Translations under genes and position numbers: made by a program
The notes under the pieces: model-generated
The model's input: the letters and a program-made list of their open reading frames with translations, nothing else
Databases searched by the model: none
What the model was told of the DNA's origin: nothing
In this document: positions 1 through 64,000 of the stretch, one piece after another
Layout of the letters: each line of letters begins with the position of its first letter
How positions within the stretch are numbered: position 1 is the stretch's first letter
Origin: Candidatus Bathyarchaeota archaeon
Lineage (GTDB): Archaea > Thermoproteota > Bathyarchaeia > Bathyarchaeales > Bathycorpusculaceae
DNA length: 64,000 nt
Assembly (NCBI GenBank): GCA_963777155.1
Contig: CAVZPM010000036.1
Coordinates: forward strand, 64,001-128,000
Direction: 5' to 3'

Positions 1-766
1 CTCTACCATCCAGAGTGCTGTTTGTTACAGTGCCTTTCACGTCTAACTCGATGTATTCATCCAGAATCTTTGCGTTAGCAGATAGGATGTCGTCTTTTTT
101 GCCCGTATCAAGCCACCAGGAACGCAGGATTTCAGCCTTAACCGAAAAACCCATATTAATCATTTCTTGGATGGCATCGGTAATTTCTAGTTCGCCGCGC
201 CATGACGGCTTGATTTTTTCTATGGCTTGATGGACTTTGCTGGAGAACAGGTAGGTGCCGATTATTGCCAAGTTGCCCATTGGAGTCTTAGGTTTCTCCA
301 CGAGTTTCACTATGTTGCCTTTTTCATCTAGCTGTGCTATGCCAAAGGCTGAGGGGTTATCGACTTCTTTGAGAATAATAAGTGCGTCAAGATGCTCATT
401 TTTAAATTTTTTAACAAATGTTTCCAAGCCTTGACCCGTCACGTTGTCGCCTAGACACATAACAAAAGAGTCTGAACCCAGAAAACGCTTAGCTGTCTTG
501 ACCGCGTGTGCCAAGCCAAGCGGTTCCTGAGGAATATAGCATACATTTAGGTTCCAGCCTGAGCCATCCTTAACATAGTCCTCCACGAATTGGCCCGTTT
601 CACGTGCAGTGATGATGCCCACTTTTTTGATTGGAGTAGCTGCCACCTGATCAAGAACGTAGCCTAGGATGGGTTTGTTAGCTACAGGAATAAGTTGTTT
701 AGCACAGGTGAAAGTTAACGGCCTCAGCCTAGTTCCCTTACCGCCACTCAAAACAAGCGCTTTCAT
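1..766 (-). CDS. rfbA: Glucose-1-phosphate thymidylyltransferase (long form), 3' end runs off the window
   Basis: Not in the ORF track because it is partial. Manual translation from ATG at 766: MKALVLSGGKGTRLRPLTFTCAKQLIPVANKP...GLAHAV...LGDN...WWLDTGKKDD, the NTP-transferase GxGTRL/K motifs. Confidence 0.9.
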   Translation of the reverse strand, partial: MKALVLSGGKGTRLRPLTFTCAKQLIPVANKPILGYVLDQVAATPIKKVGIITARETGQFVEDYVKDGSGWNLNVCYIPQEPLGLAHAVKTAKRFLGSDSFVMCLGDNVTGQGLETFVKKFKNEHLDALIILKEVDNPSAFGIAQLDEKGNIVKLVEKPKTPMGNLAIIGTYLFSSKVHQAIEKIKPSWRGELEITDAIQEMINMGFSVKAEILRSWWLDTGKKDDILSANAKILDEYIELDVKGTVTNSTLDGR

Positions 767-931
767 GTCAATCCCCAACTCATAAGTAAAACAGGATATT
801 ATGACTTGCTGTTGTCATTAAAATATTTCCTAGAGGCAATTGTAGTTGTATTACCACAACCACATAATTCTATTAACAAATAGAACAATAGCACATAACA
901 AATCCTAATCTGCCCAAACAAAGGATGAACC

Positions 932-1144
932 ATGAGAAAATCTAGAGAACTTTGGTTTTCTTCTTTAATTAATGGAAAAGAAAAATGCAAATTCACTGGT
1001 TCATGCAGACTATACTCAAACGCAAGCTACACGTGCACACATACAGGCGGAAGCTACTGCGGCAAATACAGAAAACTAAGCCGAACCCCAGAAAACAAAA
1101 AAGTTCAAACCCCCTTCCTTATACAAAATCTACTGCAAAATTAA
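932..1144 (+). CDS. Small Cys-rich hypothetical protein (70 aa)
   Basis: Intergenic ATG ORF with four spaced Cys (CKFTGSC...CTHTGGSYCG). Confidence 0.5.
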   Translation: MRKSRELWFSSLINGKEKCKFTGSCRLYSNASYTCTHTGGSYCGKYRKLSRTPENKKVQTPFLIQNLLQN

Positions 1145-1180
1145 TGGCTTCTCCTAAATCTTAGATAAGCGTCTATGGCA

Positions 1181-2782
1181 CTATTCAGCGGTGGCGTTTC
1201 TATCTTCACGTTGTAGAACATTCATTAACTTTCCAACTAATTTAATGATAATAGCCAACGGTTTTCGCAGAGGCCCCATTGCATTGGCGATACCGCTGAT
1301 ATTCTCCAGATCAGCCTTTTTCACGGTTTTGGTAACTACCGCTAGAAGTATGAAAGCAATCATGAAGACTACGACGCCTAAAACAAGTTGCACTGGATTG
1401 CTAAACGGCATAAGAGACACTGCAAAATAGGTAATCAACCCAGTTAAGCCTGAAGAGAACGTAATTTTCGCTGAAGACCCCCAGTCTAAACCCACATCAA
1501 ACTTTTTCTTAATGAAACGTAGGCTTAAGAATAAGGCTGGAAGTCCAACAATCGTTGTTGTTACTATCAAACCGATAATTCCGAATTGGGAAACCAACAC
1601 AAAACTCAAAGGAAAACCAATAGCTACCGTGAGAAGCCCCAACCACAGGTTGTACCTTGTGTATCCTTGACCATTAATTAAGTTTCCAGCACTTAGGCTT
1701 CCTAAAGCTGAAAACAGGTAAATCACCGCTAGCAAAGCAAGGTAAAGAGGAGCCTGAACATACTTGTCTGCGAAGATGGTGTTGATTGCGGGTTGCGACA
1801 GAGCCATAACCAGCGTAGTAACGGGCATAATAATAAGTGCCGCGTACTTAACTGAATACTGGAAAACGTTCTTGAGGGTTTCCTTATCTTTTTTGGCATC
1901 CAATTTGGAGAAGGCCGGAAACAGCATGGTTGTTACTGGAGTGGCAAAGAAATTGATTAAAACTACAAAGTTCACCGCCACAGAATAGTTGCCGATCAAC
2001 GAGTTGTCAGTTACGAAGTACGCCATTATAAAACTGTAGAATTGAGTAAGAAACCCAGTTAAGATTGCGCCTATCGAAAGTGGCAATCCATACACAAGCA
2101 TAGTTCTAACCGTCTTAGACAACTCTAGTTTGCCATCTCTAGATTTAGGCAAAGACCTATAGATAGTGTACATTAGCAACACACCGGACAAACCTGCAAC
2201 CAAGACGCCTATTGAAAAACCGATAACGGCGCCAAGAGTACCTAAACCAAAAACCACAAGCCCAATAATTAGAGTCGTCTTAATCAAGGATTGAACAATC
2301 AACATGACGCTGTTTAGATGCATCTTTTCCATGCCTGTGAAAGCTGAGGTTGCGGTGTTAACTAGTGCGCCAGTCAAGATGTACAAAGAAGATATCTGAA
2401 TTAACCCAACGATGGCTGGACGACCATAGAAGTCTGCTAGAAACTGGGAAAGCCCAAAAGACAAAAAAGTAAGGGCTAAACCAACGAGAATCTCGAAAAC
2501 TAACCCTGAAACAAACACACTTCTTATCTTGGCTACATTATTTTCGCTGTTGTATTCTGCGGAGTACTTTATCATGGCGGTGGTTACGCCCCAATCCCTG
2601 AACGTGGCAATCAGGTTGGGAGCAGCAAGAGCAATAGTGTATAAGCCCATGTTGTCTGCGCCTAGAAGTCTGGCGATAAATATTGTGCCGACCGCTGAGA
2701 TAACGGTGGAGAGCACCAGACCCCATAGTAGGTGGAAGCCGCCTTTAGCTGAAACCTTCGCCATCTCCGTAGCCTTAGACAA
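1181..2782 (-). CDS. Wzx/MOP-family oligosaccharide flippase
   Basis: 533 aa, about 14 hydrophobic segments, 'ARLLGADNMGLY' and 'LFPAFSK' flippase-like motifs; upstream of rfbA. Confidence 0.88.
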   Translation of the reverse strand: MSKATEMAKVSAKGGFHLLWGLVLSTVISAVGTIFIARLLGADNMGLYTIALAAPNLIATFRDWGVTTAMIKYSAEYNSENNVAKIRSVFVSGLVFEILVGLALTFLSFGLSQFLADFYGRPAIVGLIQISSLYILTGALVNTATSAFTGMEKMHLNSVMLIVQSLIKTTLIIGLVVFGLGTLGAVIGFSIGVLVAGLSGVLLMYTIYRSLPKSRDGKLELSKTVRTMLVYGLPLSIGAILTGFLTQFYSFIMAYFVTDNSLIGNYSVAVNFVVLINFFATPVTTMLFPAFSKLDAKKDKETLKNVFQYSVKYAALIIMPVTTLVMALSQPAINTIFADKYVQAPLYLALLAVIYLFSALGSLSAGNLINGQGYTRYNLWLGLLTVAIGFPLSFVLVSQFGIIGLIVTTTIVGLPALFLSLRFIKKKFDVGLDWGSSAKITFSSGLTGLITYFAVSLMPFSNPVQLVLGVVVFMIAFILLAVVTKTVKKADLENISGIANAMGPLRKPLAIIIKLVGKLMNVLQREDRNATAE

Positions 2783-3243
2783 ACCTCTCTATCCTCCAAT
2801 CTGAGTCTTTACGAGTTAACTCTTGTTTGTAATGTACCGTTTATCACTTTTGGTTTCCATAAGCTTCTTTATCTGACATAACCTGCTTGATCAATAGCAA
2901 TGTTTGTCTAGTTTTCTTATTGGTTGTTGTTGGATTGTCCTGTGTGTAGGGGCGTTTTTTCTGATTGTTTTTTAGGGTTTGTTTTGGGTTTGGGTTGTGG
3001 TTTGGCGTTTGTCTGGTTGTAGTAGTGGATATGGAAGAGCTTTTCCCATGTTGATTTAGCAGATTTTAGGCTTCTTGTGGACATTTTCAACATAGTTGGT
3101 CAAACCAACACCTATGGTTGCCGTGTTCCAATTTTGTCTATAAATTGTTTGAAATAAGAAAATAACAAGAATGTTTTGATTTTATCAGAACAGAAAGCGG
3201 CACCATATATCTTAACGTATCATAAAGTTTTATAAGTGTACAA

Positions 3244-3492
3244 TTGAGATCCAAATCCATGGCGCGAATATCAAGAATCCGAGCTATGTTTTTGATACCA
3301 TTTGCATCAATATTCTTTCTTCTCGGATGGATCGCATTCTACATCGGATCGATAGGTAGCTACCAAAAAGTTTTAGCTAAACCCCTAAACAACCTACAGA
3401 ACATAATTACCCTAGAAAATCAACAGATCATAGCCATTCCTAATCTTCAGAAGCAACCTATAAGCCAATCCATCTTGCCCCCAAAAAAATGA
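3244..3492 (+). CDS. Small single-TM membrane protein
   Basis: Hydrophobic segment MFLIPFASIFFLLGWIAFYIG; start uncertain. Confidence 0.45.
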   Translation: MRSKSMARISRIRAMFLIPFASIFFLLGWIAFYIGSIGSYQKVLAKPLNNLQNIITLENQQIIAIPNLQKQPISQSILPPKK

Positions 3493-3692
3493 ACGAATCC
3501 AAACATAATATTGTCGGGTGCCATGTCTTAGACATCTACCAGTTCTTATTTCTTAAATGACTCTGCTTCATCGAGGATAAGTTGCATTTAGTATTCTAAA
3601 TTCATAAAACATACTAATCAAGTGCAAAATAGAAGACTAACGGAATCTTTCACTTTTGAGCTCTAAGCTCTCAAGGTGGATGCAAAAGAAAC

Positions 3693-4538
3693 ATGACGAA
3701 AAAAAGAGCGCTGTTGAAGAAAAGCATACTCCTCGCAGTACTAGTAATGACCCTTACTTTGGAAGCTTCTTTGACGATGGAAAACACCCATGCCGCAACG
3801 CCTGCTCCAACCCCAGAACCAGCATCTACCTCCAAAGTCGCCCCTCCACCAGTCGCAACATCCAAGTTCGCCTATGAAGCCGAAGGCAACCAAAAATCAA
3901 GCTTACCAGCCCCAAAAACCATAACCCTCTGCAACTATACGACACCACCCGACACCGGCACAATCACACAAATCAGCATTCGTCTAACGGGGATCCCAGA
4001 AGGCTCACAAGTCAGAGCAATAATCTATTCAAACGACCCTGATTCAAATTTACCTCAAGTAGGAGAACCGCTTTTGCAAACCTATGCCTTGAACGTAACG
4101 TCGGTTTCTGGTGAATGGTACAATTTCAAAATGAACTACTCTGCGTCTCCGAACACTGTATACTGGTTAGGATATTATTCAGACAACTACACTCAATACT
4201 TTTTTGATAACAACAATGACCATATTTCACTGACCTCACAAACCAGAGACGAAAATTCACCGTTGATTCCGGTATTATCATGGCGTTACATTGGAAAAAC
4301 AATTATGAGCCTGTATGCGCAATACACGATAGCAGACCCCACATATACTCCAACTACAATAAACACGCCTCAACGTACTCCAACTCCGATTAACACGGAT
4401 TCCACTATTTCCAGTAGCCCTGGACTGGCTCAGAGTATTCAAGAAACATTTTTTGTGCTACTAATCATGGGTGCCGAAGCAACAATTGTAGTATCAGAAC
4501 AAAGCCACAAAAAAAAGAACCCTACCAACAAACAATAA
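3693..4538 (+). CDS. Secreted/surface protein with beta-rich domain and P/T-rich linkers
   Basis: Signal peptide (MTKKRALLKKSILLAVLVM...), P/T linkers, weak C-terminal hydrophobic tail. Confidence 0.75.
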   Translation: MTKKRALLKKSILLAVLVMTLTLEASLTMENTHAATPAPTPEPASTSKVAPPPVATSKFAYEAEGNQKSSLPAPKTITLCNYTTPPDTGTITQISIRLTGIPEGSQVRAIIYSNDPDSNLPQVGEPLLQTYALNVTSVSGEWYNFKMNYSASPNTVYWLGYYSDNYTQYFFDNNNDHISLTSQTRDENSPLIPVLSWRYIGKTIMSLYAQYTIADPTYTPTTINTPQRTPTPINTDSTISSSPGLAQSIQETFFVLLIMGAEATIVVSEQSHKKKNPTNKQ

Positions 4539-4737
4539 CTCAATTTCAACGCCTATTTACAGGAACCAAACAAAATAAGCTCGCGTTTTTCGCAACTGCA
4601 ACCACAATAGCCGTTGTGGTTGTTGTTTTGAGACGAAAGAAACTAACGGCTAAAAAAGTAATTTCCAAATTCATATTTAAAGTTCATAAGTTTTTAAAAA
4701 GGGTCCCCACATAGTGCTAAAACAATTAGTGATCTAA

Positions 4738-5022
4738 ATGTCAAATGTAACACTAAAAAAAGAGAACAACTCAAAAGACGAAGATATCCTCAATTCGTTC
4801 CAAAGCCTAGAAGTTGACAAAGCACGTCTTAGTGAACAAAAAGAACACCTAACAGCCCTTCTAAACCAACTGGAAATCAAAGCCAAAGAAGAATACGAAA
4901 AAAGAAAACGAAAATTAGAAAAACTAAATTCAGAAGTCACATACCTAAAACAAAGATGCGAAAAATTCACAAGCTTCATAGACTCCCAATCAACCGTGGA
5001 GTGTACCCAAGCTGGAATCTAG
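4738..5022 (+). CDS. Small coiled-coil protein
   Basis: 94 aa, E/K-rich heptad pattern, TATA-like element upstream. Confidence 0.65.
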   Translation: MSNVTLKKENNSKDEDILNSFQSLEVDKARLSEQKEHLTALLNQLEIKAKEEYEKRKRKLEKLNSEVTYLKQRCEKFTSFIDSQSTVECTQAGI

Positions 5023-5110
5023 AAACATACTAACACAACTCTTCAATAGTAAACAAACATACTACCTGCTATTCCTATGGGCACTTACGTGGTTCTCATA
5101 TGGATTATTT

Positions 5111-5632
5111 ATGAAAAATCAAATAAATATTCTAAATATTACTGGCGCTGCTATTTCAGCGAGCTTTATTGTATTTTTATATTTTCTGCCCTCGCTTAAT
5201 CTATTATCTCTTATAAAAAGTAGGAGCATTGCCAAAACCCAGAAAACCCAAACTCAGCAGTTACCAAATTTAAGAAGATATAAAAAAGCACTTCCTCCAA
5301 CGCTTCCTCCAACCTTGGCTGATACCTGCATCTCCCCAAGTATTATAAACCAAAAAGAAGAAACCGAATCCATTAAGCAACCCGAATCCACAGAACTAAC
5401 AAACATACCTGAAACACAAGAACCCAACCCCCCTCAAGAAATTACTGAAATTGAAACACAGGAACTCGAATGTATAAAATTAGAAGACACCCCCCAGCAG
5501 CTACCTTCAAAGTCAAATGGTTGTCCAAAAAATCTAGACTACTATACCAAGAAACCAAGACCAAAACAAACACCAGAAGAATGCATCACCTGCAAAAACC
5601 TAATCAACTGCGTATGCCTCACAAGCAACTAA
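5111..5632 (+). CDS. Membrane-anchored protein with C-terminal Cys cluster
   Basis: N-terminal TM, disordered P/E-rich middle, C-terminal GCPKNLDYY...PEECITCKNLINCVC. Confidence 0.65.
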   Translation: MKNQINILNITGAAISASFIVFLYFLPSLNLLSLIKSRSIAKTQKTQTQQLPNLRRYKKALPPTLPPTLADTCISPSIINQKEETESIKQPESTELTNIPETQEPNPPQEITEIETQELECIKLEDTPQQLPSKSNGCPKNLDYYTKKPRPKQTPEECITCKNLINCVCLTSN

Positions 5633-5712
5633 CAACACTTTCCGTAGGTTGTTGTATACTCTAAGCAACCACAAATCTTCTTATTCGCTCTTTTGGAAGG
5701 ATAAATCTATTA

Positions 5713-5853
5713 TTGGAGAGGATACTTGTAGCTAAATGTCCCAACTGCGGAAAAGAAGTGTACAAGCCCTTCCGCTCATTAAGTAACCATTTTTTCCATG
5801 TTGAAGCTTACCTTTGCGAAGGCTGTCAGACATGCTTCAAAGTGGCCGAATAA
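5713..5853 (+). CDS. Zinc-ribbon microprotein (46 aa), not in ORF track
   Basis: Manual translation from TTG: MERILVAKCPNCGKEVYKPFRSLSNHFFHVEAYLCEGCQTCFKVAE; two CxxC pairs. Confidence 0.65.
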   Translation: MERILVAKCPNCGKEVYKPFRSLSNHFFHVEAYLCEGCQTCFKVAE

Positions 5854-5921
5854 GACATTTTGATAATTCTGTTTTTAGGAAAAATTTTTAAACACTTAGG
5901 TATGACTAAAATTTTGCGGGG

Positions 5922-6149
5922 TTGGTGCCTCTGGATAGATTGCAAGCTATGGCTATGTTGAAAGAATTAGTGGATAATGACTTAGTTGAGCCTTCATACG
6001 TTTCAATGGTTCAATCGAAACCTAACCACTTCCTGATCCAAATAAAATGTGATTATAATAAAATGGAAATTGAGAGGCATGCAAAAAAACACGGCTTAAC
6101 TATAATTGAGGATAAGGAAAGAAAATACTTAACGATTTTTAAGCCGTAA
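5922..6149 (+). CDS. Small hypothetical protein
   Basis: 75-aa alpha/beta-like ORF with a TTTTTAAA box upstream. Confidence 0.65.
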   Translation: MVPLDRLQAMAMLKELVDNDLVEPSYVSMVQSKPNHFLIQIKCDYNKMEIERHAKKHGLTIIEDKERKYLTIFKP

Positions 6150-6473
6150 GCCGTTTTAGCCTTGAGCCTATCAAACAAGTTAGCCCACAATCCACCTGTG
6201 AATGCATAAGACCAATAAAATGCTAATTTGCCGCTAAAACTGGATACCCTATCTGACTGTTGCGATACTCACTTTAGAATAACACATGATTCTCAATAAA
6301 AAAATAGTTTATGGCGAAAACCATTTTTTAGTTTAATTCAAAGAAGCCTATTTTATTGCAAAAATAATACTGAAAATGCATTTTTATAGGCATTAGACAA
6401 AAAGCTATTAAGCAAGTTAGCTCCTACAAACATTTGTCTGGAAAAAACTCTCAGATAAAACGAAAGGGTTCTT

Positions 6474-6569
6474 ATGAAAAAAAACGAGCCTGAAAGGTCG
6501 GCATCTGAACAGAAGTTCATTGAAGACACCATAAATTATCTAAAAAAAAGAGAAAAAAAGAACAGATAA
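6474..6569 (+). CDS. Possible basic microprotein (31 aa)
   Basis: MKKNEPERSASEQKFIEDTINYLKKREKKNR, preceded by AAGGG; helical-looking. Confidence 0.3.
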   Translation: MKKNEPERSASEQKFIEDTINYLKKREKKNR

Positions 6570-6819
6570 TAATTTCTGAGTTTTGAGTCCTAAAATATTT
6601 AAAGATAATAAAAAAAAGATCATTATTACAATGCGGGGACTAATTTTCTATTAGTTAACCGTTGAGCAAGTCTCCCTCTCCTACGACGGTTGGAGTGGGG
6701 ACATAGCGGGCAAAGAGGACTAATCAACACATTTACAGTTCCTGTCTTAATGTCATACTCTGGGTTTAAGGATTAAAATTTTAATCCCCCGATTATAGAT
6801 GAAACGTAGCAGTCAGAGA

Positions 6820-7236
6820 CTAATCATTACGAGCTATTTGCACTGTTAAATCCAATTTCCAAAGTCGACGAGCACTCCAAAAAACAGCAATCCATGACAA
6901 AATTGTAAGTACAGCTAATAATCCAGACTGAATAATGTATCGGTAATATTGCATATCTGTCTGGTTCACGGGAACAACCATAGTAATTACAGCTCCTATC
7001 GGTGTTTTTGGCCATGGAAGAAAAGTGTATCCAGGAGTTGGCCACTTGAGAGTCCCTTCATAGTCGTGAACATAAGAGGCCACATAGTAAGCAGAAACAC
7101 CGTAGACAGAAATGACCAGCGCTATCAGAATAAAAACAGCTAACGTCGTCTTTGCTTTTCTACTGTTTTTCATGCTACTCGGTTTACTATCAAGTTTTAT
7201 AGTCTTATATTTTTCCATAGACAGCTCAAATCTCAA
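6820..7236 (-). CDS. Two-TM membrane protein
   Basis: Two clear hydrophobic segments in 138 aa. Confidence 0.6.
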   Translation of the reverse strand: MRFELSMEKYKTIKLDSKPSSMKNSRKAKTTLAVFILIALVISVYGVSAYYVASYVHDYEGTLKWPTPGYTFLPWPKTPIGAVITMVVPVNQTDMQYYRYIIQSGLLAVLTILSWIAVFWSARRLWKLDLTVQIARND

Positions 7237-7306
7237 GGAATCTTGGGGTTTAGAGACTTGGACAAGACTTATAGGTCTGCAATGTTACGCTTTGTTGGTT
7301 TTTGAA

Positions 7307-7387
7307 ATGAAAAATGAAATATTCGGTTTCGAAGAAGAAGAGGATTGCGAAGACTGCGATTGTGACGACTGCGAGGATGAAGAGTAA
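7307..7387 (+). CDS. Acidic Cys-rich peptide (26 aa)
   Basis: ATG at 7307: MKNEIFGFEEEEDCEDCDCDDCEDEE, followed by a T-rich terminator-like tract. Confidence 0.45.
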   Translation: MKNEIFGFEEEEDCEDCDCDDCEDEE

Positions 7388-7651
7388 AAATCCTTTACTC
7401 CACTTTCCTTTTTTCTACATGGATGCTTCAAAAAATTAGTCTATTTCCCTAAGAAACCAGCATACCTACAGCGCTACCATAAGTTACTATCAGGTGTTCC
7501 CTCCCGTTATGGAGCCAGAATCAGACTACTTCACAACCTTCACCGTTTATGCGCCCTCTGGACAAAAAACATTCCAAAGACTTTGCCTAGCCTAAACGTC
7601 TATAGAACTTTTCCAGTAGACTTATAACAAGTTTTCAAGAATTAATTATTC

Positions 7652-7780
7652 ATGAGATGTAAGAACTGCGGGCACCTTATCTGGGTTCCAGATGAAGTTG
7701 CCGACAAAGGCACAGTTTATAAACATAAACAATCCAACCATAGCATGTACTGCCCATGCAGAAAACCTGAACCAACATAG
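7652..7780 (+). CDS. Zinc-binding microprotein (42 aa), not in ORF track
   Basis: MRCKNCGHLIWVPDEVADKGTVYKHKQSNHSMYCPCRKPEPT; TTATAA box about 25 nt upstream, T-tracts after the stop. Confidence 0.6.
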   Translation: MRCKNCGHLIWVPDEVADKGTVYKHKQSNHSMYCPCRKPEPT

Positions 7781-8149
7781 TTCTGTTTTTAACCGTTTAT
7801 TTTTTGTACATAAAATTTTTCCCTCCGGTCGTGGGGGGAAGGACTTATTGCTTGACACAAAGAATTGAGGGCTTGGCAAATCCCCGAAACTATAGGAAGA
7901 GAATAATGGTGCAGTTTTGATTGGAGAGAAGACTTTTTTGATTCGCCAAGCCCTACCTGTCAGGCTTTGCATTTGCTCCTGCAAATATAAGAAAACTAGA
8001 ACACGAATAAAAGAAAATGTGGTAGTGCCTAAGCAACAACAAACTATCCACTTTTACTTGCCCCTACTATCCCACAGAGTTGTTTTAGCAAATTATCTTT
8101 TAATGAAAACACAGAACAGTTTCTTATAGGTTTTTTTGATTATTTCACT

Positions 8150-8332
8150 TTAGCTAAGCCTTGCGATGCTTGCGGCAACATAGTCGGCGGTGGAGTCTAC
8201 TGGTGTCCTAAATGCAGAATCTGTTCTTGTGGTCTCTGCCATTTTCAGTTACTATTCAAACAGAAGAAGAAATACCCAAAAAGCGTTGATTTAGTCTGCC
8301 CGATGCGCGGTGGGCAATTCGAATCCTCGTGA
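8150..8332 (+). pseudogene. Multi-Cys (RING/ZZ-like) zinc-finger remnant
   Basis: Open frame (L)AKPCDACGNIVGGGVYWCPKCRICSCGLCH...VCPMRGG; begins at TTA rather than a start codon, and the final CxxC reads CPMR. Confidence 0.45.
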
Positions 8333-8529
8333 GTTTTTTGTGCATTAATATTGGTTCGCCAGCTAATCTTTTGTTAGTTAAGAAAATTGATTTAACTTGA
8401 TCATCTATAGGGTTACCGAACTAGGCTGTGCTACAAGACATGTTCCAATTTGGAACAATTTGTTTTTGTTTGTTCCATCAATAGAACTAAAAGCAGTCAA
8501 ATCATACTACATCACCAAGACACTGACGG

Positions 8530-9642
8530 ATGTTGAGTGCTGTGATAAGAAGAAAAAAGTTTTCTCGAGGTTGTCTAAGTATCGGTAAAATTAGTAGGAG
8601 CTTGTCCTTAACTTTCATTTTGATTTTGTTTCTATCAAGCTCCATTATAGAGGGAACTGCTTGTGCTCAATCAACTAAACCCTTAGCACCAAAGTTTTCT
8701 ATGCAATTCCCAAATGACAGCACATTACAGTTTGTAATAGAAAATCAAGCATTCACAAGCAGCGATGTTGTTAACTCAATAGTTTATAATTATAGAGCCA
8801 AAGAACATTACTCAGGCTTATGGGTACGCCATGGAGGAGATGGTAAACTCCAGTCTGACACTGAAAATACACTTTGGGAAATAAGAATTGACACATTTAA
8901 TTTTTTACCAGACGTTGAAACTAAAAGTGTTGTTAAATCAAATCCTACTTTAATGGATTTTCAGCTTCGAGCACAAACTGGCAACTACTCAAGAGCGTAT
9001 TTTTACGGTCAGATGCCAGGTACCTCTATCCCAACTGATGGGTACTGGGAAACTACCTTCAATGAATCAGAGACAAGTGATTGGAGTGACACAATTACAG
9101 TTAACCTAAATGATAAAATTACGTTAACGCCAAGCCAACTCGCTTCACTTAATCCGACATTAAGTCCTGGTCCATCATTAACGCCCACAACTACAGGTTC
9201 CCCAACAGTTACTCCAACAGCTACACCCTCTTCATTTCAGTTTGATTTATCAGCTGGAGACAAAACCTACCCAGTTATCGCGTATAGCAACTCCACAATT
9301 ACCGATTTAACGTTTAACTCTGCCACGAAAGAGCTAAACTTCAAAGCAAACGGACAAACCGGAACAATAGGATACTGCAGAATCACTATCCCAGCTAATC
9401 TTGTATGGGGAGAACTATCAATCTACAAAGACGAAACACTGCTGGTAGAAAACGTAGATTACACCCAATCTAACGATGGAACAAACAATATACTAGAAAT
9501 TAACTACAATCACAGCACTCACAATTTCAAGATAATTGGAACACACGCAATCCCAGAGTTTCCCTGGTTGATGCTCTTACCTCTATTTCTGTTTGTACTA
9601 TCTTTAGCAGTGCTGATTAGGAAGAGAAAAATTTCTCGGTAA
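8530..9642 (+). CDS. Surface protein with PEF-CTERM sorting signal
   Basis: Signal peptide, P/T linker, C-terminus IPEF + TM + RKRK; true start probably slightly downstream. Confidence 0.8.
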   Translation: MLSAVIRRKKFSRGCLSIGKISRSLSLTFILILFLSSSIIEGTACAQSTKPLAPKFSMQFPNDSTLQFVIENQAFTSSDVVNSIVYNYRAKEHYSGLWVRHGGDGKLQSDTENTLWEIRIDTFNFLPDVETKSVVKSNPTLMDFQLRAQTGNYSRAYFYGQMPGTSIPTDGYWETTFNESETSDWSDTITVNLNDKITLTPSQLASLNPTLSPGPSLTPTTTGSPTVTPTATPSSFQFDLSAGDKTYPVIAYSNSTITDLTFNSATKELNFKANGQTGTIGYCRITIPANLVWGELSIYKDETLLVENVDYTQSNDGTNNILEINYNHSTHNFKIIGTHAIPEFPWLMLLPLFLFVLSLAVLIRKRKISR

Positions 9643-9696
9643 ACGTCAATACAATCTATTTAATGTATAAAGCCTCTTTTCATTGACGAGCGTGTT

Positions 9697-10395
9697 CTAC
9701 AGTGTCTCGGAGATAATTCGTGAAAGAATAGCCCAACCGTGCTTCACCCTTAGCTTCTTCTCGCCTATTCTTGCTCGGTAACTTATGGGAACCTCCACAA
9801 TTCTATATCCCTTTTTCTCTACGTAGCTGTTCAGCTCCACTTCTATGTCGAAGCTCTTGGATTTGGGGGTCCAGTTCCGCATCAGATCTACCCTGACAAC
9901 CCGCAATCCCGTAAGGGGATCTTTTAGGTCTATGTTATTTAGCAAAGTGTGAACGGAGGCGATGATCTTGTTGCCGATGTAGAAGACCTTTTTCATATCC
10001 TTAATCGGGTAAGTAGAATTGAACCTGTTCCCGCACACCATACCTACTGTTGGGTCATCTTGCAAGATCTTTATCATTTCAGGAATAAATTCCACGGGGT
10101 ATGTAAAGTCTGCATCATCAATTATGACGTATTGGGCTTTGCTGTCTAGGTATTTGAGTCCAAAGTCTAAGGCATCCCCCTTGCCCTCTCCTTCCTGAGA
10201 AATAACGTCCGCACCCAAATCTTTAGCAACGCGAACGGTATTATCACTGCTGTTGCCATCAACAACCAAAATTTTTAGGCCAGAGAATTGAGTTCTAAGT
10301 TCTGTAATAGTATGAGCTATGCCTTCTTCTTCATTTAGAGCTGGAATAAGACAAGCCGCATATGCAATCCAGGAAAAATCTTCTTGTTTCTCCAT
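9697..10395 (-). CDS. GT2 glycosyltransferase (Dpm1-like)
   Basis: IPALNEE, VVDGNSSD, GKG, DAD and FDIEVE motifs. Confidence 0.9.
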   Translation of the reverse strand: MEKQEDFSWIAYAACLIPALNEEEGIAHTITELRTQFSGLKILVVDGNSSDNTVRVAKDLGADVISQEGEGKGDALDFGLKYLDSKAQYVIIDDADFTYPVEFIPEMIKILQDDPTVGMVCGNRFNSTYPIKDMKKVFYIGNKIIASVHTLLNNIDLKDPLTGLRVVRVDLMRNWTPKSKSFDIEVELNSYVEKKGYRIVEVPISYRARIGEKKLRVKHGWAILSRIISETL

Positions 10396-10575
10396 AACGA
10401 GCCATTACTATTCACCTTGGAATACAGCCTAATAAATGATAATTCGACAAATTCAATATATCGAGCCAAACAGTACGGTTTATCAGGGAGCTATATTCAG
10501 CTCCATATGCACTCATCGTAGTTCTGCATAAAGAGATCGATTTTACGTGAGAAATTAGCGATTCTTCTGTATAGT

Positions 10576-11655
10576 TTACTTAATCTTTTCCAGTAGAACC
10601 TCAAGTATTTTCTTTGCGGTTTTTCCATCACCAAACGGATTAACCCAACCCTTCTGTCGCTTAACCATGACCTTGGCAGCTTCAAGAATTCGATCAGAAC
10701 TAGTACCCGCCAATATATTTGACCCAACCTCTATTGTTTCAGGCCGCTCCGTATTATCCCTCATAGTTATACAAGGCACACCAAGGATGCAGGTTTCTTC
10801 TTGTACTCCACCCGAATCCGAGAAAACCAACATAGCCTTGCTTTCAAGATTCAGAAAAGACAAATAATCCAAAGGCTCAACCAAAGTCAGCCCGGCAGAA
10901 TCTATTCCAAATAACTCAAGTTCTTTTCGGGCGCGAGGATGAATAGGATAGATTATTGGAATTCCAAATTCCTTCTGTACCAACTGTAAACCCTTGATTA
11001 TACCCTCAAACCGACCTCTGTCGTCCACATTTTCCTGCCTGTGCGACGTAGCCAACATAAACTTGCCCGAATTAAGACCCAACTTCCCAAGGTTTTGGTT
11101 TTTGGATTTAGCTATTTCCATGTTCTGGAAAACTGCATCGACAACGGTATTGCCAACCAAGAAAACCTGTTTTTCTTCAATGCCTTCATCAAGCAAGTTG
11201 CCCTTCGATTTTTGTGTGGGCGCAAACAAGAAATCCGAACAGTGGTCAGTCAAAACCCGGTTAGTTTCCTCAGGCATCCTTCTGTCGTAGCTGCGCAATC
11301 CAGCCTCCACATGACCAACTTTAACCCCAAGTTTCACAGCAGCTAATGCTCCTGCAAGAACAGTATTTGTGTCACCCTCAACCAAAACCACATCAGGAGA
11401 TTCGTTGATTAGAATCTCTTCAATACCAGCAAGCATCTTACCAGTCTGTTTTCCATGCAAACCAGAGCCCACATCAAGATTATACTTTGCCATGGGCAAC
11501 CCCAACTGCTCAAAAAAAACCCTGTCCATACTATACGAGTAATGCTGACCCGTATGCAAAACAAAGAAATCCAAACCTAAGCGTTCACATTCCCTGATAA
11601 TGGGTGAACACTTGATGATTTCAGGTCGAGTCCCCAAAATTACTGCAATTCTCAA
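10576..11655 (-). CDS. wecB: UDP-N-acetylglucosamine 2-epimerase (non-hydrolysing)
   Basis: GTRPEIIK, TGQH, HVEAGLRS, DSGGVQEE, TERPE, NPFGDG. Confidence 0.95.
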   Translation of the reverse strand: MRIAVILGTRPEIIKCSPIIRECERLGLDFFVLHTGQHYSYSMDRVFFEQLGLPMAKYNLDVGSGLHGKQTGKMLAGIEEILINESPDVVLVEGDTNTVLAGALAAVKLGVKVGHVEAGLRSYDRRMPEETNRVLTDHCSDFLFAPTQKSKGNLLDEGIEEKQVFLVGNTVVDAVFQNMEIAKSKNQNLGKLGLNSGKFMLATSHRQENVDDRGRFEGIIKGLQLVQKEFGIPIIYPIHPRARKELELFGIDSAGLTLVEPLDYLSFLNLESKAMLVFSDSGGVQEETCILGVPCITMRDNTERPETIEVGSNILAGTSSDRILEAAKVMVKRQKGWVNPFGDGKTAKKILEVLLEKIK

Positions 11656-11757
11656 TTTTGCGGTTATCTCCAGTACCTCGCTGCTTAGGTATGATTCTTT
11701 GATGTTAACTTAATAGGTTTGCTACAAGGTGTTTTGTATTTTTTATTTTCAGTCAAG

Positions 11758-13341
11758 TTACAGTTTAAGGGTATTCATCAGTTTCTCAATGAAATTAAGA
11801 AAGATCGCCAATATTTTTCCTCCAATTCCAACACTGGTTATCATATCCCGCAGGTTCTTTATGTCATTTCTGTCAATTGCCCTGCTTAACAAAATCGCAG
11901 GCACCAAGATAATAACGAAGAAGGTGAAGCCAATTATTAGTCTAATCCAACTTGCGAGTGGCAGCTGCATTACAAAAAAGTAGGTTAGAGCGGCAGGTAT
12001 AGCGGACGAAATGAGAATTTTAGCAGAGGAGCGCCAATCCACTTGCGCACCATAATTTTTTTTGATGAAACGTAATCCCATGATCGTGCTGGGCAGGTCT
12101 GATAGTAGTGATGCTGCAATGAGTCCTAAAACCCCAAAGTTGAAAATTAAAATGTAACCGAATGGAAAACCTATGGCTCCAGTTACGATAGCCATTTTTA
12201 AGACGTATCTTGACTGCCCTTGTCCATTTAGAAGAGCATCTATGCTGAGGTATCCTAGAGCTGCATAGGAAAACGGAATCGCAAGCAATGCAAGGAAGAG
12301 TGGCGCAGTACTGTATGTGTTTCCAAAAAGTGTCTCAACTGCAGGTTGTGCTAGACACATAACTAGAGCTGTCACGGGCACAACAAGAAGTGAAGCGTAT
12401 TTGATAGAGAACTTATAGATGTTTCTAAGAGGCTCTTTGTCCTTTTCTGGATCCATCTTGGAGAAAGCGGGAAACATCATTGTAAGAATGGGAGTAGCGA
12501 AGAAGCCGATGAGAACAACAAAAGCCGAGGCTACACCGTAATTTCCTATTACAGCGTTGTCGATGGCATAGTAAATTGGAAGCAAGAAAGCATAGAATTG
12601 GGGAAGAAATCCGCCAATCATTGCAGCTAAAGATAAAGGCAGACAATATTTTAACATAGTTGATAAGTATGCTTTTATTTCGAGTTTATTTGGAGGCAGT
12701 TTAGGTAGTTGCCGATAAATGAGCCAGGTAAGTACTATACCAATTGAGCTCGCAATAATTGTGCCAGCTGTGAAACCTATAGTAGCTCCTGATGTACCTA
12801 ACCCCAGAAGTACTAATCCGATTATTAGAACAGTTTTAATGATGCTTTGGCAAATAATCATTATACTGTTGAAACCCATTTTTTCATAACCTGTAAAGAA
12901 GGCTGTAGCGGAGGCTATTAGCGCGTTTGCTAGTATGGAAAAAGAGGCAATTTCGATTAGGGGAGCTAGGGCTGGACGATGAAAGAGATGGACTGAAAGA
13001 AAGTCGGAAAAAAGAAGCGAAAAAATTGAAAGAATTAAGCCTGTGAAGATTTCAAACGTTAAGCCAGCTACGTACACACTTCGGATTTCATTCTCTCTGT
13101 TTTCGGTGCGAAATTGCGCTGTAAATCTAACGATAGCTGAGGTTACGCTCCAGTCTCGGAATAAGACCAAAAGATTTGGAAGGGTCAAAACTATTGCAAA
13201 CAAGCCATATTGGTCTGATCCAAGCAGTTTTGCTATGAATATTGTGCCAATTGATGAAATGACTGTTGAAATCACTAACCCCAAAAGGAGGCTATAGCCA
13301 CCTTTTGCCGAAACCTTTGCAATATTCCCAGCTTTAGTCAT
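11758..13341 (-). CDS. Wzx/MOP-family flippase (paralog of 1181..2782)
   Basis: Collinear similarity to the first flippase (AKVSAKGG, FRDW, FPAFSK, NGQG). Confidence 0.88.
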   Translation of the reverse strand: MTKAGNIAKVSAKGGYSLLLGLVISTVISSIGTIFIAKLLGSDQYGLFAIVLTLPNLLVLFRDWSVTSAIVRFTAQFRTENRENEIRSVYVAGLTFEIFTGLILSIFSLLFSDFLSVHLFHRPALAPLIEIASFSILANALIASATAFFTGYEKMGFNSIMIICQSIIKTVLIIGLVLLGLGTSGATIGFTAGTIIASSIGIVLTWLIYRQLPKLPPNKLEIKAYLSTMLKYCLPLSLAAMIGGFLPQFYAFLLPIYYAIDNAVIGNYGVASAFVVLIGFFATPILTMMFPAFSKMDPEKDKEPLRNIYKFSIKYASLLVVPVTALVMCLAQPAVETLFGNTYSTAPLFLALLAIPFSYAALGYLSIDALLNGQGQSRYVLKMAIVTGAIGFPFGYILIFNFGVLGLIAASLLSDLPSTIMGLRFIKKNYGAQVDWRSSAKILISSAIPAALTYFFVMQLPLASWIRLIIGFTFFVIILVPAILLSRAIDRNDIKNLRDMITSVGIGGKILAIFLNFIEKLMNTLKL

Positions 13342-13892
13342 TGATTGTTTTCCTACGTTAAAGTGATGGTATTTATTTTTTTAAACGGTTAATCGTTTGT
13401 AGTTGAAGCTACTCAGTAGTTTTTTACTGTTACCCGCTTCAAATTGTTCAAATTTCCATTATAAAACTTAATACCTCTGTAGGTTAATAGACCATGTGAA
13501 TTACTGATAAATAGCGTATATTATGATTTTACATTTCGATTCACTGTTACGTTTGGTTATGCCCATTTGTTGCATAACTTGAATTTGGAATTGAAACCGA
13601 CTGCAGCAATGACGTAAAAATCGTATTTGTTAGTTCTCCCTTGCCTTCCTAAGAAATAGATAAAATTGCCAAACTCTCAATTGCTGATTGTGGACGCGAA
13701 ATGGCTAGGCTGTTTGATGCGAAGTGAGAATATTATCAAATCCGTAATATCGCATATATTGAGAAAATCGAAGATTAGTGTTGTATAATAAAAAAGGCAC
13801 GCTGCAAAGGGCATGCTTGTAGCAGCTGTTAACGGAGTAGCCTAGCAATGCCTATGCTATCAGCGTAACGTGTAAATTGGGAGAAATATAGT

Positions 13893-16664
13893 TTGGAAAA
13901 AACAACGGCTTTGACTATTCTTTTAGTTGTCACAGTGGCCTTAGCAAGCTTATCTGTGACTCCGAGGATTGCCGCTGAGCCATTGCATGGAGCCATTACG
14001 ATAGGTTTTGATGATGCAATGCAGAGCCAATTTGATTATGCTTGGCCTTTGATGCAGGCCAGAGGAATTGTTGGCACATTCTACACTGTTTCGAGCTTTA
14101 TTAGCGATTTTTCTGGTGATTATAATCGTATGGGTTTGAATGAACTTCACACTCTGCAGAATGCCGGCAACGAGATAGGAAGCCACAGTGTCACTCATGA
14201 GCATTTTGAAACCATGACCGACGCTGAAATTGAATATCAATGTGGCGTTTCTCAACAAGTCTTGCGGGCCAATGGGTTTTCAGCCAACAATTTTGCTTTT
14301 CCTTATGGCGATACAAACGATCCTAACGCCGAGCATATTGATTCGATTGTATCCCAATATTATAGGTCGGCGCGGTCAGCGTATTATTATCCGGAAGTTT
14401 TGTCGTTTCCGATAGATATGTTCAGGTTGCCGGGTTTTCCAGCTGAGACCGGCGATAGCACCGTTTTGTCACGAGCCATAAGTGCGGTAGACCAAGCTTA
14501 TAATGAAAATGGCTGGGTTCAAATTTACTTCCACAACGTAATTCCAGATGTCTATAATGAGCCATATGCGATAAGTGCCCAAGATTTCGAGGCTTTTCTT
14601 GACTATGTTGTTGCCAAAGGTATCCCGACTGTCACTGTAAACCAAGCATTAGACGGGGGTGTAGCGCCTCTTTCTACTTCGATAAGCCCGACCTCCGCAA
14701 GATTAGATGTTGGAGGATCACAAGTCTTTACTTCCTCTATCTCGGGGGGTGTCTCACCTTACTCTTACCGATGGTATCTAAATGGTAGCTTTACAGGCGC
14801 CACTGGTTCAAATTGGGCATTCAGTCCAACGCAGGCGGGACATTATAATATATACCTTCGAGTGACTGACAATGTAGGCACCGTAACTAACTCTAACACA
14901 GTTACTAATATCACTGTATATGGGGCTCTCACTTCTTCAATCAGCCCTACCTCCATGAACTTGACCGTTGGAAACACGCAACAGTTCACCTCAACGGTAA
15001 CAGGTGGATTTGCACCTTACACTTATCAATGGTACTATGCCAACAACACCGCCATAACTGGAGCTGGAGCAACAGGCTCAACTCTAAACTACAAGGCAAA
15101 TTTCACGGGAATCTACAACATCTACCTAAACGTCACAGATGCTCTCAACTACAAAGTGAAATCCAACACTGCCACCCTCAATGTCTATTCGCAACCTTCA
15201 GTAACTATCAGTCCAATCACAGCTAACATGACCATTGGAGGCACACAATTGTTTGACTCCAATGTAGCAGGCGGACTCATACCTTATACTTATCAATGGT
15301 ACTACGTAAATGGTACCGCAATATCAGGCGCGGCAACCTCAAACTTGACGTACAGAGCTAACTTCACTGGAAGTTACAGTATCTATCTTAACGTAACAGA
15401 CAACCTTAACTATAGAGTGAAATCCAATATAGCCACCTTCAATGTGTACTCACAACCGACGGTTACAATTAATCCGACCTCCCTAAATATGACCGCCGGG
15501 AAAACGCAACAGTTTACCTCAACAGTGACAGGCGGACTTGTACCCTACAGCTACCAATGGTACTACGCTAACAACACAGCAATCGCAGGAGCCACAAACC
15601 CAACGCTAAATTATAAAGCGAATTTCACAGGAAGTTATAGTATCTACCTAAACGTCACAGACAACCTCAACTACAAAGCAAAATCAAATTCTGCAACCGT
15701 CAATGTTTACTCACAACCAACCGTCATGATTGCTCCGACCTCATCCATTCTTTATTATGGTCAACTCCAAACATTTAACGCCTCCACTATAGGAGGCTTA
15801 GCGCCCTACACCTACCAATGGTACATAAACAACACCGCGGTACCACAAGCCACATATCCCGTCTGGATATTTACGCCCAAAGAAAATGGCAACTATCGAA
15901 TCCACCTCAACGTTACTGACACCTTAGGCAGTGAAGTAAAATCCAACATCGCCAGCGACATCAACGTCTATGGAGTCTATCTCATGATCGATTCGCAAGC
16001 AAGCTACTTATTGGGCGAGCAAGTAAGCTTGAAAGTGACTATTTTGAACCAGCAGAATCCCAAACTAGAAACATCGCTAGCCTTGACAATTACTGGACCA
16101 GCAGACTACAGTTTCCACGTTTTTCAACCCATAAATGTGTCAGCCAATTCGGCAGAAGAATACAGTTTCGTCTGGGTTGTTCCCAACGTCGATGGCACAT
16201 ATATTGTAGAGGCTATTTTGGTTCCAGCCCAGTTAACAGCTTACGACTCAAAATGGCTACAAACAAATGAGCAACCTAACCAATTTGGGTCAAGTGAGGA
16301 TAGTTTTGTTGTTTCACAAAGCGTGGCAAGCGTTGAATCTGCCTTTTTTATGCTCATTGGGAGCCAAGTCCTTGGCAGCGTTTGCAGTCTATTGTTTTTA
16401 AAGCATAAAGGCAAGAAGACTTGGCTGCTTTTAAGTGCGTCCCCAATGTTAGGAATAAAAGTTTTGTGGAGGTTGGCTTGGAACCTTCACAGTAAATTTC
16501 ATCTTAAACAGCGCATTATATTTCAGGATATAAGTGGTCGAAATAATACATTGAAAACATTCTTGTTGACCTATTTTAGCAAGGGAACAGTGTGGGCAAC
16601 TTCTGGTTTTTCCAATATTTCTTTTTGGGTTAGCTTAAAGGGCAGGATTGCGTGGTTTGCATAA
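13893..16664 (+). CDS. Secreted polysaccharide deacetylase (CE4/NodB) with Ig/PKD-like repeats and shared C-terminal domain
   Basis: FDD, GSHSVTH, FAFPYG, YFH motifs; about five ~88-aa YTYQWY repeats; LTAYDSKW domain followed by an extra tail. Confidence 0.85.
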   Translation: MEKTTALTILLVVTVALASLSVTPRIAAEPLHGAITIGFDDAMQSQFDYAWPLMQARGIVGTFYTVSSFISDFSGDYNRMGLNELHTLQNAGNEIGSHSVTHEHFETMTDAEIEYQCGVSQQVLRANGFSANNFAFPYGDTNDPNAEHIDSIVSQYYRSARSAYYYPEVLSFPIDMFRLPGFPAETGDSTVLSRAISAVDQAYNENGWVQIYFHNVIPDVYNEPYAISAQDFEAFLDYVVAKGIPTVTVNQALDGGVAPLSTSISPTSARLDVGGSQVFTSSISGGVSPYSYRWYLNGSFTGATGSNWAFSPTQAGHYNIYLRVTDNVGTVTNSNTVTNITVYGALTSSISPTSMNLTVGNTQQFTSTVTGGFAPYTYQWYYANNTAITGAGATGSTLNYKANFTGIYNIYLNVTDALNYKVKSNTATLNVYSQPSVTISPITANMTIGGTQLFDSNVAGGLIPYTYQWYYVNGTAISGAATSNLTYRANFTGSYSIYLNVTDNLNYRVKSNIATFNVYSQPTVTINPTSLNMTAGKTQQFTSTVTGGLVPYSYQWYYANNTAIAGATNPTLNYKANFTGSYSIYLNVTDNLNYKAKSNSATVNVYSQPTVMIAPTSSILYYGQLQTFNASTIGGLAPYTYQWYINNTAVPQATYPVWIFTPKENGNYRIHLNVTDTLGSEVKSNIASDINVYGVYLMIDSQASYLLGEQVSLKVTILNQQNPKLETSLALTITGPADYSFHVFQPINVSANSAEEYSFVWVVPNVDGTYIVEAILVPAQLTAYDSKWLQTNEQPNQFGSSEDSFVVSQSVASVESAFFMLIGSQVLGSVCSLLFLKHKGKKTWLLLSASPMLGIKVLWRLAWNLHSKFHLKQRIIFQDISGRNNTLKTFLLTYFSKGTVWATSGFSNISFWVSLKGRIAWFA

Positions 16665-19195
16665 GACGAGAATTTATCGCTGTGTTATTAGCTTTGGGTT
16701 TAGGTTTGGTAGCGGTTGCGCCATTTGAGGCTATTTTTTGTGGGTCTGCGCCAGTTGTGACTGGTAATGACTTTGAGCCTACGATGAGTGTTCCTTTGGG
16801 TGTGGACAAAAATAATAACGGAGTCGAGGATGGTCTTGATTCAGAAATTGCCGAGCAGCTACATATGAGTAGTACAGCAAGTGACGAATACGTGAATGTT
16901 ACAGTCCTTTTGATGAATAAACCGTCGGGTGAGGATGTGGCCATCTTTTCTTCGTCCGGTGGAACCTTAACAACTGAGTTGTGGACAGAAGCTGTTTACG
17001 GTTTTGGGGGACGGATACCCTACAGTGGAATTGTTAGTTTTATTACGCAGTGTTCTGATGTGTTGTTGATTGAGAAAGAGGCAGTTTGCAATGCAACCGT
17101 GGCTTATGCGACGCGGCAAGTGGGAGCTAGACCTTATGTTTGGAGTACGTTGGGGCTTCAGGGAGATCCGAATGCTTCGTTAGCGGTTCTGGATACTGGG
17201 ATTGATTCATCGCATGTTGATTTTGCGCCCGGTTTTGGGAGTGGAGATTTTTCGAAAAAGATTGTTGGGTGGAACGATCAGGTAACATCTTCGGTTGTTC
17301 CGTTTGATGATAATGGACATGGATCTCATTGTTCTGGGTTAGCTGCTGGAGATGGATTTTTTAGTGTTGATTCTTCAGGTTACGCCACTGCCACATGGGG
17401 AGCAAACTTGGGTGCGGTTACAAGCCCTGGCACATTTTTGATTAGCGGTATGATGTTGAATAATTCGGGTGCAATAACGGTTAAGGTAAAGTGGACATCC
17501 ACTGGCACGGCTGCTCTTACAGCGGCTCCATTGTATTATGGTGACAAAACTCTGAGCACGGGGGCTTGGAGTCAAGTTGCTACGGTTAGTACTCCGAGCC
17601 AGAACACTTGGTATACTCTGACGTACAATGTGGTTTCTGTTCCTTCTGGTGGGTATGAGATGTATCATCCGCAGTTGACTTTGAGTTCTGGAACGGGAAA
17701 TCTTTATGTGACGTTTACAATGTCGTGGCCTTACGTGACACCTTCGGATGGTTTTTCGGCTTGGAAAGGTATGGCTTCTGAGTCGAAGCTTGTTGGAGTG
17801 AAGGTTCTTGATTATTCAGGTTCAGGGTCGTCCACTGGACTAATCAACGGCATTAACTGGATTATCGCGAATAGGGTAGGTTACCATATAACTGTGGCTA
17901 GTATGAGCTTGGGCTTTTCCAGCGAAGTTACGCTTGTTGATACCGCTCTTGTGAATCTGGTGAATAGCGGCGTGAGTACAATCGTTTCGGCGGGTAACAG
18001 CGGATCGGGAACCAACCGCATTTATACGCCTGGTTCAGTTGACGAGGTGTTAACTGTAGCATCTGTAGACCAGTTTGATGGAACATCTAGCTTTAGCAGT
18101 CAAGGGGGGACTTCGAGGTACACGGGTAAAACTGTGAAACCAGACATTACGGCTCCTGGGGGCAGTTTCTACGCAGTGCCTTTGTTTAGTGCAGACACGA
18201 ATTATAATGATGCTGACGGCGGGTTTTCTGATGTCACCGCTAATGATGCGGCGCCTATGCAGGGGACGTCTATGTCTTGTCCTGTAGTGTCTGGGGCTGC
18301 CGAAATTGTTGTACAAGCCATAGGAGGATATAGCTCTTGGAGCTGGACAAGAAATCAAGCCCTGATGCCTAAAACTTTGCTTTTGATGACGGCAACAGAG
18401 ACTTACCCGAATCTACGTGAGACTTCTACCTCTACTTCCAGTCCAACACTTAACCGGGGAGGAAAAGATGTGCATGAAGGTTATGGTAGACTTAACGTCG
18501 ATGCCGCAGCGGATGCCGTCCTGAAGACCTACATCGTTGGAACAACTGTGTCAGATAGCTTAGGTAGTCCACCTTCACTGGGAAATATTGCGGTTCTGGG
18601 TCAGAGATTGGCGTGGGCAAGAAACGTTCAGCTTTCTTCAGGCATACAATACAATTTCTCATTAGCCGTTCCATCCGGAGCAGATTACGATTTGTACCTC
18701 TATAATATTACGGGTAACTCCTATGGTGAACCTGTCATCGTTAATAGCGGCGTCTCGGCTGCGACTGGAGGCTTTGAAAAGATTTCCTATACGCCTTCTA
18801 ACTCCGGAGAGTATTATCTTGTTGTGAAGCGGGCAAGAGAAGACACAGGAGCGGGGCAGTTTACTTTGATAAGCACATTTAATCAGACTGCTCATCTTAT
18901 GTTGTATGCAGATCCTGATCAAGCCGCCTATGTGAGAGGGCAGTCTTTGATTTTGAAGGTTACTATGTTTAATGGGTTAGATCTTGCTTATGGGTCTGTT
19001 TTGACTATTACCGTGACTGGACCTAGTGGTTACAGCTTCTATGATTTTCAATCGATTAGTGTTACGGCAAATAGCGTTGGGGAGTACAGTTTTACATGGA
19101 ACGCACCGAATATTCCCGGAACCTATGTTGTTGAAGCTGGTCTAGCGCCATCATCATTAACTGCCTATGATGTGAAATGGGTGAATTTAACCTAA
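16652..19195 (+). CDS. Secreted S8 subtilisin-like serine protease with inserted domain, PPC-like domain and shared C-terminal domain
   Basis: VLDTGID, HGSHCSG, SAGNSG and GTSMSCP catalytic motifs; GADYDLYLY PPC-like motif. Confidence 0.92.
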   Translation: MVCIRREFIAVLLALGLGLVAVAPFEAIFCGSAPVVTGNDFEPTMSVPLGVDKNNNGVEDGLDSEIAEQLHMSSTASDEYVNVTVLLMNKPSGEDVAIFSSSGGTLTTELWTEAVYGFGGRIPYSGIVSFITQCSDVLLIEKEAVCNATVAYATRQVGARPYVWSTLGLQGDPNASLAVLDTGIDSSHVDFAPGFGSGDFSKKIVGWNDQVTSSVVPFDDNGHGSHCSGLAAGDGFFSVDSSGYATATWGANLGAVTSPGTFLISGMMLNNSGAITVKVKWTSTGTAALTAAPLYYGDKTLSTGAWSQVATVSTPSQNTWYTLTYNVVSVPSGGYEMYHPQLTLSSGTGNLYVTFTMSWPYVTPSDGFSAWKGMASESKLVGVKVLDYSGSGSSTGLINGINWIIANRVGYHITVASMSLGFSSEVTLVDTALVNLVNSGVSTIVSAGNSGSGTNRIYTPGSVDEVLTVASVDQFDGTSSFSSQGGTSRYTGKTVKPDITAPGGSFYAVPLFSADTNYNDADGGFSDVTANDAAPMQGTSMSCPVVSGAAEIVVQAIGGYSSWSWTRNQALMPKTLLLMTATETYPNLRETSTSTSSPTLNRGGKDVHEGYGRLNVDAAADAVLKTYIVGTTVSDSLGSPPSLGNIAVLGQRLAWARNVQLSSGIQYNFSLAVPSGADYDLYLYNITGNSYGEPVIVNSGVSAATGGFEKISYTPSNSGEYYLVVKRAREDTGAGQFTLISTFNQTAHLMLYADPDQAAYVRGQSLILKVTMFNGLDLAYGSVLTITVTGPSGYSFYDFQSISVTANSVGEYSFTWNAPNIPGTYVVEAGLAPSSLTAYDVKWVNLT

Positions 19196-19340
19196 GTGAA
19201 TGGAAATGAAGCCAAAGGTTCTTAGGAAGGCTGCTTCTGCGACTATTTTCTTTTATTTCCTTGAAACACCTGAAACTAAAAATCTTAGAGCACTAACCCT
19301 TTATGTATTGTGCACTCAGTATTTGATGAGATGACTTCTC

Positions 19341-20369
19341 TTGGAGCTCACGAAATTACTCATCGTCATAGCAACAGTAGTAATGCTTACAATGCCTACT
19401 TCTGTGATAAGGGGTCAATCCGTCAGTTCAACAAGTTCATCCCAACTTCAGAATTGCACCTGGTTAGACCCAAGTGATGAAGGGTTACAATTATTGAAAG
19501 CAAAACCTTCAGTTTGGCAAGCGACTGCAACCAGATTGGAGAGCGCAAATATTTATTGCATCATTGTTTGGGCGGGACGGTGGAATTCAGATCACATAAT
19601 TGACTATGCTGAATCGCCAACTGTATGGAAACAGTTCATAAACACTGTTAAAGCGGTAAACCCCAACTTTGTGGTTCTTGCCCTTGTCAATGGTTGGGGC
19701 ATCGATATCAGTGACTCCGCTTACAGAGAAACGATGCTCAATGCTGTTGAGCAACTTATGTCTTCTGCGCCTTTCGATGGCATAAACGATGACTTGGAGG
19801 ATTTTAAAGGAACAAACGAGAATTTGATTGATTATTGGCAAGCAGAAGCAAGCTTGATAAAAGGCTTGGACAAAATAGCCACAGTTGACCTTGGAGTAGA
19901 TTGGCCTTACACAATTGAAGAAGTCTACCCTTATCTAACAAATTTTGATTACCTTATGCCGATGTTCTATGGAAAGATACAAGACACATATTCTCTAAGC
20001 TATTGGGACAGGATTTTATCTAATTCTCCCGTACCGGTAATCATGGGACTTGACGTTGACCCATCAGATATGAACAATTTTTCTATGTCACAACAGTTAA
20101 GTTGGATAGACCAAGCATTGAACAGCAGTTCACATCCTAACCTGGCAGGGTTTGCAATCTGGTCATACGATTTTTGGGGCACTTCAGAAGGAACAACTAA
20201 TGATTTTGCAGCATGGATCAATTGGCCAACAAAAGGTTTTGCGCCGTCGCCAATCCTCAAGCCCTGGGATATTGCAGCAATAACTTTAGTTGCAGTCACC
20301 ATAGTTGCCGTTGCCATAGCTTTGTTATATAAGAAAAGGGCAAAACCCAGAGCAGTAATGGCAAAGTGA
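19341..20369 (+). CDS. Membrane-anchored GH18-like glycoside hydrolase
   Basis: Signal peptide, FDGINDDLE (DxxDxE-like), LMPMFY, GFAIWSYD, C-terminal TM + KKR. Confidence 0.7.
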   Translation: MELTKLLIVIATVVMLTMPTSVIRGQSVSSTSSSQLQNCTWLDPSDEGLQLLKAKPSVWQATATRLESANIYCIIVWAGRWNSDHIIDYAESPTVWKQFINTVKAVNPNFVVLALVNGWGIDISDSAYRETMLNAVEQLMSSAPFDGINDDLEDFKGTNENLIDYWQAEASLIKGLDKIATVDLGVDWPYTIEEVYPYLTNFDYLMPMFYGKIQDTYSLSYWDRILSNSPVPVIMGLDVDPSDMNNFSMSQQLSWIDQALNSSSHPNLAGFAIWSYDFWGTSEGTTNDFAAWINWPTKGFAPSPILKPWDIAAITLVAVTIVAVAIALLYKKRAKPRAVMAK

Positions 20370-20541
20370 AATACAGCTATTCTTGAAACACAAAAAACAG
20401 CACAACACGGTGAAAAATTTGCATCGTCACTCTTTTCAGTCTAATAGACGTGTTATCCTCTAACATTTTGCTATTGAAAATTTATTCGATTGAAAAATTT
20501 AAATATAGATTTAGTTCTAAGAAAACAGTGGAGAAGAGAAA

Positions 20542-20847
20542 ATGCGAGAACCAATTAAACAGGTTAACAATTTTTCAAATAAACCTGAAAATTCTGACAA
20601 CTTGCATAGCTCCAAAAAGGAAGATATATTGAGTCTTCTTGAAATCGTAACTGGAAAAATGAAAGTTTTAGAAGATAAGAAAGATACTGTGAATCTTCTT
20701 GAAGCCTTATCCCAAAGAGCGAAATTCTTGAAAAACGAAGAACATAATCTTATTGACATAGAAAAGAACAACTGTATTTATGAAAATAGTTGTTACACAG
20801 CAAAAAATAAGAATAGCCCGTGCCCCTGCGAACTCTACAGAATATAA
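20542..20847 (+). CDS. Hypothetical coiled-coil protein
   Basis: 101-aa ORF with helical E/K/L pattern. Confidence 0.45.
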   Translation: MREPIKQVNNFSNKPENSDNLHSSKKEDILSLLEIVTGKMKVLEDKKDTVNLLEALSQRAKFLKNEEHNLIDIEKNNCIYENSCYTAKNKNSPCPCELYRI

Positions 20848-20953
20848 GAAATGTTGACAATCAGTTAGCCGTAGTATCTAAATATTAGTTCTTTGTGCAG
20901 GAAAACGTTTTATTATTTCAAAGCTCCGCTTAAAGTGGCAGGTTCAATTACAA

Positions 20954-21154
20954 ATGAAACTAAATTGGATTATCACTCTTCTTGCAGTATTATTCTTTTT
21001 TGCGGTAGGCTTTCTGATACTATATGATAATTACACTCGAGTTGGAATCTGGTTTCAGTTGTCGGACCTTCATCACGAGACTTTTGCTATGTTTTCCTTT
21101 GCACTTGCTGTAGGGATACTCATAGGTGCAATCATCGTAACCATCAAGAAATAG
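20954..21154 (+). CDS. Small two-TM membrane protein
   Basis: Two TMs flanking a DLHHE motif. Confidence 0.65.
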   Translation: MKLNWIITLLAVLFFFAVGFLILYDNYTRVGIWFQLSDLHHETFAMFSFALAVGILIGAIIVTIKK

Positions 21155-21184
21155 AGTTGCAAGCATTAAAATCGCGAAATAATT

Positions 21185-22885
21185 TTGTTTTTTGCTGAAA
21201 GGTCTATCGGAACGAGCAAGATTTCTGAAACATCTTGTGTTTATATCATCCACAAACTTAACTATAACATGCAATTTTGCCTTAAAAGGGGAGTTGTACA
21301 ACTCAAAAAGGCTAAATCAACTATAATTTTAATTTTGATCATAACTATGCTTACAGCATGTCTCCTTGCAACTTCAAGAGTTGTTTTAGGAAGTGTACCC
21401 GGCACTATTTCAATAACTTTCGACGACGGCATGCAGGACAATTACGATTATGCATATCCGTTGATGCAAGCTAGAGGCATCGTGGGAACGTTCTACGTCA
21501 TCACAGACACACTGAGCGATTTCTCACACAATAACACCTACCTAAGCATAACCGAACTTAAGACCATGCAAAACAGTGGCAACGAAATAGGCAGCCACAG
21601 CAAAAACCACCCAAATTTTACTAACTTAACTGACCAACAGATACGAGACCAATGCAGTATTTCCAAGCAGGTATTACAATCCAATGGACTTACAGTAAAT
21701 AACTTTGCTTATCCTGGGGGTGCCCACAACGCCCAGTCAGATTCTATCGTTTCTCAATATTATCGTTCTGGTCGAGGAACATTTGGAAACATCGCAACCT
21801 GCATAATGCATCCTCCCGTGTCTCAATGGTTCATTCCAGGATTCACAGGGGACACAGGCAGCACCTCAAATGTGTCGCGGCTAAAAAGTGCCGTTGACCA
21901 AATATGCGCAGCTAACGGGTGGGCAATATTCTATTTCCATTGTGTAAGACCAACCGTTACAAGTCCTTACATGATTAGCACGCAGGATTTTGCAAGCTTC
22001 CTTGATTATATCGTTTCAAAAGGTGTAACAACGGTGACCGTAAACCAAGGTTTGAACCTTGGTAAGCTCCCTACACCTGTGCCAACTCCATCGGCAACGC
22101 CAATTCCAACACCTAGTATGTCACCGACCCCTAGTCCAACTCCAATACCCTCACTGGTTCCAACTCCCACGTTAACACCCAGTCCCACACCGACTTCAAC
22201 TCCAACAATCACACCGACTCCATCACCTGATCCAACCCTATTGCCGACGCCATCACCCTCTCCATCTGAAGCTCCAACTCCTGCACCAACTCCAACTGAA
22301 ATATCTATTCCAGCAGTCACTCCTATTCCGACAACATTGCCTACTCCAATCCCTACTCCGACTCCGACAATAAAGGCGTCGCCTTCTCCGACTCCATTAG
22401 AAACAACCGTTAAAGCAACGACGGATAGTGGTTCAATAGTTGAGCTTGCAATCAGAGGAAACATTACTAGCTCACAGATGTCCAACGTTACCATAGCAAC
22501 AAACCAATCGTCCGCAACAACAGTAACTTTTACAGTAACAGGAGAAGGCGGTAACACAGGTTTTGGGAATGTTACAATTCCAAAGAGTCGGGTACCCTAC
22601 GGAGAGACATTGACAATTACCAGTCAAGGTCAACCAACTCAAGACCAAGGCTTCACACAGGACAATGACAACTACTACGTATGGTATTCAACCCATTTTA
22701 GCAAACATGAAATATCGATTGTTTTCACAACTCTCTCTAATTCGCCTAGCCCTTCAGTTTCTCCTAACCAGGTACAGTCAAGTTTACTTCAAGAAACAAT
22801 CTTTGGACTAGTTGCCGCGGCAGCTATTTTGATGATCCTTTCAGCTATTCTTTTATTAAGAAAAGCAAGAAAAAACCAACAATAG
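21185..22885 (+). CDS. Membrane-anchored polysaccharide deacetylase with long P/T linker
   Basis: TFDDG, GSHSKNH, FAYPGG, YFH motifs; paralog of the 13893 catalytic domain; C-terminal TM + RKARK; true start likely near 21269 or later. Confidence 0.88.
22344..22530 (+). repeat. Inverted repeat copy A (187 bp)
   Basis: Identical to the reverse complement of 27725..27912 except for one extra base in that copy. Confidence 0.95.
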
Positions 22886-23775
22886 GCTGAATCTTCAAAG
22901 AACAATTGCTTTGAGTATAACATAATAAACACTCTAAACGGCATGTTCTCCTTGCACCTGTCAGAAATTTCTTCAGTGGTTTTGGGTTTTCCTGAAGCGG
23001 GGTTGCTTTGAACCTTCTTGCCCCTGGATACGCCGCCCGCAAAATTCATTTTGTTCTCTGTGTGTGGGTGTGGGGCTATAAAAATTTACACCACACTTGC
23101 GGTTTTGCAAAGGGTTGATTTTTTGGTTTGGACTGTTTTCCTCTTGTGGTTTATGTGTGGGAAGAGGGTTTAGCCCACACAGTCAACATAGAATTTATGT
23201 TGGAGTGTGTGGGTGTGAGTGTGGAGCCATGTTAGCGCTTCTATCTTGTGTCATGTGCCTGTTTTTCTTTCTGATTTTAAACTTTCTACCTTTACACGCT
23301 ATGACACTGGAAGCAACCAGGGAACACACCAGAACCAAAGACATCTTACACGTCATGAAATTACTCGGCAACAAAAACATCCAAAATACCCTATTATTCA
23401 GTCCCTACCTTTCAAGAACGACGAGTTCCATCCCTTCTGAAGGGATAGTAAAATCATCTCAGGTTTTATCTTTAAAGAGAGGCGACTGGGATAGCTAGGC
23501 ATTCTTCGTTTTTGTTATTTTGTGGCAGGATACAGCTTGAGTATATTAAAGGACTATTACTGATTCGAAATATGATTCATATTTCTGTTTACCTCAGAAT
23601 GTAATTGTATTGTCTTGTTGGTGAGGATTAGTCGGGGAAGGCGTCTATGAGGGTATTGTCTCCTAGTGGACTCAAGGAGCGAATTAGTTGGTTTATCTAC
23701 GTTAAGTGGGGTAGCTGGCGCTGTTTTGAGTGTTTAAGTCTTGCTTTTTCGAGTGTTGATGGAGGAGAAATATAG

Positions 23776-26106
23776 TTGGGTCGGCGCTGGAAGCTGTTTC
23801 TTTGTGGGTTTGCATTTTGCTTGTTGGTTGTTACGTCTTTCTCAACGGTTCTTTCTGGGTCCTTGCAGGGTGCCGAGGGTGGTGTATCCCAAGCTGACTC
23901 TAGCTTGCAGGCTATAGGAGCGGAAGCTGTAGAAAATTTCACGATTGTGGTCTTGCCCGACACTCAGTTCTACAGTGAGAGTTACCCGGGGATATTTGAC
24001 AATCAGACTCAATGGATTGTTAATGAGCAAGAAAACTTGAATGTAGTATTTGTCACGCATGAAGGTGACATCGTGAATCAAAATGCGGTGGCTCAGTGGC
24101 AGAACGCGAATCGGAGCATGAGCAAGTTCGTTGATAATGTGGCTTGGGGGGTTTTACCCGGAAATCACGATGGCGCTGCCTCTGGTGGAAGCTTGACAAA
24201 CTATAACACATTTTTTGGTTATAGCCGATTTGCAGGTGAGATTTGGTATGGGGGCCACTACTTGAGCAGCAACGCGAACAATTATGAGTTGTTCTCAGGT
24301 GGAGGAGATGACTACTTGATTTTTCATTTTCAGTATCAACCAAGTGATGCAGTCTTGGCTTGGGCTAACAGCACAATAGTCGGCTATCCTGATAGGAGGG
24401 TGATTGTTGTGACTCATGATTATCTGAATGTGGATGGATCAAGGACAACTGAAGGCAATCACATATGGAGTAGTTTTGTTGCTCCTCATGCTGATCAGGT
24501 AATGCTTGTTCTTTGTGGTCACAACCATGGCGAAGCGAGACGAAGTGATACGGTAAACGGTTTTGTGGTTCCTCAGCTTCTGGCAGATTACCAAGCTGGG
24601 ACCAACGGTGGAAACGGTTTCTTGCGAATTCTTAAGTTCTGCCCCACTCAAGACAAGATATATGTTACCACGTTTTCACCATACCTCAACAGTTATGATA
24701 ATGACGCAGATAGCAAGTTTACATTGAATTATGATATGTCAGGGGGGTTTTTGGTAAGTCTGCAATCGCCCAATGATGCAATAACCACTTTGGATAATAT
24801 GCCTGATTTCAAATTTGTCGTTTCACATTCGAATCAGTTAACGTTTAATTGTTCTTTGTGGCTGCAGAATGCGTCTTACCAGGCCATTTTTGCCAGCAAG
24901 ATTAACTTAATTAACGGTTCGCTCACCACGGTAACGCCCGACTTGCCGATTCCAAACGGTAATTGGTTGTGGTGGATAAACTGCACCGACGGTTCCGCGA
25001 GCAGCATCAGCGATAAGAGAACAATTACCATCAATGTTTTCAGAGGAGACAAAACGTTTGTGGCTAGTTACGATGGCAGCACAAGGAATTATTGGCTTGA
25101 TTTGCCGGATAATTTTGACACCGCACGTTCAACGCCGCTTGTGTTCTATTTGCATGGTTATGGAGGCAGCAGGTATTCCTATTATCAACAGTTGCCTGTT
25201 CTTAGGCAGGTATTTCAGAATCACACCTGGATTGTTGTAGCTGTTGAATGCCGAGAAAAAAGCGGGTATGACGATTGGTACATTGAACAAACAAGAAGTG
25301 ACATTACAGATGTATTGAACCTACTTAGAAATGAGTATACAATAGATTCCAGCCATATACACGTCGTGGGAGCGAGCATGGGAGGAGGCGGAGCACTAAA
25401 GTACGCCATGTTCAACCCTCAAATTATCGCCAGTTTGGTCGACATATACGGAATAACCAATTTCACTAAATTCTACAATGACGACACCCAAAACCAGTTT
25501 ACTGCTTCGCTTAGGGCAGCTTACGGTGGAACACCCTCACAGGTCCCTCTGGTCTATGCAAACGAGAGTGCGCTGGGAAACGAAGTTCGCTTCCAACATA
25601 CACCCGTAATGATTATTCATGGATCCAGTGATCTAACAGTTAATGTTGCCCAATCGCGAGCACTTAACCAAAGCTTAAGCATACTTGGATACACCGTCAA
25701 GTACATCGAGGTGCCAGGAGCAGGTCACAGTGCATCAATTGTTAACGGCAGGGAAATGGTGATTTTCAACTGGCTTAACGATCATCCTATGGGAGGCAAT
25801 ACGCACCTTCTGCTCAACATTCAGCCAAACCAAGATACTTATACAAAAGGACAATCGTTAACCTTGGTTGTGACTGCGTTTAATGAGCATACCCCCGCTC
25901 TAGAGGGCATCTTAACGTTAGCTGTCACTGGAGCGAGCGAATATGGCTATTTTGATTTTCAAACAATAAACGTAACGTATGGCTCAGTTAGAGAGTACAG
26001 TTTCGATTGGAGTATTCCAGATGTAGCCGGAACCTACGTAGTGGAAGTCAGTCTGGTTCCAGCACAATTGACGGCGTATGACACAACATGGCTAAAGGTG
26101 AACTAA
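23776..26106 (+). CDS. Secreted metallophosphoesterase / alpha-beta hydrolase fusion with shared C-terminal domain
   Basis: PDTQ, EGD, GNHD, TH and CGHNH calcineurin-like motifs; HGYGG, GASMGG, HGSSD and GAGH hydrolase motifs; ends LTAYDTTWLKVN. Confidence 0.85.
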   Translation: MGRRWKLFLCGFAFCLLVVTSFSTVLSGSLQGAEGGVSQADSSLQAIGAEAVENFTIVVLPDTQFYSESYPGIFDNQTQWIVNEQENLNVVFVTHEGDIVNQNAVAQWQNANRSMSKFVDNVAWGVLPGNHDGAASGGSLTNYNTFFGYSRFAGEIWYGGHYLSSNANNYELFSGGGDDYLIFHFQYQPSDAVLAWANSTIVGYPDRRVIVVTHDYLNVDGSRTTEGNHIWSSFVAPHADQVMLVLCGHNHGEARRSDTVNGFVVPQLLADYQAGTNGGNGFLRILKFCPTQDKIYVTTFSPYLNSYDNDADSKFTLNYDMSGGFLVSLQSPNDAITTLDNMPDFKFVVSHSNQLTFNCSLWLQNASYQAIFASKINLINGSLTTVTPDLPIPNGNWLWWINCTDGSASSISDKRTITINVFRGDKTFVASYDGSTRNYWLDLPDNFDTARSTPLVFYLHGYGGSRYSYYQQLPVLRQVFQNHTWIVVAVECREKSGYDDWYIEQTRSDITDVLNLLRNEYTIDSSHIHVVGASMGGGGALKYAMFNPQIIASLVDIYGITNFTKFYNDDTQNQFTASLRAAYGGTPSQVPLVYANESALGNEVRFQHTPVMIIHGSSDLTVNVAQSRALNQSLSILGYTVKYIEVPGAGHSASIVNGREMVIFNWLNDHPMGGNTHLLLNIQPNQDTYTKGQSLTLVVTAFNEHTPALEGILTLAVTGASEYGYFDFQTINVTYGSVREYSFDWSIPDVAGTYVVEVSLVPAQLTAYDTTWLKVN

Positions 26107-26171
26107 ATGAAACAAAACTATGTGTTTATTAGTTTGAAAATTTTGAAATTTCTTATTTCAGGTGTTAGCAT

Positions 26172-27278
26172 ATGATAAGAAATAGTCGGTTTGTTATTGC
26201 GTGCATATTGCTAGTTCTAGTAATCAGCTTGATTAGTTACTCGTATATTCACAACGTTAAAGCTTCGGTTCTATTCCAAGATGGATTTGAAACAGGAAAC
26301 TTTAACACTTGGGTTTTCAGCAACGGACAAATAACGAGCACTTATAAAAACTCGGGTAACTATGCAGCCTCTTTTACAGGTTGGCCTTGCTACTGCGAAA
26401 AAACCTACTCGGGATACACCCAACTTTACATGGGCTGCTACGCAATGATTTCCAGTCTTCCAAACACTGACAATGAAATTGCATTTCTATTCTTCTTTGA
26501 TAGCTCTTGGAACAAACACTCCGCTATCGGTTTCATAAACGATGGCGGAAAACTGGGTCTACAACTACATCAAATGGTTCCAAACGATGATTACCGTAGT
26601 TACTACTTCAATTTACAGACCTACACGTGGTACTGGGTAGAACTTGAATGTACAATAGCGAAATCTGGAGAAGCAAGAGTATGGCTCGATGGGAAAGAAG
26701 TAATGACCATCACCAATATTGACACATCAAATTGGAACATCAACTTACAACTCTTTGGTCCACAATACCAAGATAGTCAGCAGAAAACTGTATACCTTGA
26801 TGACTGCGTAATCTCATCAACCTACTATAACCCAACATCAAATCCTACACCGACACCTACAAACACTCCTGCACCTACGGCGTCACCAACAGCAACTCCA
26901 AGTCCAACGCAAAGTCCGAGCCCCACTCCTACAACCACGCCTACACCCACTCCAATATCTTCTCCTTCGCCCACACCAAAGCCATCCCCAACGCCAACTG
27001 CTACACCTACCCTTCCGCCTTCGGTACCTATGAAAAACTCGTTAAAAGTAGATTCTAACGTAACACTCACTGGAGCCGACCTAAGAAAAGTCAGCAGCAC
27101 ATCATACAACTTCTATATAACCATAGTTAAAAGCGGAACTAACCATATTAATGCTGAGATAGCTAAAACTATACTGCCTCAGGTCTCCTACCTCAGAGTT
27201 TACATAAACAATACAAACAAACCCTTCACTTATGTTAACCAAGGAGACAAATGGGTTATAGATGTCATAACAACATAG
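26172..27278 (+). CDS. Secreted protein with ConA/jelly-roll-like domain and P/T linker
   Basis: Signal peptide, LFQDGFETG, WYWVEL...VWLDG...YLDDCVIS pattern, P/T linker. Confidence 0.7.
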   Translation: MIRNSRFVIACILLVLVISLISYSYIHNVKASVLFQDGFETGNFNTWVFSNGQITSTYKNSGNYAASFTGWPCYCEKTYSGYTQLYMGCYAMISSLPNTDNEIAFLFFFDSSWNKHSAIGFINDGGKLGLQLHQMVPNDDYRSYYFNLQTYTWYWVELECTIAKSGEARVWLDGKEVMTITNIDTSNWNINLQLFGPQYQDSQQKTVYLDDCVISSTYYNPTSNPTPTPTNTPAPTASPTATPSPTQSPSPTPTTTPTPTPISSPSPTPKPSPTPTATPTLPPSVPMKNSLKVDSNVTLTGADLRKVSSTSYNFYITIVKSGTNHINAEIAKTILPQVSYLRVYINNTNKPFTYVNQGDKWVIDVITT

Positions 27279-27724
27279 TCATTGAGCAATCTTAGCTAGT
27301 GCTTCCAAGATAGTGCTGGAGAAGAAAAAGAAGTCTACCCATTTCTGTTTTTTATTTATGGTATTAATAACTCTTAGAAATTCAATAAATGCTTGATTAT
27401 GTGTTTTCGGGTTTTCGTCTTAAACGTTTGACGGCTAATACTGTAAAAATCAAAACTATTTCTGGAACGAACAAACCGATGGAGAGCGCATTTAAATAGG
27501 ATGCTGGTTGAGGCGTTAATAATTTTTCAAATTGTATATTTATTTGATGGGAACTAAATTGGGTTGTGTACCATACGTAAAAGTTTTCAGGATCTTGAGT
27601 GTAGCCCTGATTGCTTGCTTGTTGGCTGTCTATAAATACGGTTGGGGCGGTTCCATCTGCTATTAGAGTTTTTGGTATTGTAATATTACTGTAACCTGTG
27701 GTGCCGCTTTCGCCTGTCAGGAAG

Positions 27725-27912
27725 AAAGTTACTGTTGTTGCGGACGATTGGTTTGTTGCTATGGTAACGTTGGACATCTGTGAGCTAGGTAATGTTTCCT
27801 CTGATTGCAAGCTCAACTATTGAACCACTATCCGTCGTTGCTTTAACGGTTGTTTCTAATGGAGTCGGAGAAGGCGACGCCTTTATTGTCGGAGTCGGAG
27901 TAGGGATTGGAG
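27725..27912 (-). repeat. Inverted repeat copy B (188 bp)
   Basis: Reverse complement of 22344..22530 plus one inserted base. Confidence 0.95.
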
Positions 27913-28949
27913 GGCTTGTTGGTTTTGGTGTTGATACCGGCATTGATGTGGGATTTGGTATTGATGTTGGTGTTGGAGTTGATTGTGGAGTGGGCTCTGG
28001 CGTTGCGGGCGGGGAATTTGTTACTTCGAACAAATTGCTGACTCCTGTGCAATTCCCATAATTAACTGTGATATTGACGTCCGAGCCAGGAGCATTCACG
28101 GTAACTGAAGTCGAGCCTACACCATTAATGAAAGCATCAACCGTGCTAGGACTAATCGATCCTGCAGAATAAGTCAGTGAGGGCGAGCCGACATAGCTTG
28201 TAGCGGTGTTTCCATACACGTCTTTAGCCGTTACAGTTATGCTGAAAGCAGAACCAGCAGTCTGAGGACTACTGATAAGAGCAAAAGTGAAACGGTTAAG
28301 AGCTCCAGGATTAACCGTAAAGATGTTGCTTGTTCCAGACACACCCGAACCAGTTGTAAAAAGCGTAACTACAGAACCTGCACCAGTAACCGTCACTGAA
28401 CCTATCCAAACACCATTCGAGAACGAACCAGTGACAGATGGACTAACAGTGCCAGTTGAAACATTCAAAGCATTAGCTCCAATATAGTTCGCAATAAGAT
28501 TATTGGAAGCATCCTTAGCTGTAATTGTTATGTTAAACGATGTACCCGCAGTCTGAGTACCAACAGAAATAAACTCAAAATGATCAGGTGGAGGAAAATT
28601 CACGGTAACAGACACAGCAGAACCCGTAGCACCATCATAGTTAGTATCGCCACTGTAAACTACTCGGAACTGGTAACTACCAACAGTTGGAGGAATATAG
28701 GTCGTAGAAGCCGAACCACTGCTCAAAGGCACCATAGAAGCGATGTTTGTCCATGAACCAGTACCGATTTTAACTTGGAAAGTGGCCGTACCAGTCGGAG
28801 CCGCGCCTCCAGAAACACCAGAAATAGAAACAGAAGCTGTAACTGTATTATTAACGATAACTGGGTTTGGATCAACTAACGGAACTGGGACACTTGGATT
28901 AGCCTTATTTACAGTTAGAGATGCAGTACTCCCTGTTATGGTATTGTAG

Positions 28950-29350
28950 TTGTTGTCGCCACTGTAGACTGCGCGGATACGATAGTTGGTTCCTACCGTG
29001 TTGGGAGTATATGGATCTGAAGTTGCAGAACCAGTAGACAACGTCACTACAGCGCCAAGTTGGGTCCATGTTGAACCGCTGGTTGTAGAATATTGGAATG
29101 TTACTGTTCCCGTCGGAGTGATACCTGAAACTCCAGAAACGGTTGCGGCAGCAGTTACTGATCCTCCAAGTTGGATGGGGCTTGTTGGGGTGAGAGTTGG
29201 AGCTGGAACAGTTGGATTAGCCTTATTAACCGTTAATGATGCCGCGTTTCCTGTTGCACCATTGAACTTGTTGTCGCCACTGTAGACTGCGCGGATACGA
29301 TAGTTGGTTCCTACCGTGTTGGGAGTATATGGATCTGAAGTTGCAGAACC
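28950..29350. repeat. Two identical 83-bp direct repeats (28950-29032, 29268-29350) in tandem Ig domains
   Basis: Exact match with 318-bp spacing, encoding GSATSDPYTPNTVGTNYRIRAVYSGDN. Confidence 0.9.
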
Positions 29351-29834
29351 TTTAGACAACGTTTTGTTAGCACCAAGCGCATTCCAAGTTGTACCGCTGT
29401 CAGTTGAGAATTGGAATGTTATTGTTCCGGAAGGTGTACCTCCAACGCCACCTACAATAACGTTAGCCGTCACAGAACCGCCTAAATTGATGGGGCTAAC
29501 TGGACTAAGGCTTGGAACAGAAACAGTTGGGGAACCAGCAGCTTTGACGACTTGCGAACTTGCAAGTAGGCACATTGAAAGCAAAATCAAAAATGCTACT
29601 ACAAGCAATTGTAGTTTCTTCATACGCTTCAACTTGATGTTGATAGTTGACCTAAGTTCGGGTCATTTATCTACTAAAATACAAGGTTTCTATTTGGTTA
29701 AACCTTTCCTAATCTGATAATCTCAGAGTTGCACATGCATAAAAAAGATAAGGCATAATTCGTTAATAGAGTCAACAGTAATGAGAATGCTTTCTCCCAC
29801 AGTTTTTTGATGAAAAATGAGGTAAAAAAAGGGG

Positions 29835-30533
<699 letters not shown>

Positions 30534-30834
30534 AATACCAGTATTGTCCCACTCGATTTAAATTATCTTACCTTAACTTAGCTGGCTATTCGATTTTCAA
30601 GAGTGACAATATCAACAAATGCTCATAGGTTGTAGTGCGGCTTAGAAAAAGCAGGAGAGCATATTACTGAATCTTGGTCAAAAATCATTTACAGTGCCAG
30701 AAGGGTAGTTGGGAACGCAAGTCTAGAGAAGTAGTCTATCCCAAATAACCCAACAAAAATTCATTTACGAAGACCTGGTTTTTATTTGAAATTAGCTTTT
30801 TTTTCTTTGTTTAAATTAAAAATGGCAAATAGGG

Positions 30835-30966
30835 TTACTGGATTTTTTTTCCGCAATTGGCACATAACGTGGATATATTGGGATTACTGGCTCCACAGTA
30901 ATTGCAAGATATATCCTTTTCAGAGTTTTTTGAGGCTGTAGCTTCTCTTTCATGAGGGTCACTCAT
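30835..30966 (-). CDS. Zinc-ribbon microprotein
   Basis: From ATG 30966: MSDPHE...CNYCGASNPNISTLCANCGKKIQ. Confidence 0.6.
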   Translation of the reverse strand: MSDPHEREATASKNSEKDISCNYCGASNPNISTLCANCGKKIQ

Positions 30967-31314
30967 ATAATCAATCATCCTTAAAGTGGAAACCAAACCA
31001 CTTAAGCAATCTATCAATTCAAAGATAAATAGACGAGTGATAGCATGGTTACAACCACGTTTTTGACTGTAAATAGAACAGCTATGACAGCTAGATTATT
31101 TGAAGACTAAGCGCCCAAATAAATCTGAGCACTAAAGACAAACACCAACAACTTGGCTTATCTGAAATTCATAAAGATTTTATAAATTATGCCCCAAATA
31201 AGAAGATGTAAATGAGTTATGAAGAACCAGAAGAAACGAATCAAAGAACGAAGAGAAAAAATATTATCTGAAATCATCAAATAAAACCATTCTATGGTAT
31301 ATGGCCAGGTTATA

Positions 31315-31662
31315 CTAAAGTTTCATCTTAGCTAATTCTCTGTTGATTTGTTGACAAGTCTCATATACATCCTCAATTTGAATCGGGAGTCCCTTAACTT
31401 TAGACTGAAACACCCCAGCGGACATTAAAATAATCCCAAGACTCTCGCTAATAACTGGCACTGGAACCAAAAAAACCGTGACTCCAAGCTTAATCAGTGG
31501 AGAGACGGAACCTTTGTTTTCTCCCCTAAACAGCTTCTTTGTTTCATTTGCTTCCTCCAAAGACTTGCTCAATAAAGTGACGGTTTCCTGATAATTCAAT
31601 CCTCTTTCACGTAGCACTTTAATGAAAGTTGCAGTATCCTCAATTCTGGTATTAACCATCAA
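31315..31662 (-). CDS. Hypothetical membrane-associated protein
   Basis: 115 aa with a central hydrophobic hairpin (FLVPVPVISESLG). Confidence 0.6.
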   Translation of the reverse strand: MMVNTRIEDTATFIKVLRERGLNYQETVTLLSKSLEEANETKKLFRGENKGSVSPLIKLGVTVFLVPVPVISESLGIILMSAGVFQSKVKGLPIQIEDVYETCQQINRELAKMKL

Positions 31663-31915
31663 TTTGTCTCCGCGGGGGATAACTTTTTTTTAATGCTAAC
31701 TAAAGAAATAAAGACTTAATCAAGATGTACCTTTCGTTTCAACATTTTTTTGCAATCCCAAAACAGACTCTCTAAATAGGAAACATTCAATAAAATTGAA
31801 CAATAGAAAGTTATCTTTGAACGAGATTTATTTTATACTTTAGGTTAACCGAGTTGGGCAACTATAACAAGTTTAATAAAAAGAAAACATCCAATATGAA
31901 TTAGCAGTTGATTTC

Positions 31916-33586
31916 ATGTCACATGAGAAAACAGTCGTGTCTGAAATACCAAAGTTTATTCTGCCCTTCTCTGAGGAAGTAGATCCCTCCGCTAAACTCG
32001 ATAGAGATGCCGCTACTGAAGTAGCGGCGATATTTGCGCTAGCAGAAATGGATAGAGAAAAGGGCAGCCGTATCCTTTCTAGGCGTTTAGGTGAGAAAAT
32101 CAACTTCATCGCGAAAATCGGATACCCATTCTGGTTGTATCCACTCTTAGATAAAGTTGCTCTGTTCGATGGCTTAAACTTATCAGAAAATGTATTGACC
32201 TACAGTAAAATAGCAAATGTAAAACATTTTCTAGATGGTCTAAAAAATAGTCTAAAGAACCGTGAAAACTTTGAGTATTTCCTCGCCGAACACGAACAAT
32301 ACTTTGTTAAAAAAGACCCTAAAGCAAACCTGAAATTACAAGGTTTAATCACCAAAATAGGCATGTTGAACGAATTTGACAACTACCGAAAAGAAGCGAC
32401 AAAAGCAACGGATCAATTTGCTCATATTGGCCTATTATCCTCCCCCATTAATCAGTCAAAGCTTTTGTCAGCAACGCAAGAAATTGCACATTTGCACTCA
32501 TCAATAGAAAAAGAAATCAAGAATCTAAATGGCGCCCTTGAGGTCCTAGGAAAGGGTTCACTTCAGTTCCACAACGAGCTTCACGATGAAATTGAGACAA
32601 TCAAGCAAGAGTTCGACCTTAGCATAAAAACTGAAGAGGCCACTGTAGCTCCAATATTGGAAGGTATTCGCGAGGAATACGATCAAAAAACCGCTTCTTT
32701 AGCCAGATCATTTAAGGCTGATCAAGTGCCTCTGCATGCTGAAAAGATAAAACTCACAAAATCTAAGAATGAACTATCTAACGAAATAGAACAATGTTGT
32801 GCTAACGCTAAAACAGTTGTGAGTGGCGACGAAAACGCAAGGCCTCGATGGAAAGAAAGGATCAAAGAAGCAAAGGATGAATTGTCCGAAACAGAAAAAC
32901 TACTAAAATTAAATGAGAAAGAACTTAAAGAACTTGAAGAGAGAAGAGCTTCTGAAGTTTTGCAGTTAAAGTCTGCTCATGAATCTGAGATTAAGGATGC
33001 GAGGAAAAATATTGTTGAGTTGGAAGCATCAAGGGACGCGAAGATTTTAGTTGCGAAGCAAGAAATGGAGAAACTGACAAGCGAAACCAAACTGATCAGC
33101 GATCAATTAGGCAAATTGGGGAAGTTAAAAGAAGTAGACATTGCCCAATTTGATAAGCTAGGCATAAAATCCTTCTCAGAGAATTTGGACAAAGCCCTTG
33201 TCTACATGCCCTTCTACGTGATATCTTATGGCAAAGAAACAAAGGATCGCTTCTTAATTGTGCCGCCTTCTTCAATGAGTGCCATAGATATATCGACAAA
33301 ACTTAAGGCTATACTCGGAAGGGCAAGAATCAAGTCCTTTCTAGCACCAAGATTCAAAGAATTAACCTCCATTGCTGAAAATATTCAGATACAAAGCCAA
33401 AAAAACAGCATCTTTGCGGCTGAACTTAAGCAGTTGGGCGCTATAAACAATATCTTGCTCACGGCTTGGATCCATGATGAAATTGAAAAAGGCTTAATGG
33501 GCTTGAAAAATCAAGGCTGGTTAAATGACAAACAATATGGGGCTGTTATGGCAGGCGTTAAAGCCACTCTAAAGCCGTCTGACTAA
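31916..33586 (+). CDS. Large coiled-coil hypothetical protein
   Basis: 556 aa with globular ends (GYPFW; YMPFY) and a long central coiled coil. Confidence 0.75.
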   Translation: MSHEKTVVSEIPKFILPFSEEVDPSAKLDRDAATEVAAIFALAEMDREKGSRILSRRLGEKINFIAKIGYPFWLYPLLDKVALFDGLNLSENVLTYSKIANVKHFLDGLKNSLKNRENFEYFLAEHEQYFVKKDPKANLKLQGLITKIGMLNEFDNYRKEATKATDQFAHIGLLSSPINQSKLLSATQEIAHLHSSIEKEIKNLNGALEVLGKGSLQFHNELHDEIETIKQEFDLSIKTEEATVAPILEGIREEYDQKTASLARSFKADQVPLHAEKIKLTKSKNELSNEIEQCCANAKTVVSGDENARPRWKERIKEAKDELSETEKLLKLNEKELKELEERRASEVLQLKSAHESEIKDARKNIVELEASRDAKILVAKQEMEKLTSETKLISDQLGKLGKLKEVDIAQFDKLGIKSFSENLDKALVYMPFYVISYGKETKDRFLIVPPSSMSAIDISTKLKAILGRARIKSFLAPRFKELTSIAENIQIQSQKNSIFAAELKQLGAINNILLTAWIHDEIEKGLMGLKNQGWLNDKQYGAVMAGVKATLKPSD

Positions 33587-33666
33587 CTACACCTTTCTTA
33601 GAACATTGCTCTTCCTTGGATGTTGGCATGTACTTTGGCTTGTTAGCTAAGATGTATTGTCAGTGG

Positions 33667-35034
33667 TTAGTTTTTTGGACCTCTTATTGCCTTAAATATG
33701 GTCAGAATTTCGATTCTGCCAATAAACATCGCCACAATGAGAATCCATTTAAAGATTGCTGGTAGATCAAGCGTTGTAGCGCCTGAGCTTATACCGTTGG
33801 TTGCCAGGGCGGAGCCAACCTCAAAGATTGAATTATAAATATTAGACCCTGATGCTGCAAATGCTATGCTTAAAATTATAAGAATTGCAATGAAAGTAAT
33901 CAAGTATACGACTAGTGATCTTAGCTCTGCTTTTGTTGGTTCGTCTTCGTTCTTGCGTATAGCATCGATGATTTGCTTGATTCGGCTAATTTTTATTCCG
34001 CCAGCCTGGCTAAAGCTGCAACCTCCAATTAGCACAAGGATGAAAAAGTAAATTGCGGCAGGTGGAAATGCTGAGTTAACAGCGACGTATTGAATTCCAG
34101 TTGAAGATAACATACTTACTGAATGGAAAAGTGCATCGAATGGGTTAATCCAGGCTAATAGCGAAATAACGATTGTTGATATCCCGATTATAATAAAATA
34201 TAATCTGATTTCTGGGGTCATGAGTTCTTTGATTTTTAGGCGGAAGAGGTTGTAGAGGAATCTAAAGTTTAAGCCACCTAGTAACATTAGCAGGATAACG
34301 CTTGCTTGGAAGATGCCTATTCCCGCTGTTATATTTGGTTGGTATCCACCGGTGAGAATATCCATGGCTGCGCAGCTTGCGACTATGAGGTTTGGCGAAT
34401 AAGCGTAGTAGAAGATGGCTGTAAATATAGCAACAATCATCGTGTAGATTATCATTATGGAGAGAAGCATTTTTCGGTAGTCGTCAGTAATTCTTTCTAT
34501 CCCCATAATGTTGAGGTATTTGTCGATGTCTTCTTGGGGGCACATGAAGGCAATGAGTATGTATATGAAGCCTACACCGCCGATGAATTCGACAAGGCTA
34601 CGGTAAAACAGCAGTGATAACGGAAGTGTTTGGGGGTTGGATATCAGGGAGAATCCAGTTGTTGTAAAGCCACTGATGGTTTCAAAGTAAGCGTTAGTGA
34701 ATAGGTCTATTGGGTTTGTGCTGTTAAACACGTTGTTCCAGATGTAGGGAACCATAAGAATTAGAGGAATTATCGTGAATGTTAAGAGCATTAGCCAAAG
34801 AGAAGTTTGCTCGTCGATCTCTTTGTGCTGTGCAAAGCTATTGAAGGCAAAGCCTATTCCAAATGCTATAAAACAAGTGACAATAATGCTTGCAACAGAT
34901 TGCAGTTCGCCGTTTTGTAATCCGATGGCTATTGGCAAAATAAGAAGTAAACCTGAAACCTGAAGAATAAATCCCATGTTAGCAACGATTCTGCGAAGCC
35001 TTTCCAATGTGTTCTCCAAAATGGCGATATACAC
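33667..35034 (-). CDS. trkH: Trk-type potassium uptake membrane protein
   Basis: FETISGFTTTG, IGGVG, LIGGCSFSQAGGIK, MFIGRIE motifs. Confidence 0.9.
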   Translation of the reverse strand: MYIAILENTLERLRRIVANMGFILQVSGLLLILPIAIGLQNGELQSVASIIVTCFIAFGIGFAFNSFAQHKEIDEQTSLWLMLLTFTIIPLILMVPYIWNNVFNSTNPIDLFTNAYFETISGFTTTGFSLISNPQTLPLSLLFYRSLVEFIGGVGFIYILIAFMCPQEDIDKYLNIMGIERITDDYRKMLLSIMIIYTMIVAIFTAIFYYAYSPNLIVASCAAMDILTGGYQPNITAGIGIFQASVILLMLLGGLNFRFLYNLFRLKIKELMTPEIRLYFIIIGISTIVISLLAWINPFDALFHSVSMLSSTGIQYVAVNSAFPPAAIYFFILVLIGGCSFSQAGGIKISRIKQIIDAIRKNEDEPTKAELRSLVVYLITFIAILIILSIAFAASGSNIYNSIFEVGSALATNGISSGATTLDLPAIFKWILIVAMFIGRIEILTIFKAIRGPKN

Positions 35035-35472
35035 TTGTTCTATATTAAAGCTTAAGCATCGAACTGAAACCAGATTTTTAGTGATGTATTGTGTTTGCGA
35101 GCGAGTAAGTAGATTAAGTGAGTTTGTGAACTAGAGGTGGGAGAATAAGAAGAAGAGAAGTTGATGTTAATGAAAAGAGAGGGAAGAGTAGATTTTACAC
35201 GTAAAATACGGGTTTGCAAATTTTGTTTAAACTGAGACGTTGATTGGTGAAGAGGCTCTGTCGTTTTTGAAAGATACGGAAAGGGTCACAATTGTTCCGA
35301 CATTTACTTTGCTTGAAACTGTTATTCTTCCACCAAGAGCTTCAACGAACCTCTTGCAAAACAAATAGGCTAAAATGTTTTTTTTGATTTTTTAGGAAGT
35401 ATGTTAAGCAATTTTATATTTGGCTATTGGCTTTCCCTTCAAAAAAAGGAAGGATTGTTTTAGTCGATTGCT

Positions 35473-38088
35473 TTATGGTTTTTTCCGAAGCATCAACAAT
35501 GCAAGAACTACGCCAATTACGATGACTGCGACAAACAAGCCTGCGATTGCAGGAACGAAGTATTGATCAGTTACACTTATTATGTGTTCGCTTGTTGGTG
35601 TAGAGGTTGGTGTTGCTACTTCGTCTGCTGCGAACGAGGTTACAGCTTGTGATGGCCAGTATGATTTGCTTCCAGCGAACGATGCGTAAACTACGTATTC
35701 GCCAGGGATGTCTGGTTTCCAGTCAAATGTGAAGTAACCCTCAGTGGTGCTTGTGGTTGTGCCGATTTCTCTATAGTTGCCATTAGAATCAACAACGTTA
35801 AGTGTAATCAGGACGCCTGTAGCGTTTGTCGGTTTAGATTGTTGCATGTATACGTATTCCATCCATGATGACATACTATCGTCAGAGACGCATCCAATGC
35901 CGTTGGGGAATCTTGCGCTTCGGTCGTTATCTTTTGTGCCTGAGGAAATATCGGTTATGGTGCCGCTGATAACGATTGATTTGCCCGTTTGTACTCCTGC
36001 TTGAGGGGCGGTAACTGTTAGTTGGGTTGGACCTTTTCCGAATGTGTAGATTTGTGCATCGTAGCTGTTGTAGCCTACCATATAGCCGTCGGCGATAACG
36101 CTTGGTTCACGTGCATATGTGCCAAGCAGACTCCAGACTAGTGATCCGTCAGTGCAGTTTATTGCCAGTTTCTTTGCGCCTGCAAACAGCGGTGGGTCGT
36201 ACATGCGACCTTCTGAAAGGAACAGTTTTCCGTCAGCTATACTGTGTGACCCGAAGTGCCATATTGGATATACACCGTATGGAGTATCGTATCCTGCACT
36301 TTTAGGTGCAAAAGTCCAAGCAACCGTTGCTGTTTTTAGGTCGATTGCATTTACGTAGCCACCGAAGTCCCAGATGTAGCATTTGCCATATGCGATTGCG
36401 CCAGCGCGTGATAAGGTACTTAAAGCGTTACCTTCAAGCTGGATGGTTCCACCGATTTGGCTACCTGTCAATGTGTTGTAGACATATGCTTGGTTTGTGT
36501 CTTTGTCGTGTTCAACGTAGTAGCCGTCACCAATAGCGATTGGTGCGATTTCGTGGAATTGAGCAAGTGTGCGGTTTACTGGTCCCCATAATAGTTGACC
36601 TGTCCTAGCATCCATTGCGCATTCAATTTCGTTGGTTCCACCGAATTCGTTTGCAAAGGTTCCTAAGGATTGTGGATATGATCGAAGCAAGATTATGTCG
36701 TTATTTTGCGCTGCAATGCTTAGTGCTGGGTTTATGGCGCCATTGTTCAGTGATGTTGGAATTGGAACTTCCCATTGATAGCCTCCTGCGTAGCTCATGT
36801 TACCTGATGGACGGATAGTCACTGCACTTGCGTCGCTTGTACCAAAGAAACTAGGTGAACCCACGGATAAGCAGCGTGTTGAGTTCCACATAAGTAGAGT
36901 GGGCTTAGCGAAATCTGTACTATTAACGCGGTACATGTAGACTGCTCCTTGTGAGCTATCATCTTTTGTTTCTACTAGTCCTGATGATGCAGGTGCTGGG
37001 ACATTGGTGATGTTTGCAATCCAATATCCTGTCATGGGGTCAAATAGTTGCCATTGACCAGTTCCAGTGGAGAACATCGCTGGACTCTGAGAACTTCCAA
37101 CGAGGAATGCTTGTGTTCCGTATTCCTGTATGGTGTGGAACTGCATTACAAAGCCGAAGTCTAAGGTGTCCTTTGTGTCTTTGTGCCATAGCAGCTCTCC
37201 AGTGCGTAGGTCGACTGCGTTCCAACCTGGGGTCTCTACACTTGTTTCAGTGGTTGGTGTATTTGTGTAAACTTTGTAGTAGATAATGCCGTTTAGGATG
37301 ACTGGTTCAAATTGCCGGTAGAGAATCGAGGTTGATGTGTAGTGGCTTTCTTGGTCGCCGCTGATTGGTAAACCAACTTGGCCGCCGAAAGAGTTTGGCT
37401 TAACCCACATGATGTGAGCTGAGTTTGGCGCTTCCGTGTATGGGTTGAAGTTGTTTCCAGAGGCGTCGTAGCCGCCAGTGTCAGTGAATGCTGGTTTGTT
37501 TAGTCCCCACCAGTTGCCACCGAGTACGGACCATGCGTAGTTTGTCGCGTAGATTGGGCGTGACCAGTATTCAGTTGGTAATGGAGTTAGTGGGGTGGTT
37601 GGGATTGCTTCTGTCTGGACTGTGAAGGTGTCAGGGGCACTCTGAGTGGGCAGGATGTTATATCCTCCGCCACCTGAGAGTAGTTGACCTGCATAGAATG
37701 CTTGAACGGTATAGTTGCCGGTGACTGTTGGTGAGAATTCGATTCCGCCGACTCCTCCGGTGGTGTCGCTTGTGTACGGGCCAAGAGTAGTGTTGGTTCC
37801 ATCTGGATGGACAAGATTGAGTGTTAAGCCGGTGTATAGAGATCCGCCGCCGAATGCTCCGGGTACCGGGATTGGTTTAGTGAAGAAAAGACTGATGTAT
37901 ACTGTCTGGCCGATCCCTACTGGGTTCGGTTCAGCGTAGACTTTTAGATACACTGGGATGTCTATTGCTGCCTTTGTTGTTGTTATTTGAGACATCTGTA
38001 TAGTCATAGGTATAATTAATATTGCTAGAAGAATAGCCGCAATCAAAGATTTTGTTTTTTTCATTTTTTTTCCTCTTTCATTTGGCAA
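35473..38088 (-). CDS. Membrane-anchored PQQ-like beta-propeller surface protein
   Basis: Signal peptide, repeated AxDxxTGxxxW motifs, Ig-like flanks, C-terminal TM + RKKP. Confidence 0.85.
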   Translation of the reverse strand: MPNERGKKMKKTKSLIAAILLAILIIPMTIQMSQITTTKAAIDIPVYLKVYAEPNPVGIGQTVYISLFFTKPIPVPGAFGGGSLYTGLTLNLVHPDGTNTTLGPYTSDTTGGVGGIEFSPTVTGNYTVQAFYAGQLLSGGGGYNILPTQSAPDTFTVQTEAIPTTPLTPLPTEYWSRPIYATNYAWSVLGGNWWGLNKPAFTDTGGYDASGNNFNPYTEAPNSAHIMWVKPNSFGGQVGLPISGDQESHYTSTSILYRQFEPVILNGIIYYKVYTNTPTTETSVETPGWNAVDLRTGELLWHKDTKDTLDFGFVMQFHTIQEYGTQAFLVGSSQSPAMFSTGTGQWQLFDPMTGYWIANITNVPAPASSGLVETKDDSSQGAVYMYRVNSTDFAKPTLLMWNSTRCLSVGSPSFFGTSDASAVTIRPSGNMSYAGGYQWEVPIPTSLNNGAINPALSIAAQNNDIILLRSYPQSLGTFANEFGGTNEIECAMDARTGQLLWGPVNRTLAQFHEIAPIAIGDGYYVEHDKDTNQAYVYNTLTGSQIGGTIQLEGNALSTLSRAGAIAYGKCYIWDFGGYVNAIDLKTATVAWTFAPKSAGYDTPYGVYPIWHFGSHSIADGKLFLSEGRMYDPPLFAGAKKLAINCTDGSLVWSLLGTYAREPSVIADGYMVGYNSYDAQIYTFGKGPTQLTVTAPQAGVQTGKSIVISGTITDISSGTKDNDRSARFPNGIGCVSDDSMSSWMEYVYMQQSKPTNATGVLITLNVVDSNGNYREIGTTTSTTEGYFTFDWKPDIPGEYVVYASFAGSKSYWPSQAVTSFAADEVATPTSTPTSEHIISVTDQYFVPAIAGLFVAVIVIGVVLALLMLRKKP

Positions 38089-38316
38089 GAAATAAACGTT
38101 TTTTTGAACATTTGCCCTTGCCCAAGCTCTGTTTTGCTGGTCTAAACATATAACACTTGTGGCGAAAAGCTATTGTTGATTAACAAAAAATGAATTTTCA
38201 ACATCAAATCTTTGCTTCTGAGCAGAAATGATCACCATTGACTAAGAAAAAATTATCTCTTGGGTCCAGAGTGATAAAGTCCTATTGAGAACCTGATTTA
38301 AACAAAAACGTGTGCA

Positions 38317-38631
38317 TTATTTTATTTGTTCAGCGTAATTTAGTTGCAGATCCGTTATCAATCTTCTTAGGTGTTCCCTTTCTGTGTTCTCAAGGTTGGG
38401 TTCTATTTTGTCGACAAGCGAGATAATGCAGTCTATGGCGATATGAGCCCTGACGAGATCTTTAGTAATTTTGTTTGTGTGCGGATCAACTCTTAAGCCA
38501 ATATAACGCCAGGCTTGCACACTTAGCAGCATAATAAACAGCTCTATAAGCGGGTAAATATCCAAAGAAGATATGTCAACTGGTCTTGGCTCTTGCTCTT
38601 TGTTTTCAGACTCTCCTGGTGTGGAACTCAA
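38317..38631 (-). CDS. DUF1844-like protein
   Basis: QAWRYIGL...DLVRAHIAID...LQLNY pattern. Confidence 0.7.
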   Translation of the reverse strand: MSSTPGESENKEQEPRPVDISSLDIYPLIELFIMLLSVQAWRYIGLRVDPHTNKITKDLVRAHIAIDCIISLVDKIEPNLENTEREHLRRLITDLQLNYAEQIK

Positions 38632-38916
38632 CTACAAATATCTCTCCTATGATAGTGCGTTTCGTCTTTATTTCCTAATTCTTAATAGAAATATGTTGTT
38701 TTAAATATTTTTAGAGAAAAAAGAAAATGAATAAAAGAAACTCAATTCAATTAAGCCTGCACCGAGTTGGGATGGGGCTTGCTGTTTTTCTTCTTTGCAG
38801 CTTTCTGCAGTTTTTCCATAAAAACGCCGGATTATCTTCTCAGTAGTTGTCCCGTCACCAAATGGGTGTTAAGACGTGAAAACCTTAAACCCGCTTTAAT
38901 TTTTGGAATTTAATAT

Positions 38917-39570
38917 CTATTTCTTCCCTTCGCATTTGGCGAAATCTTCTTTGAATTTCTTAATTCCAATTTCAGTTAGCGGATGATTCCACATCTTTGC
39001 TAAGACATCGGCTGGTATTGTTGCAATATGTGCTCCAGCTTTTGCTGCTTCTAAAACATGAATCGGATGCCTAATGCTTGCAACAATAACTTTTGTCTTA
39101 AATCCATAGTTCCTGTAAATTTGCATTATATCTCGAATCAAGTTCATTCCATCTTCAGAGATATCATCCAGTCTTCCAATAAAAGGCGATACAAAGCTTG
39201 CACCTGCCTTCGCTGCAATCAATGCTTGACCTGCACTAAACACTAAGGTTACGTTTGTTTTAATTCCCCTCGCTTCGAGTATTCTTGCAGCCTTAATCCC
39301 TTCCTGACTAAACGCAATTTTTATTACAATATTTTTTGCCCATTTTGAATATACTTCTGCCTCGCAAACAATCTCATTACACGTATCTGCATTACCTTCA
39401 ACCGAAATAGGTCCCGCTATTACTTGCGCAATCTCAGCAATTATCTCCCGCTGACTCTTTCCGCCCTCTTTTGCACAAAGTGTGGGATTCGTTGTAACTC
39501 CATCGACAACTCCAAGTGCGGCTGCTTTTTTGATCTGTTCAATATTCGCAGTATCTAAAAAGAAATCCAT
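38917..39570 (-). CDS. tal: Transaldolase (Fsa/TalC family)
   Basis: FLDTAN, GVTTNPT, NVTLVFS, SPFIGRLDD, ASIRHP, HPLT. Confidence 0.93.
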   Translation of the reverse strand: MDFFLDTANIEQIKKAAALGVVDGVTTNPTLCAKEGGKSQREIIAEIAQVIAGPISVEGNADTCNEIVCEAEVYSKWAKNIVIKIAFSQEGIKAARILEARGIKTNVTLVFSAGQALIAAKAGASFVSPFIGRLDDISEDGMNLIRDIMQIYRNYGFKTKVIVASIRHPIHVLEAAKAGAHIATIPADVLAKMWNHPLTEIGIKKFKEDFAKCEGKK

Positions 39571-39621
39571 AATTTTTCCCTCAAAATTGATACCATAATA
39601 AGCAATTAAAACCCTTCCCCA

Positions 39622-40638
39622 CTAATTGGCCTGTAATTCGTTTTTATGGTTCTCTCGAACGAATCTGGCAATTCCCTCTGAGTCAAGCCCATATTTTTTC
39701 ATAAGTTCAAGGGGTTCTCCTGATTCGCAGAACATATTTCTTATCCCATGCCGCTTTAATGTGCATGGGGTCAACTTTCCTAATTCGCTTAAGACTTCTG
39801 CAATTGCCCCTCCGAGTCCACCTGTTATTTGATGATCTTCAACACTAATTATCAGACCCGTTTTTTTTGCCCAAAATTTGATCGCGTCTTCATCAATTGG
39901 CTTAACTGTATGACAATCAATTACTGCACAAGAGATTCCTTCGGATTCAAGTTTCTCTGCTGCAATTATTGACTCATATACTTGTGGTCCACATGCAAAA
40001 ATTGCCACATCTTCTCCGTCCCGGTAAATATTTGCCTTTCCAATTGCAAATGGTGTTAAATGTGTAGTAAACGCAGGCATTTTCTCTCGACATGACCTAA
40101 TGTAAACTGGATTTTTTGTTTTACTAGCTTCAATCGTTGCTTTTCTTGCCTCTTCAACATCTGCTGGAACAATGACTGTCATATTCGGAAGAACTCTAGT
40201 AATTGCAATATCTTCCAATGCTTGGTGAGATGCCCCATCTGGTCCAACTGTAACTCCCGTATGTGAACCGTGTAATTTTACTGGTACATTATTATAACAA
40301 AGTGAAACACGAATCTGATCCCAATTTCTTCCAGGCGAGAAAACCCCGTACGCAGAGATAAAAACCGTTTTCCCCGAAGAAGCAATTCCTGCAGCAACTC
40401 CTGCTAAATTCTGCTCAGACACTCCAACTTGGACAAATCGATCTGGATACTTTTCCGCAAACCAATGGGTTCTCGTACTTTCAGAAACATCGGCAGTCAT
40501 TACCCATAAATTTGGATTTTCAGCTCCAATCTCAACTAATGCTTTCCCAAATCCATCCCGACTTGGTTTCTTATTCTGAGGAGCATCAATATTTTCGATC
40601 AGACCCATTTGCTTATTTATTTTTAATGAATTTACCAT
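39622..40638 (-). CDS. Transketolase, C-terminal (pyrimidine-binding) subunit
   Basis: GVSEQN, GPDGASHQ, TVKPID, EDH...GGLG. Confidence 0.93.
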   Translation of the reverse strand: MVNSLKINKQMGLIENIDAPQNKKPSRDGFGKALVEIGAENPNLWVMTADVSESTRTHWFAEKYPDRFVQVGVSEQNLAGVAAGIASSGKTVFISAYGVFSPGRNWDQIRVSLCYNNVPVKLHGSHTGVTVGPDGASHQALEDIAITRVLPNMTVIVPADVEEARKATIEASKTKNPVYIRSCREKMPAFTTHLTPFAIGKANIYRDGEDVAIFACGPQVYESIIAAEKLESEGISCAVIDCHTVKPIDEDAIKFWAKKTGLIISVEDHQITGGLGGAIAEVLSELGKLTPCTLKRHGIRNMFCESGEPLELMKKYGLDSEGIARFVRENHKNELQAN

Positions 40639-40680
40639 TTAAACACCATAAAATTATTTCCAATTTACTTTTGTACTTGT

Positions 40681-42300
40681 CTACTCCCTCTCTTCATTTC
40701 CGTAGAACTTTCTTTCCTGTTTAAGATCTTCTAATGCTGTTATTGCTTCTTTATCGCCCGGCGATTTTCCGTGCCACTCGGTAATAAATTCCATGAATGA
40801 GATATCTTTTCCAGGAACGGTATGTGCGATTATCATCGTTGGTTTATCGATTATTGTTTTCGCTTCATTACACGCTGAAATAATTTGTTGAATATTATGA
40901 CCATCGACACTAATTACGTTCCATCCGAATGCTCTGTATTTTTCTTCAAGTGGTTCAAGTGGAAGAACATCTTCAGTAAATCCATCGATTTGAATATTAT
41001 TTCGATCCATAATTGCAACTAAATTTCCGAGTTTAAATTTAGATGCCAAAAGTGCCGCTTCCCACATTTGTCCCTCGTTATGCTCACCATCTGAACAGAC
41101 ACAATAAACCCGCCAACCCTTTTTTTCTCTCTTCGCAACAAGTGCCATTCCAACCGCGATCGAAAGTCCCTGGCCAAGAGGACCTGAACAATTCTCGATT
41201 CCGGGCAATGATTCTCTATGAGGATGCCCTTGTAGTCTTGATCCCAATTTTCTAAGTGTCATTAACTCTTCTTTTGGGAAATATCCTGCTTCAGACATTG
41301 TAGCATATAGTCCCGGACAAACGTGTCCGTTTGATAATACAAGTCTATCCCGACCGTCCCAACTCGGATTTTTTGGGTCGTGGTTTAAAACATTAAAGTA
41401 AAGTGCAGCAAAAACGTCGGCTAAACCCATTGCGCCTGCGGGGTGACCTGATTTTGCTGCATGAAGCATTTTAACAATACTTTGCCTAATATTATTTGAT
41501 AGTAAATAGAGTTCCTTTATATCGTTAATTTTTTTTGCTCCAACTTCAACCGATGGACTTGGCGCAAGAAGCGTTTGTTTTGGAGGTTCGGTAACAAGTT
41601 TTGGTGCTTCAACTTCTATGGTTGTTTTCTCCGAACAAATTTGCCATTTATTTTGACCTCGTATTCCCGACTCGAGGATATTCTGAACTGCGTCTGGAAT
41701 ACTTTTTGCCATAAAAATTGCGCTCGATGCCGCAAGAATATTTGCTCCTGCTCTACTAGCACTCTCGGAAGTTTCGGGATTTATTCCCCCATCAACTTCA
41801 ATTTCGAGATCTGGGAATTTCGCTCGAAGAGCCTGGATTTTGGATTCGACTTCAGCAATGTACTTTTGACCGCTATAACCAGGGTTAACGGTCATAATTA
41901 GAACTTGCTTGATGTCTTTGTCATTTATATATGGATAAAGTTTTTCGATTGGTGTTGACGGGTTAATAGCAAGACCTATCTTTCCACCGGAAGCGCGTGT
42001 TTTTTCTATTTCACTCCAATCAAAAATAGTCTCAACATGAATTATATGCTTATGGTTTCCAGGAACTTTTGAAATCCAGTTTTCAGGATCCTTGACCATC
42101 CAGTGGAATTCGTAAGAGATTCCTGAGGGAAGATTTGTTAAACTTTCAAGTCCGATGCTATTATTTGGGACAAAAATATTGTCCATGATGTCTATATGAA
42201 CAGTTGTAACGCTTGGCTTAACTTTTTCGATCTGAGCTATCAGTTCTTCTCTGCTTTTTACTAAGATTGCTGGTATTACTTCTACGTCCATTTGGATCAA
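40681..42300 (-). CDS. Ribulose-5-phosphate 3-epimerase fused to transketolase N-terminal subunit
   Basis: N-half HIDIMD, HWMV, MTVNPGYSGQ, VDGGIN; C-half SGHP, LSNGH, LQGHP, GPLGQG, DGEHNEG. Confidence 0.92.
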   Translation of the reverse strand: MIQMDVEVIPAILVKSREELIAQIEKVKPSVTTVHIDIMDNIFVPNNSIGLESLTNLPSGISYEFHWMVKDPENWISKVPGNHKHIIHVETIFDWSEIEKTRASGGKIGLAINPSTPIEKLYPYINDKDIKQVLIMTVNPGYSGQKYIAEVESKIQALRAKFPDLEIEVDGGINPETSESASRAGANILAASSAIFMAKSIPDAVQNILESGIRGQNKWQICSEKTTIEVEAPKLVTEPPKQTLLAPSPSVEVGAKKINDIKELYLLSNNIRQSIVKMLHAAKSGHPAGAMGLADVFAALYFNVLNHDPKNPSWDGRDRLVLSNGHVCPGLYATMSEAGYFPKEELMTLRKLGSRLQGHPHRESLPGIENCSGPLGQGLSIAVGMALVAKREKKGWRVYCVCSDGEHNEGQMWEAALLASKFKLGNLVAIMDRNNIQIDGFTEDVLPLEPLEEKYRAFGWNVISVDGHNIQQIISACNEAKTIIDKPTMIIAHTVPGKDISFMEFITEWHGKSPGDKEAITALEDLKQERKFYGNEERE

Positions 42301-42678
42301 CTGTTAAACCTGAATTTTTCTTACTGTTTGCCAATGTGGCTTGCTAATTTTTTGAGTAGACTTGTTACAAAATGGATGCCACTAGCTTTTAAGCCTTCAT
42401 TAATGAAGTCACTGATTTTTATCCATGGTCATTGATGTTTTGACTGCTTGTCCTCTGTTAGGCTTTCTAGTCTCTTTTCGCCTTTTCTTCATTTTATGTT
42501 GTGAAACAAAAAATATTGCTTAAACAATACTTTATCTAAGTTGAATCGTGTGCCATTTAGAAAATTACGTTAGTAACAGTACACCGCTTTGGGGTGTTAC
42601 CTAAAAAATTATATTATAACCGGATTGAATAAGAAGACTAATTATTCCAATGAAATCATAAAGTAACAACGGATTATT

Positions 42679-42810
42679 CTAAAGCCACGAATATTTTGAT
42701 CGAACAACTTTACATTTAGGGCAGATTGCTAAAATGACTTCGCCTTTAACGATCATTTCCGGTTGGTCTATGCAGTTGCAGTTTAGACAAGCACAAACTG
42801 TTGAGTCCAT
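42679..42810 (-). CDS. Zinc-ribbon microprotein (43 aa), not in ORF track
   Basis: MDSTVCACLNCNCIDQPEMIVKGEVILAICPKCKVVRSKYSWL. Confidence 0.5.
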   Translation of the reverse strand: MDSTVCACLNCNCIDQPEMIVKGEVILAICPKCKVVRSKYSWL

Positions 42811-43051
42811 ATTTTTTCACTCATTTTTCCTTTTTAAGTTTAAGTTTGGCGTAAATTCGTTAATACAACATACATTCGAATCTTTTGTCTTTTAGAAAAT
42901 TCTTCATTTCTAAGAGTAATCAATTATTCAATCAGAAGTATTATAAAATTTTTTCGATTGAGTGTTAACATGATTGGCTAACGACTCAAATCTATTAATT
43001 TTTTGTCTTTTCAGGGGGTTGACCACCCCGAAAAGTAATCGGTATTCTTCT

Positions 43052-43909
43052 CTACTGCAAGAAGTCTTTTAGCCGCTTTTTTATGCTTACCACCCCTGCA
43101 GGACTTGGCACACTATCACTAACAACGACTTCTCTTGCCCCTGCAGCTCTAATCCTATCAAACGAACAACCCACAAGTAACCCATGAACTGAAGCACAAA
43201 TAATTCGTTTGGCTCCTCCCTTTTTACATACTTGGACAGCCTTAATCATTGTCTCTCCGCTAATAATCATATCATCAATCAAAATAACATCTCGACCAGC
43301 TATATCGGCATCGAGTTTCTCGGAAGTAATTTGCCTAAACGCAAGCGGTCCATAGATATATTCACCAAGGGTTTTTTCCATACTAACCCCCCCTAATTTT
43401 TCAACGAAGTGAGCGGCACCTTGATCTGGTGCAATAAAAACAGGGTTTGATACTCGTGGTCTAACATAATCTAATAAATCGTTAACAATCGATCGACTAT
43501 CAATATTTAAGCCGTTGATATTCTTTTTAATATCTCCTGGTTCTAAAAAATGACAATTAAATGTAATAAGCTCATCTAGGCCAGCGCAAGACAGTAATTT
43601 GACGATCATAGTCGCAGAATCAGTTTCTCCTGGTCTAGAAATCTCATCCTGCCTCGAGTAGGGAAGATATGGAATAATTGCAGTCACTTTTGCTGCAAAT
43701 GGTCTTACTGCGCTTAGAATTTGCAAAAACTGCAAAACGCGCGAATCTTGATCTGGGTAGCATCTATGTAAAATCACAACATGTTTTTCCTTTAATTTTG
43801 CTATCTCAGGAATGTAGATATAATTCTCGCAGTCATGGAATTTCTTTATCTCAATATTTGGCTCCGCGAGATCAAGACAATTTGGACTCACTAATAGAAA
43901 TTTTTCCAT
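43052..43909 (-). CDS. prs: Ribose-phosphate pyrophosphokinase (divergent)
   Basis: IPYLPYSRQD, IAPDQGA, VILIDDMIISGET, VHG; likely start at ATG 43909 (MEKFLL). Confidence 0.85.
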   Translation of the reverse strand: MEKFLLVSPNCLDLAEPNIEIKKFHDCENYIYIPEIAKLKEKHVVILHRCYPDQDSRVLQFLQILSAVRPFAAKVTAIIPYLPYSRQDEISRPGETDSATMIVKLLSCAGLDELITFNCHFLEPGDIKKNINGLNIDSRSIVNDLLDYVRPRVSNPVFIAPDQGAAHFVEKLGGVSMEKTLGEYIYGPLAFRQITSEKLDADIAGRDVILIDDMIISGETMIKAVQVCKKGGAKRIICASVHGLLVGCSFDRIRAAGAREVVVSDSVPSPAGVVSIKKRLKDFLQ

Positions 43910-44109
43910 GCCTCTAATTCGCTGGAAAAGTATAAAAAGCCTACTATGTTGGATTGGCAGAAAATAGGTCGTATGATACATATTCCAGCGATGATTTCTT
44001 GGTAGCGCTATGAAAACGATAATTGTCAAAGAGGGAATCTGCAGGTAACATCTCCTATATGGTAAGGGTTTAGAACCCAGCGGCTCACCACTTTTTGGTT
44101 CGGAAAATA

Positions 44110-44472
44110 TTACTTCTGAGGACGTTCGCGTTTTGCCTTTCGATTTAATGTTTTAATCGGCTCTAAGATGCATGCTGAGTAGGACCCTGGCACAATCAGT
44201 TCCATGAACTCGGCGCGCAAAGTCTTTTCTTCAGGTATCTCGCTGAACCCGCTTTCCCAACCTTCAATATTAGCTAAACTTTCAAAACCCCACAAGGCGG
44301 TGAATCCGCCGACTGAGCCACCGTATTTGTGTCTGAGAACTCGCAGAGACGTTACACCCCTGAAGAGACCTGGCTTCTTCTTCATCAAGGCAACTAGCTT
44401 TTTGCCCCACTCGTTATGCTCATCTAGTTTGTCAGGGTTAACAACATATGTTCTAGCGAGATAAACAGTCAT
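44110..44472 (-). CDS. Hypothetical dimeric alpha-beta barrel (NIPSNAP-like) protein
   Basis: 120 aa, TYVVNPDK...WGFESLA pattern. Confidence 0.55.
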   Translation of the reverse strand: MTVYLARTYVVNPDKLDEHNEWGKKLVALMKKKPGLFRGVTSLRVLRHKYGGSVGGFTALWGFESLANIEGWESGFSEIPEEKTLRAEFMELIVPGSYSACILEPIKTLNRKAKRERPQK

Positions 44473-44656
44473 ATCTGCTCCTCAAAATATAAGATACTCA
44501 GAGGATTAAAAAAATTCCGCATTGAATCAAGAGTAACTATTATTGTTAGGTGCGTTCAACTATAAAATCAATGGTTCACAGAAACCTTATATTCTCAAGC
44601 GAAGAAACTGCTAAGTCAGCCAACTATGGAAGTAAATTAGAAAGGATCGATTAACA

Positions 44657-45136
44657 ATGAGAATAGCGTTTGATCTTGATGGCGTGGTCTTGCATCAAGA
44701 AATGTATAGTCTAAAAGCAATTGATTCTTGCGAAAATGAACAAAAAAGATCAGAATTAATGAGGATTTACTATTCACATCGAAGCATTCAGCTAAACCCT
44801 GTCGATTTTCTCGCAGATGAGGACGAGTTATTTTTTATTACCGGTCGGTCAGTTTTGGTTGAAGATTTAACAAAGAAATGGGCAAAGAAGTACTTCCCAA
44901 TGGCAACGGTCATAGCAACACGAACAATACTTCCAAGCTCAGACAGCAATTTGATGACAAAGAATTATGTTAACGACGGGAAAAAGGAATGGGGATTAAT
45001 TCAGGCTGAGAGAAAAGCCAAAGCTCTTAATGACAATAATATCGACGTATTTTTCGAGGATGCTCCAGACGTCGTAAAGCATCTTAGGCGATTATGCAAG
45101 AGTACCAAGATTGTACAGTACGGCGGCAGGTTCTAA
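44657..45136 (+). CDS. HAD-superfamily hydrolase (nucleotidase-like)
   Basis: FDLDGV, ITGR, K, FFED motifs. Confidence 0.8.
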   Translation: MRIAFDLDGVVLHQEMYSLKAIDSCENEQKRSELMRIYYSHRSIQLNPVDFLADEDELFFITGRSVLVEDLTKKWAKKYFPMATVIATRTILPSSDSNLMTKNYVNDGKKEWGLIQAERKAKALNDNNIDVFFEDAPDVVKHLRRLCKSTKIVQYGGRF

Positions 45137-45420
45137 TTTTTTTGCCCAGGTTTTTTTATTTTTCCTTCTGTGAGCAGTTTTGTTTGGAGAGAAGAGGTAT
45201 TGACTGGATTGAACTTTGACTGGTTGATTTGTGTTGTTGAGGCAAAACGTAATTCCAAACTCTTCGCACATCGTCATTTTCATTAATGACTGTGAGTTTT
45301 GACATATCCTTTCAGTTAAGAGGATAAATTAAAAAATATTATGAGTTTTTTGAGAAACGTACTTAACTAATTTGTTAATTTCAGCGACATTCATCCTCAC
45401 TAAAATTTCATCCAAAAAAA

Positions 45421-45909
45421 TTAACGCCGTGGATGTTGGTTCTTTTTCATGTAAGCAAGCGTCTTAATATGTAACATCTCAAAGTGCTCACCAAACGTTT
45501 CGTCAGTCTTCTCTTTTCTAATTGCGAGAATCCAAGGTTCAAGTTTTTGCCAGTTAGAAACAATATAACTACCCAAACGGTCAACAATTAAGTCAATATC
45601 GACAAATCTTTTATTTACTAAAAACCCGACTTCTTCAAAGTAAGATTCCACTTGATAAGGGTAGTCAGTTACTTCAAACACCTTCGATACCTCATGGTTG
45701 TATTTCTCAATAGACTCAAAGACAAATTCCTTCTCAACCCATCTAAAGGCTTTTCTAAGGCTTTCAGTTTCTGCCCATTCAAACAACTTCATCGTTATCT
45801 CCAAGTCTCTATGTTTGGACATATGACGCAGCTCAAATAGAACAAAAACCACTCCGAGACCCGTTAATACTGCCGTTATAATTATAGCCCAATCAATAAT
45901 TGTGAACAT
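45421..45909 (-). CDS. DUF4760-like membrane protein
   Basis: N-terminal TM, YFEEVGFLV...D, FEML pattern. Confidence 0.6.
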   Translation of the reverse strand: MFTIIDWAIIITAVLTGLGVVFVLFELRHMSKHRDLEITMKLFEWAETESLRKAFRWVEKEFVFESIEKYNHEVSKVFEVTDYPYQVESYFEEVGFLVNKRFVDIDLIVDRLGSYIVSNWQKLEPWILAIRKEKTDETFGEHFEMLHIKTLAYMKKNQHPRR

Positions 45910-46156
45910 TTTTTTACCGTTAATATGTTTGGTGAGATATGTAATCTTCTATTATTAGAAATTTGCTAAAGCTAAATTGCAAACAGTGTGTTCATCTTGG
46001 TCGGTCAAAAAACATTCCGACTGTCGTATACTTGATTCCGACTATACTATTAGTCTAATGGTAATTCTATTAATTGTATGCTAAGTCGTGTCAACTGCGT
46101 AGCCTTATTTTTCTGTCGATCCAGAAATTAAGTAGGAAATAAAAAGAAGATAAGTC

Positions 46157-48316
46157 TTAGCTTAAGTCGATTCTTGCTATTTGTTCAAAGTTGTCTAAGC
46201 TGTTTAGTTGTACTCTTGTTTCGCTGAAGGTGTATAGCACGTTTTCTATGTATAGGGATCGGGTTATGAAGTGGTTGTAGTCAACCCATTGATAGGAGCT
46301 GCGGGTTATCAGAGCTGGGTCGTTCATCAGGGCTGCTGCGTTGTCCATTTGTGTGACGTTTCCTTGCAGTTCAAATCCGTTGGTTAAGCTTACTTTGAAT
46401 ATGTAGACACCTTGCCACACGAATTGTCCGTAGGTGTCGGGGGAACTTGATCCTGTGCCGATTCCTCCAACTTGAGTTGATGCTGTGAAGCCTGGAGTCG
46501 TCGCTGCTGGAGGCAGTGTTTTTTCGGGTACTCCGGTGATTATTGAAGTTGCAGTTTGATTTATCAAATACAGATCTACAGGTAGCACTAGTAGGCCTTT
46601 TGCGCTATCAAATAGGAAAGCTTTGGGCTCGTATAGGGCTTCGCTGCTGGTTCCTCGATCGCCAATATTGAATTTGGCTATTTCTTTTGGGTTATTTACG
46701 TCTGCAACGTCAAATATTGAAAGCTTCAAACCCAAATACCACGCAAAGTTCCCCTCTGAAGCTACGGCATCTTTGCCTAACCCAATCAGATGAGTCTCAT
46801 CGAATGGATGCAGATAGTCTGAGTAGCCTGGAATGACAAGTTCGCCTAGAAGTTTTGGATTGTTAGGTTGACTTAGGTCTATTACGAATAATGGGTCTGT
46901 TCTTTGGAAGGTTACTAAGTAGCATCGGTTGCCCATGAAACGGGCAGCATGGAAGTTTTCTCCTGTTCCTAGATTTTCGAGTTTGCCAACGGTTCGTAGG
47001 TTCATATCCAGCACGTAGATGTTGTTTTGCTGTGTTGAGGTGTAAGTTGCGGAATTGTAGTTGTAGGCTGTGGTGGCGATTCGGAAGTAATTGTTACTCT
47101 CGTCCATAGCATACTGGTTAAGTACGTTGCCTGTTACGTTTCCCTGAGCAGCAAACGTCATTGAAGACCCGGATATTGCTATTCGATAAATTGAAGTCTT
47201 CTCTTGCCATGTTTCTTGCGGTATACTACCTATTGGAGCTCCCCCAGTAGTTGCTGGTTCTCTTAGTAGTTGAGGGGTGTAGCTTGGATAGGTGACGTAT
47301 ATGTTGGTTTGTGAGACGTATATGGTTCCTGCGCCTCCCATCATAATTGTCATGTTTGAGGGGTTCTGATTGATGTTTTGCAGGTTAAAGGCCAGGAAAG
47401 TTGTGTAGGAATAGTAGCTGTCTGTGAAGTTTGTGTAGTAAATGTTGGCTGGTGCAATTTCAGACGTTTTAGCTCCAGAATTTATCATCGGCAATATTGG
47501 TGTATCATTCACCAGGTACGCGTTCTGGTTAACTATGGCATAGACGTATCCTTCGATCATTCTGGAGTTGACGTAGTTGCCAGTCATAGTGAAGTTACTT
47601 GCCAGTTCCGGGCGGTTTTTGTCTGTGACATCATAGATGTGAACAAAGGTTGTTCCGCTGTTCCAGTAAGGATACAAATCTGTTGAGAAACCAGGTTGAA
47701 GTTCTCCATTGTCAGTATAAACGTAGGGAACGTATTGGTTACCTAGCACGATGAGTTTGTTTGTGTTTTCGTTTAGGTAAATTCCTGATAAGTATGCGTT
47801 TTCGTAGGGTATTTTGTAGAGAACTTTGGCGTTTTGTGGGTTAGCATCCAAAATGTAGACTGTGTTGTTTCCAATCATGTAGATGTAGTTTCCATCTGTC
47901 TTGACCTTGTCTGCTTCATCTACGCCTGCAACTTGAATGTTAGTTGTAGAGTAATCCTTTGTGTTTGTTCCACCCAGACTTGACTCAGCTTGGCTCGGAA
48001 CAGCTGAGGGTGCCTGAGAAGAGAGTCCAAATCTTGCATCGTAGGAGCCAAAAGATGATGATCCCGTGCTTGTTTTCAGAAAATCCGCAAGAGCGCTGAC
48101 GGATGAAAAAGTCATCATCGAAGAGACTTGGGGATTATTGCTGTCGGGGTTTGGATTATTGTTATTGTTGTTGGAACCTGGATTGTTCAATGGACCCTGA
48201 TTAGGCGTCAATGACTCGTTATTAAAACTGTAGATTGATGCAACTAGCAAAACAGCTAGTAAAATTGCAGCTAAAGTGTAAATTGGCAGTTTCTTGTTAA
48301 TTTCTTTCTGAACCAT
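46157..48316 (-). CDS. Secreted beta-propeller domain protein (Beta_propel family)
   Basis: YSTTNIQVAGVDEADKVKTDG, LNQYAMDE, VTFQRTDPLFVIDL, IPGYSDYLHP. Confidence 0.9.
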   Translation of the reverse strand: MVQKEINKKLPIYTLAAILLAVLLVASIYSFNNESLTPNQGPLNNPGSNNNNNNPNPDSNNPQVSSMMTFSSVSALADFLKTSTGSSSFGSYDARFGLSSQAPSAVPSQAESSLGGTNTKDYSTTNIQVAGVDEADKVKTDGNYIYMIGNNTVYILDANPQNAKVLYKIPYENAYLSGIYLNENTNKLIVLGNQYVPYVYTDNGELQPGFSTDLYPYWNSGTTFVHIYDVTDKNRPELASNFTMTGNYVNSRMIEGYVYAIVNQNAYLVNDTPILPMINSGAKTSEIAPANIYYTNFTDSYYSYTTFLAFNLQNINQNPSNMTIMMGGAGTIYVSQTNIYVTYPSYTPQLLREPATTGGAPIGSIPQETWQEKTSIYRIAISGSSMTFAAQGNVTGNVLNQYAMDESNNYFRIATTAYNYNSATYTSTQQNNIYVLDMNLRTVGKLENLGTGENFHAARFMGNRCYLVTFQRTDPLFVIDLSQPNNPKLLGELVIPGYSDYLHPFDETHLIGLGKDAVASEGNFAWYLGLKLSIFDVADVNNPKEIAKFNIGDRGTSSEALYEPKAFLFDSAKGLLVLPVDLYLINQTATSIITGVPEKTLPPAATTPGFTASTQVGGIGTGSSSPDTYGQFVWQGVYIFKVSLTNGFELQGNVTQMDNAAALMNDPALITRSSYQWVDYNHFITRSLYIENVLYTFSETRVQLNSLDNFEQIARIDLS

Positions 48317-48377
48317 AACTTATGCCTCACTCATAGAGTAGGAGTGGTTGTCTTATTATGCTATGTTTGAGAACACG

Positions 48378-48398
48378 CTGTACTATTAGTTAGTACAG
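48378..48398. promoter_or_regulatory. Palindromic operator-like site
   Basis: CTGTACTA-ttagt-TAGTACAG, a perfect 8-bp inverted repeat about 60 nt upstream of the beta-propeller gene. Confidence 0.45.
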
Positions 48399-48611
48399 AA
48401 GCGCATTCTATGGGGGTTTTGGGAAGTTTTGCCCGTTCGCGTGTCCACGATTTTGTGTACGGCGATTAAGATTGGTGTTTAACAACCTTTAATTCCCTCC
48501 CCTACAACGTGTAGTGTATCTTAATAGAGGCTAAACAATGTCATGTCGGAACTCTATAAGCCATTCAAGCACATCTTCTAAAGAATTACAATTCCTCGGA
48601 GGATTTGAATA

Positions 48612-48788
48612 ATGCAGGAAACATCGCTCACAGAGGAAAACCTCGACTCGACCCATTGCAAGCATTGTGCATACTTCAATGCAGCCTATTCTTACTGCAA
48701 CAAGTTCCATAGAGAAACCGCCGAATGGCTCAAATGCCCAATAATTGATACCAGCATTTCCCCAAGAAAATGTCAAACTACATATTAA
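48612..48788 (+). CDS. Possible Cys-rich microprotein (58 aa)
   Basis: GGAGG upstream; MQETSL...HCKHCAYF...YCNKFH...KCP...KCQTTY. Confidence 0.4.
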   Translation: MQETSLTEENLDSTHCKHCAYFNAAYSYCNKFHRETAEWLKCPIIDTSISPRKCQTTY

Positions 48789-49003
48789 CAAGCAATCCTC
48801 AGATCATTAGAGGTAACATGAAGAATTGGAAAACGCTCGTTTTAGTCACGCAAACCAAGGAAAGGGCATTACAAGAATAAACAACGAAATATGGGCAGCC
48901 TCAGTCGCAAACGCATCACCGTTTCTTTGTGGTATGTGGGTGTGCCCATCTAATGGCAACATTTATGTGGGTAGAATTGCATTATAAATGTGGGTGCAAC
49001 GTA

Positions 49004-49225
49004 GTGGGAAAAGCTAAAATGGATGAGCGAGGCAGAATCCTGATTCCACTCGACCAACGTGAGAAGCTTGGTTTGAAAACTGGAACCGAATTTGACTTAA
49101 TTCGCCAAGACGGCGTCTTAGTTTTGAAGCCCCTGCTTGCTGAGCCACTACGAGTTGAAGGCAGCCACCGTAAATGGGGCAAAGAAGCATTCTTGGATTC
49201 TGGAGAAGCAACGTTTGGCGAGTAG
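49004..49225 (+). CDS. AbrB/MazE/SpoVT-family antitoxin
   Basis: KMDERGRILIP...REKLGLKTG; GTG start at 49004 preferred. Confidence 0.85.
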   Translation: MGKAKMDERGRILIPLDQREKLGLKTGTEFDLIRQDGVLVLKPLLAEPLRVEGSHRKWGKEAFLDSGEATFGE

Positions 49226-49226
49226 T

Positions 49227-49700
49227 GTGGATTTTGTGGAGAAACGGGTTTTTGACCTTAACATTTTAGCAGTTTTTCTAGTGAAAGGACATCCTGGCTT
49301 TGAGTTTGTTTCACCGGTCGTAGAAGAGGGCTTAAGAGGAGCATACATTCCGTTGATAATGGATTTTTTGCCTATGCGTGCTTATTGGATAATGACTCAG
49401 CGGTGGAATCTTCCTCAAAAGGACTGCGCAGCTTCAATTGAACATTTCTTAAAGACATACAATATGCCACGCTACCCAAGCTTGAGTCGAGAAACAATTC
49501 TTGAGGGTTTTCGGTTGGCAAAAGATTTAAAACATGATGTTTTCGACTGCATGTACCTTGCACTTGCATTACAAGAGAAAGCAGTCGCGATAGTAACTAC
49601 TGACACTGATTTTGAAAAGCTCTGCAACCATGTGGGCTTAAAGTACATTAACCCAGTGCCAAGAGAAGTACTCAAACATTTCAAAGAACAAAACAAGTAA
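49227..49700 (+). CDS. vapC: PIN-domain (VapC) toxin
   Basis: VFDLNIL, VFDCMYLALA, TTDTDF; directly after the antitoxin. Confidence 0.85.
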   Translation: MDFVEKRVFDLNILAVFLVKGHPGFEFVSPVVEEGLRGAYIPLIMDFLPMRAYWIMTQRWNLPQKDCAASIEHFLKTYNMPRYPSLSRETILEGFRLAKDLKHDVFDCMYLALALQEKAVAIVTTDTDFEKLCNHVGLKYINPVPREVLKHFKEQNK

Positions 49701-49872
49701 GCACTCAACCGACACCCTCATCGGGTTTCACACCATAAAGAATATAGAATGTTTATTCTGAATCAGAAATACCCCAACGACAAACATTTGTGGCTCGTGT
49801 TTTTTGGTTGTGCAAGTGTTACTTTAGAGTAAAATATTTTATATTATCAATAGATAGTATATAGCGATAAGA

Positions 49873-51057
49873 ATGAATATCGATCAGAAGAAAATTGCCA
49901 CAATACACGATTTCTACTTAGACTTTAAAACAATGTCTGATCAGCTTCGATGTCTCAAAGAAAAGTTTCCTTCAGGCTTAATTATACCGATTCTTGGGCG
50001 TGATATTGAAAGTCCAGGGTTGAAGAAGATTGTTGATGAAATAAATCAATGCGATTATTTGAGCAAGGTTCTTGTAGCTTTTTCATCCACAGGACCCGGT
50101 GATTATGAAGAAGCTTTGAGGTTAAGTCGGTCATTTAAGGTTCCGTGCGAAGTGGTTTGGTGCAACAAACCTGAAGTGATAACTGTTTTGGAAGAACTTA
50201 AAAGAAAAGGTCTCGATGTTACTCAGTTATCTGGGAAAGGCAAAGACGTATGGATAGCAATGGGTATAGCCTCACTTGATCTTTTTGCTTTTGCTGTACA
50301 TGATGCCGATATTGTATCGTACACCAGAATGCTGCCCACGAAGCTGCTATACCCCGTTATTGAACCTAAACTTGACTTTTTCTTTTCGAAAGGATATTAT
50401 GCGCGTATTGATGAAACTAGAAAAAAGTTGTATGGTAGGATTCACAGGTTATTTATCAATCCTTTGCTAGAGGTTCTCCAGGAGAAACTTCGCTATTCAA
50501 GATTTCTATTGTATTTGCAGTCCTTTAGTTATCCGCTTGCAGGTGAAATGGCGCTCTACAGCGACTTAGCCACGCATCTTAGAGTACCCAGTGATTGGGG
50601 GCTTGAATTGGGATTGCTCTCTGAGGTTTATAGGAATGCTTCTTTTGGCCGCATTTGCCAAATTGACCTTGGATTCTACGATCATAGGCATAAGCAGATT
50701 GAAGCTAACGAGTTAATGACAACCGCTGAAGATAGTTTTGTAACTCTATTGAGAACCTTAACCGAAACCGAAAACATAGATGTCTCTGAACCTTTCTTAA
50801 CCAGTCTTTATGTGGCTTATAGGCGGTTGGCGCAGGATAAAATAAGGCAGTATCACGCCGATGCAACATGCAATAATCTTGAGTTTGATAGGCATGAAGA
50901 AGAGGTTTCCGTAGACGCATTGTCTTCAGTCATTATTTCAGGCGGAAAAAAATATTTGAATAATCCAGTAAAAGCTCAATTGCCCGATTGGTTAAGAACT
51001 ATGGCCGCTATGCCTGATATCCGAGAAAGGCTCAGGGAAGAAGCGATTGAAGCCTGA
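49873..51057 (+). CDS. gpgS: Glucosyl-3-phosphoglycerate synthase
   Basis: IATIHD, GKGKDVW, HDADI, KGYYAR, YPLAGE, DWGLE, YDHRH; adjacent to a cognate phosphatase. Confidence 0.82.
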   Translation: MNIDQKKIATIHDFYLDFKTMSDQLRCLKEKFPSGLIIPILGRDIESPGLKKIVDEINQCDYLSKVLVAFSSTGPGDYEEALRLSRSFKVPCEVVWCNKPEVITVLEELKRKGLDVTQLSGKGKDVWIAMGIASLDLFAFAVHDADIVSYTRMLPTKLLYPVIEPKLDFFFSKGYYARIDETRKKLYGRIHRLFINPLLEVLQEKLRYSRFLLYLQSFSYPLAGEMALYSDLATHLRVPSDWGLELGLLSEVYRNASFGRICQIDLGFYDHRHKQIEANELMTTAEDSFVTLLRTLTETENIDVSEPFLTSLYVAYRRLAQDKIRQYHADATCNNLEFDRHEEEVSVDALSSVIISGGKKYLNNPVKAQLPDWLRTMAAMPDIRERLREEAIEA

Positions 51058-51061
51058 AGGT

Positions 51062-51817
51062 ATGAAGACTATCGTTTTCGCAGACCTTGATGGAAGTCTC
51101 TTAAACGACAAGTATGAATATGATCAAATAGAACCAATTATTCATCAACTTCTATCCTTAAATGTCGCCATTGTTTTTGCAAGTAGTAAAACAAGAAACG
51201 AAATTGATTTTTACAGAGATAAATTGCAGATAACAGATCCATTTATAATAGAAAACGGTTCAGCGATCCTAATACCTGAGAATTATTTCGGGATAAATTA
51301 TGAATTTACAAGGACTGTGAAAGGCTACAACATAATTGAACTAGGTACAAAGTACAGTAATATCCGTGAAAAAATAGAAATTGTAAGATATCGCACTGGC
51401 GCTAATATTGTGGGGTTTGGAGATATATCTGCCGAAGAGATTGCAAAAGACAGCGGGTTGCCCCTTTCTTTGGCGCAACTTGCTAAAAAAAGAGAATATA
51501 GTGAACCATTCAAAATTCTGGATGGAAAAGAGAAAGAAGTCTTGGACGCAATTAGCGGTGAGGGTCTTTGTTTTACCAGGGGTGGAAGATATCTGCACGC
51601 GTTGGGAAATTGTGATAAAGGAAAAGCAACGTCAATTCTAAAAAACCTCTATTTACAGCAGTTTAAAAAGATCTTCAGTATCGGTGTTGGAGATAGCGCT
51701 AATGATTTGACTATGCTAAAAATTGTTGATAAGCCCTTTTTCGTAAATAAAACAGCTGATAAAAAAGCCGTTTGGAAAGAAATCGAGTCAATTGCACGAG
51801 CCCGACAGATTTCTTGA
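51062..51817 (+). CDS. gpgP: Glucosyl/mannosyl-3-phosphoglycerate phosphatase (HAD IIB)
   Basis: DLDGSL, SSKT, ENG, REYSEP, GGR, DKGKA, GDSAND. Confidence 0.88.
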   Translation: MKTIVFADLDGSLLNDKYEYDQIEPIIHQLLSLNVAIVFASSKTRNEIDFYRDKLQITDPFIIENGSAILIPENYFGINYEFTRTVKGYNIIELGTKYSNIREKIEIVRYRTGANIVGFGDISAEEIAKDSGLPLSLAQLAKKREYSEPFKILDGKEKEVLDAISGEGLCFTRGGRYLHALGNCDKGKATSILKNLYLQQFKKIFSIGVGDSANDLTMLKIVDKPFFVNKTADKKAVWKEIESIARARQIS

Positions 51818-51822
51818 AATAA

Positions 51823-53055
51823 TTAATATTTGCCAATCAAATAGGGCTTGAGTTTCTCAAAGGTTTTTACTTCTTCAACAATTTTTTCTTCGCACTCTTC
51901 TCGACTTTTATCCCAAGTTTCTTTTAGAAAAACAGCTACTCTTCCAATCCAAAGCACCCTTAACGCATCTATTAATCTCTCCCTGAAGAATGTTGGAGTT
52001 TTATGGAATTCGGCGATAAAAGAGTAAACTGTTTTTGCCCATATTTCGGAGGGAAATTCAATATTGGAGGTTTCTAAAAGCTGAAGCTCCGAGAATTTAC
52101 GTTGAATATCCTGATCCAAAATTGAGCTGTATATATCTAAGTAAAAGGGATATTTGTTTTTGAACGCCTCTATAGTTTTGGGTAAGGAAACTTCAATTGT
52201 CTCACTAGTATCTTTATATTTGGCTTCTCCGGACATTGGCGTTTTAGAAATGCCATTTATTTCCTTCCAGACTGACTCGTACTGTTCTATGCATGTGAAC
52301 ATTGTGTTAATTACTTGACGGAACATGGAAGCTAGTTGGCTGGAAGGATCTTTAGCGTCATGATTCTTCACTCCCAAGAGTGCTTGCTTAACTTCATATC
52401 CCTTGGCTAAAGCAGTTAGAGTTTCAAAAATATCGATGCCAAAACGGTTAACATCTGGAAGTTCCCACAGAGGAGAATTCAAAATGTCTTCCACCAGTTC
52501 GATTGAAAATCCAAAGTCTCCCCCTATCGGTTGTCTGATATCTTTGCCGAAAAGGGTCGCCGTTATTGGATAACATAAGAAGTTGGTTATTGTTCCGTCG
52601 TATTTGTATCGGTTGTAGTAGGGTGCTACAAAACCTGTTCCCGTCATTGTGGGGGCAATTAACAGTTGCATCCATTCTGGAGTTATGCTGCGCAAATCTG
52701 AATCTACAAGCGCTACACTTTTAACTTTGAGATGGCTGGCGGCCTCAAAGATAGCTCTAATCGCCCTTCCTTTTCCTGATATTCCAATGTAGATTGCCGG
52801 GATCAATTTTACTTCGGAAGGCAAATAAACTTTTTTTATTGAATACAACGTCTTGTCTTTTGAGTTTCCGTCTGCGACAAAAATTACTGACTTCAAATTT
52901 GGGAAGTAAGTGTCTAGACCCTTGGTTACTTGAGAGATAACGTAACTTGCTGTCAGGACATTGTTGAAAGAAGGAATTCCCACCAAGATATCTGCTTTTT
53001 CTATGTCATGTAAATACACTTGGGCGTCCAACGATAATGCGGAGTCTTCAATCAT
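51823..53055 (-). CDS. Single-step glucosylglycerate/mannosylglycerate synthase-like glycosyltransferase
   Basis: LVGIPSFNN, GKGRA, VDSDL, YNRYKYDGTITN, RQPIGGDF, FGIDI; ATG 53055 with GGTGG upstream. Confidence 0.78.
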   Translation of the reverse strand: MIEDSALSLDAQVYLHDIEKADILVGIPSFNNVLTASYVISQVTKGLDTYFPNLKSVIFVADGNSKDKTLYSIKKVYLPSEVKLIPAIYIGISGKGRAIRAIFEAASHLKVKSVALVDSDLRSITPEWMQLLIAPTMTGTGFVAPYYNRYKYDGTITNFLCYPITATLFGKDIRQPIGGDFGFSIELVEDILNSPLWELPDVNRFGIDIFETLTALAKGYEVKQALLGVKNHDAKDPSSQLASMFRQVINTMFTCIEQYESVWKEINGISKTPMSGEAKYKDTSETIEVSLPKTIEAFKNKYPFYLDIYSSILDQDIQRKFSELQLLETSNIEFPSEIWAKTVYSFIAEFHKTPTFFRERLIDALRVLWIGRVAVFLKETWDKSREECEEKIVEEVKTFEKLKPYLIGKY

Positions 53056-53189
53056 ACTTGTTCCACCAACATTGTGCATGGATTCTAAAATAGGATTCGC
53101 TAAGAATTCCACTCTTGGATACCTGATTCTTCAAAAGGGTATTGAAACTTCCAAAAAAGTTTGCTGTAACCCAAGGTCATGGAGCTAAA

Positions 53190-54570
53190 TTAATCTCTCA
53201 AGGTTATAATCACTGATATATCGTTAACATTGGTTCCTGTTGATCCTGTGTAGATGAGGTCGCCAAGTTTCGAGAAAAAATTGTAGGAATCATTATTCGC
53301 AATATACTTTTCAGGATCCAACCCTAATTGCCTTGCTCGTTTCAGCGTGGATCCGTCAATGATTGCTCCTGCAGCATCTGTTGCCCCATCAATTCCGTCT
53401 GTGTTAAAAGAAGCAATTACGCATTCCTCAGATTCTTTAAGGTTCAAAGCTGCGGACAATGCCAGCTCTTGATTTCTACCACCCATCCCTTTTCCCCTAA
53501 CGGTTACAGTTGTCTCTCCACCAGCGACAATCCCCAGAGATCTAGAAGTATCGTTGCAGACAAAACCTTCATTGGCAAGTTTTGCTAATGTTTTCCCAAC
53601 TTCCTTAGCCTCACCCGCCAACATATCAGCTAATAATAATGTGTTAAGTCCTTTAGAACCTAAGAAGTCAATGGCGCCTAGGCAAGCTGTTCGGTTGTTA
53701 CCAATCACCAAATTGTGAACTTTTTCAAAAACAGGATCATTTGGTTTAGGTGTTTCCTGAAGCAGACCACTTGCGCCTTCTGAAAGGATCTTGCGAATAG
53801 AAACTGGTATCTTCAACCATAAATCATATTTTTCAAGGATTTTTCTGGCATCACTAAATGTTGACGTGTCAGGAACTGTTGGACCAGAGGCGATTGAATC
53901 AAGTGGGTCTCCCATGACATCTGAAAGTACAAAGTTTAGGAGCGTAGCTGGATAAGCTTTTTTTGGCAAGCCATCCGCCTTTGAAAGCTGAAAGATGTTT
54001 TCGAACAGCGTTGATTTCGGTTATTTCGGCACCGCTTTTGAGAAGGGCATTCGTAAGTTCTTGTTTATCCTCGAGTGATATGCCTTTGCGAGGAAGCGGC
54101 ATAAGACTTGACCCGCCGCCTGAAATCAGGCAAATAACTAAGTCATCTTCTTTGGCTTGTTCGGCTAAGGCCATAATTCGTAAAGTGCCCGCTACTCCTG
54201 CTTCGTCAGGAACTGGGTGGCGGGCTTCGTTTAGTTTTATAACTTTAGTTTTTTGGCTTGCACCATAAGGAATGTTTACAACTCCAGCGGTTATATGGTT
54301 GCCCAGTATCTCTTCTATGGCTTGCGCCATTTTACCGCCTGCTTTTCCTCCCCCTACAACGTAAACGTGTTTGAACTTCCTCAAGTCAAACGTGCAGTCT
54401 TCAACCACGAACTGATCGTTTTTAACTTTCATTTTTGCCTTAATCAGCCGCTTAGGGTCTGCAGCGTTAACAGCTTGCTCAAGGCACTGAAGAGCTAGGT
54501 CACGGCATCTGCGAATATTTGATGTTTCTCCGTTTTCGATTAACTTATCTCGATTTATAATTTTTACCAT
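53190..54570 (-). pseudogene. Glycerate 2-kinase (MOFRL family) split by a frameshift in an A7 run
   Basis: GGGKA, HPVP, LISGGGS and KGG in one frame; SDVMGD, IASGPT, GGETTV, GGRNQE, TDGIDG and TGTNVND in the next. Confidence 0.88.
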
Positions 54571-54786
54571 TCGCTTTACCGTGAAATTTTTTCTACCAGT
54601 CAATATGGATATGCCTAAATAAACAATCTTGTATCGGGCTATTTTAAAAAAAGGATTTGGTTTTGCCCTTTAAATGTTCATACGTCGTGGAGTTTCGTTT
54701 TTGGATTCATTTGACCGACCATTTAGGTATCTATGGAATTTCAGCCGAAATCGGTTGGATTATCCACAGCCGCAGGAGACCCAAAA

Positions 54787-56877
54787 CTAATTTTGAACCG
54801 GGCGAGATTTGAACCGTATTCGATTGTGGGGGGTACTGGTTGCAACAAAGTCTCTAACGAAGCGTCCATCGGTTCCAGGTCCAGAATACTTTGAGGATGG
54901 GTGGAAGAAGGTCACAAATGCGTCGAAGTAGTTCTCTTCAATCTGGGTTTTATATCCTGAGATATACTGCAAGTTTACTGCGGCCGACTTAACGTTGCCG
55001 TATCCTTCAACCATAATGCAAGCCGGCGGAAGTACGTATTGCGGAGGATGGAGCTTTATCGGCACCGTCCACCCCGCGAATAAGGTGTTGGCATGGACTA
55101 GTATTTGGAGTTCGTCTTTTTTGAGCAGTTGAAAATTCTGTCCTGCAGGCGTACCGGCAAACAGCCTTTTCCGAACTGATTGACTTCTCGGATTGTCTCC
55201 CACTTGAGCCACTGGCACGTAGGCAAAGCCGGTTGGTGTCTCAAGCCACAAGAAGAGTATCAAAGCATCTTCTGCCCCGGTAGTCGAATGTTTCTCTATT
55301 TTTTGAACGAAAATCATCATGTCAGGTAATTCAAAGTAGTCTGGAGTATGAATGATGGCTGTTGCAACAGTAGCATACATTCGTGTGACGCCGTTCGCGG
55401 GATTTTCTGCCCGTGTTTTCTGAGCATTCAGGATTTTGTTTAAAATGTCTTTTTCCGCTGCTGTTCCGAGAAGCTTAACGTCAGTGATCATGGTATCGCT
55501 CGTCTTTTCCCGTGTCGGAAGGATATTCTTAGGAAGCGGAGTGAGCGTGGGTCCATAGGGTACAAGTACTGATTCCAGTGTGACAGATGATGGAGGGTGA
55601 GCATTTTTCCAAATGTCGTTTAGAGTTCTTTTTGTTTTTTCCACGTACTCAAGGTCATTGGTGTAGAAGGTGTTATCGAAATGCGGTGTTGACTCAAGGT
55701 TATCTTGGTCTGGAGATCGTGTCTTGAATTGGAAGAGGTGTTTTCCGTCGACGATTGTGGTTCCAAGATAGTTTAAGGGAGCGTGTCTGACCTCACAGAT
55801 TTTTGAAAGCTGTTTTGCTGCCTCAAAGTTCTCGCTTATTATAGGCGCCATGATTTTGATTGAGACCCCGTTTTGGCTCCAAGCTGCGACGAGGACTATT
55901 TGTTTGCAGATTTCAATAATTCCTTTCGAGGAAGTCAACAGTATGATTTCCTCATTTGCCGACCGCAACGTTTCATTGTATTTTTTCTCGGCTGTCTTTC
56001 CATCGACAATAACGTATGTTTTGGCTGGTGGCTTGCCAGTTTCGATTTCGGCTATCTTTTTGCCAATGTCTGTTGAATTGCGCCATAAGTCTTCAAAGAC
56101 AGCAGTAAATGCTTGCACAAGAGTCTTACTGTCTGTCCAGAGGCACACGTCATCTTGTTCTATAGCAGACGTTTCCGTTCGCGGTCTAATGAAGAATAAC
56201 GCTTCTTCCTCATCTCTTAAGACCATTTGAGGAAACATACTCAAGCTAAGGTCTGGGTTTCTTCCCTCTACGTTGAGTTTAGCTTTTGCAGTTTCCTTCA
56301 GAAGAGCTTTCATGGCATTTACGTTCTGCTTTGATAGTTCGACAAGGAATCGGAATTGAATCTGGGATTTCAAAGGATGAGGGAATCCAATGTCGAAAAT
56401 GCCTCGTTGATCAGCTTGGATCAAGCCCGGAACCGTTGTTATGGTTAGAATTTGGTTTTTTGTTTCTTGGATCATTTGCTGGATTCTTGAGTATATATAG
56501 CTCCTACCTTCAACTACTGTAAACTTTGCGGGCATGTCTTTTTCTGCAATTTTGAGGCTCTGCCAATTGGAGAGAATTTCTTTTTTGCTGCTTTGCAGTC
56601 GCCGTGTTTCTTCCAGCTGCGCCTTTATGAATAAGTCCAAAACTTTTTCAAAGGGCAATGCGCTGAACCGAGCGGGATGCTCAATGGTGGAGCTTATTAT
56701 TCCCTTGCTTTTCATGCTCCTAAGACTGGAGTAGAGCTGCTCCTTAGATATTTTTAGTGCTTTGCGTATGTCTAATCCCTTTTGTAGACCCTTCTTGGCG
56801 AGAAAAACGTAGACGGCGGCATCTATGTACGTGAGTCCAAAGTCCATAAGTGTCTTAAGCACTTGTTCTTGACTCAT
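54787..56877 (-). CDS. TrmB-family regulator with two degenerate PLD-like domains and an extra C-terminal domain
   Basis: N-terminal wHTH (LMDFGLT...VYVFL...LYSSL...KGII...PARF), duplicated FEDLW/LNDIW segments; ATG 56877 preferred. Confidence 0.88.
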   Translation of the reverse strand: MSQEQVLKTLMDFGLTYIDAAVYVFLAKKGLQKGLDIRKALKISKEQLYSSLRSMKSKGIISSTIEHPARFSALPFEKVLDLFIKAQLEETRRLQSSKKEILSNWQSLKIAEKDMPAKFTVVEGRSYIYSRIQQMIQETKNQILTITTVPGLIQADQRGIFDIGFPHPLKSQIQFRFLVELSKQNVNAMKALLKETAKAKLNVEGRNPDLSLSMFPQMVLRDEEEALFFIRPRTETSAIEQDDVCLWTDSKTLVQAFTAVFEDLWRNSTDIGKKIAEIETGKPPAKTYVIVDGKTAEKKYNETLRSANEEIILLTSSKGIIEICKQIVLVAAWSQNGVSIKIMAPIISENFEAAKQLSKICEVRHAPLNYLGTTIVDGKHLFQFKTRSPDQDNLESTPHFDNTFYTNDLEYVEKTKRTLNDIWKNAHPPSSVTLESVLVPYGPTLTPLPKNILPTREKTSDTMITDVKLLGTAAEKDILNKILNAQKTRAENPANGVTRMYATVATAIIHTPDYFELPDMMIFVQKIEKHSTTGAEDALILFLWLETPTGFAYVPVAQVGDNPRSQSVRKRLFAGTPAGQNFQLLKKDELQILVHANTLFAGWTVPIKLHPPQYVLPPACIMVEGYGNVKSAAVNLQYISGYKTQIEENYFDAFVTFFHPSSKYSGPGTDGRFVRDFVATSTPHNRIRFKSRPVQN

Positions 56878-57001
56878 TTTTGCTTTCCTGAGCGCCCCCA
56901 CGCACTTGGTAATTAGACTGGTAGTTTTCTTTCCTACTGCCTCTAGTATATACCTTCTAAACTAAATAATATTTTCCGCTCAGAAAAAAAGAGAAGGAAA
57001 A

Positions 57002-57667
57002 ATGATGAAAAAACTGATTAAAGGAACTATTTTGACGTTGTCTCTTGCATTCATTGTTGCATCTGCTTGCTTTGCACCAGCTTTTGCCTCAGTGACATAC
57101 TACCAACATACTAATTTATCCGGAGAAGTGATTATCGACATAGGGGACCACCAACCACCAATTAGGGTATCAGTTGTGCATCTTGACCGAGGCGATCACG
57201 GGGTCGCAGATTTTCTTGAAGTCTCGACATACCAATTTATTCCTCCGCTCGGCAGATCCGTTTGGGCGTCAGTTGCTGTTGTAACCGATTCCCCTTCAAT
57301 GGCCGCTTTTTTCAAGGATTTTATCTTTAAGGGTCTTCCCGGTACACCCGTAACTATTTTGTTGGTCAATCACTGTCAGCTTCAGTTGTCAAGAGTATGC
57401 AAAACTGTCTTTGCCTACTGGACTGAATCGATAGCAACACCCACGGTAACGCTACCTCCAGGATGCTTGATGTTCAGAGGATACGGCTCTGCCCAAACTG
57501 ACCACAAGGTGGAAAACTTGCCAAATGGCGTGACGATAACCTTTGACAGGGTGGGTTACGATGCGCACGCAACCTTTGTTTGTCCAGCGTGGAAGTACTG
57601 TGGACCTGTCGGAGACGAAACCACAACAATGTACGTCGCTGAGGATACGTGGATAAGCCACGCTTAA
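57002..57667 (+). CDS. Secreted protein homologous to the C-terminal domain of the adjacent TrmB regulator
   Basis: Signal peptide (MMKKLIKG...AFA); collinear motifs shared with the regulator C-terminus. Confidence 0.8.
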   Translation: MMKKLIKGTILTLSLAFIVASACFAPAFASVTYYQHTNLSGEVIIDIGDHQPPIRVSVVHLDRGDHGVADFLEVSTYQFIPPLGRSVWASVAVVTDSPSMAAFFKDFIFKGLPGTPVTILLVNHCQLQLSRVCKTVFAYWTESIATPTVTLPPGCLMFRGYGSAQTDHKVENLPNGVTITFDRVGYDAHATFVCPAWKYCGPVGDETTTMYVAEDTWISHA

Positions 57668-57764
57668 TCCCCCCGAAGAAAACGTTCGCCATTAACCTTC
57701 CCTCTTTTTCTTTAGAATAATTAATCCAGTTAATTGGACATGCGGGTGAAGAGATGGTGATTGA

Positions 57765-58115
57765 TTGAGCCTTGAACGCATGCTAGATATACTAGCGAGT
57801 TTAGGGCTCACACAAAGGGATGCCCAAGTCTACATTTACCTCGCCAAAAAAGGTCCTCATGGAGAAATGGACCTTATCAATACCATGAGACTAACTAAGC
57901 AGCAACTTCACATCAGCCTAAGAAATCTGGAAGCCAAAGGAATGGTAATCGCTTCTTTGGAACCTTTAATTCAGTTCTCCGCCATCTCGCTTGAAAAAGT
58001 TATTGACCGATTTATGAAAGCAAGGGAAGAGCAAGCGAAAGCTTTGCAGGCAAGCAGAAAGGAGCTTCTTTCAAGTTGGCGTTCGATGATGAAAAATGAT
58101 ACTGCCACCAGTTGA
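57765..58115 (+). CDS. TrmB-type HTH-only protein
   Basis: Aligns with residues 1-110 of the long regulator, including the KELLSSW/KEILSNW helix. Confidence 0.85.
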   Translation: MSLERMLDILASLGLTQRDAQVYIYLAKKGPHGEMDLINTMRLTKQQLHISLRNLEAKGMVIASLEPLIQFSAISLEKVIDRFMKAREEQAKALQASRKELLSSWRSMMKNDTATS

Positions 58116-58201
58116 AACAAAGCTCCTTAACAAGTTGAAATTCGCAGTTTAAATCATTCGAGTAAGCACTATATACTATCTGATTCAATAGAAGGCAAGA
58201 C

Positions 58202-59419
58202 ATGACAGTAACACCGTCTGTCGGGCAGTCCTCATCGAAAATGATACTTGTCGTGGCACTGCTTGTCGCAGTTTTTGCAGCTGCCGTTGTAGACGTTGTG
58301 ATTCCCATCAACATTGTAGACATAGCAAAAACGTTCAGCATTCTCCCTGGAACAGTATCCCAACTTGATTCCATAATCGCCCTCGCCGCAGTAACCACTG
58401 CGCTGTTGCTGGGTGCTTTCGGCGCAAGATTCAGTTACAAATCCCTTGTAATGATAGGTATATTGTTTATTGCAGCCTATGCTATCGGGTTTTTCTTAGC
58501 TCCAACTTTTCCGATAACTCAACTCATTGTTCCATTAAATGGCATAGGGTCAGTCTTGATAGTTGTGACGGCTCAAACGTTTATAGGAAACTCTTATCCG
58601 TTGGACAAAAAGGCTAAAGCAATCGGTTGGATTTCAGCAGCTGGAACGCTGGCAAATGCAGTTGGAGCTCCAATAATCGGCTTTATGACGGTTATCGGAG
58701 GATGGCGCTCTGCCCTTGTGTGGTTTATGCTGCCTACTGCGGTTGTCAGCCTGATTTTTGTGTTCCTAGTTTTCCGATTTAATCTGCCTGAACCGCAGCC
58801 GAACGCTAAGAAAGCGCCTTTCATGGATGGCTTCAAGCAGATTCTTACCAGCAAATCAGCCATCGCCTGTTTAGTCAGCGCTTTTCTTGTCAATGGTTCT
58901 GTTTTCGGGGGCAATGTCTTCGAGGTAACGTTATACAGACAAATATTCTTGGTGTCGCCCGGTTTTGCAACGTTGATTGGGCCGACAGCAGGCATTGCGC
59001 TTATTGCTGCGGGGGCTGTGATTGGTGGTCACACGGTTAATCGCGTGGGACGGAAACGCTTGACTGTGATCGCTTCTTTCTTGGCAGGAGTGTTCATGTT
59101 GGTTTCTTATTTTGTTCCAGATTTATGGATGCGTGTAGCACTGCGTTGGACTGCCTCGTTTATCGGCGGCGTTTCGTTAGCTGCGTTTGCCAACTTGATG
59201 ATTGAACAAGTTCCGCTTTTTAGGGGGACTGTGATGTCGCTGTCCTCAGCTTTTAGCGGTGTGGGTGCTGCTGTTGGTATCAGCGTCGCAGGAGTAGTGA
59301 TCAACCTCTACCTTAACCCATCGGTAGGTTTCCAAGCGTTAGGGTTAACGATGGGCACCTTCGCTATCGTCTCTGTGCTTTTCATGCTTTTCTTGGCGAA
59401 AGACCCAACCAAAACCTGA
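58202..59419 (+). CDS. MFS transporter
   Basis: About 12 TMs, NRVGRKR motif, RGTVMSL. Confidence 0.9.
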   Translation: MTVTPSVGQSSSKMILVVALLVAVFAAAVVDVVIPINIVDIAKTFSILPGTVSQLDSIIALAAVTTALLLGAFGARFSYKSLVMIGILFIAAYAIGFFLAPTFPITQLIVPLNGIGSVLIVVTAQTFIGNSYPLDKKAKAIGWISAAGTLANAVGAPIIGFMTVIGGWRSALVWFMLPTAVVSLIFVFLVFRFNLPEPQPNAKKAPFMDGFKQILTSKSAIACLVSAFLVNGSVFGGNVFEVTLYRQIFLVSPGFATLIGPTAGIALIAAGAVIGGHTVNRVGRKRLTVIASFLAGVFMLVSYFVPDLWMRVALRWTASFIGGVSLAAFANLMIEQVPLFRGTVMSLSSAFSGVGAAVGISVAGVVINLYLNPSVGFQALGLTMGTFAIVSVLFMLFLAKDPTKT

Positions 59420-59786
59420 ACAGAATATAGCTGGCAGCAAAAATAATCCTAATGGAGAAAACTAATCTGTTTTCAACACACAAAGTGAGGGTTGGGTTGC
59501 ACGTCCCTAAACTTATTTGTGTTCAAAACCTGTCACAAGAAAGAAATTAATCGTGTTTCAAACGAGATTAACAACTGAACAACAAAAAGAAAAACAAAAA
59601 TTAGACGAGAAAACAAGAACATTCACCATCCTGCCAAGCCAATGGGAAATTCACCTAGACCAAGAATGGCGTCAACGATGGATAAAAGATGCAGAGAAAT
59701 GGCAAGATAAAATACCAGAGACAAAAGAATTCCTAAAAAAATTGGCTTGGATACTTTTCCTGATGAATAAGAATTGTTAATATACC

Positions 59787-60320
59787 TTAAAGATTTTTGA
59801 GGTAGTCAATTATTTTTAAGTAATCTTCAGCCGAAACGTACCAGCCGCTGTCGCGCATTTCTTTAACTTTCTCTATTAGCTTTTCCTTGTCGATTTTTCC
59901 AGTTGCATAGATTTTGCCCAAGATGTATCCGGTTCCGTGGAGTTCTATTCCCAGAATCCTTGCAACGGATCTGGCGACTTTATCGTCAGCTACAGCTACA
60001 CCATTTAGCTCCTTTGTTAAGCAGAGAATCTCGGCTTCTGCCTCATGTAATGGTTGCATTTCATTTACTGCAGCCATTTCCTTCACATATTTAAGGTATC
60101 CTTTGTTGCTGATGTTGTGAACCTTGATTATTTCTTTTTCGAATAATGTTTCTAAAAGCGACGATTCCGGAGCTCTTTTCCTTTTGCCTTCGTGGACTAC
60201 TTCTTCAAACACGCTTGCCGTAGTAAATTTTGGTTGGATAATTTCTTTTAGAAACTCTGCTAAAGAAGACCTTGTCAAGTAAATTAGAGGGGTTGAGTCG
60301 AAGACCAGCGGTTTAGGCAT
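59787..60320 (-). CDS. PIN-domain toxin (DUF3368-like)
   Basis: VFDSTPLI, VFEE, LHEAEAE, DDKVAR, HGTG. Confidence 0.85.
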   Translation of the reverse strand: MPKPLVFDSTPLIYLTRSSLAEFLKEIIQPKFTTASVFEEVVHEGKRKRAPESSLLETLFEKEIIKVHNISNKGYLKYVKEMAAVNEMQPLHEAEAEILCLTKELNGVAVADDKVARSVARILGIELHGTGYILGKIYATGKIDKEKLIEKVKEMRDSGWYVSAEDYLKIIDYLKNL

Positions 60321-60637
60321 TATTGTTCCTTCAAAGCTTTTTCGAAGTCTTCGCGGAAGTCCTCATACGACTACTGGAAAGAAATTTTTCTTTGCCTCAC
60401 TATCTCCATCATTTCCCAGAGGGATAAACCTGCGATCTTTGAAGCTTTCCACAGGGTTACTTTTCCGCCACTATAGAGCGCTAATGCCCTTTCGAGTTTC
60501 CTGTCTGCAATTGCCTTTGCTAAGAGTTTTCTGACCACAGTGGCACGGTCTGACTTTTCTTCTTTTTCGATTTCTTCAATGTCTTTAGCCATGTCTTCAG
60601 GAACTCGTGTTGAGACTATTTCGGTCATTGCTTTCAC
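60320..60637 (-). pseudogene. UPF0175-family antitoxin with internal TAG at 60371-60373
   Basis: RHH + HTH; the frame continues after TAG as SYEDFREDFEKALKEQ and ends in a TAATG overlap with the toxin start. Confidence 0.75.
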
Positions 60638-60969
60638 TGTTTACAATAACACGTATACGATACGTATAAATGTTTACGGCAAGGAAACAACCAAATACCA
60701 ACGCTGGATAAGTGATACAGAGAAGCGGCAAGACAAGAGACCAGGAACAAGAGAGTTCCTAAAAAAGCCAATTCCAAAACGAGCCACTTTGAAAAATAAA
60801 TTTTTCAAAATCACTGTGTGATATGATCAACCCAACATTCACAGTTGGTTGTTCCAGATGCGGCTTGAATGTACTTAAGAGATGTTAATCTGGTTCCTGC
60901 ATATGTTGCTGTCAGGACGCAATCACATATGTTTAAGAAAAAGAGGTTGACTAACGTTTTCTGATTAGT

Positions 60970-61200
60970 ATGGCGGAACCAGACTTACCCTACATCAAAC
61001 CGGTACCTGAAATCCCCCCAGAAACCGATGAAGTACTGTCTCCCTCACCAGACGTAAAGAACCCGTTACCTAACCATGAACCAATCGAAAAGATGGAGAC
61101 GGGAGCTCTCGATTGTCCAATCTGTGGAAGATCCTTCAAAACCAAGGTTGATCTTGATTTGCACATAATAATGGAGCACAAGCAAACAAAGAAAGCCTAA
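60970..61200 (+). CDS. Small C2H2 zinc-finger protein
   Basis: CPICGRSFKTKVDLDLHIIMEH. Confidence 0.8.
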   Translation: MAEPDLPYIKPVPEIPPETDEVLSPSPDVKNPLPNHEPIEKMETGALDCPICGRSFKTKVDLDLHIIMEHKQTKKA

Positions 61201-61349
61201 GAAGCGCTCGCTTATGGAGAGTTGGCTCCTGAAAGCATGGCACAGCTGTCCAAAGTTGGCCTTTGCTTCCTCCCGGTGCACCTGTTGTTGGATCCTAGCC
61301 CCAATTTACCAGTAAAAACCTGTCACCTCAAGCAGTAGGATAGCTCAAG

Positions 61350-61793
61350 TTAGAGCTCAACGAAGGGGTTTTGTACCTTAATGAATCCATATTTATTGAA
61401 GTCTCTCACATTTTCAGTATAAATAACGTCTATCTTGTTTACCTTAGCAGAAACAGCCAAGATGCAATCAAAGATACTGGAGCCCGATAAACTCTTGCTC
61501 TTAACGAGGTTGAAGACTTCTCTAGGCACTAACTCGGAAGAAGCGATTTTCTCAATTTCGCCACATTCCCACAGATCCAGGCATAACTCAGCGGCTCTAT
61601 CCGGCGGCAAGGGCAATTCGACCCTCTTAGCGTTGGTAATGACCGCAAAAAACTCGAAAAGCACTTGCTGAGCAATACACGCTTGTATCTCCCCCGCCAT
61701 CGCTCTCTCCATTATATTTCTGGCAACCTTTTGGCGAGGGGACGCCTGGTTGTAAGCATGCACTAGAATGTTCGTATCAAGTAATATCTTCAT
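61350..61793 (-). CDS. vapC: PIN-domain (VapC) toxin
   Basis: LLDTNIL, LFEF, IFDCIL, TENVRDF. Confidence 0.9.
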   Translation of the reverse strand: MKILLDTNILVHAYNQASPRQKVARNIMERAMAGEIQACIAQQVLFEFFAVITNAKRVELPLPPDRAAELCLDLWECGEIEKIASSELVPREVFNLVKSKSLSGSSIFDCILAVSAKVNKIDVIYTENVRDFNKYGFIKVQNPFVEL

Positions 61794-62019
61794 AAATCTC
61801 TTCTCTAGAAAGGCGCCCTTTTATCCGGCCAAGATTAGGCGGGTTTTCGAGCATTTCACGTGCTAACTTTGCCTTATGGCATCCTCGGACTACACTCAGT
61901 TTAGCAACTCCTTTTTCTACAACTTCAATGTGTAGTACATCGCCATCTACTAGACCAAGCTTTTCTCTAACTCCTTTGGGTAAGTAGACTTTGTCCTCGT
62001 AGTAAGTAGTTTCAGCCAT
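61777..62019 (-). CDS. AbrB-family antitoxin
   Basis: KVYLPKGVREKLGLVDGD...LSREEIYE; ATG 62019; overlaps the toxin. Confidence 0.85.
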   Translation of the reverse strand: MAETTYYEDKVYLPKGVREKLGLVDGDVLHIEVVEKGVAKLSVVRGCHKAKLAREMLENPPNLGRIKGRLSREEIYEDIT

Positions 62020-62333
62020 ATCAACACTGGTTACCCAATGAATTGGGCAAAATATAAACTTTGCCAACACTATTCTTTCCATGCCAGTCAGGTTTTTGAG
62101 GCTTTTAAGACGCATGAAAAATGCTTAAACTTAGGACGAAAACGGAACCAAAGGCTTAGCGCCGGGAGGGGATCCAAGCACCAATTTGCCAATACTCTAT
62201 GTTTTGGCGACTGGATGAGATGATTGTAGCTTTCGATCTTTGCGGCATTCAGCTAGCAGACTATCCGTGATTTAAGACAGAATTTGCGGGTAGATTTATT
62301 TGTATGTATGTATACATTATGTATTGGTAATAA

Positions 62334-62561
62334 ATGGCGCGACAGATTTCAGTGTCAAACGAAGTTTATGAGCTTCTCTTGAAACGAAAAGGTAAGAAGA
62401 GTTTTTCACAGGTAATCAAAGAAAATCTCTGCCCAAAGGAAGATAAAGTAGACATCATGAGCTTGGCCGGTATCTTAAGGGATGATAAGCCGGCGCTTGA
62501 GCGATTAAAGGAGCAGATAGCCGCCGAAAGGGAAGCAAATTACGGAAGGATATTTGAGTGA
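62334..62561 (+). CDS. vapB: VapB-family antitoxin
   Basis: RQISVSNEVYELL...KSFSQVI...LAGI; GTGA overlap with the toxin. Confidence 0.85.
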   Translation: MARQISVSNEVYELLLKRKGKKSFSQVIKENLCPKEDKVDIMSLAGILRDDKPALERLKEQIAAEREANYGRIFE

Positions 62562-62933
62562 CATTTCTCGATACGAGTGTCATAATAGATTTTTTAGCTG
62601 GCGACCAGAAGATTATATCGATAGTGAAAGAAATCTTGAATAAAGAAGAGGTCAAAACCACAACCATAACTGAGTATGAGTTGCTAAGATACAAGAACAA
62701 AATAGGGAAACAAGCTGCTGAAAGATTTCTATCCGGCGTCGATCGTTTGCTCTTTCGACAGAGATGCCGCCAAACAAGCCGCCAGACTTTTTAAAGAGCT
62801 ACAAGATGCCGGAAAAATGATTAACGAGAATGATTTGCTTATTGCGGGCATTTCACTGTCACATGATGAGGTCTTACTGACAAGAGACCAAAAGCTTGCT
62901 AGTATTGGCAAAGACAAAATTAGAACTGTCTGA
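62558..62933 (+). pseudogene. vapC: VapC toxin with +1 frameshift near 62740
   Basis: FLDTSVIID...ITEYEL in the first frame; FDRDAAK...NENDLLIAG...LTRD in the shifted frame to TGA 62933. Confidence 0.85.
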
Positions 62934-63242
62934 GGACGCCTATTTCAGGTCTGTGAAATGAGTATGCTGGTTGCAATCGTGATCGCCCTAGGCGCATGTG
63001 ATTTTGAGAACATAATCAGCATACAAAACTCAAATCATTGTAGCCTTTGTGATGGCAAAGGGATTTAGATACTGTTAAGTTAATGACCAAAGATGCTTTG
63101 CCCGTAAATTGGGGCCGGGAGGGGAATAATAGCACCAATTTATCAGAAAAAAGCCCTTTCATTTTTTAATTGAACTTGTCAGTGTTTCGTTGGGTGTTAG
63201 AACGTGAAAACTTTAAGTCTTACATTGTGTCTTACGTAATGT

Positions 63243-63467
63243 ATGACAATGAAGACGGTAAGCGTTAGAATATCAGAAGAAGAAAAACGTCAATTAACAA
63301 AATATGGTAAACTATCAGACACATTAAGGGAAGGCATGAAGCTCTACCTAAACAAAAAGAAAACAGACGAGCTGCTACGCAAATTGGAAAAACTGCAATC
63401 CGAAAACCAAATAAAAACCTCAAGTGAGGAAGAAGTGAAACTGATTCGAGAGGATAGAGAACGCTGA
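63243..63467 (+). CDS. Ribbon-helix-helix antitoxin
   Basis: TVSVRISEEEK...LSDTLR...LIREDRER. Confidence 0.8.
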   Translation: MTMKTVSVRISEEEKRQLTKYGKLSDTLREGMKLYLNKKKTDELLRKLEKLQSENQIKTSSEEEVKLIREDRER

Positions 63468-63847
63468 TAGTCGCCGACAGCAGCTTCATAGTTGAAGGCC
63501 TCCTTAAGAATAAGGAACTACTTGCGAATGAACAGATCGTGGCACCTGAGTTAGCTGTCTACGAAGTTACAAACGCCATATGGAAGCATGAACATCTTCT
63601 GAAAGACATAGAAAACGGCAAACCATACGTATCAATTTTCTACGGTCTAGTAGAAGCTGGGAAAATAAAGATCCTAACCCCAAACGAAGAGCTAATGCAA
63701 CAATCATACTCAATCGCAAAAAGACAAGGAATTACAGTATACGATGCAGTTTTTGTTTCTCTAGCAACTAAATTAGGATTGACTTTAAAAAGTTACGACA
63801 GAGTTCAAATTCGAGCTCTAAAATCTGAGAACAGCATCCGTCAATAA
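63464..63847 (+). CDS. vapC: PIN-domain (VapC) toxin, apparent CTG start
   Basis: The frame extends upstream of the listed ORF to (L)IVADSSF; YEVTNA, TVYDA, SYD. Confidence 0.8.
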   Translation: MIVADSSFIVEGLLKNKELLANEQIVAPELAVYEVTNAIWKHEHLLKDIENGKPYVSIFYGLVEAGKIKILTPNEELMQQSYSIAKRQGITVYDAVFVSLATKLGLTLKSYDRVQIRALKSENSIRQ

Positions 63848-64000
63848 CTTAGCACCGCAGAGGCCAACCACCCAAGGCGCACGAATTTCTTGATTTCTCA
63901 CACGACCTCAACACACAACCAATGAAATTGTCGAAAAAGTGTGTTTTTGTAGCAAAGTTTTATAGTATCTTTTTCTACTTGTAATCAATGGTGAAGAAGT

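Follow-up and report, generated by a model that had tools for sequence, protein, structure and literature searches.

A long TrmB-type regulator and its divergently encoded exported neighbour share an undescribed domain within a recurrent gene cassette of Bathyarchaeia

A regulator and a secreted protein encoded head to head

The locus lies in a stretch of Bathyarchaeia DNA of 64,000 nucleotides (the window), and consists of a gene for a long TrmB-type regulator, a divergently oriented gene for a small secreted protein and, downstream of the latter, genes for an HTH-only TrmB protein and an MFS transporter (Table 1). The ORF list confirmed all four genes at the positions given in the initial annotation. 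As homologues of the regulator align from M9, its true start is probably the internal ATG, leaving a spacer of 124 bp in agreement with the head-to-head spacing of about 125 bp proposed before.

Table 1. Features of the regulator/secreted protein locus (positions in the window).
Feature	Position	Strand	Remarks
Long TrmB regulator, ORF	54787..56901	-	704 aa, GTG start at 56901 (P0001)
Long TrmB regulator, likely gene extent	54787..56877	-	ATG at 56877 = M9, 696 aa
Domain X, regulator copy	54853..55365	-	aa 513-683; undescribed, looks all-beta
TrmB effector N-subdomain, second diverged copy	55594..56061	-	aa 281-436; hhalign
TrmB effector N-subdomain, first copy	56059..56544	-	aa ~120-281; PF11495 and hhalign
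Winged helix-turn-helix (wHTH) DNA-binding domain	56647..56850	-	aa 18-85; PF01978 and hhalign
Imperfect inverted repeat GGTAGT-N10-ACTGCC	56920..56941	.	candidate operator, divergent promoter region
Secreted protein, ORF	57002..57667	+	221 aa (P0002)
Signal peptide	57002..57088	+	aa 1-29; predicted cleavage between AFA and S
Domain X, secreted copy	57122..57640	+	aa 41-213 of the 221-aa protein
HTH-only TrmB, ORF	57765..58115	+	116 aa (P0003); wHTH and coiled-coil helix, without effector domain
MFS transporter, ORF	58202..59419	+	405 aa

The wHTH of the regulator is matched by PF01978 (Pfam; E 4.3e-10, 39.7 bits, cut-off 25.6), and part of its effector domain by PF11495 (aa 221-280, 30.3 bits, cut-off 22.2). 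In hhalign comparisons with 19 canonical TrmB proteins, aa 10-281 of the regulator correspond to canonical TrmB residues 4-251 (probability 99.4%), and aa 281-436 correspond to residues 98-248 (probability 63.5%, E 6.8e-5); an NCBIfam TrmB model also matches weakly at aa 302-397. According to PMC4158304, the sugar is held in canonical TrmB by the effector C-subdomain, a flattened beta-barrel, with contacts from Asn305, Gly320, Met321, Val324, Ile325 and Glu326 in the T. litoralis protein. No counterpart of canonical residues 252-349, which make up this subdomain, was found by hhalign in the long regulators, nor was anything alignable with the subdomain that bears these contacts. Based on these alignments, the C-terminal domain of the regulator, here called domain X, occupies the position of the canonical sugar-binding subdomain, after a duplicated N-subdomain. 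Domain X itself differs from the canonical sugar barrel and shows no relation to any part of canonical TrmB (hhalign probability 0.06%, X profile versus the 19 canonical TrmB proteins), and the whole protein could not be assigned to canonical TrmB or TrmBL1, as the respective NCBIfam equivalog models score 15-37 bits against cut-offs of 600-650. The only PDB sequence match of the regulator is its N-terminal part with the TrmBL2 structure 5bpd (E 0.014). Its C-terminal part is common to 898 clusters, which span 387-1232 aa; among the 120 of them listed, almost every one is about 680-720 aa long and carries PF01978.

A paralogue encoded in the same genome (G000:C39:111443-113125; L050:1012-2694, minus strand) has the same scaffold of wHTH and tandem effector N-subdomains (264 bits with the MID profile; Pfam), with a CBS pair, a module known to bind ligands, in the place of X (PF00571, E 5.4e-13; Pfam). 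This swap points to a sensor slot, not a mere oligomerisation piece, at the C-terminus of such regulators. The adjoining divergent slot of the CBS paralogue holds no signal-peptide gene; its nearest signal-peptide-type ORFs are found about 1.3-3 kb upstream and share its strand.

The secreted protein begins with the basic segment MMKKLIK, continues with GTILTLSLAFIVASACF and reaches its predicted cleavage site at APAFA, followed by S. A hydrophobic stretch of 17 residues, small residues at -3 and -1, and the conservation of A29, shared by 90% or more of 52 relatives, predict a Sec-exported protein of the signal peptidase I type, and a lipobox is unlikely because the Cys in the h-region is unconserved. 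Signal-peptide calls, here and below, combine inspection with a home-made heuristic that 237 of the 1662 ORFs of the genome (14.3%) pass. The 16 close homologues of the secreted protein measure 167-226 aa, and among the 150 proteins of the tree described below, 52 of about 212-247 aa have the same type of N-terminus by the heuristic.

Domain X inside and outside the cell

The initial annotation had noticed that the C-terminus of the regulator aligns collinearly with the mature secreted protein. BLASTP bears this out (regulator aa 561-678 versus secreted protein aa 88-205: 54.7 bits, E 5e-13, 38/120 identical), and so do HMMs that were each built from one type of copy only: the model of TrmB-fused copies matches the secreted protein at aa 52-205 (88 bits, E 6e-26), and that of secreted copies matches the regulator at aa 514-678 (105 bits, E 1.5e-31), both E-values referring to the 1662 ORFs of the genome. 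The five matching blocks quoted at the time all fall in register in a MAFFT alignment. The domain had not been recognised then, and neither protein yielded a Pfam, NCBIfam or PDB sequence match for it, nor did 52 secreted relatives in Pfam; the secreted protein as a whole has no Pfam family match. The regulator and its divergently encoded exported neighbour carry the same previously undescribed domain. A crude propensity estimate describes X as nearly all-beta and almost without helix. A type I periplasmic-binding-protein fold or a LacI-type HTH was considered and rejected, since no Peripla_BP or LacI Pfam match was obtained for the regulator, the secreted protein or the 52 relatives; the one PDB match, with an arabinose-binding protein, does not exceed chance (E 0.57).

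Among 332 representative matches, X is found almost only in two contexts, at the C-terminus of TrmB proteins of about 690 aa or in secreted proteins of about 220 aa. Our tree of X comprises 150 rows (the listed best matches, the set of 167-226-aa homologues and the pair of the window), of which 58 are long TrmB-type proteins, 52 signal-peptide proteins and 40 fragments. One long branch (SH-aLRT 100) separates the regulator copies from a secreted clade of 57 rows. Several positions are kept across both clades (secreted/regulator copy: D70/D545, D96/D569, G67/G542, W140/W611), and the two Asp positions together with G67 couple in DCA, a signal that is weak. Others are clade-specific: E632 (94%), N589 (93%), S539 (92%) and N657 (81%) are conserved among regulators, whereas the secreted clade varies there or, in the case of E632, has basic residues instead, and C194 and W197 (94% each) of the secreted clade are mostly H and S in regulators. 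As these residues differ, the two copies may not bind the same thing. No catalytic motif could be recognised in X. One secreted protein (P0347) joins an alpha/beta-hydrolase-like part, a DUF4082 and X in a single chain; its hydrolase-like part is 46% identical (E 3e-128) to the secreted partner of the regulator at locus L084, and its DUF4082 and X part is 43% identical (E 1e-75) to the partner at L092.

Recurrence of the cassette and exchange of partners

We surveyed 46 regulator loci, which are kin and non-independently sampled, and found a signal-peptide gene at most 2.6 kb upstream of 39 regulators (by the heuristic), suggesting a regulator family devoted to the secretome; no description of such a family came up in the parts of the literature covered by our search. 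Partners homologous to X account for 16 of the 39, so that a divergent regulator/secreted-X pair is present at 16 of the 46 loci. Loci showing such a pair include the window, L032, L033, L034, L035, L041, L043, L044 and L045, and, in more diverged form, L038, L039/L102, L083, L092, L104 and L106. The other 23 partners belong to family C (7), family B (5), esterases (2) and others, and families B and C and the single partners have no homology to X, their hhalign probabilities with X profiles not exceeding about 2%.

The downstream genes proved to be what they had been taken for. The HTH-only protein is matched by PF01978 only (Pfam; aa 10-76, 34.5 bits, E 1.8e-8) and shares 43% identity with the regulator over aa 9-116 of the latter (E 2e-29). 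Its gene follows that of the secreted protein in 8/8 related loci, and such a gene lies at most 2.6 kb upstream of 36 of the 46 regulators. HTH-only proteins resemble their own partner regulators no more than they do others, the ranks of the partners spanning 1 to 30 of 30. The transporter is matched by MFS_1 in two stretches that cover both six-helix halves (PF07690, E 5.3e-34, 118.1 bits), and the same MFS family is present in 9/11 related loci, where it is the only shared transporter and where no gene is common besides those of the cassette. An MFS gene within 4.5 kb accompanies 11 of the 16 X-type loci, 6 of the 23 loci with other secreted partners and 0/7 partnerless loci. We know of no general need of MFS transporters for binding proteins, without which they normally work.

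NCBIfam models of DHA1/Bcr-CflA efflux pumps and of aromatic acid:H+ symporters match the transporter, all far under their cut-offs; the top matches are efflux models (2_A_01_02 multidrug, E 2.8e-11; Bcr/CflA, 2.3e-10), followed by symporter models (TIGR00895, E 5.3e-9; PcaK, 2.7e-5). By sequence, its resemblance to efflux and to uptake families is about equally weak. In drug-efflux operons such as that of TetR/TetA, the gene of a local regulator classically lies divergent from that of an MFS pump. Together with the rank of the efflux models, this layout suits a detoxification or efflux cassette, in which regulator X would respond to a cytoplasmic compound, toxic or signalling, by switching on an MFS exporter, with secreted X outside the cell as a sink or carrier that binds the exported compound. 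We nevertheless regard such a role as improbable, because symporter models match the transporter too, the fusion of X to a hydrolase and the esterase partners suit the acquisition of a substrate better than a sink, and 5 of the 16 X-type cassettes have no MFS gene.

An alignment of intergenic regions from 7 related loci shows the inverted repeat between the divergent genes to be conserved; a search of the 2.29-Mb genome returned 1 match only. At L033 and L043 a perfect repeat, (T)AGTCG-N9-CGACT(A), is found, and most of 32 such intergenic regions contain comparable repeats with T-rich spacers. The regulator most likely binds at this candidate operator in the 124-bp region.

The cassette of regulator, secreted X, HTH-only TrmB and MFS recurs in related uncultured archaea, and its partners are co-inherited. 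Distances between secreted X proteins follow those between the X domains of their partner regulators (Mantel r 0.74 over 15 pairs, reached by 0/5000 permutations), a co-diversification that any two linked genes would show. Partners are also exchanged: the near-identical regulators of L083 and L084 have an X-type and a hydrolase-type partner, respectively, the closely related regulators of L039 and L109 have different partners, and the X-type partner underwent at least 8 gains or losses on the regulator-X tree. Given these changes and the 23 non-X partners, shared homology is not needed for a working cassette.

These exchanges, along with the differing clade-specific residues, would be expected if the homology were a matter of history. 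The regulators would then control whichever small secreted protein fills the divergent slot; secreted X would have arisen from one duplication of the 3' part of a regulator gene, acquired a signal peptide and taken up an unrelated job, and regulator X would serve oligomerisation, or a sensing unconnected with the secreted protein. We consider this account possible but doubtful, since the pairing outlasts divergence of secreted copies to 20-35% mutual identity and parallels how far the regulators themselves have diverged, the MFS gene is retained far more often in X-type cassettes than in others, the CBS swap favours a sensor slot over an oligomerisation piece, and several polar positions are common to both clades. 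Very improbable, in our view, is an export-coupled partner switch like that of FlgM and sigma-28, in which the secreted paralogue would dock on regulator X before export, by way of an interface going back to a homo-oligomer ancestral to both, and its export would report secretion capacity or free the regulator. Paralogy and strict adjacency are what speaks for such a switch, whereas most regulators of the subfamily have non-homologous partners, there is no sign of oligomerisation of X, and Sec substrates normally leave the cell unfolded and quickly.

A proposed sensing role and its counterparts

We tentatively favour, at somewhat less than even chances, a reading in which X is a binding module, used inside the cell as a sensor and outside as a binder of substrate. 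Its position in the regulator, the CBS paralogue and the fusion to a hydrolase favour the sensor role. The initial annotation had proposed such a double use, and its proposal is supported in part: of the outcomes it had named as refuting, an insignificant alignment, a match to a described family and a lack of recurrent co-localisation, none was obtained. The locus would represent a self-contained regulatory cassette of some Bathyarchaeia, run by a long one-component TrmB regulator with wHTH, coiled coil, two effector N-subdomains and an all-beta X in place of the sugar-binding barrel. By occupying the inverted repeat, this regulator would govern both its own gene and the oppositely oriented ones for secreted X, HTH-only TrmB and MFS. 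The exported X might bind a substrate or one of its fragments, by itself or beside secreted hydrolases, the transporter would move a related small molecule across the membrane, and regulator X would bind the same molecule in the cytoplasm, altering DNA binding. The cassette probably links encounters outside the cell with sensing inside.

It is conceivable, if rather uncertain, that X represents a new ligand-binding fold which a few Bathyarchaeia lineages use in matched pairs, as a cytoplasmic sensor in the regulator and as an exported binder for one and the same family of substrates, with an MFS transporter between them, and that the TrmB subfamily of about 690 aa defines a new class of secreted-protein cassettes. 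If so, these archaea would possess an ABC-independent counterpart of the relationship between LacI and periplasmic binding proteins, and would adjust their set of extracellular proteins, perhaps to plant-polymer or aromatic substrates, through cassettes of a regulator, an HTH-only partner and a small secreted protein from any of several new families. Bathyarchaeia occur in abundance, hardly any have been cultured, and to our knowledge very little has been learned about their substrate sensing and their control of secreted proteins. The cassette offers a testable handle: its regulator comes with a candidate operator, its soluble secreted protein should express readily, a transporter belongs to it, and a new domain of about 170 aa is present in two compartments. 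Should both copies prove to bind related ligands, secreted X could reveal which effector the regulator responds to, and the two together would make a ready-made sensor and binder for archaeal food compounds.

The long regulator shares wHTH, coiled coil and effector N-subdomain with canonical TrmB/TrmBL1 of Thermococcales (PF01978 and PF11495), which are likewise local regulators beside transporter genes (PMC4158304). It differs in its duplicated N-subdomain, in the unrelated C-terminal X instead of the C-subdomain barrel, in being about twice as long, and in having an MFS neighbour, not an ABC system. Compared with the CBS paralogue, the scaffold is the same and the last module, X or CBS, differs. 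The 116-aa neighbour, a wHTH with a coiled coil, resembles TrmBL2, MreA and OxsR, which lack a sensor domain; here, in contrast, such a protein regularly accompanies a long sensor-bearing paralogue. The sensor domain of BlaR1/MecR1 and class D beta-lactamases are paralogues as well, and there too a sensor domain and a secreted protein for the same compound are encoded at one locus. Yet there the sensor is turned towards the outside and its signal crosses the membrane, whereas regulator X is cytoplasmic and fused to a DNA-binding domain, and X shows no recognisable catalytic motif.

A parallel in arrangement, and in arrangement only, is a regulator whose effector domain is homologous to an exported protein encoded nearby, together with a transporter, as with RbsR and RbsB, a LacI/GalR repressor and a periplasmic sugar-binding protein in one operon. 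The LacI/GalR family derives from periplasmic binding proteins (PMC6079105). In contrast to these systems, the present one has another DNA-binding domain, a nearly all-beta shared domain, an MFS instead of an ABC transporter, and an archaeal host. In the favoured reading, the cassette is the known principle of LacI and periplasmic binding proteins in another form, built around a domain that is itself undescribed.

A domain common to a TrmB-type regulator and its secreted neighbour

The four ORFs of the cassette (long TrmB regulator, secreted protein, HTH-only TrmB and MFS transporter) stand where the initial annotation had placed them, and the domain it had proposed to be common to the regulator C-terminus and the mature secreted protein, here called X, is confirmed. 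BLASTP aligns the two proteins over 120 residues with 32% identity (E 5e-13), a profile trained exclusively on regulator copies retrieves the secreted protein with 88 bits, and its counterpart trained exclusively on secreted copies retrieves the regulator with 105 bits. When the two are aligned by MAFFT together with 16 homologues, the five matching sequence blocks quoted initially are in register. The secreted protein opens with a basic segment, followed by a hydrophobic core of 17 residues and AFA|S. As relatives of the regulator begin at its M9, the divergent spacer measures 124 bp counted from there, in line with the ~125 bp first estimated for this head-to-head pair.

Profile-profile comparison with 19 canonical TrmB proteins from the same phylum, all with a full PF11495 match, aligns regulator residues 10-281 with canonical residues 4-251 (probability 99.4%), and residues 281-436, a second and diverged copy of the effector N-subdomain, with canonical residues 98-248 (E 6.8e-5). 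Nothing in the regulator corresponds to canonical residues 252-349 in this comparison; in the TrmB of T. litoralis these residues form a flattened beta-barrel that holds the sugar, according to PMC4158304. Based on these comparisons, the regulator is composed of a wHTH, a coiled coil, two effector N-subdomains, a linker and X (aa ~513-683). Descent of X from the TrmB C-subdomain by divergence was considered and rejected at the profile level (probability 0.06% for any canonical TrmB part).

One more protein of this genome shares the scaffold and carries a CBS pair at the C-terminus in place of X. Because this paralogue ends in a CBS pair and not in X, the C-terminal position of the scaffold seems marked as a slot for exchangeable sensor modules. 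The divergent position adjoining the CBS paralogue is without a signal-peptide gene, and signal-peptide-type ORFs lie ~1.3-3 kb upstream on the same strand.

Around 10 of the 51 long regulators surveyed are broken into 2-3 ORFs, and in one genome regulator and secreted X are present only as adjacent fragments. Such split copies are either decaying copies or assembly frameshifts. Elsewhere in the window, many envelope and secreted functions are encoded between 1181 and 48316, and scans of the window for Rfam families and tRNAs gave no hits. The glycerate-kinase-like gene is divided over two frames, which points to a putative frameshift near 53900-53969, by pseudogenization or assembly error.

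Coordinates of features in the window and, where a genome or locus (L) prefix is given, in related loci
Feature	Position	Strand	Description
Long regulator	54787-56901	-	704 aa; PF01978 wHTH and part of PF11495 effector domain (Pfam)
Inverted repeat	56920-56941		Imperfect, GGTAGT-N10-ACTGCC; in the 124-bp spacer; kept in aligned spacers of related loci
Secreted protein	57002-57667	+	221 aa; head-to-head with regulator; no Pfam match
HTH-only protein	57765-58115	+	116 aa; TrmB wHTH alone (Pfam)
Transporter	58202-59419	+	405 aa; MFS_1 (Pfam)
Glycerate-kinase-like gene	53190-54603	-	DUF4147 + MOFRL; two overlapping ORFs in different frames: 53899-54603 (DUF4147 positions 2-176) and 53190-53969 (DUF4147 positions 175-233 + MOFRL)
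Toxin-antitoxin-like pair	59787-60637	-	DUF3368/PIN-like + UPF0175; just downstream of cassette
Toxin-antitoxin-like pair	61350-62115	-	PIN + AbrB/MazE-like protein; just downstream of cassette
Wzx-like flippases	1181-2782, 11758-13341		Two genes
Polysaccharide deacetylase	13893-16664		With PKD/Ig repeats
Subtilase	16652-19195
Metallophosphoesterase	23776-26106		Fused to BD-FAE/esterase-type hydrolase
Ig-repeat protein	27785-29632
Beta-propeller protein	46157-48316
CBS paralogue	G000:C39:111443-113125 = L050:1012-2694	-	wHTH, two PF11495-like stretches, then PF00571 pair (E 5.4e-13)
Family B	L080:3767-4321, L081:3765-4355, L088:2163-2750, L091:5638-6210, L041:9884-10495		~185-200 aa; signal peptide; no Pfam match
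Family C	L036:6507-7034, L093:3648-4322, L097:3507-4025, L098:5712-6254, L099:2255-2773, L103:3296-3832, L109:5662-6210		~172-182 aa; signal peptide
Collagen-like protein	L094:2320-4005	+	~550 aa; upstream of regulator and HTH-only gene; N-terminal hydrophobic segment, collagen-like G-x-y repeats (GPKGDTGDAGVTGATGPQG...)
Split long regulators	L034, L036 (8951-10998), L039, L040, L082, L087, L102, L103, L104, L115
Broken regulator and secreted X	G352:C14:1295588-1297038

Family, tree and distribution of X

No Pfam or NCBIfam model matches the copies of X in the window, and the best Pfam match to 52 secreted members has an E of 0.04. Sequence searches of the PDB remained at chance level (E 0.57 with one query, E 0.62 or worse with another), the best ESM Atlas score with two homologues as queries was 0.77, below the chance range, PADLOC returned no match, and a search of X for an internal repeat found none. 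A profile search of 1.84 billion representative proteins retrieved 332 at E <= 0.001, of which 244 at E <= 1e-10. We built a tree of 150 proteins, composed of the best matches listed, the homologues of the secreted protein and the window's own pair: 58 are long TrmB-type proteins ending in X, 52 are signal-peptide proteins (~212-247 aa) and 40 are fragments. Two representatives, P0347 and P0331, depart from these architectures, the latter being an apparent read-through of two genes.

The tree separates a secreted clade (57 rows) from a regulator clade (93 rows) by a branch of length ~1.2 with an SH-aLRT of 100 on either side of the midpoint. This single long and fully supported branch means that the two forms of X diverged in one old split and not by repeated local duplications; the tree is unrooted and gives no order of regulator and secreted forms. 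Residues common to both clades (numbering of the secreted protein) are G67, D70, D96, W140, P152-P153, G162, A188, P195, Y199 and G201, while E632, N589, S539, N657 and F662 are conserved only in the regulator clade and C194, W197, H60 and K134 only in the secreted one. A crude Chou-Fasman prediction from the alignment places roughly twelve strand segments in X and hardly any helix. Mean-field DCA (Neff 278) yields weak signals (z at most 6) with antiparallel-type ladders and coupling of D70, D96 and G67, and thus suggests putative antiparallel strand ladders, short of defining a fold.

The regulator-X profile matched 25 of the 401 genomes sampled from the class. These include 18/103 from the window's family and 5/18 from another family of its order; a third family contributed a single fragment in 10 genomes. 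Of 40 genomes from the window's genus, 10 had a match, and copy number ranged from 1 to 8 per genome. Three of 301 genomes sampled across the phylum matched, all from the window's family. No relatives were found in plasmids, nor in viral contigs in a pattern-limited scan. The cassette is confined to a few uncultured lineages.

Recurrence of the cassette and exchange of its partners

The co-localisation is recurrent. Searching with the secreted protein gave 8 loci, in all of which the secreted gene is followed by the HTH-only gene. Five of them extend far enough to show the upstream side, and each of these has the divergent long regulator there; in three the MFS gene comes directly next. Whole-genome matches place the same pair in three more genomes, in one of them twice. 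Beyond these four gene families, no gene is common to the cassette loci compared.

We surveyed ~10 kb around every long regulator found, using our own HMMs and a signal-peptide heuristic that passes 14.3% of the genome's ORFs >= 150 aa. The 51 regulator units, of which 46 are preceded by 1.2 kb or more of DNA, come from 22 genomes, two further genome records and two metagenome contigs, and the loci are kin. Two are identical copies of one cassette, in opposite orientation ~48 kb apart on a single contig (L039 and L102, G232:C22), with 100% identical secreted X-type proteins. A signal-peptide-type ORF lies within 2.6 kb upstream of 39/46 regulators and is absent in 7/46; 33 of these ORFs are divergent (all except one immediate neighbours) and 6 are on the same strand. 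An HTH-only TrmB accompanies 36/46 regulators, and an MFS gene lies within 4.5 kb of 17/46.

Homology to X is limited to 16 of the 39 secreted partners (14 detected by BLAST; two identical copies and more diverged groups by hhalign, with 92-99% probability). The others show no detectable likeness to X, and comprise an undescribed ~175-aa family at 7 loci (family C, either divergent from the regulator or upstream of it in the same orientation), an undescribed ~190-aa family at 5 loci (family B), esterase-type alpha/beta hydrolases at 2 loci (one of them with PF00756), a pair of related proteins at 2 loci and eight singles. That families B and C are hidden homologues of X is unsupported, as no relation was detectable. 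Two very close regulator pairs carry different partners, and at least 8 gains or losses of the X-type partner are needed on the regulator-X tree. Nevertheless X-type partners are clustered on this tree (8 changes versus a shuffle mean of 12.6, reached by 0/500), and distances between secreted X copies, which diverge faster than their partner regulators, track the distances between these regulators (15 pairs; Mantel r 0.74, reached by 0/5000 permutations).

The strongest rival to a shared function of X has to be weighed here, namely that the homology is merely a by-product of history, with regulators that simply control interchangeable secreted cargo. With exchange of partners on one side and the association with the transporter on the other, we regard it as a possible account, if a somewhat less probable one than the reading favoured below. 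The MFS gene is found in 11/16 X-type cassettes, versus 6/23 of those with another partner and 0/7 of those with none. An efflux-and-sink circuit appears improbable to us, and we give very little credence to an export-coupled partner switch.

The inverted repeat in the spacer occurs once in the 2.29-Mb genome and is perfect in two related loci, as (T)AGTCG-N9-CGACT(A). A similar repeat, its arms separated by T-rich sequence and differing among paralogues, lies 25-50 nt from the regulator start in most of 32 divergent spacers. We infer binding from these repeats, which would show the pattern expected of a local, autoregulating family of paralogues. The HTH-only protein shares 43% identity with the wHTH and coiled coil of the regulator. 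Similarity ranks give no support to a specific match of each HTH-only protein to its own regulator: in a comparison of 30 cassettes it resembled its own regulator no more than the others.

Candidate function and known systems

A link to secreted enzymes comes from the close regulator pair L083/L084, which carries an X-type partner versus a 510-aa signal-peptide protein. The latter is 46% identical (E 3e-128) to the first 451 residues of P0347, a 758-aa protein made of an alpha/beta-hydrolase-like part, DUF4082 and a secreted-clade X, and the partner at L092 (DUF4082 and X) is 43% identical to the remainder (E 1e-75). Thus proteins from the slots of separate cassettes are fused in one polypeptide. 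Fusion elsewhere of separate proteins is the usual signature of parts acting together, and this fusion fits a role of X as a putative accessory binding module of extracellular enzymes. Since the GLSYG nucleophile elbow of the L084 protein is lost in P0347 in the BLAST alignment, hydrolase activity of P0347 itself is uncertain.

Collectively, there is good support for a local regulator of the one-component type that carries a new C-terminal module and controls a secreted X paralogue, a small TrmB and an MFS transporter. As to mechanism, we tentatively favour that X would be a binding module deployed on both sides of the membrane. This preference rests on the slot for a sensor, its occupation by CBS domains in the paralogue, the fusion to a hydrolase-like protein, the association with the MFS gene and the polar positions conserved in both clades. 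The cassette is real, recurrent and testable, and its function is a candidate one. A literature search of listings and the openings of abstracts from openly accessible papers returned no description of X, of the long TrmB subfamily or of this arrangement. The principle of one fold serving as repressor sensor and as exported binding protein is known from LacI/GalR regulators and periplasmic binding proteins, as described in PMC6079105; the cassette differs from these in domain, DNA-binding family, transporter type and host.
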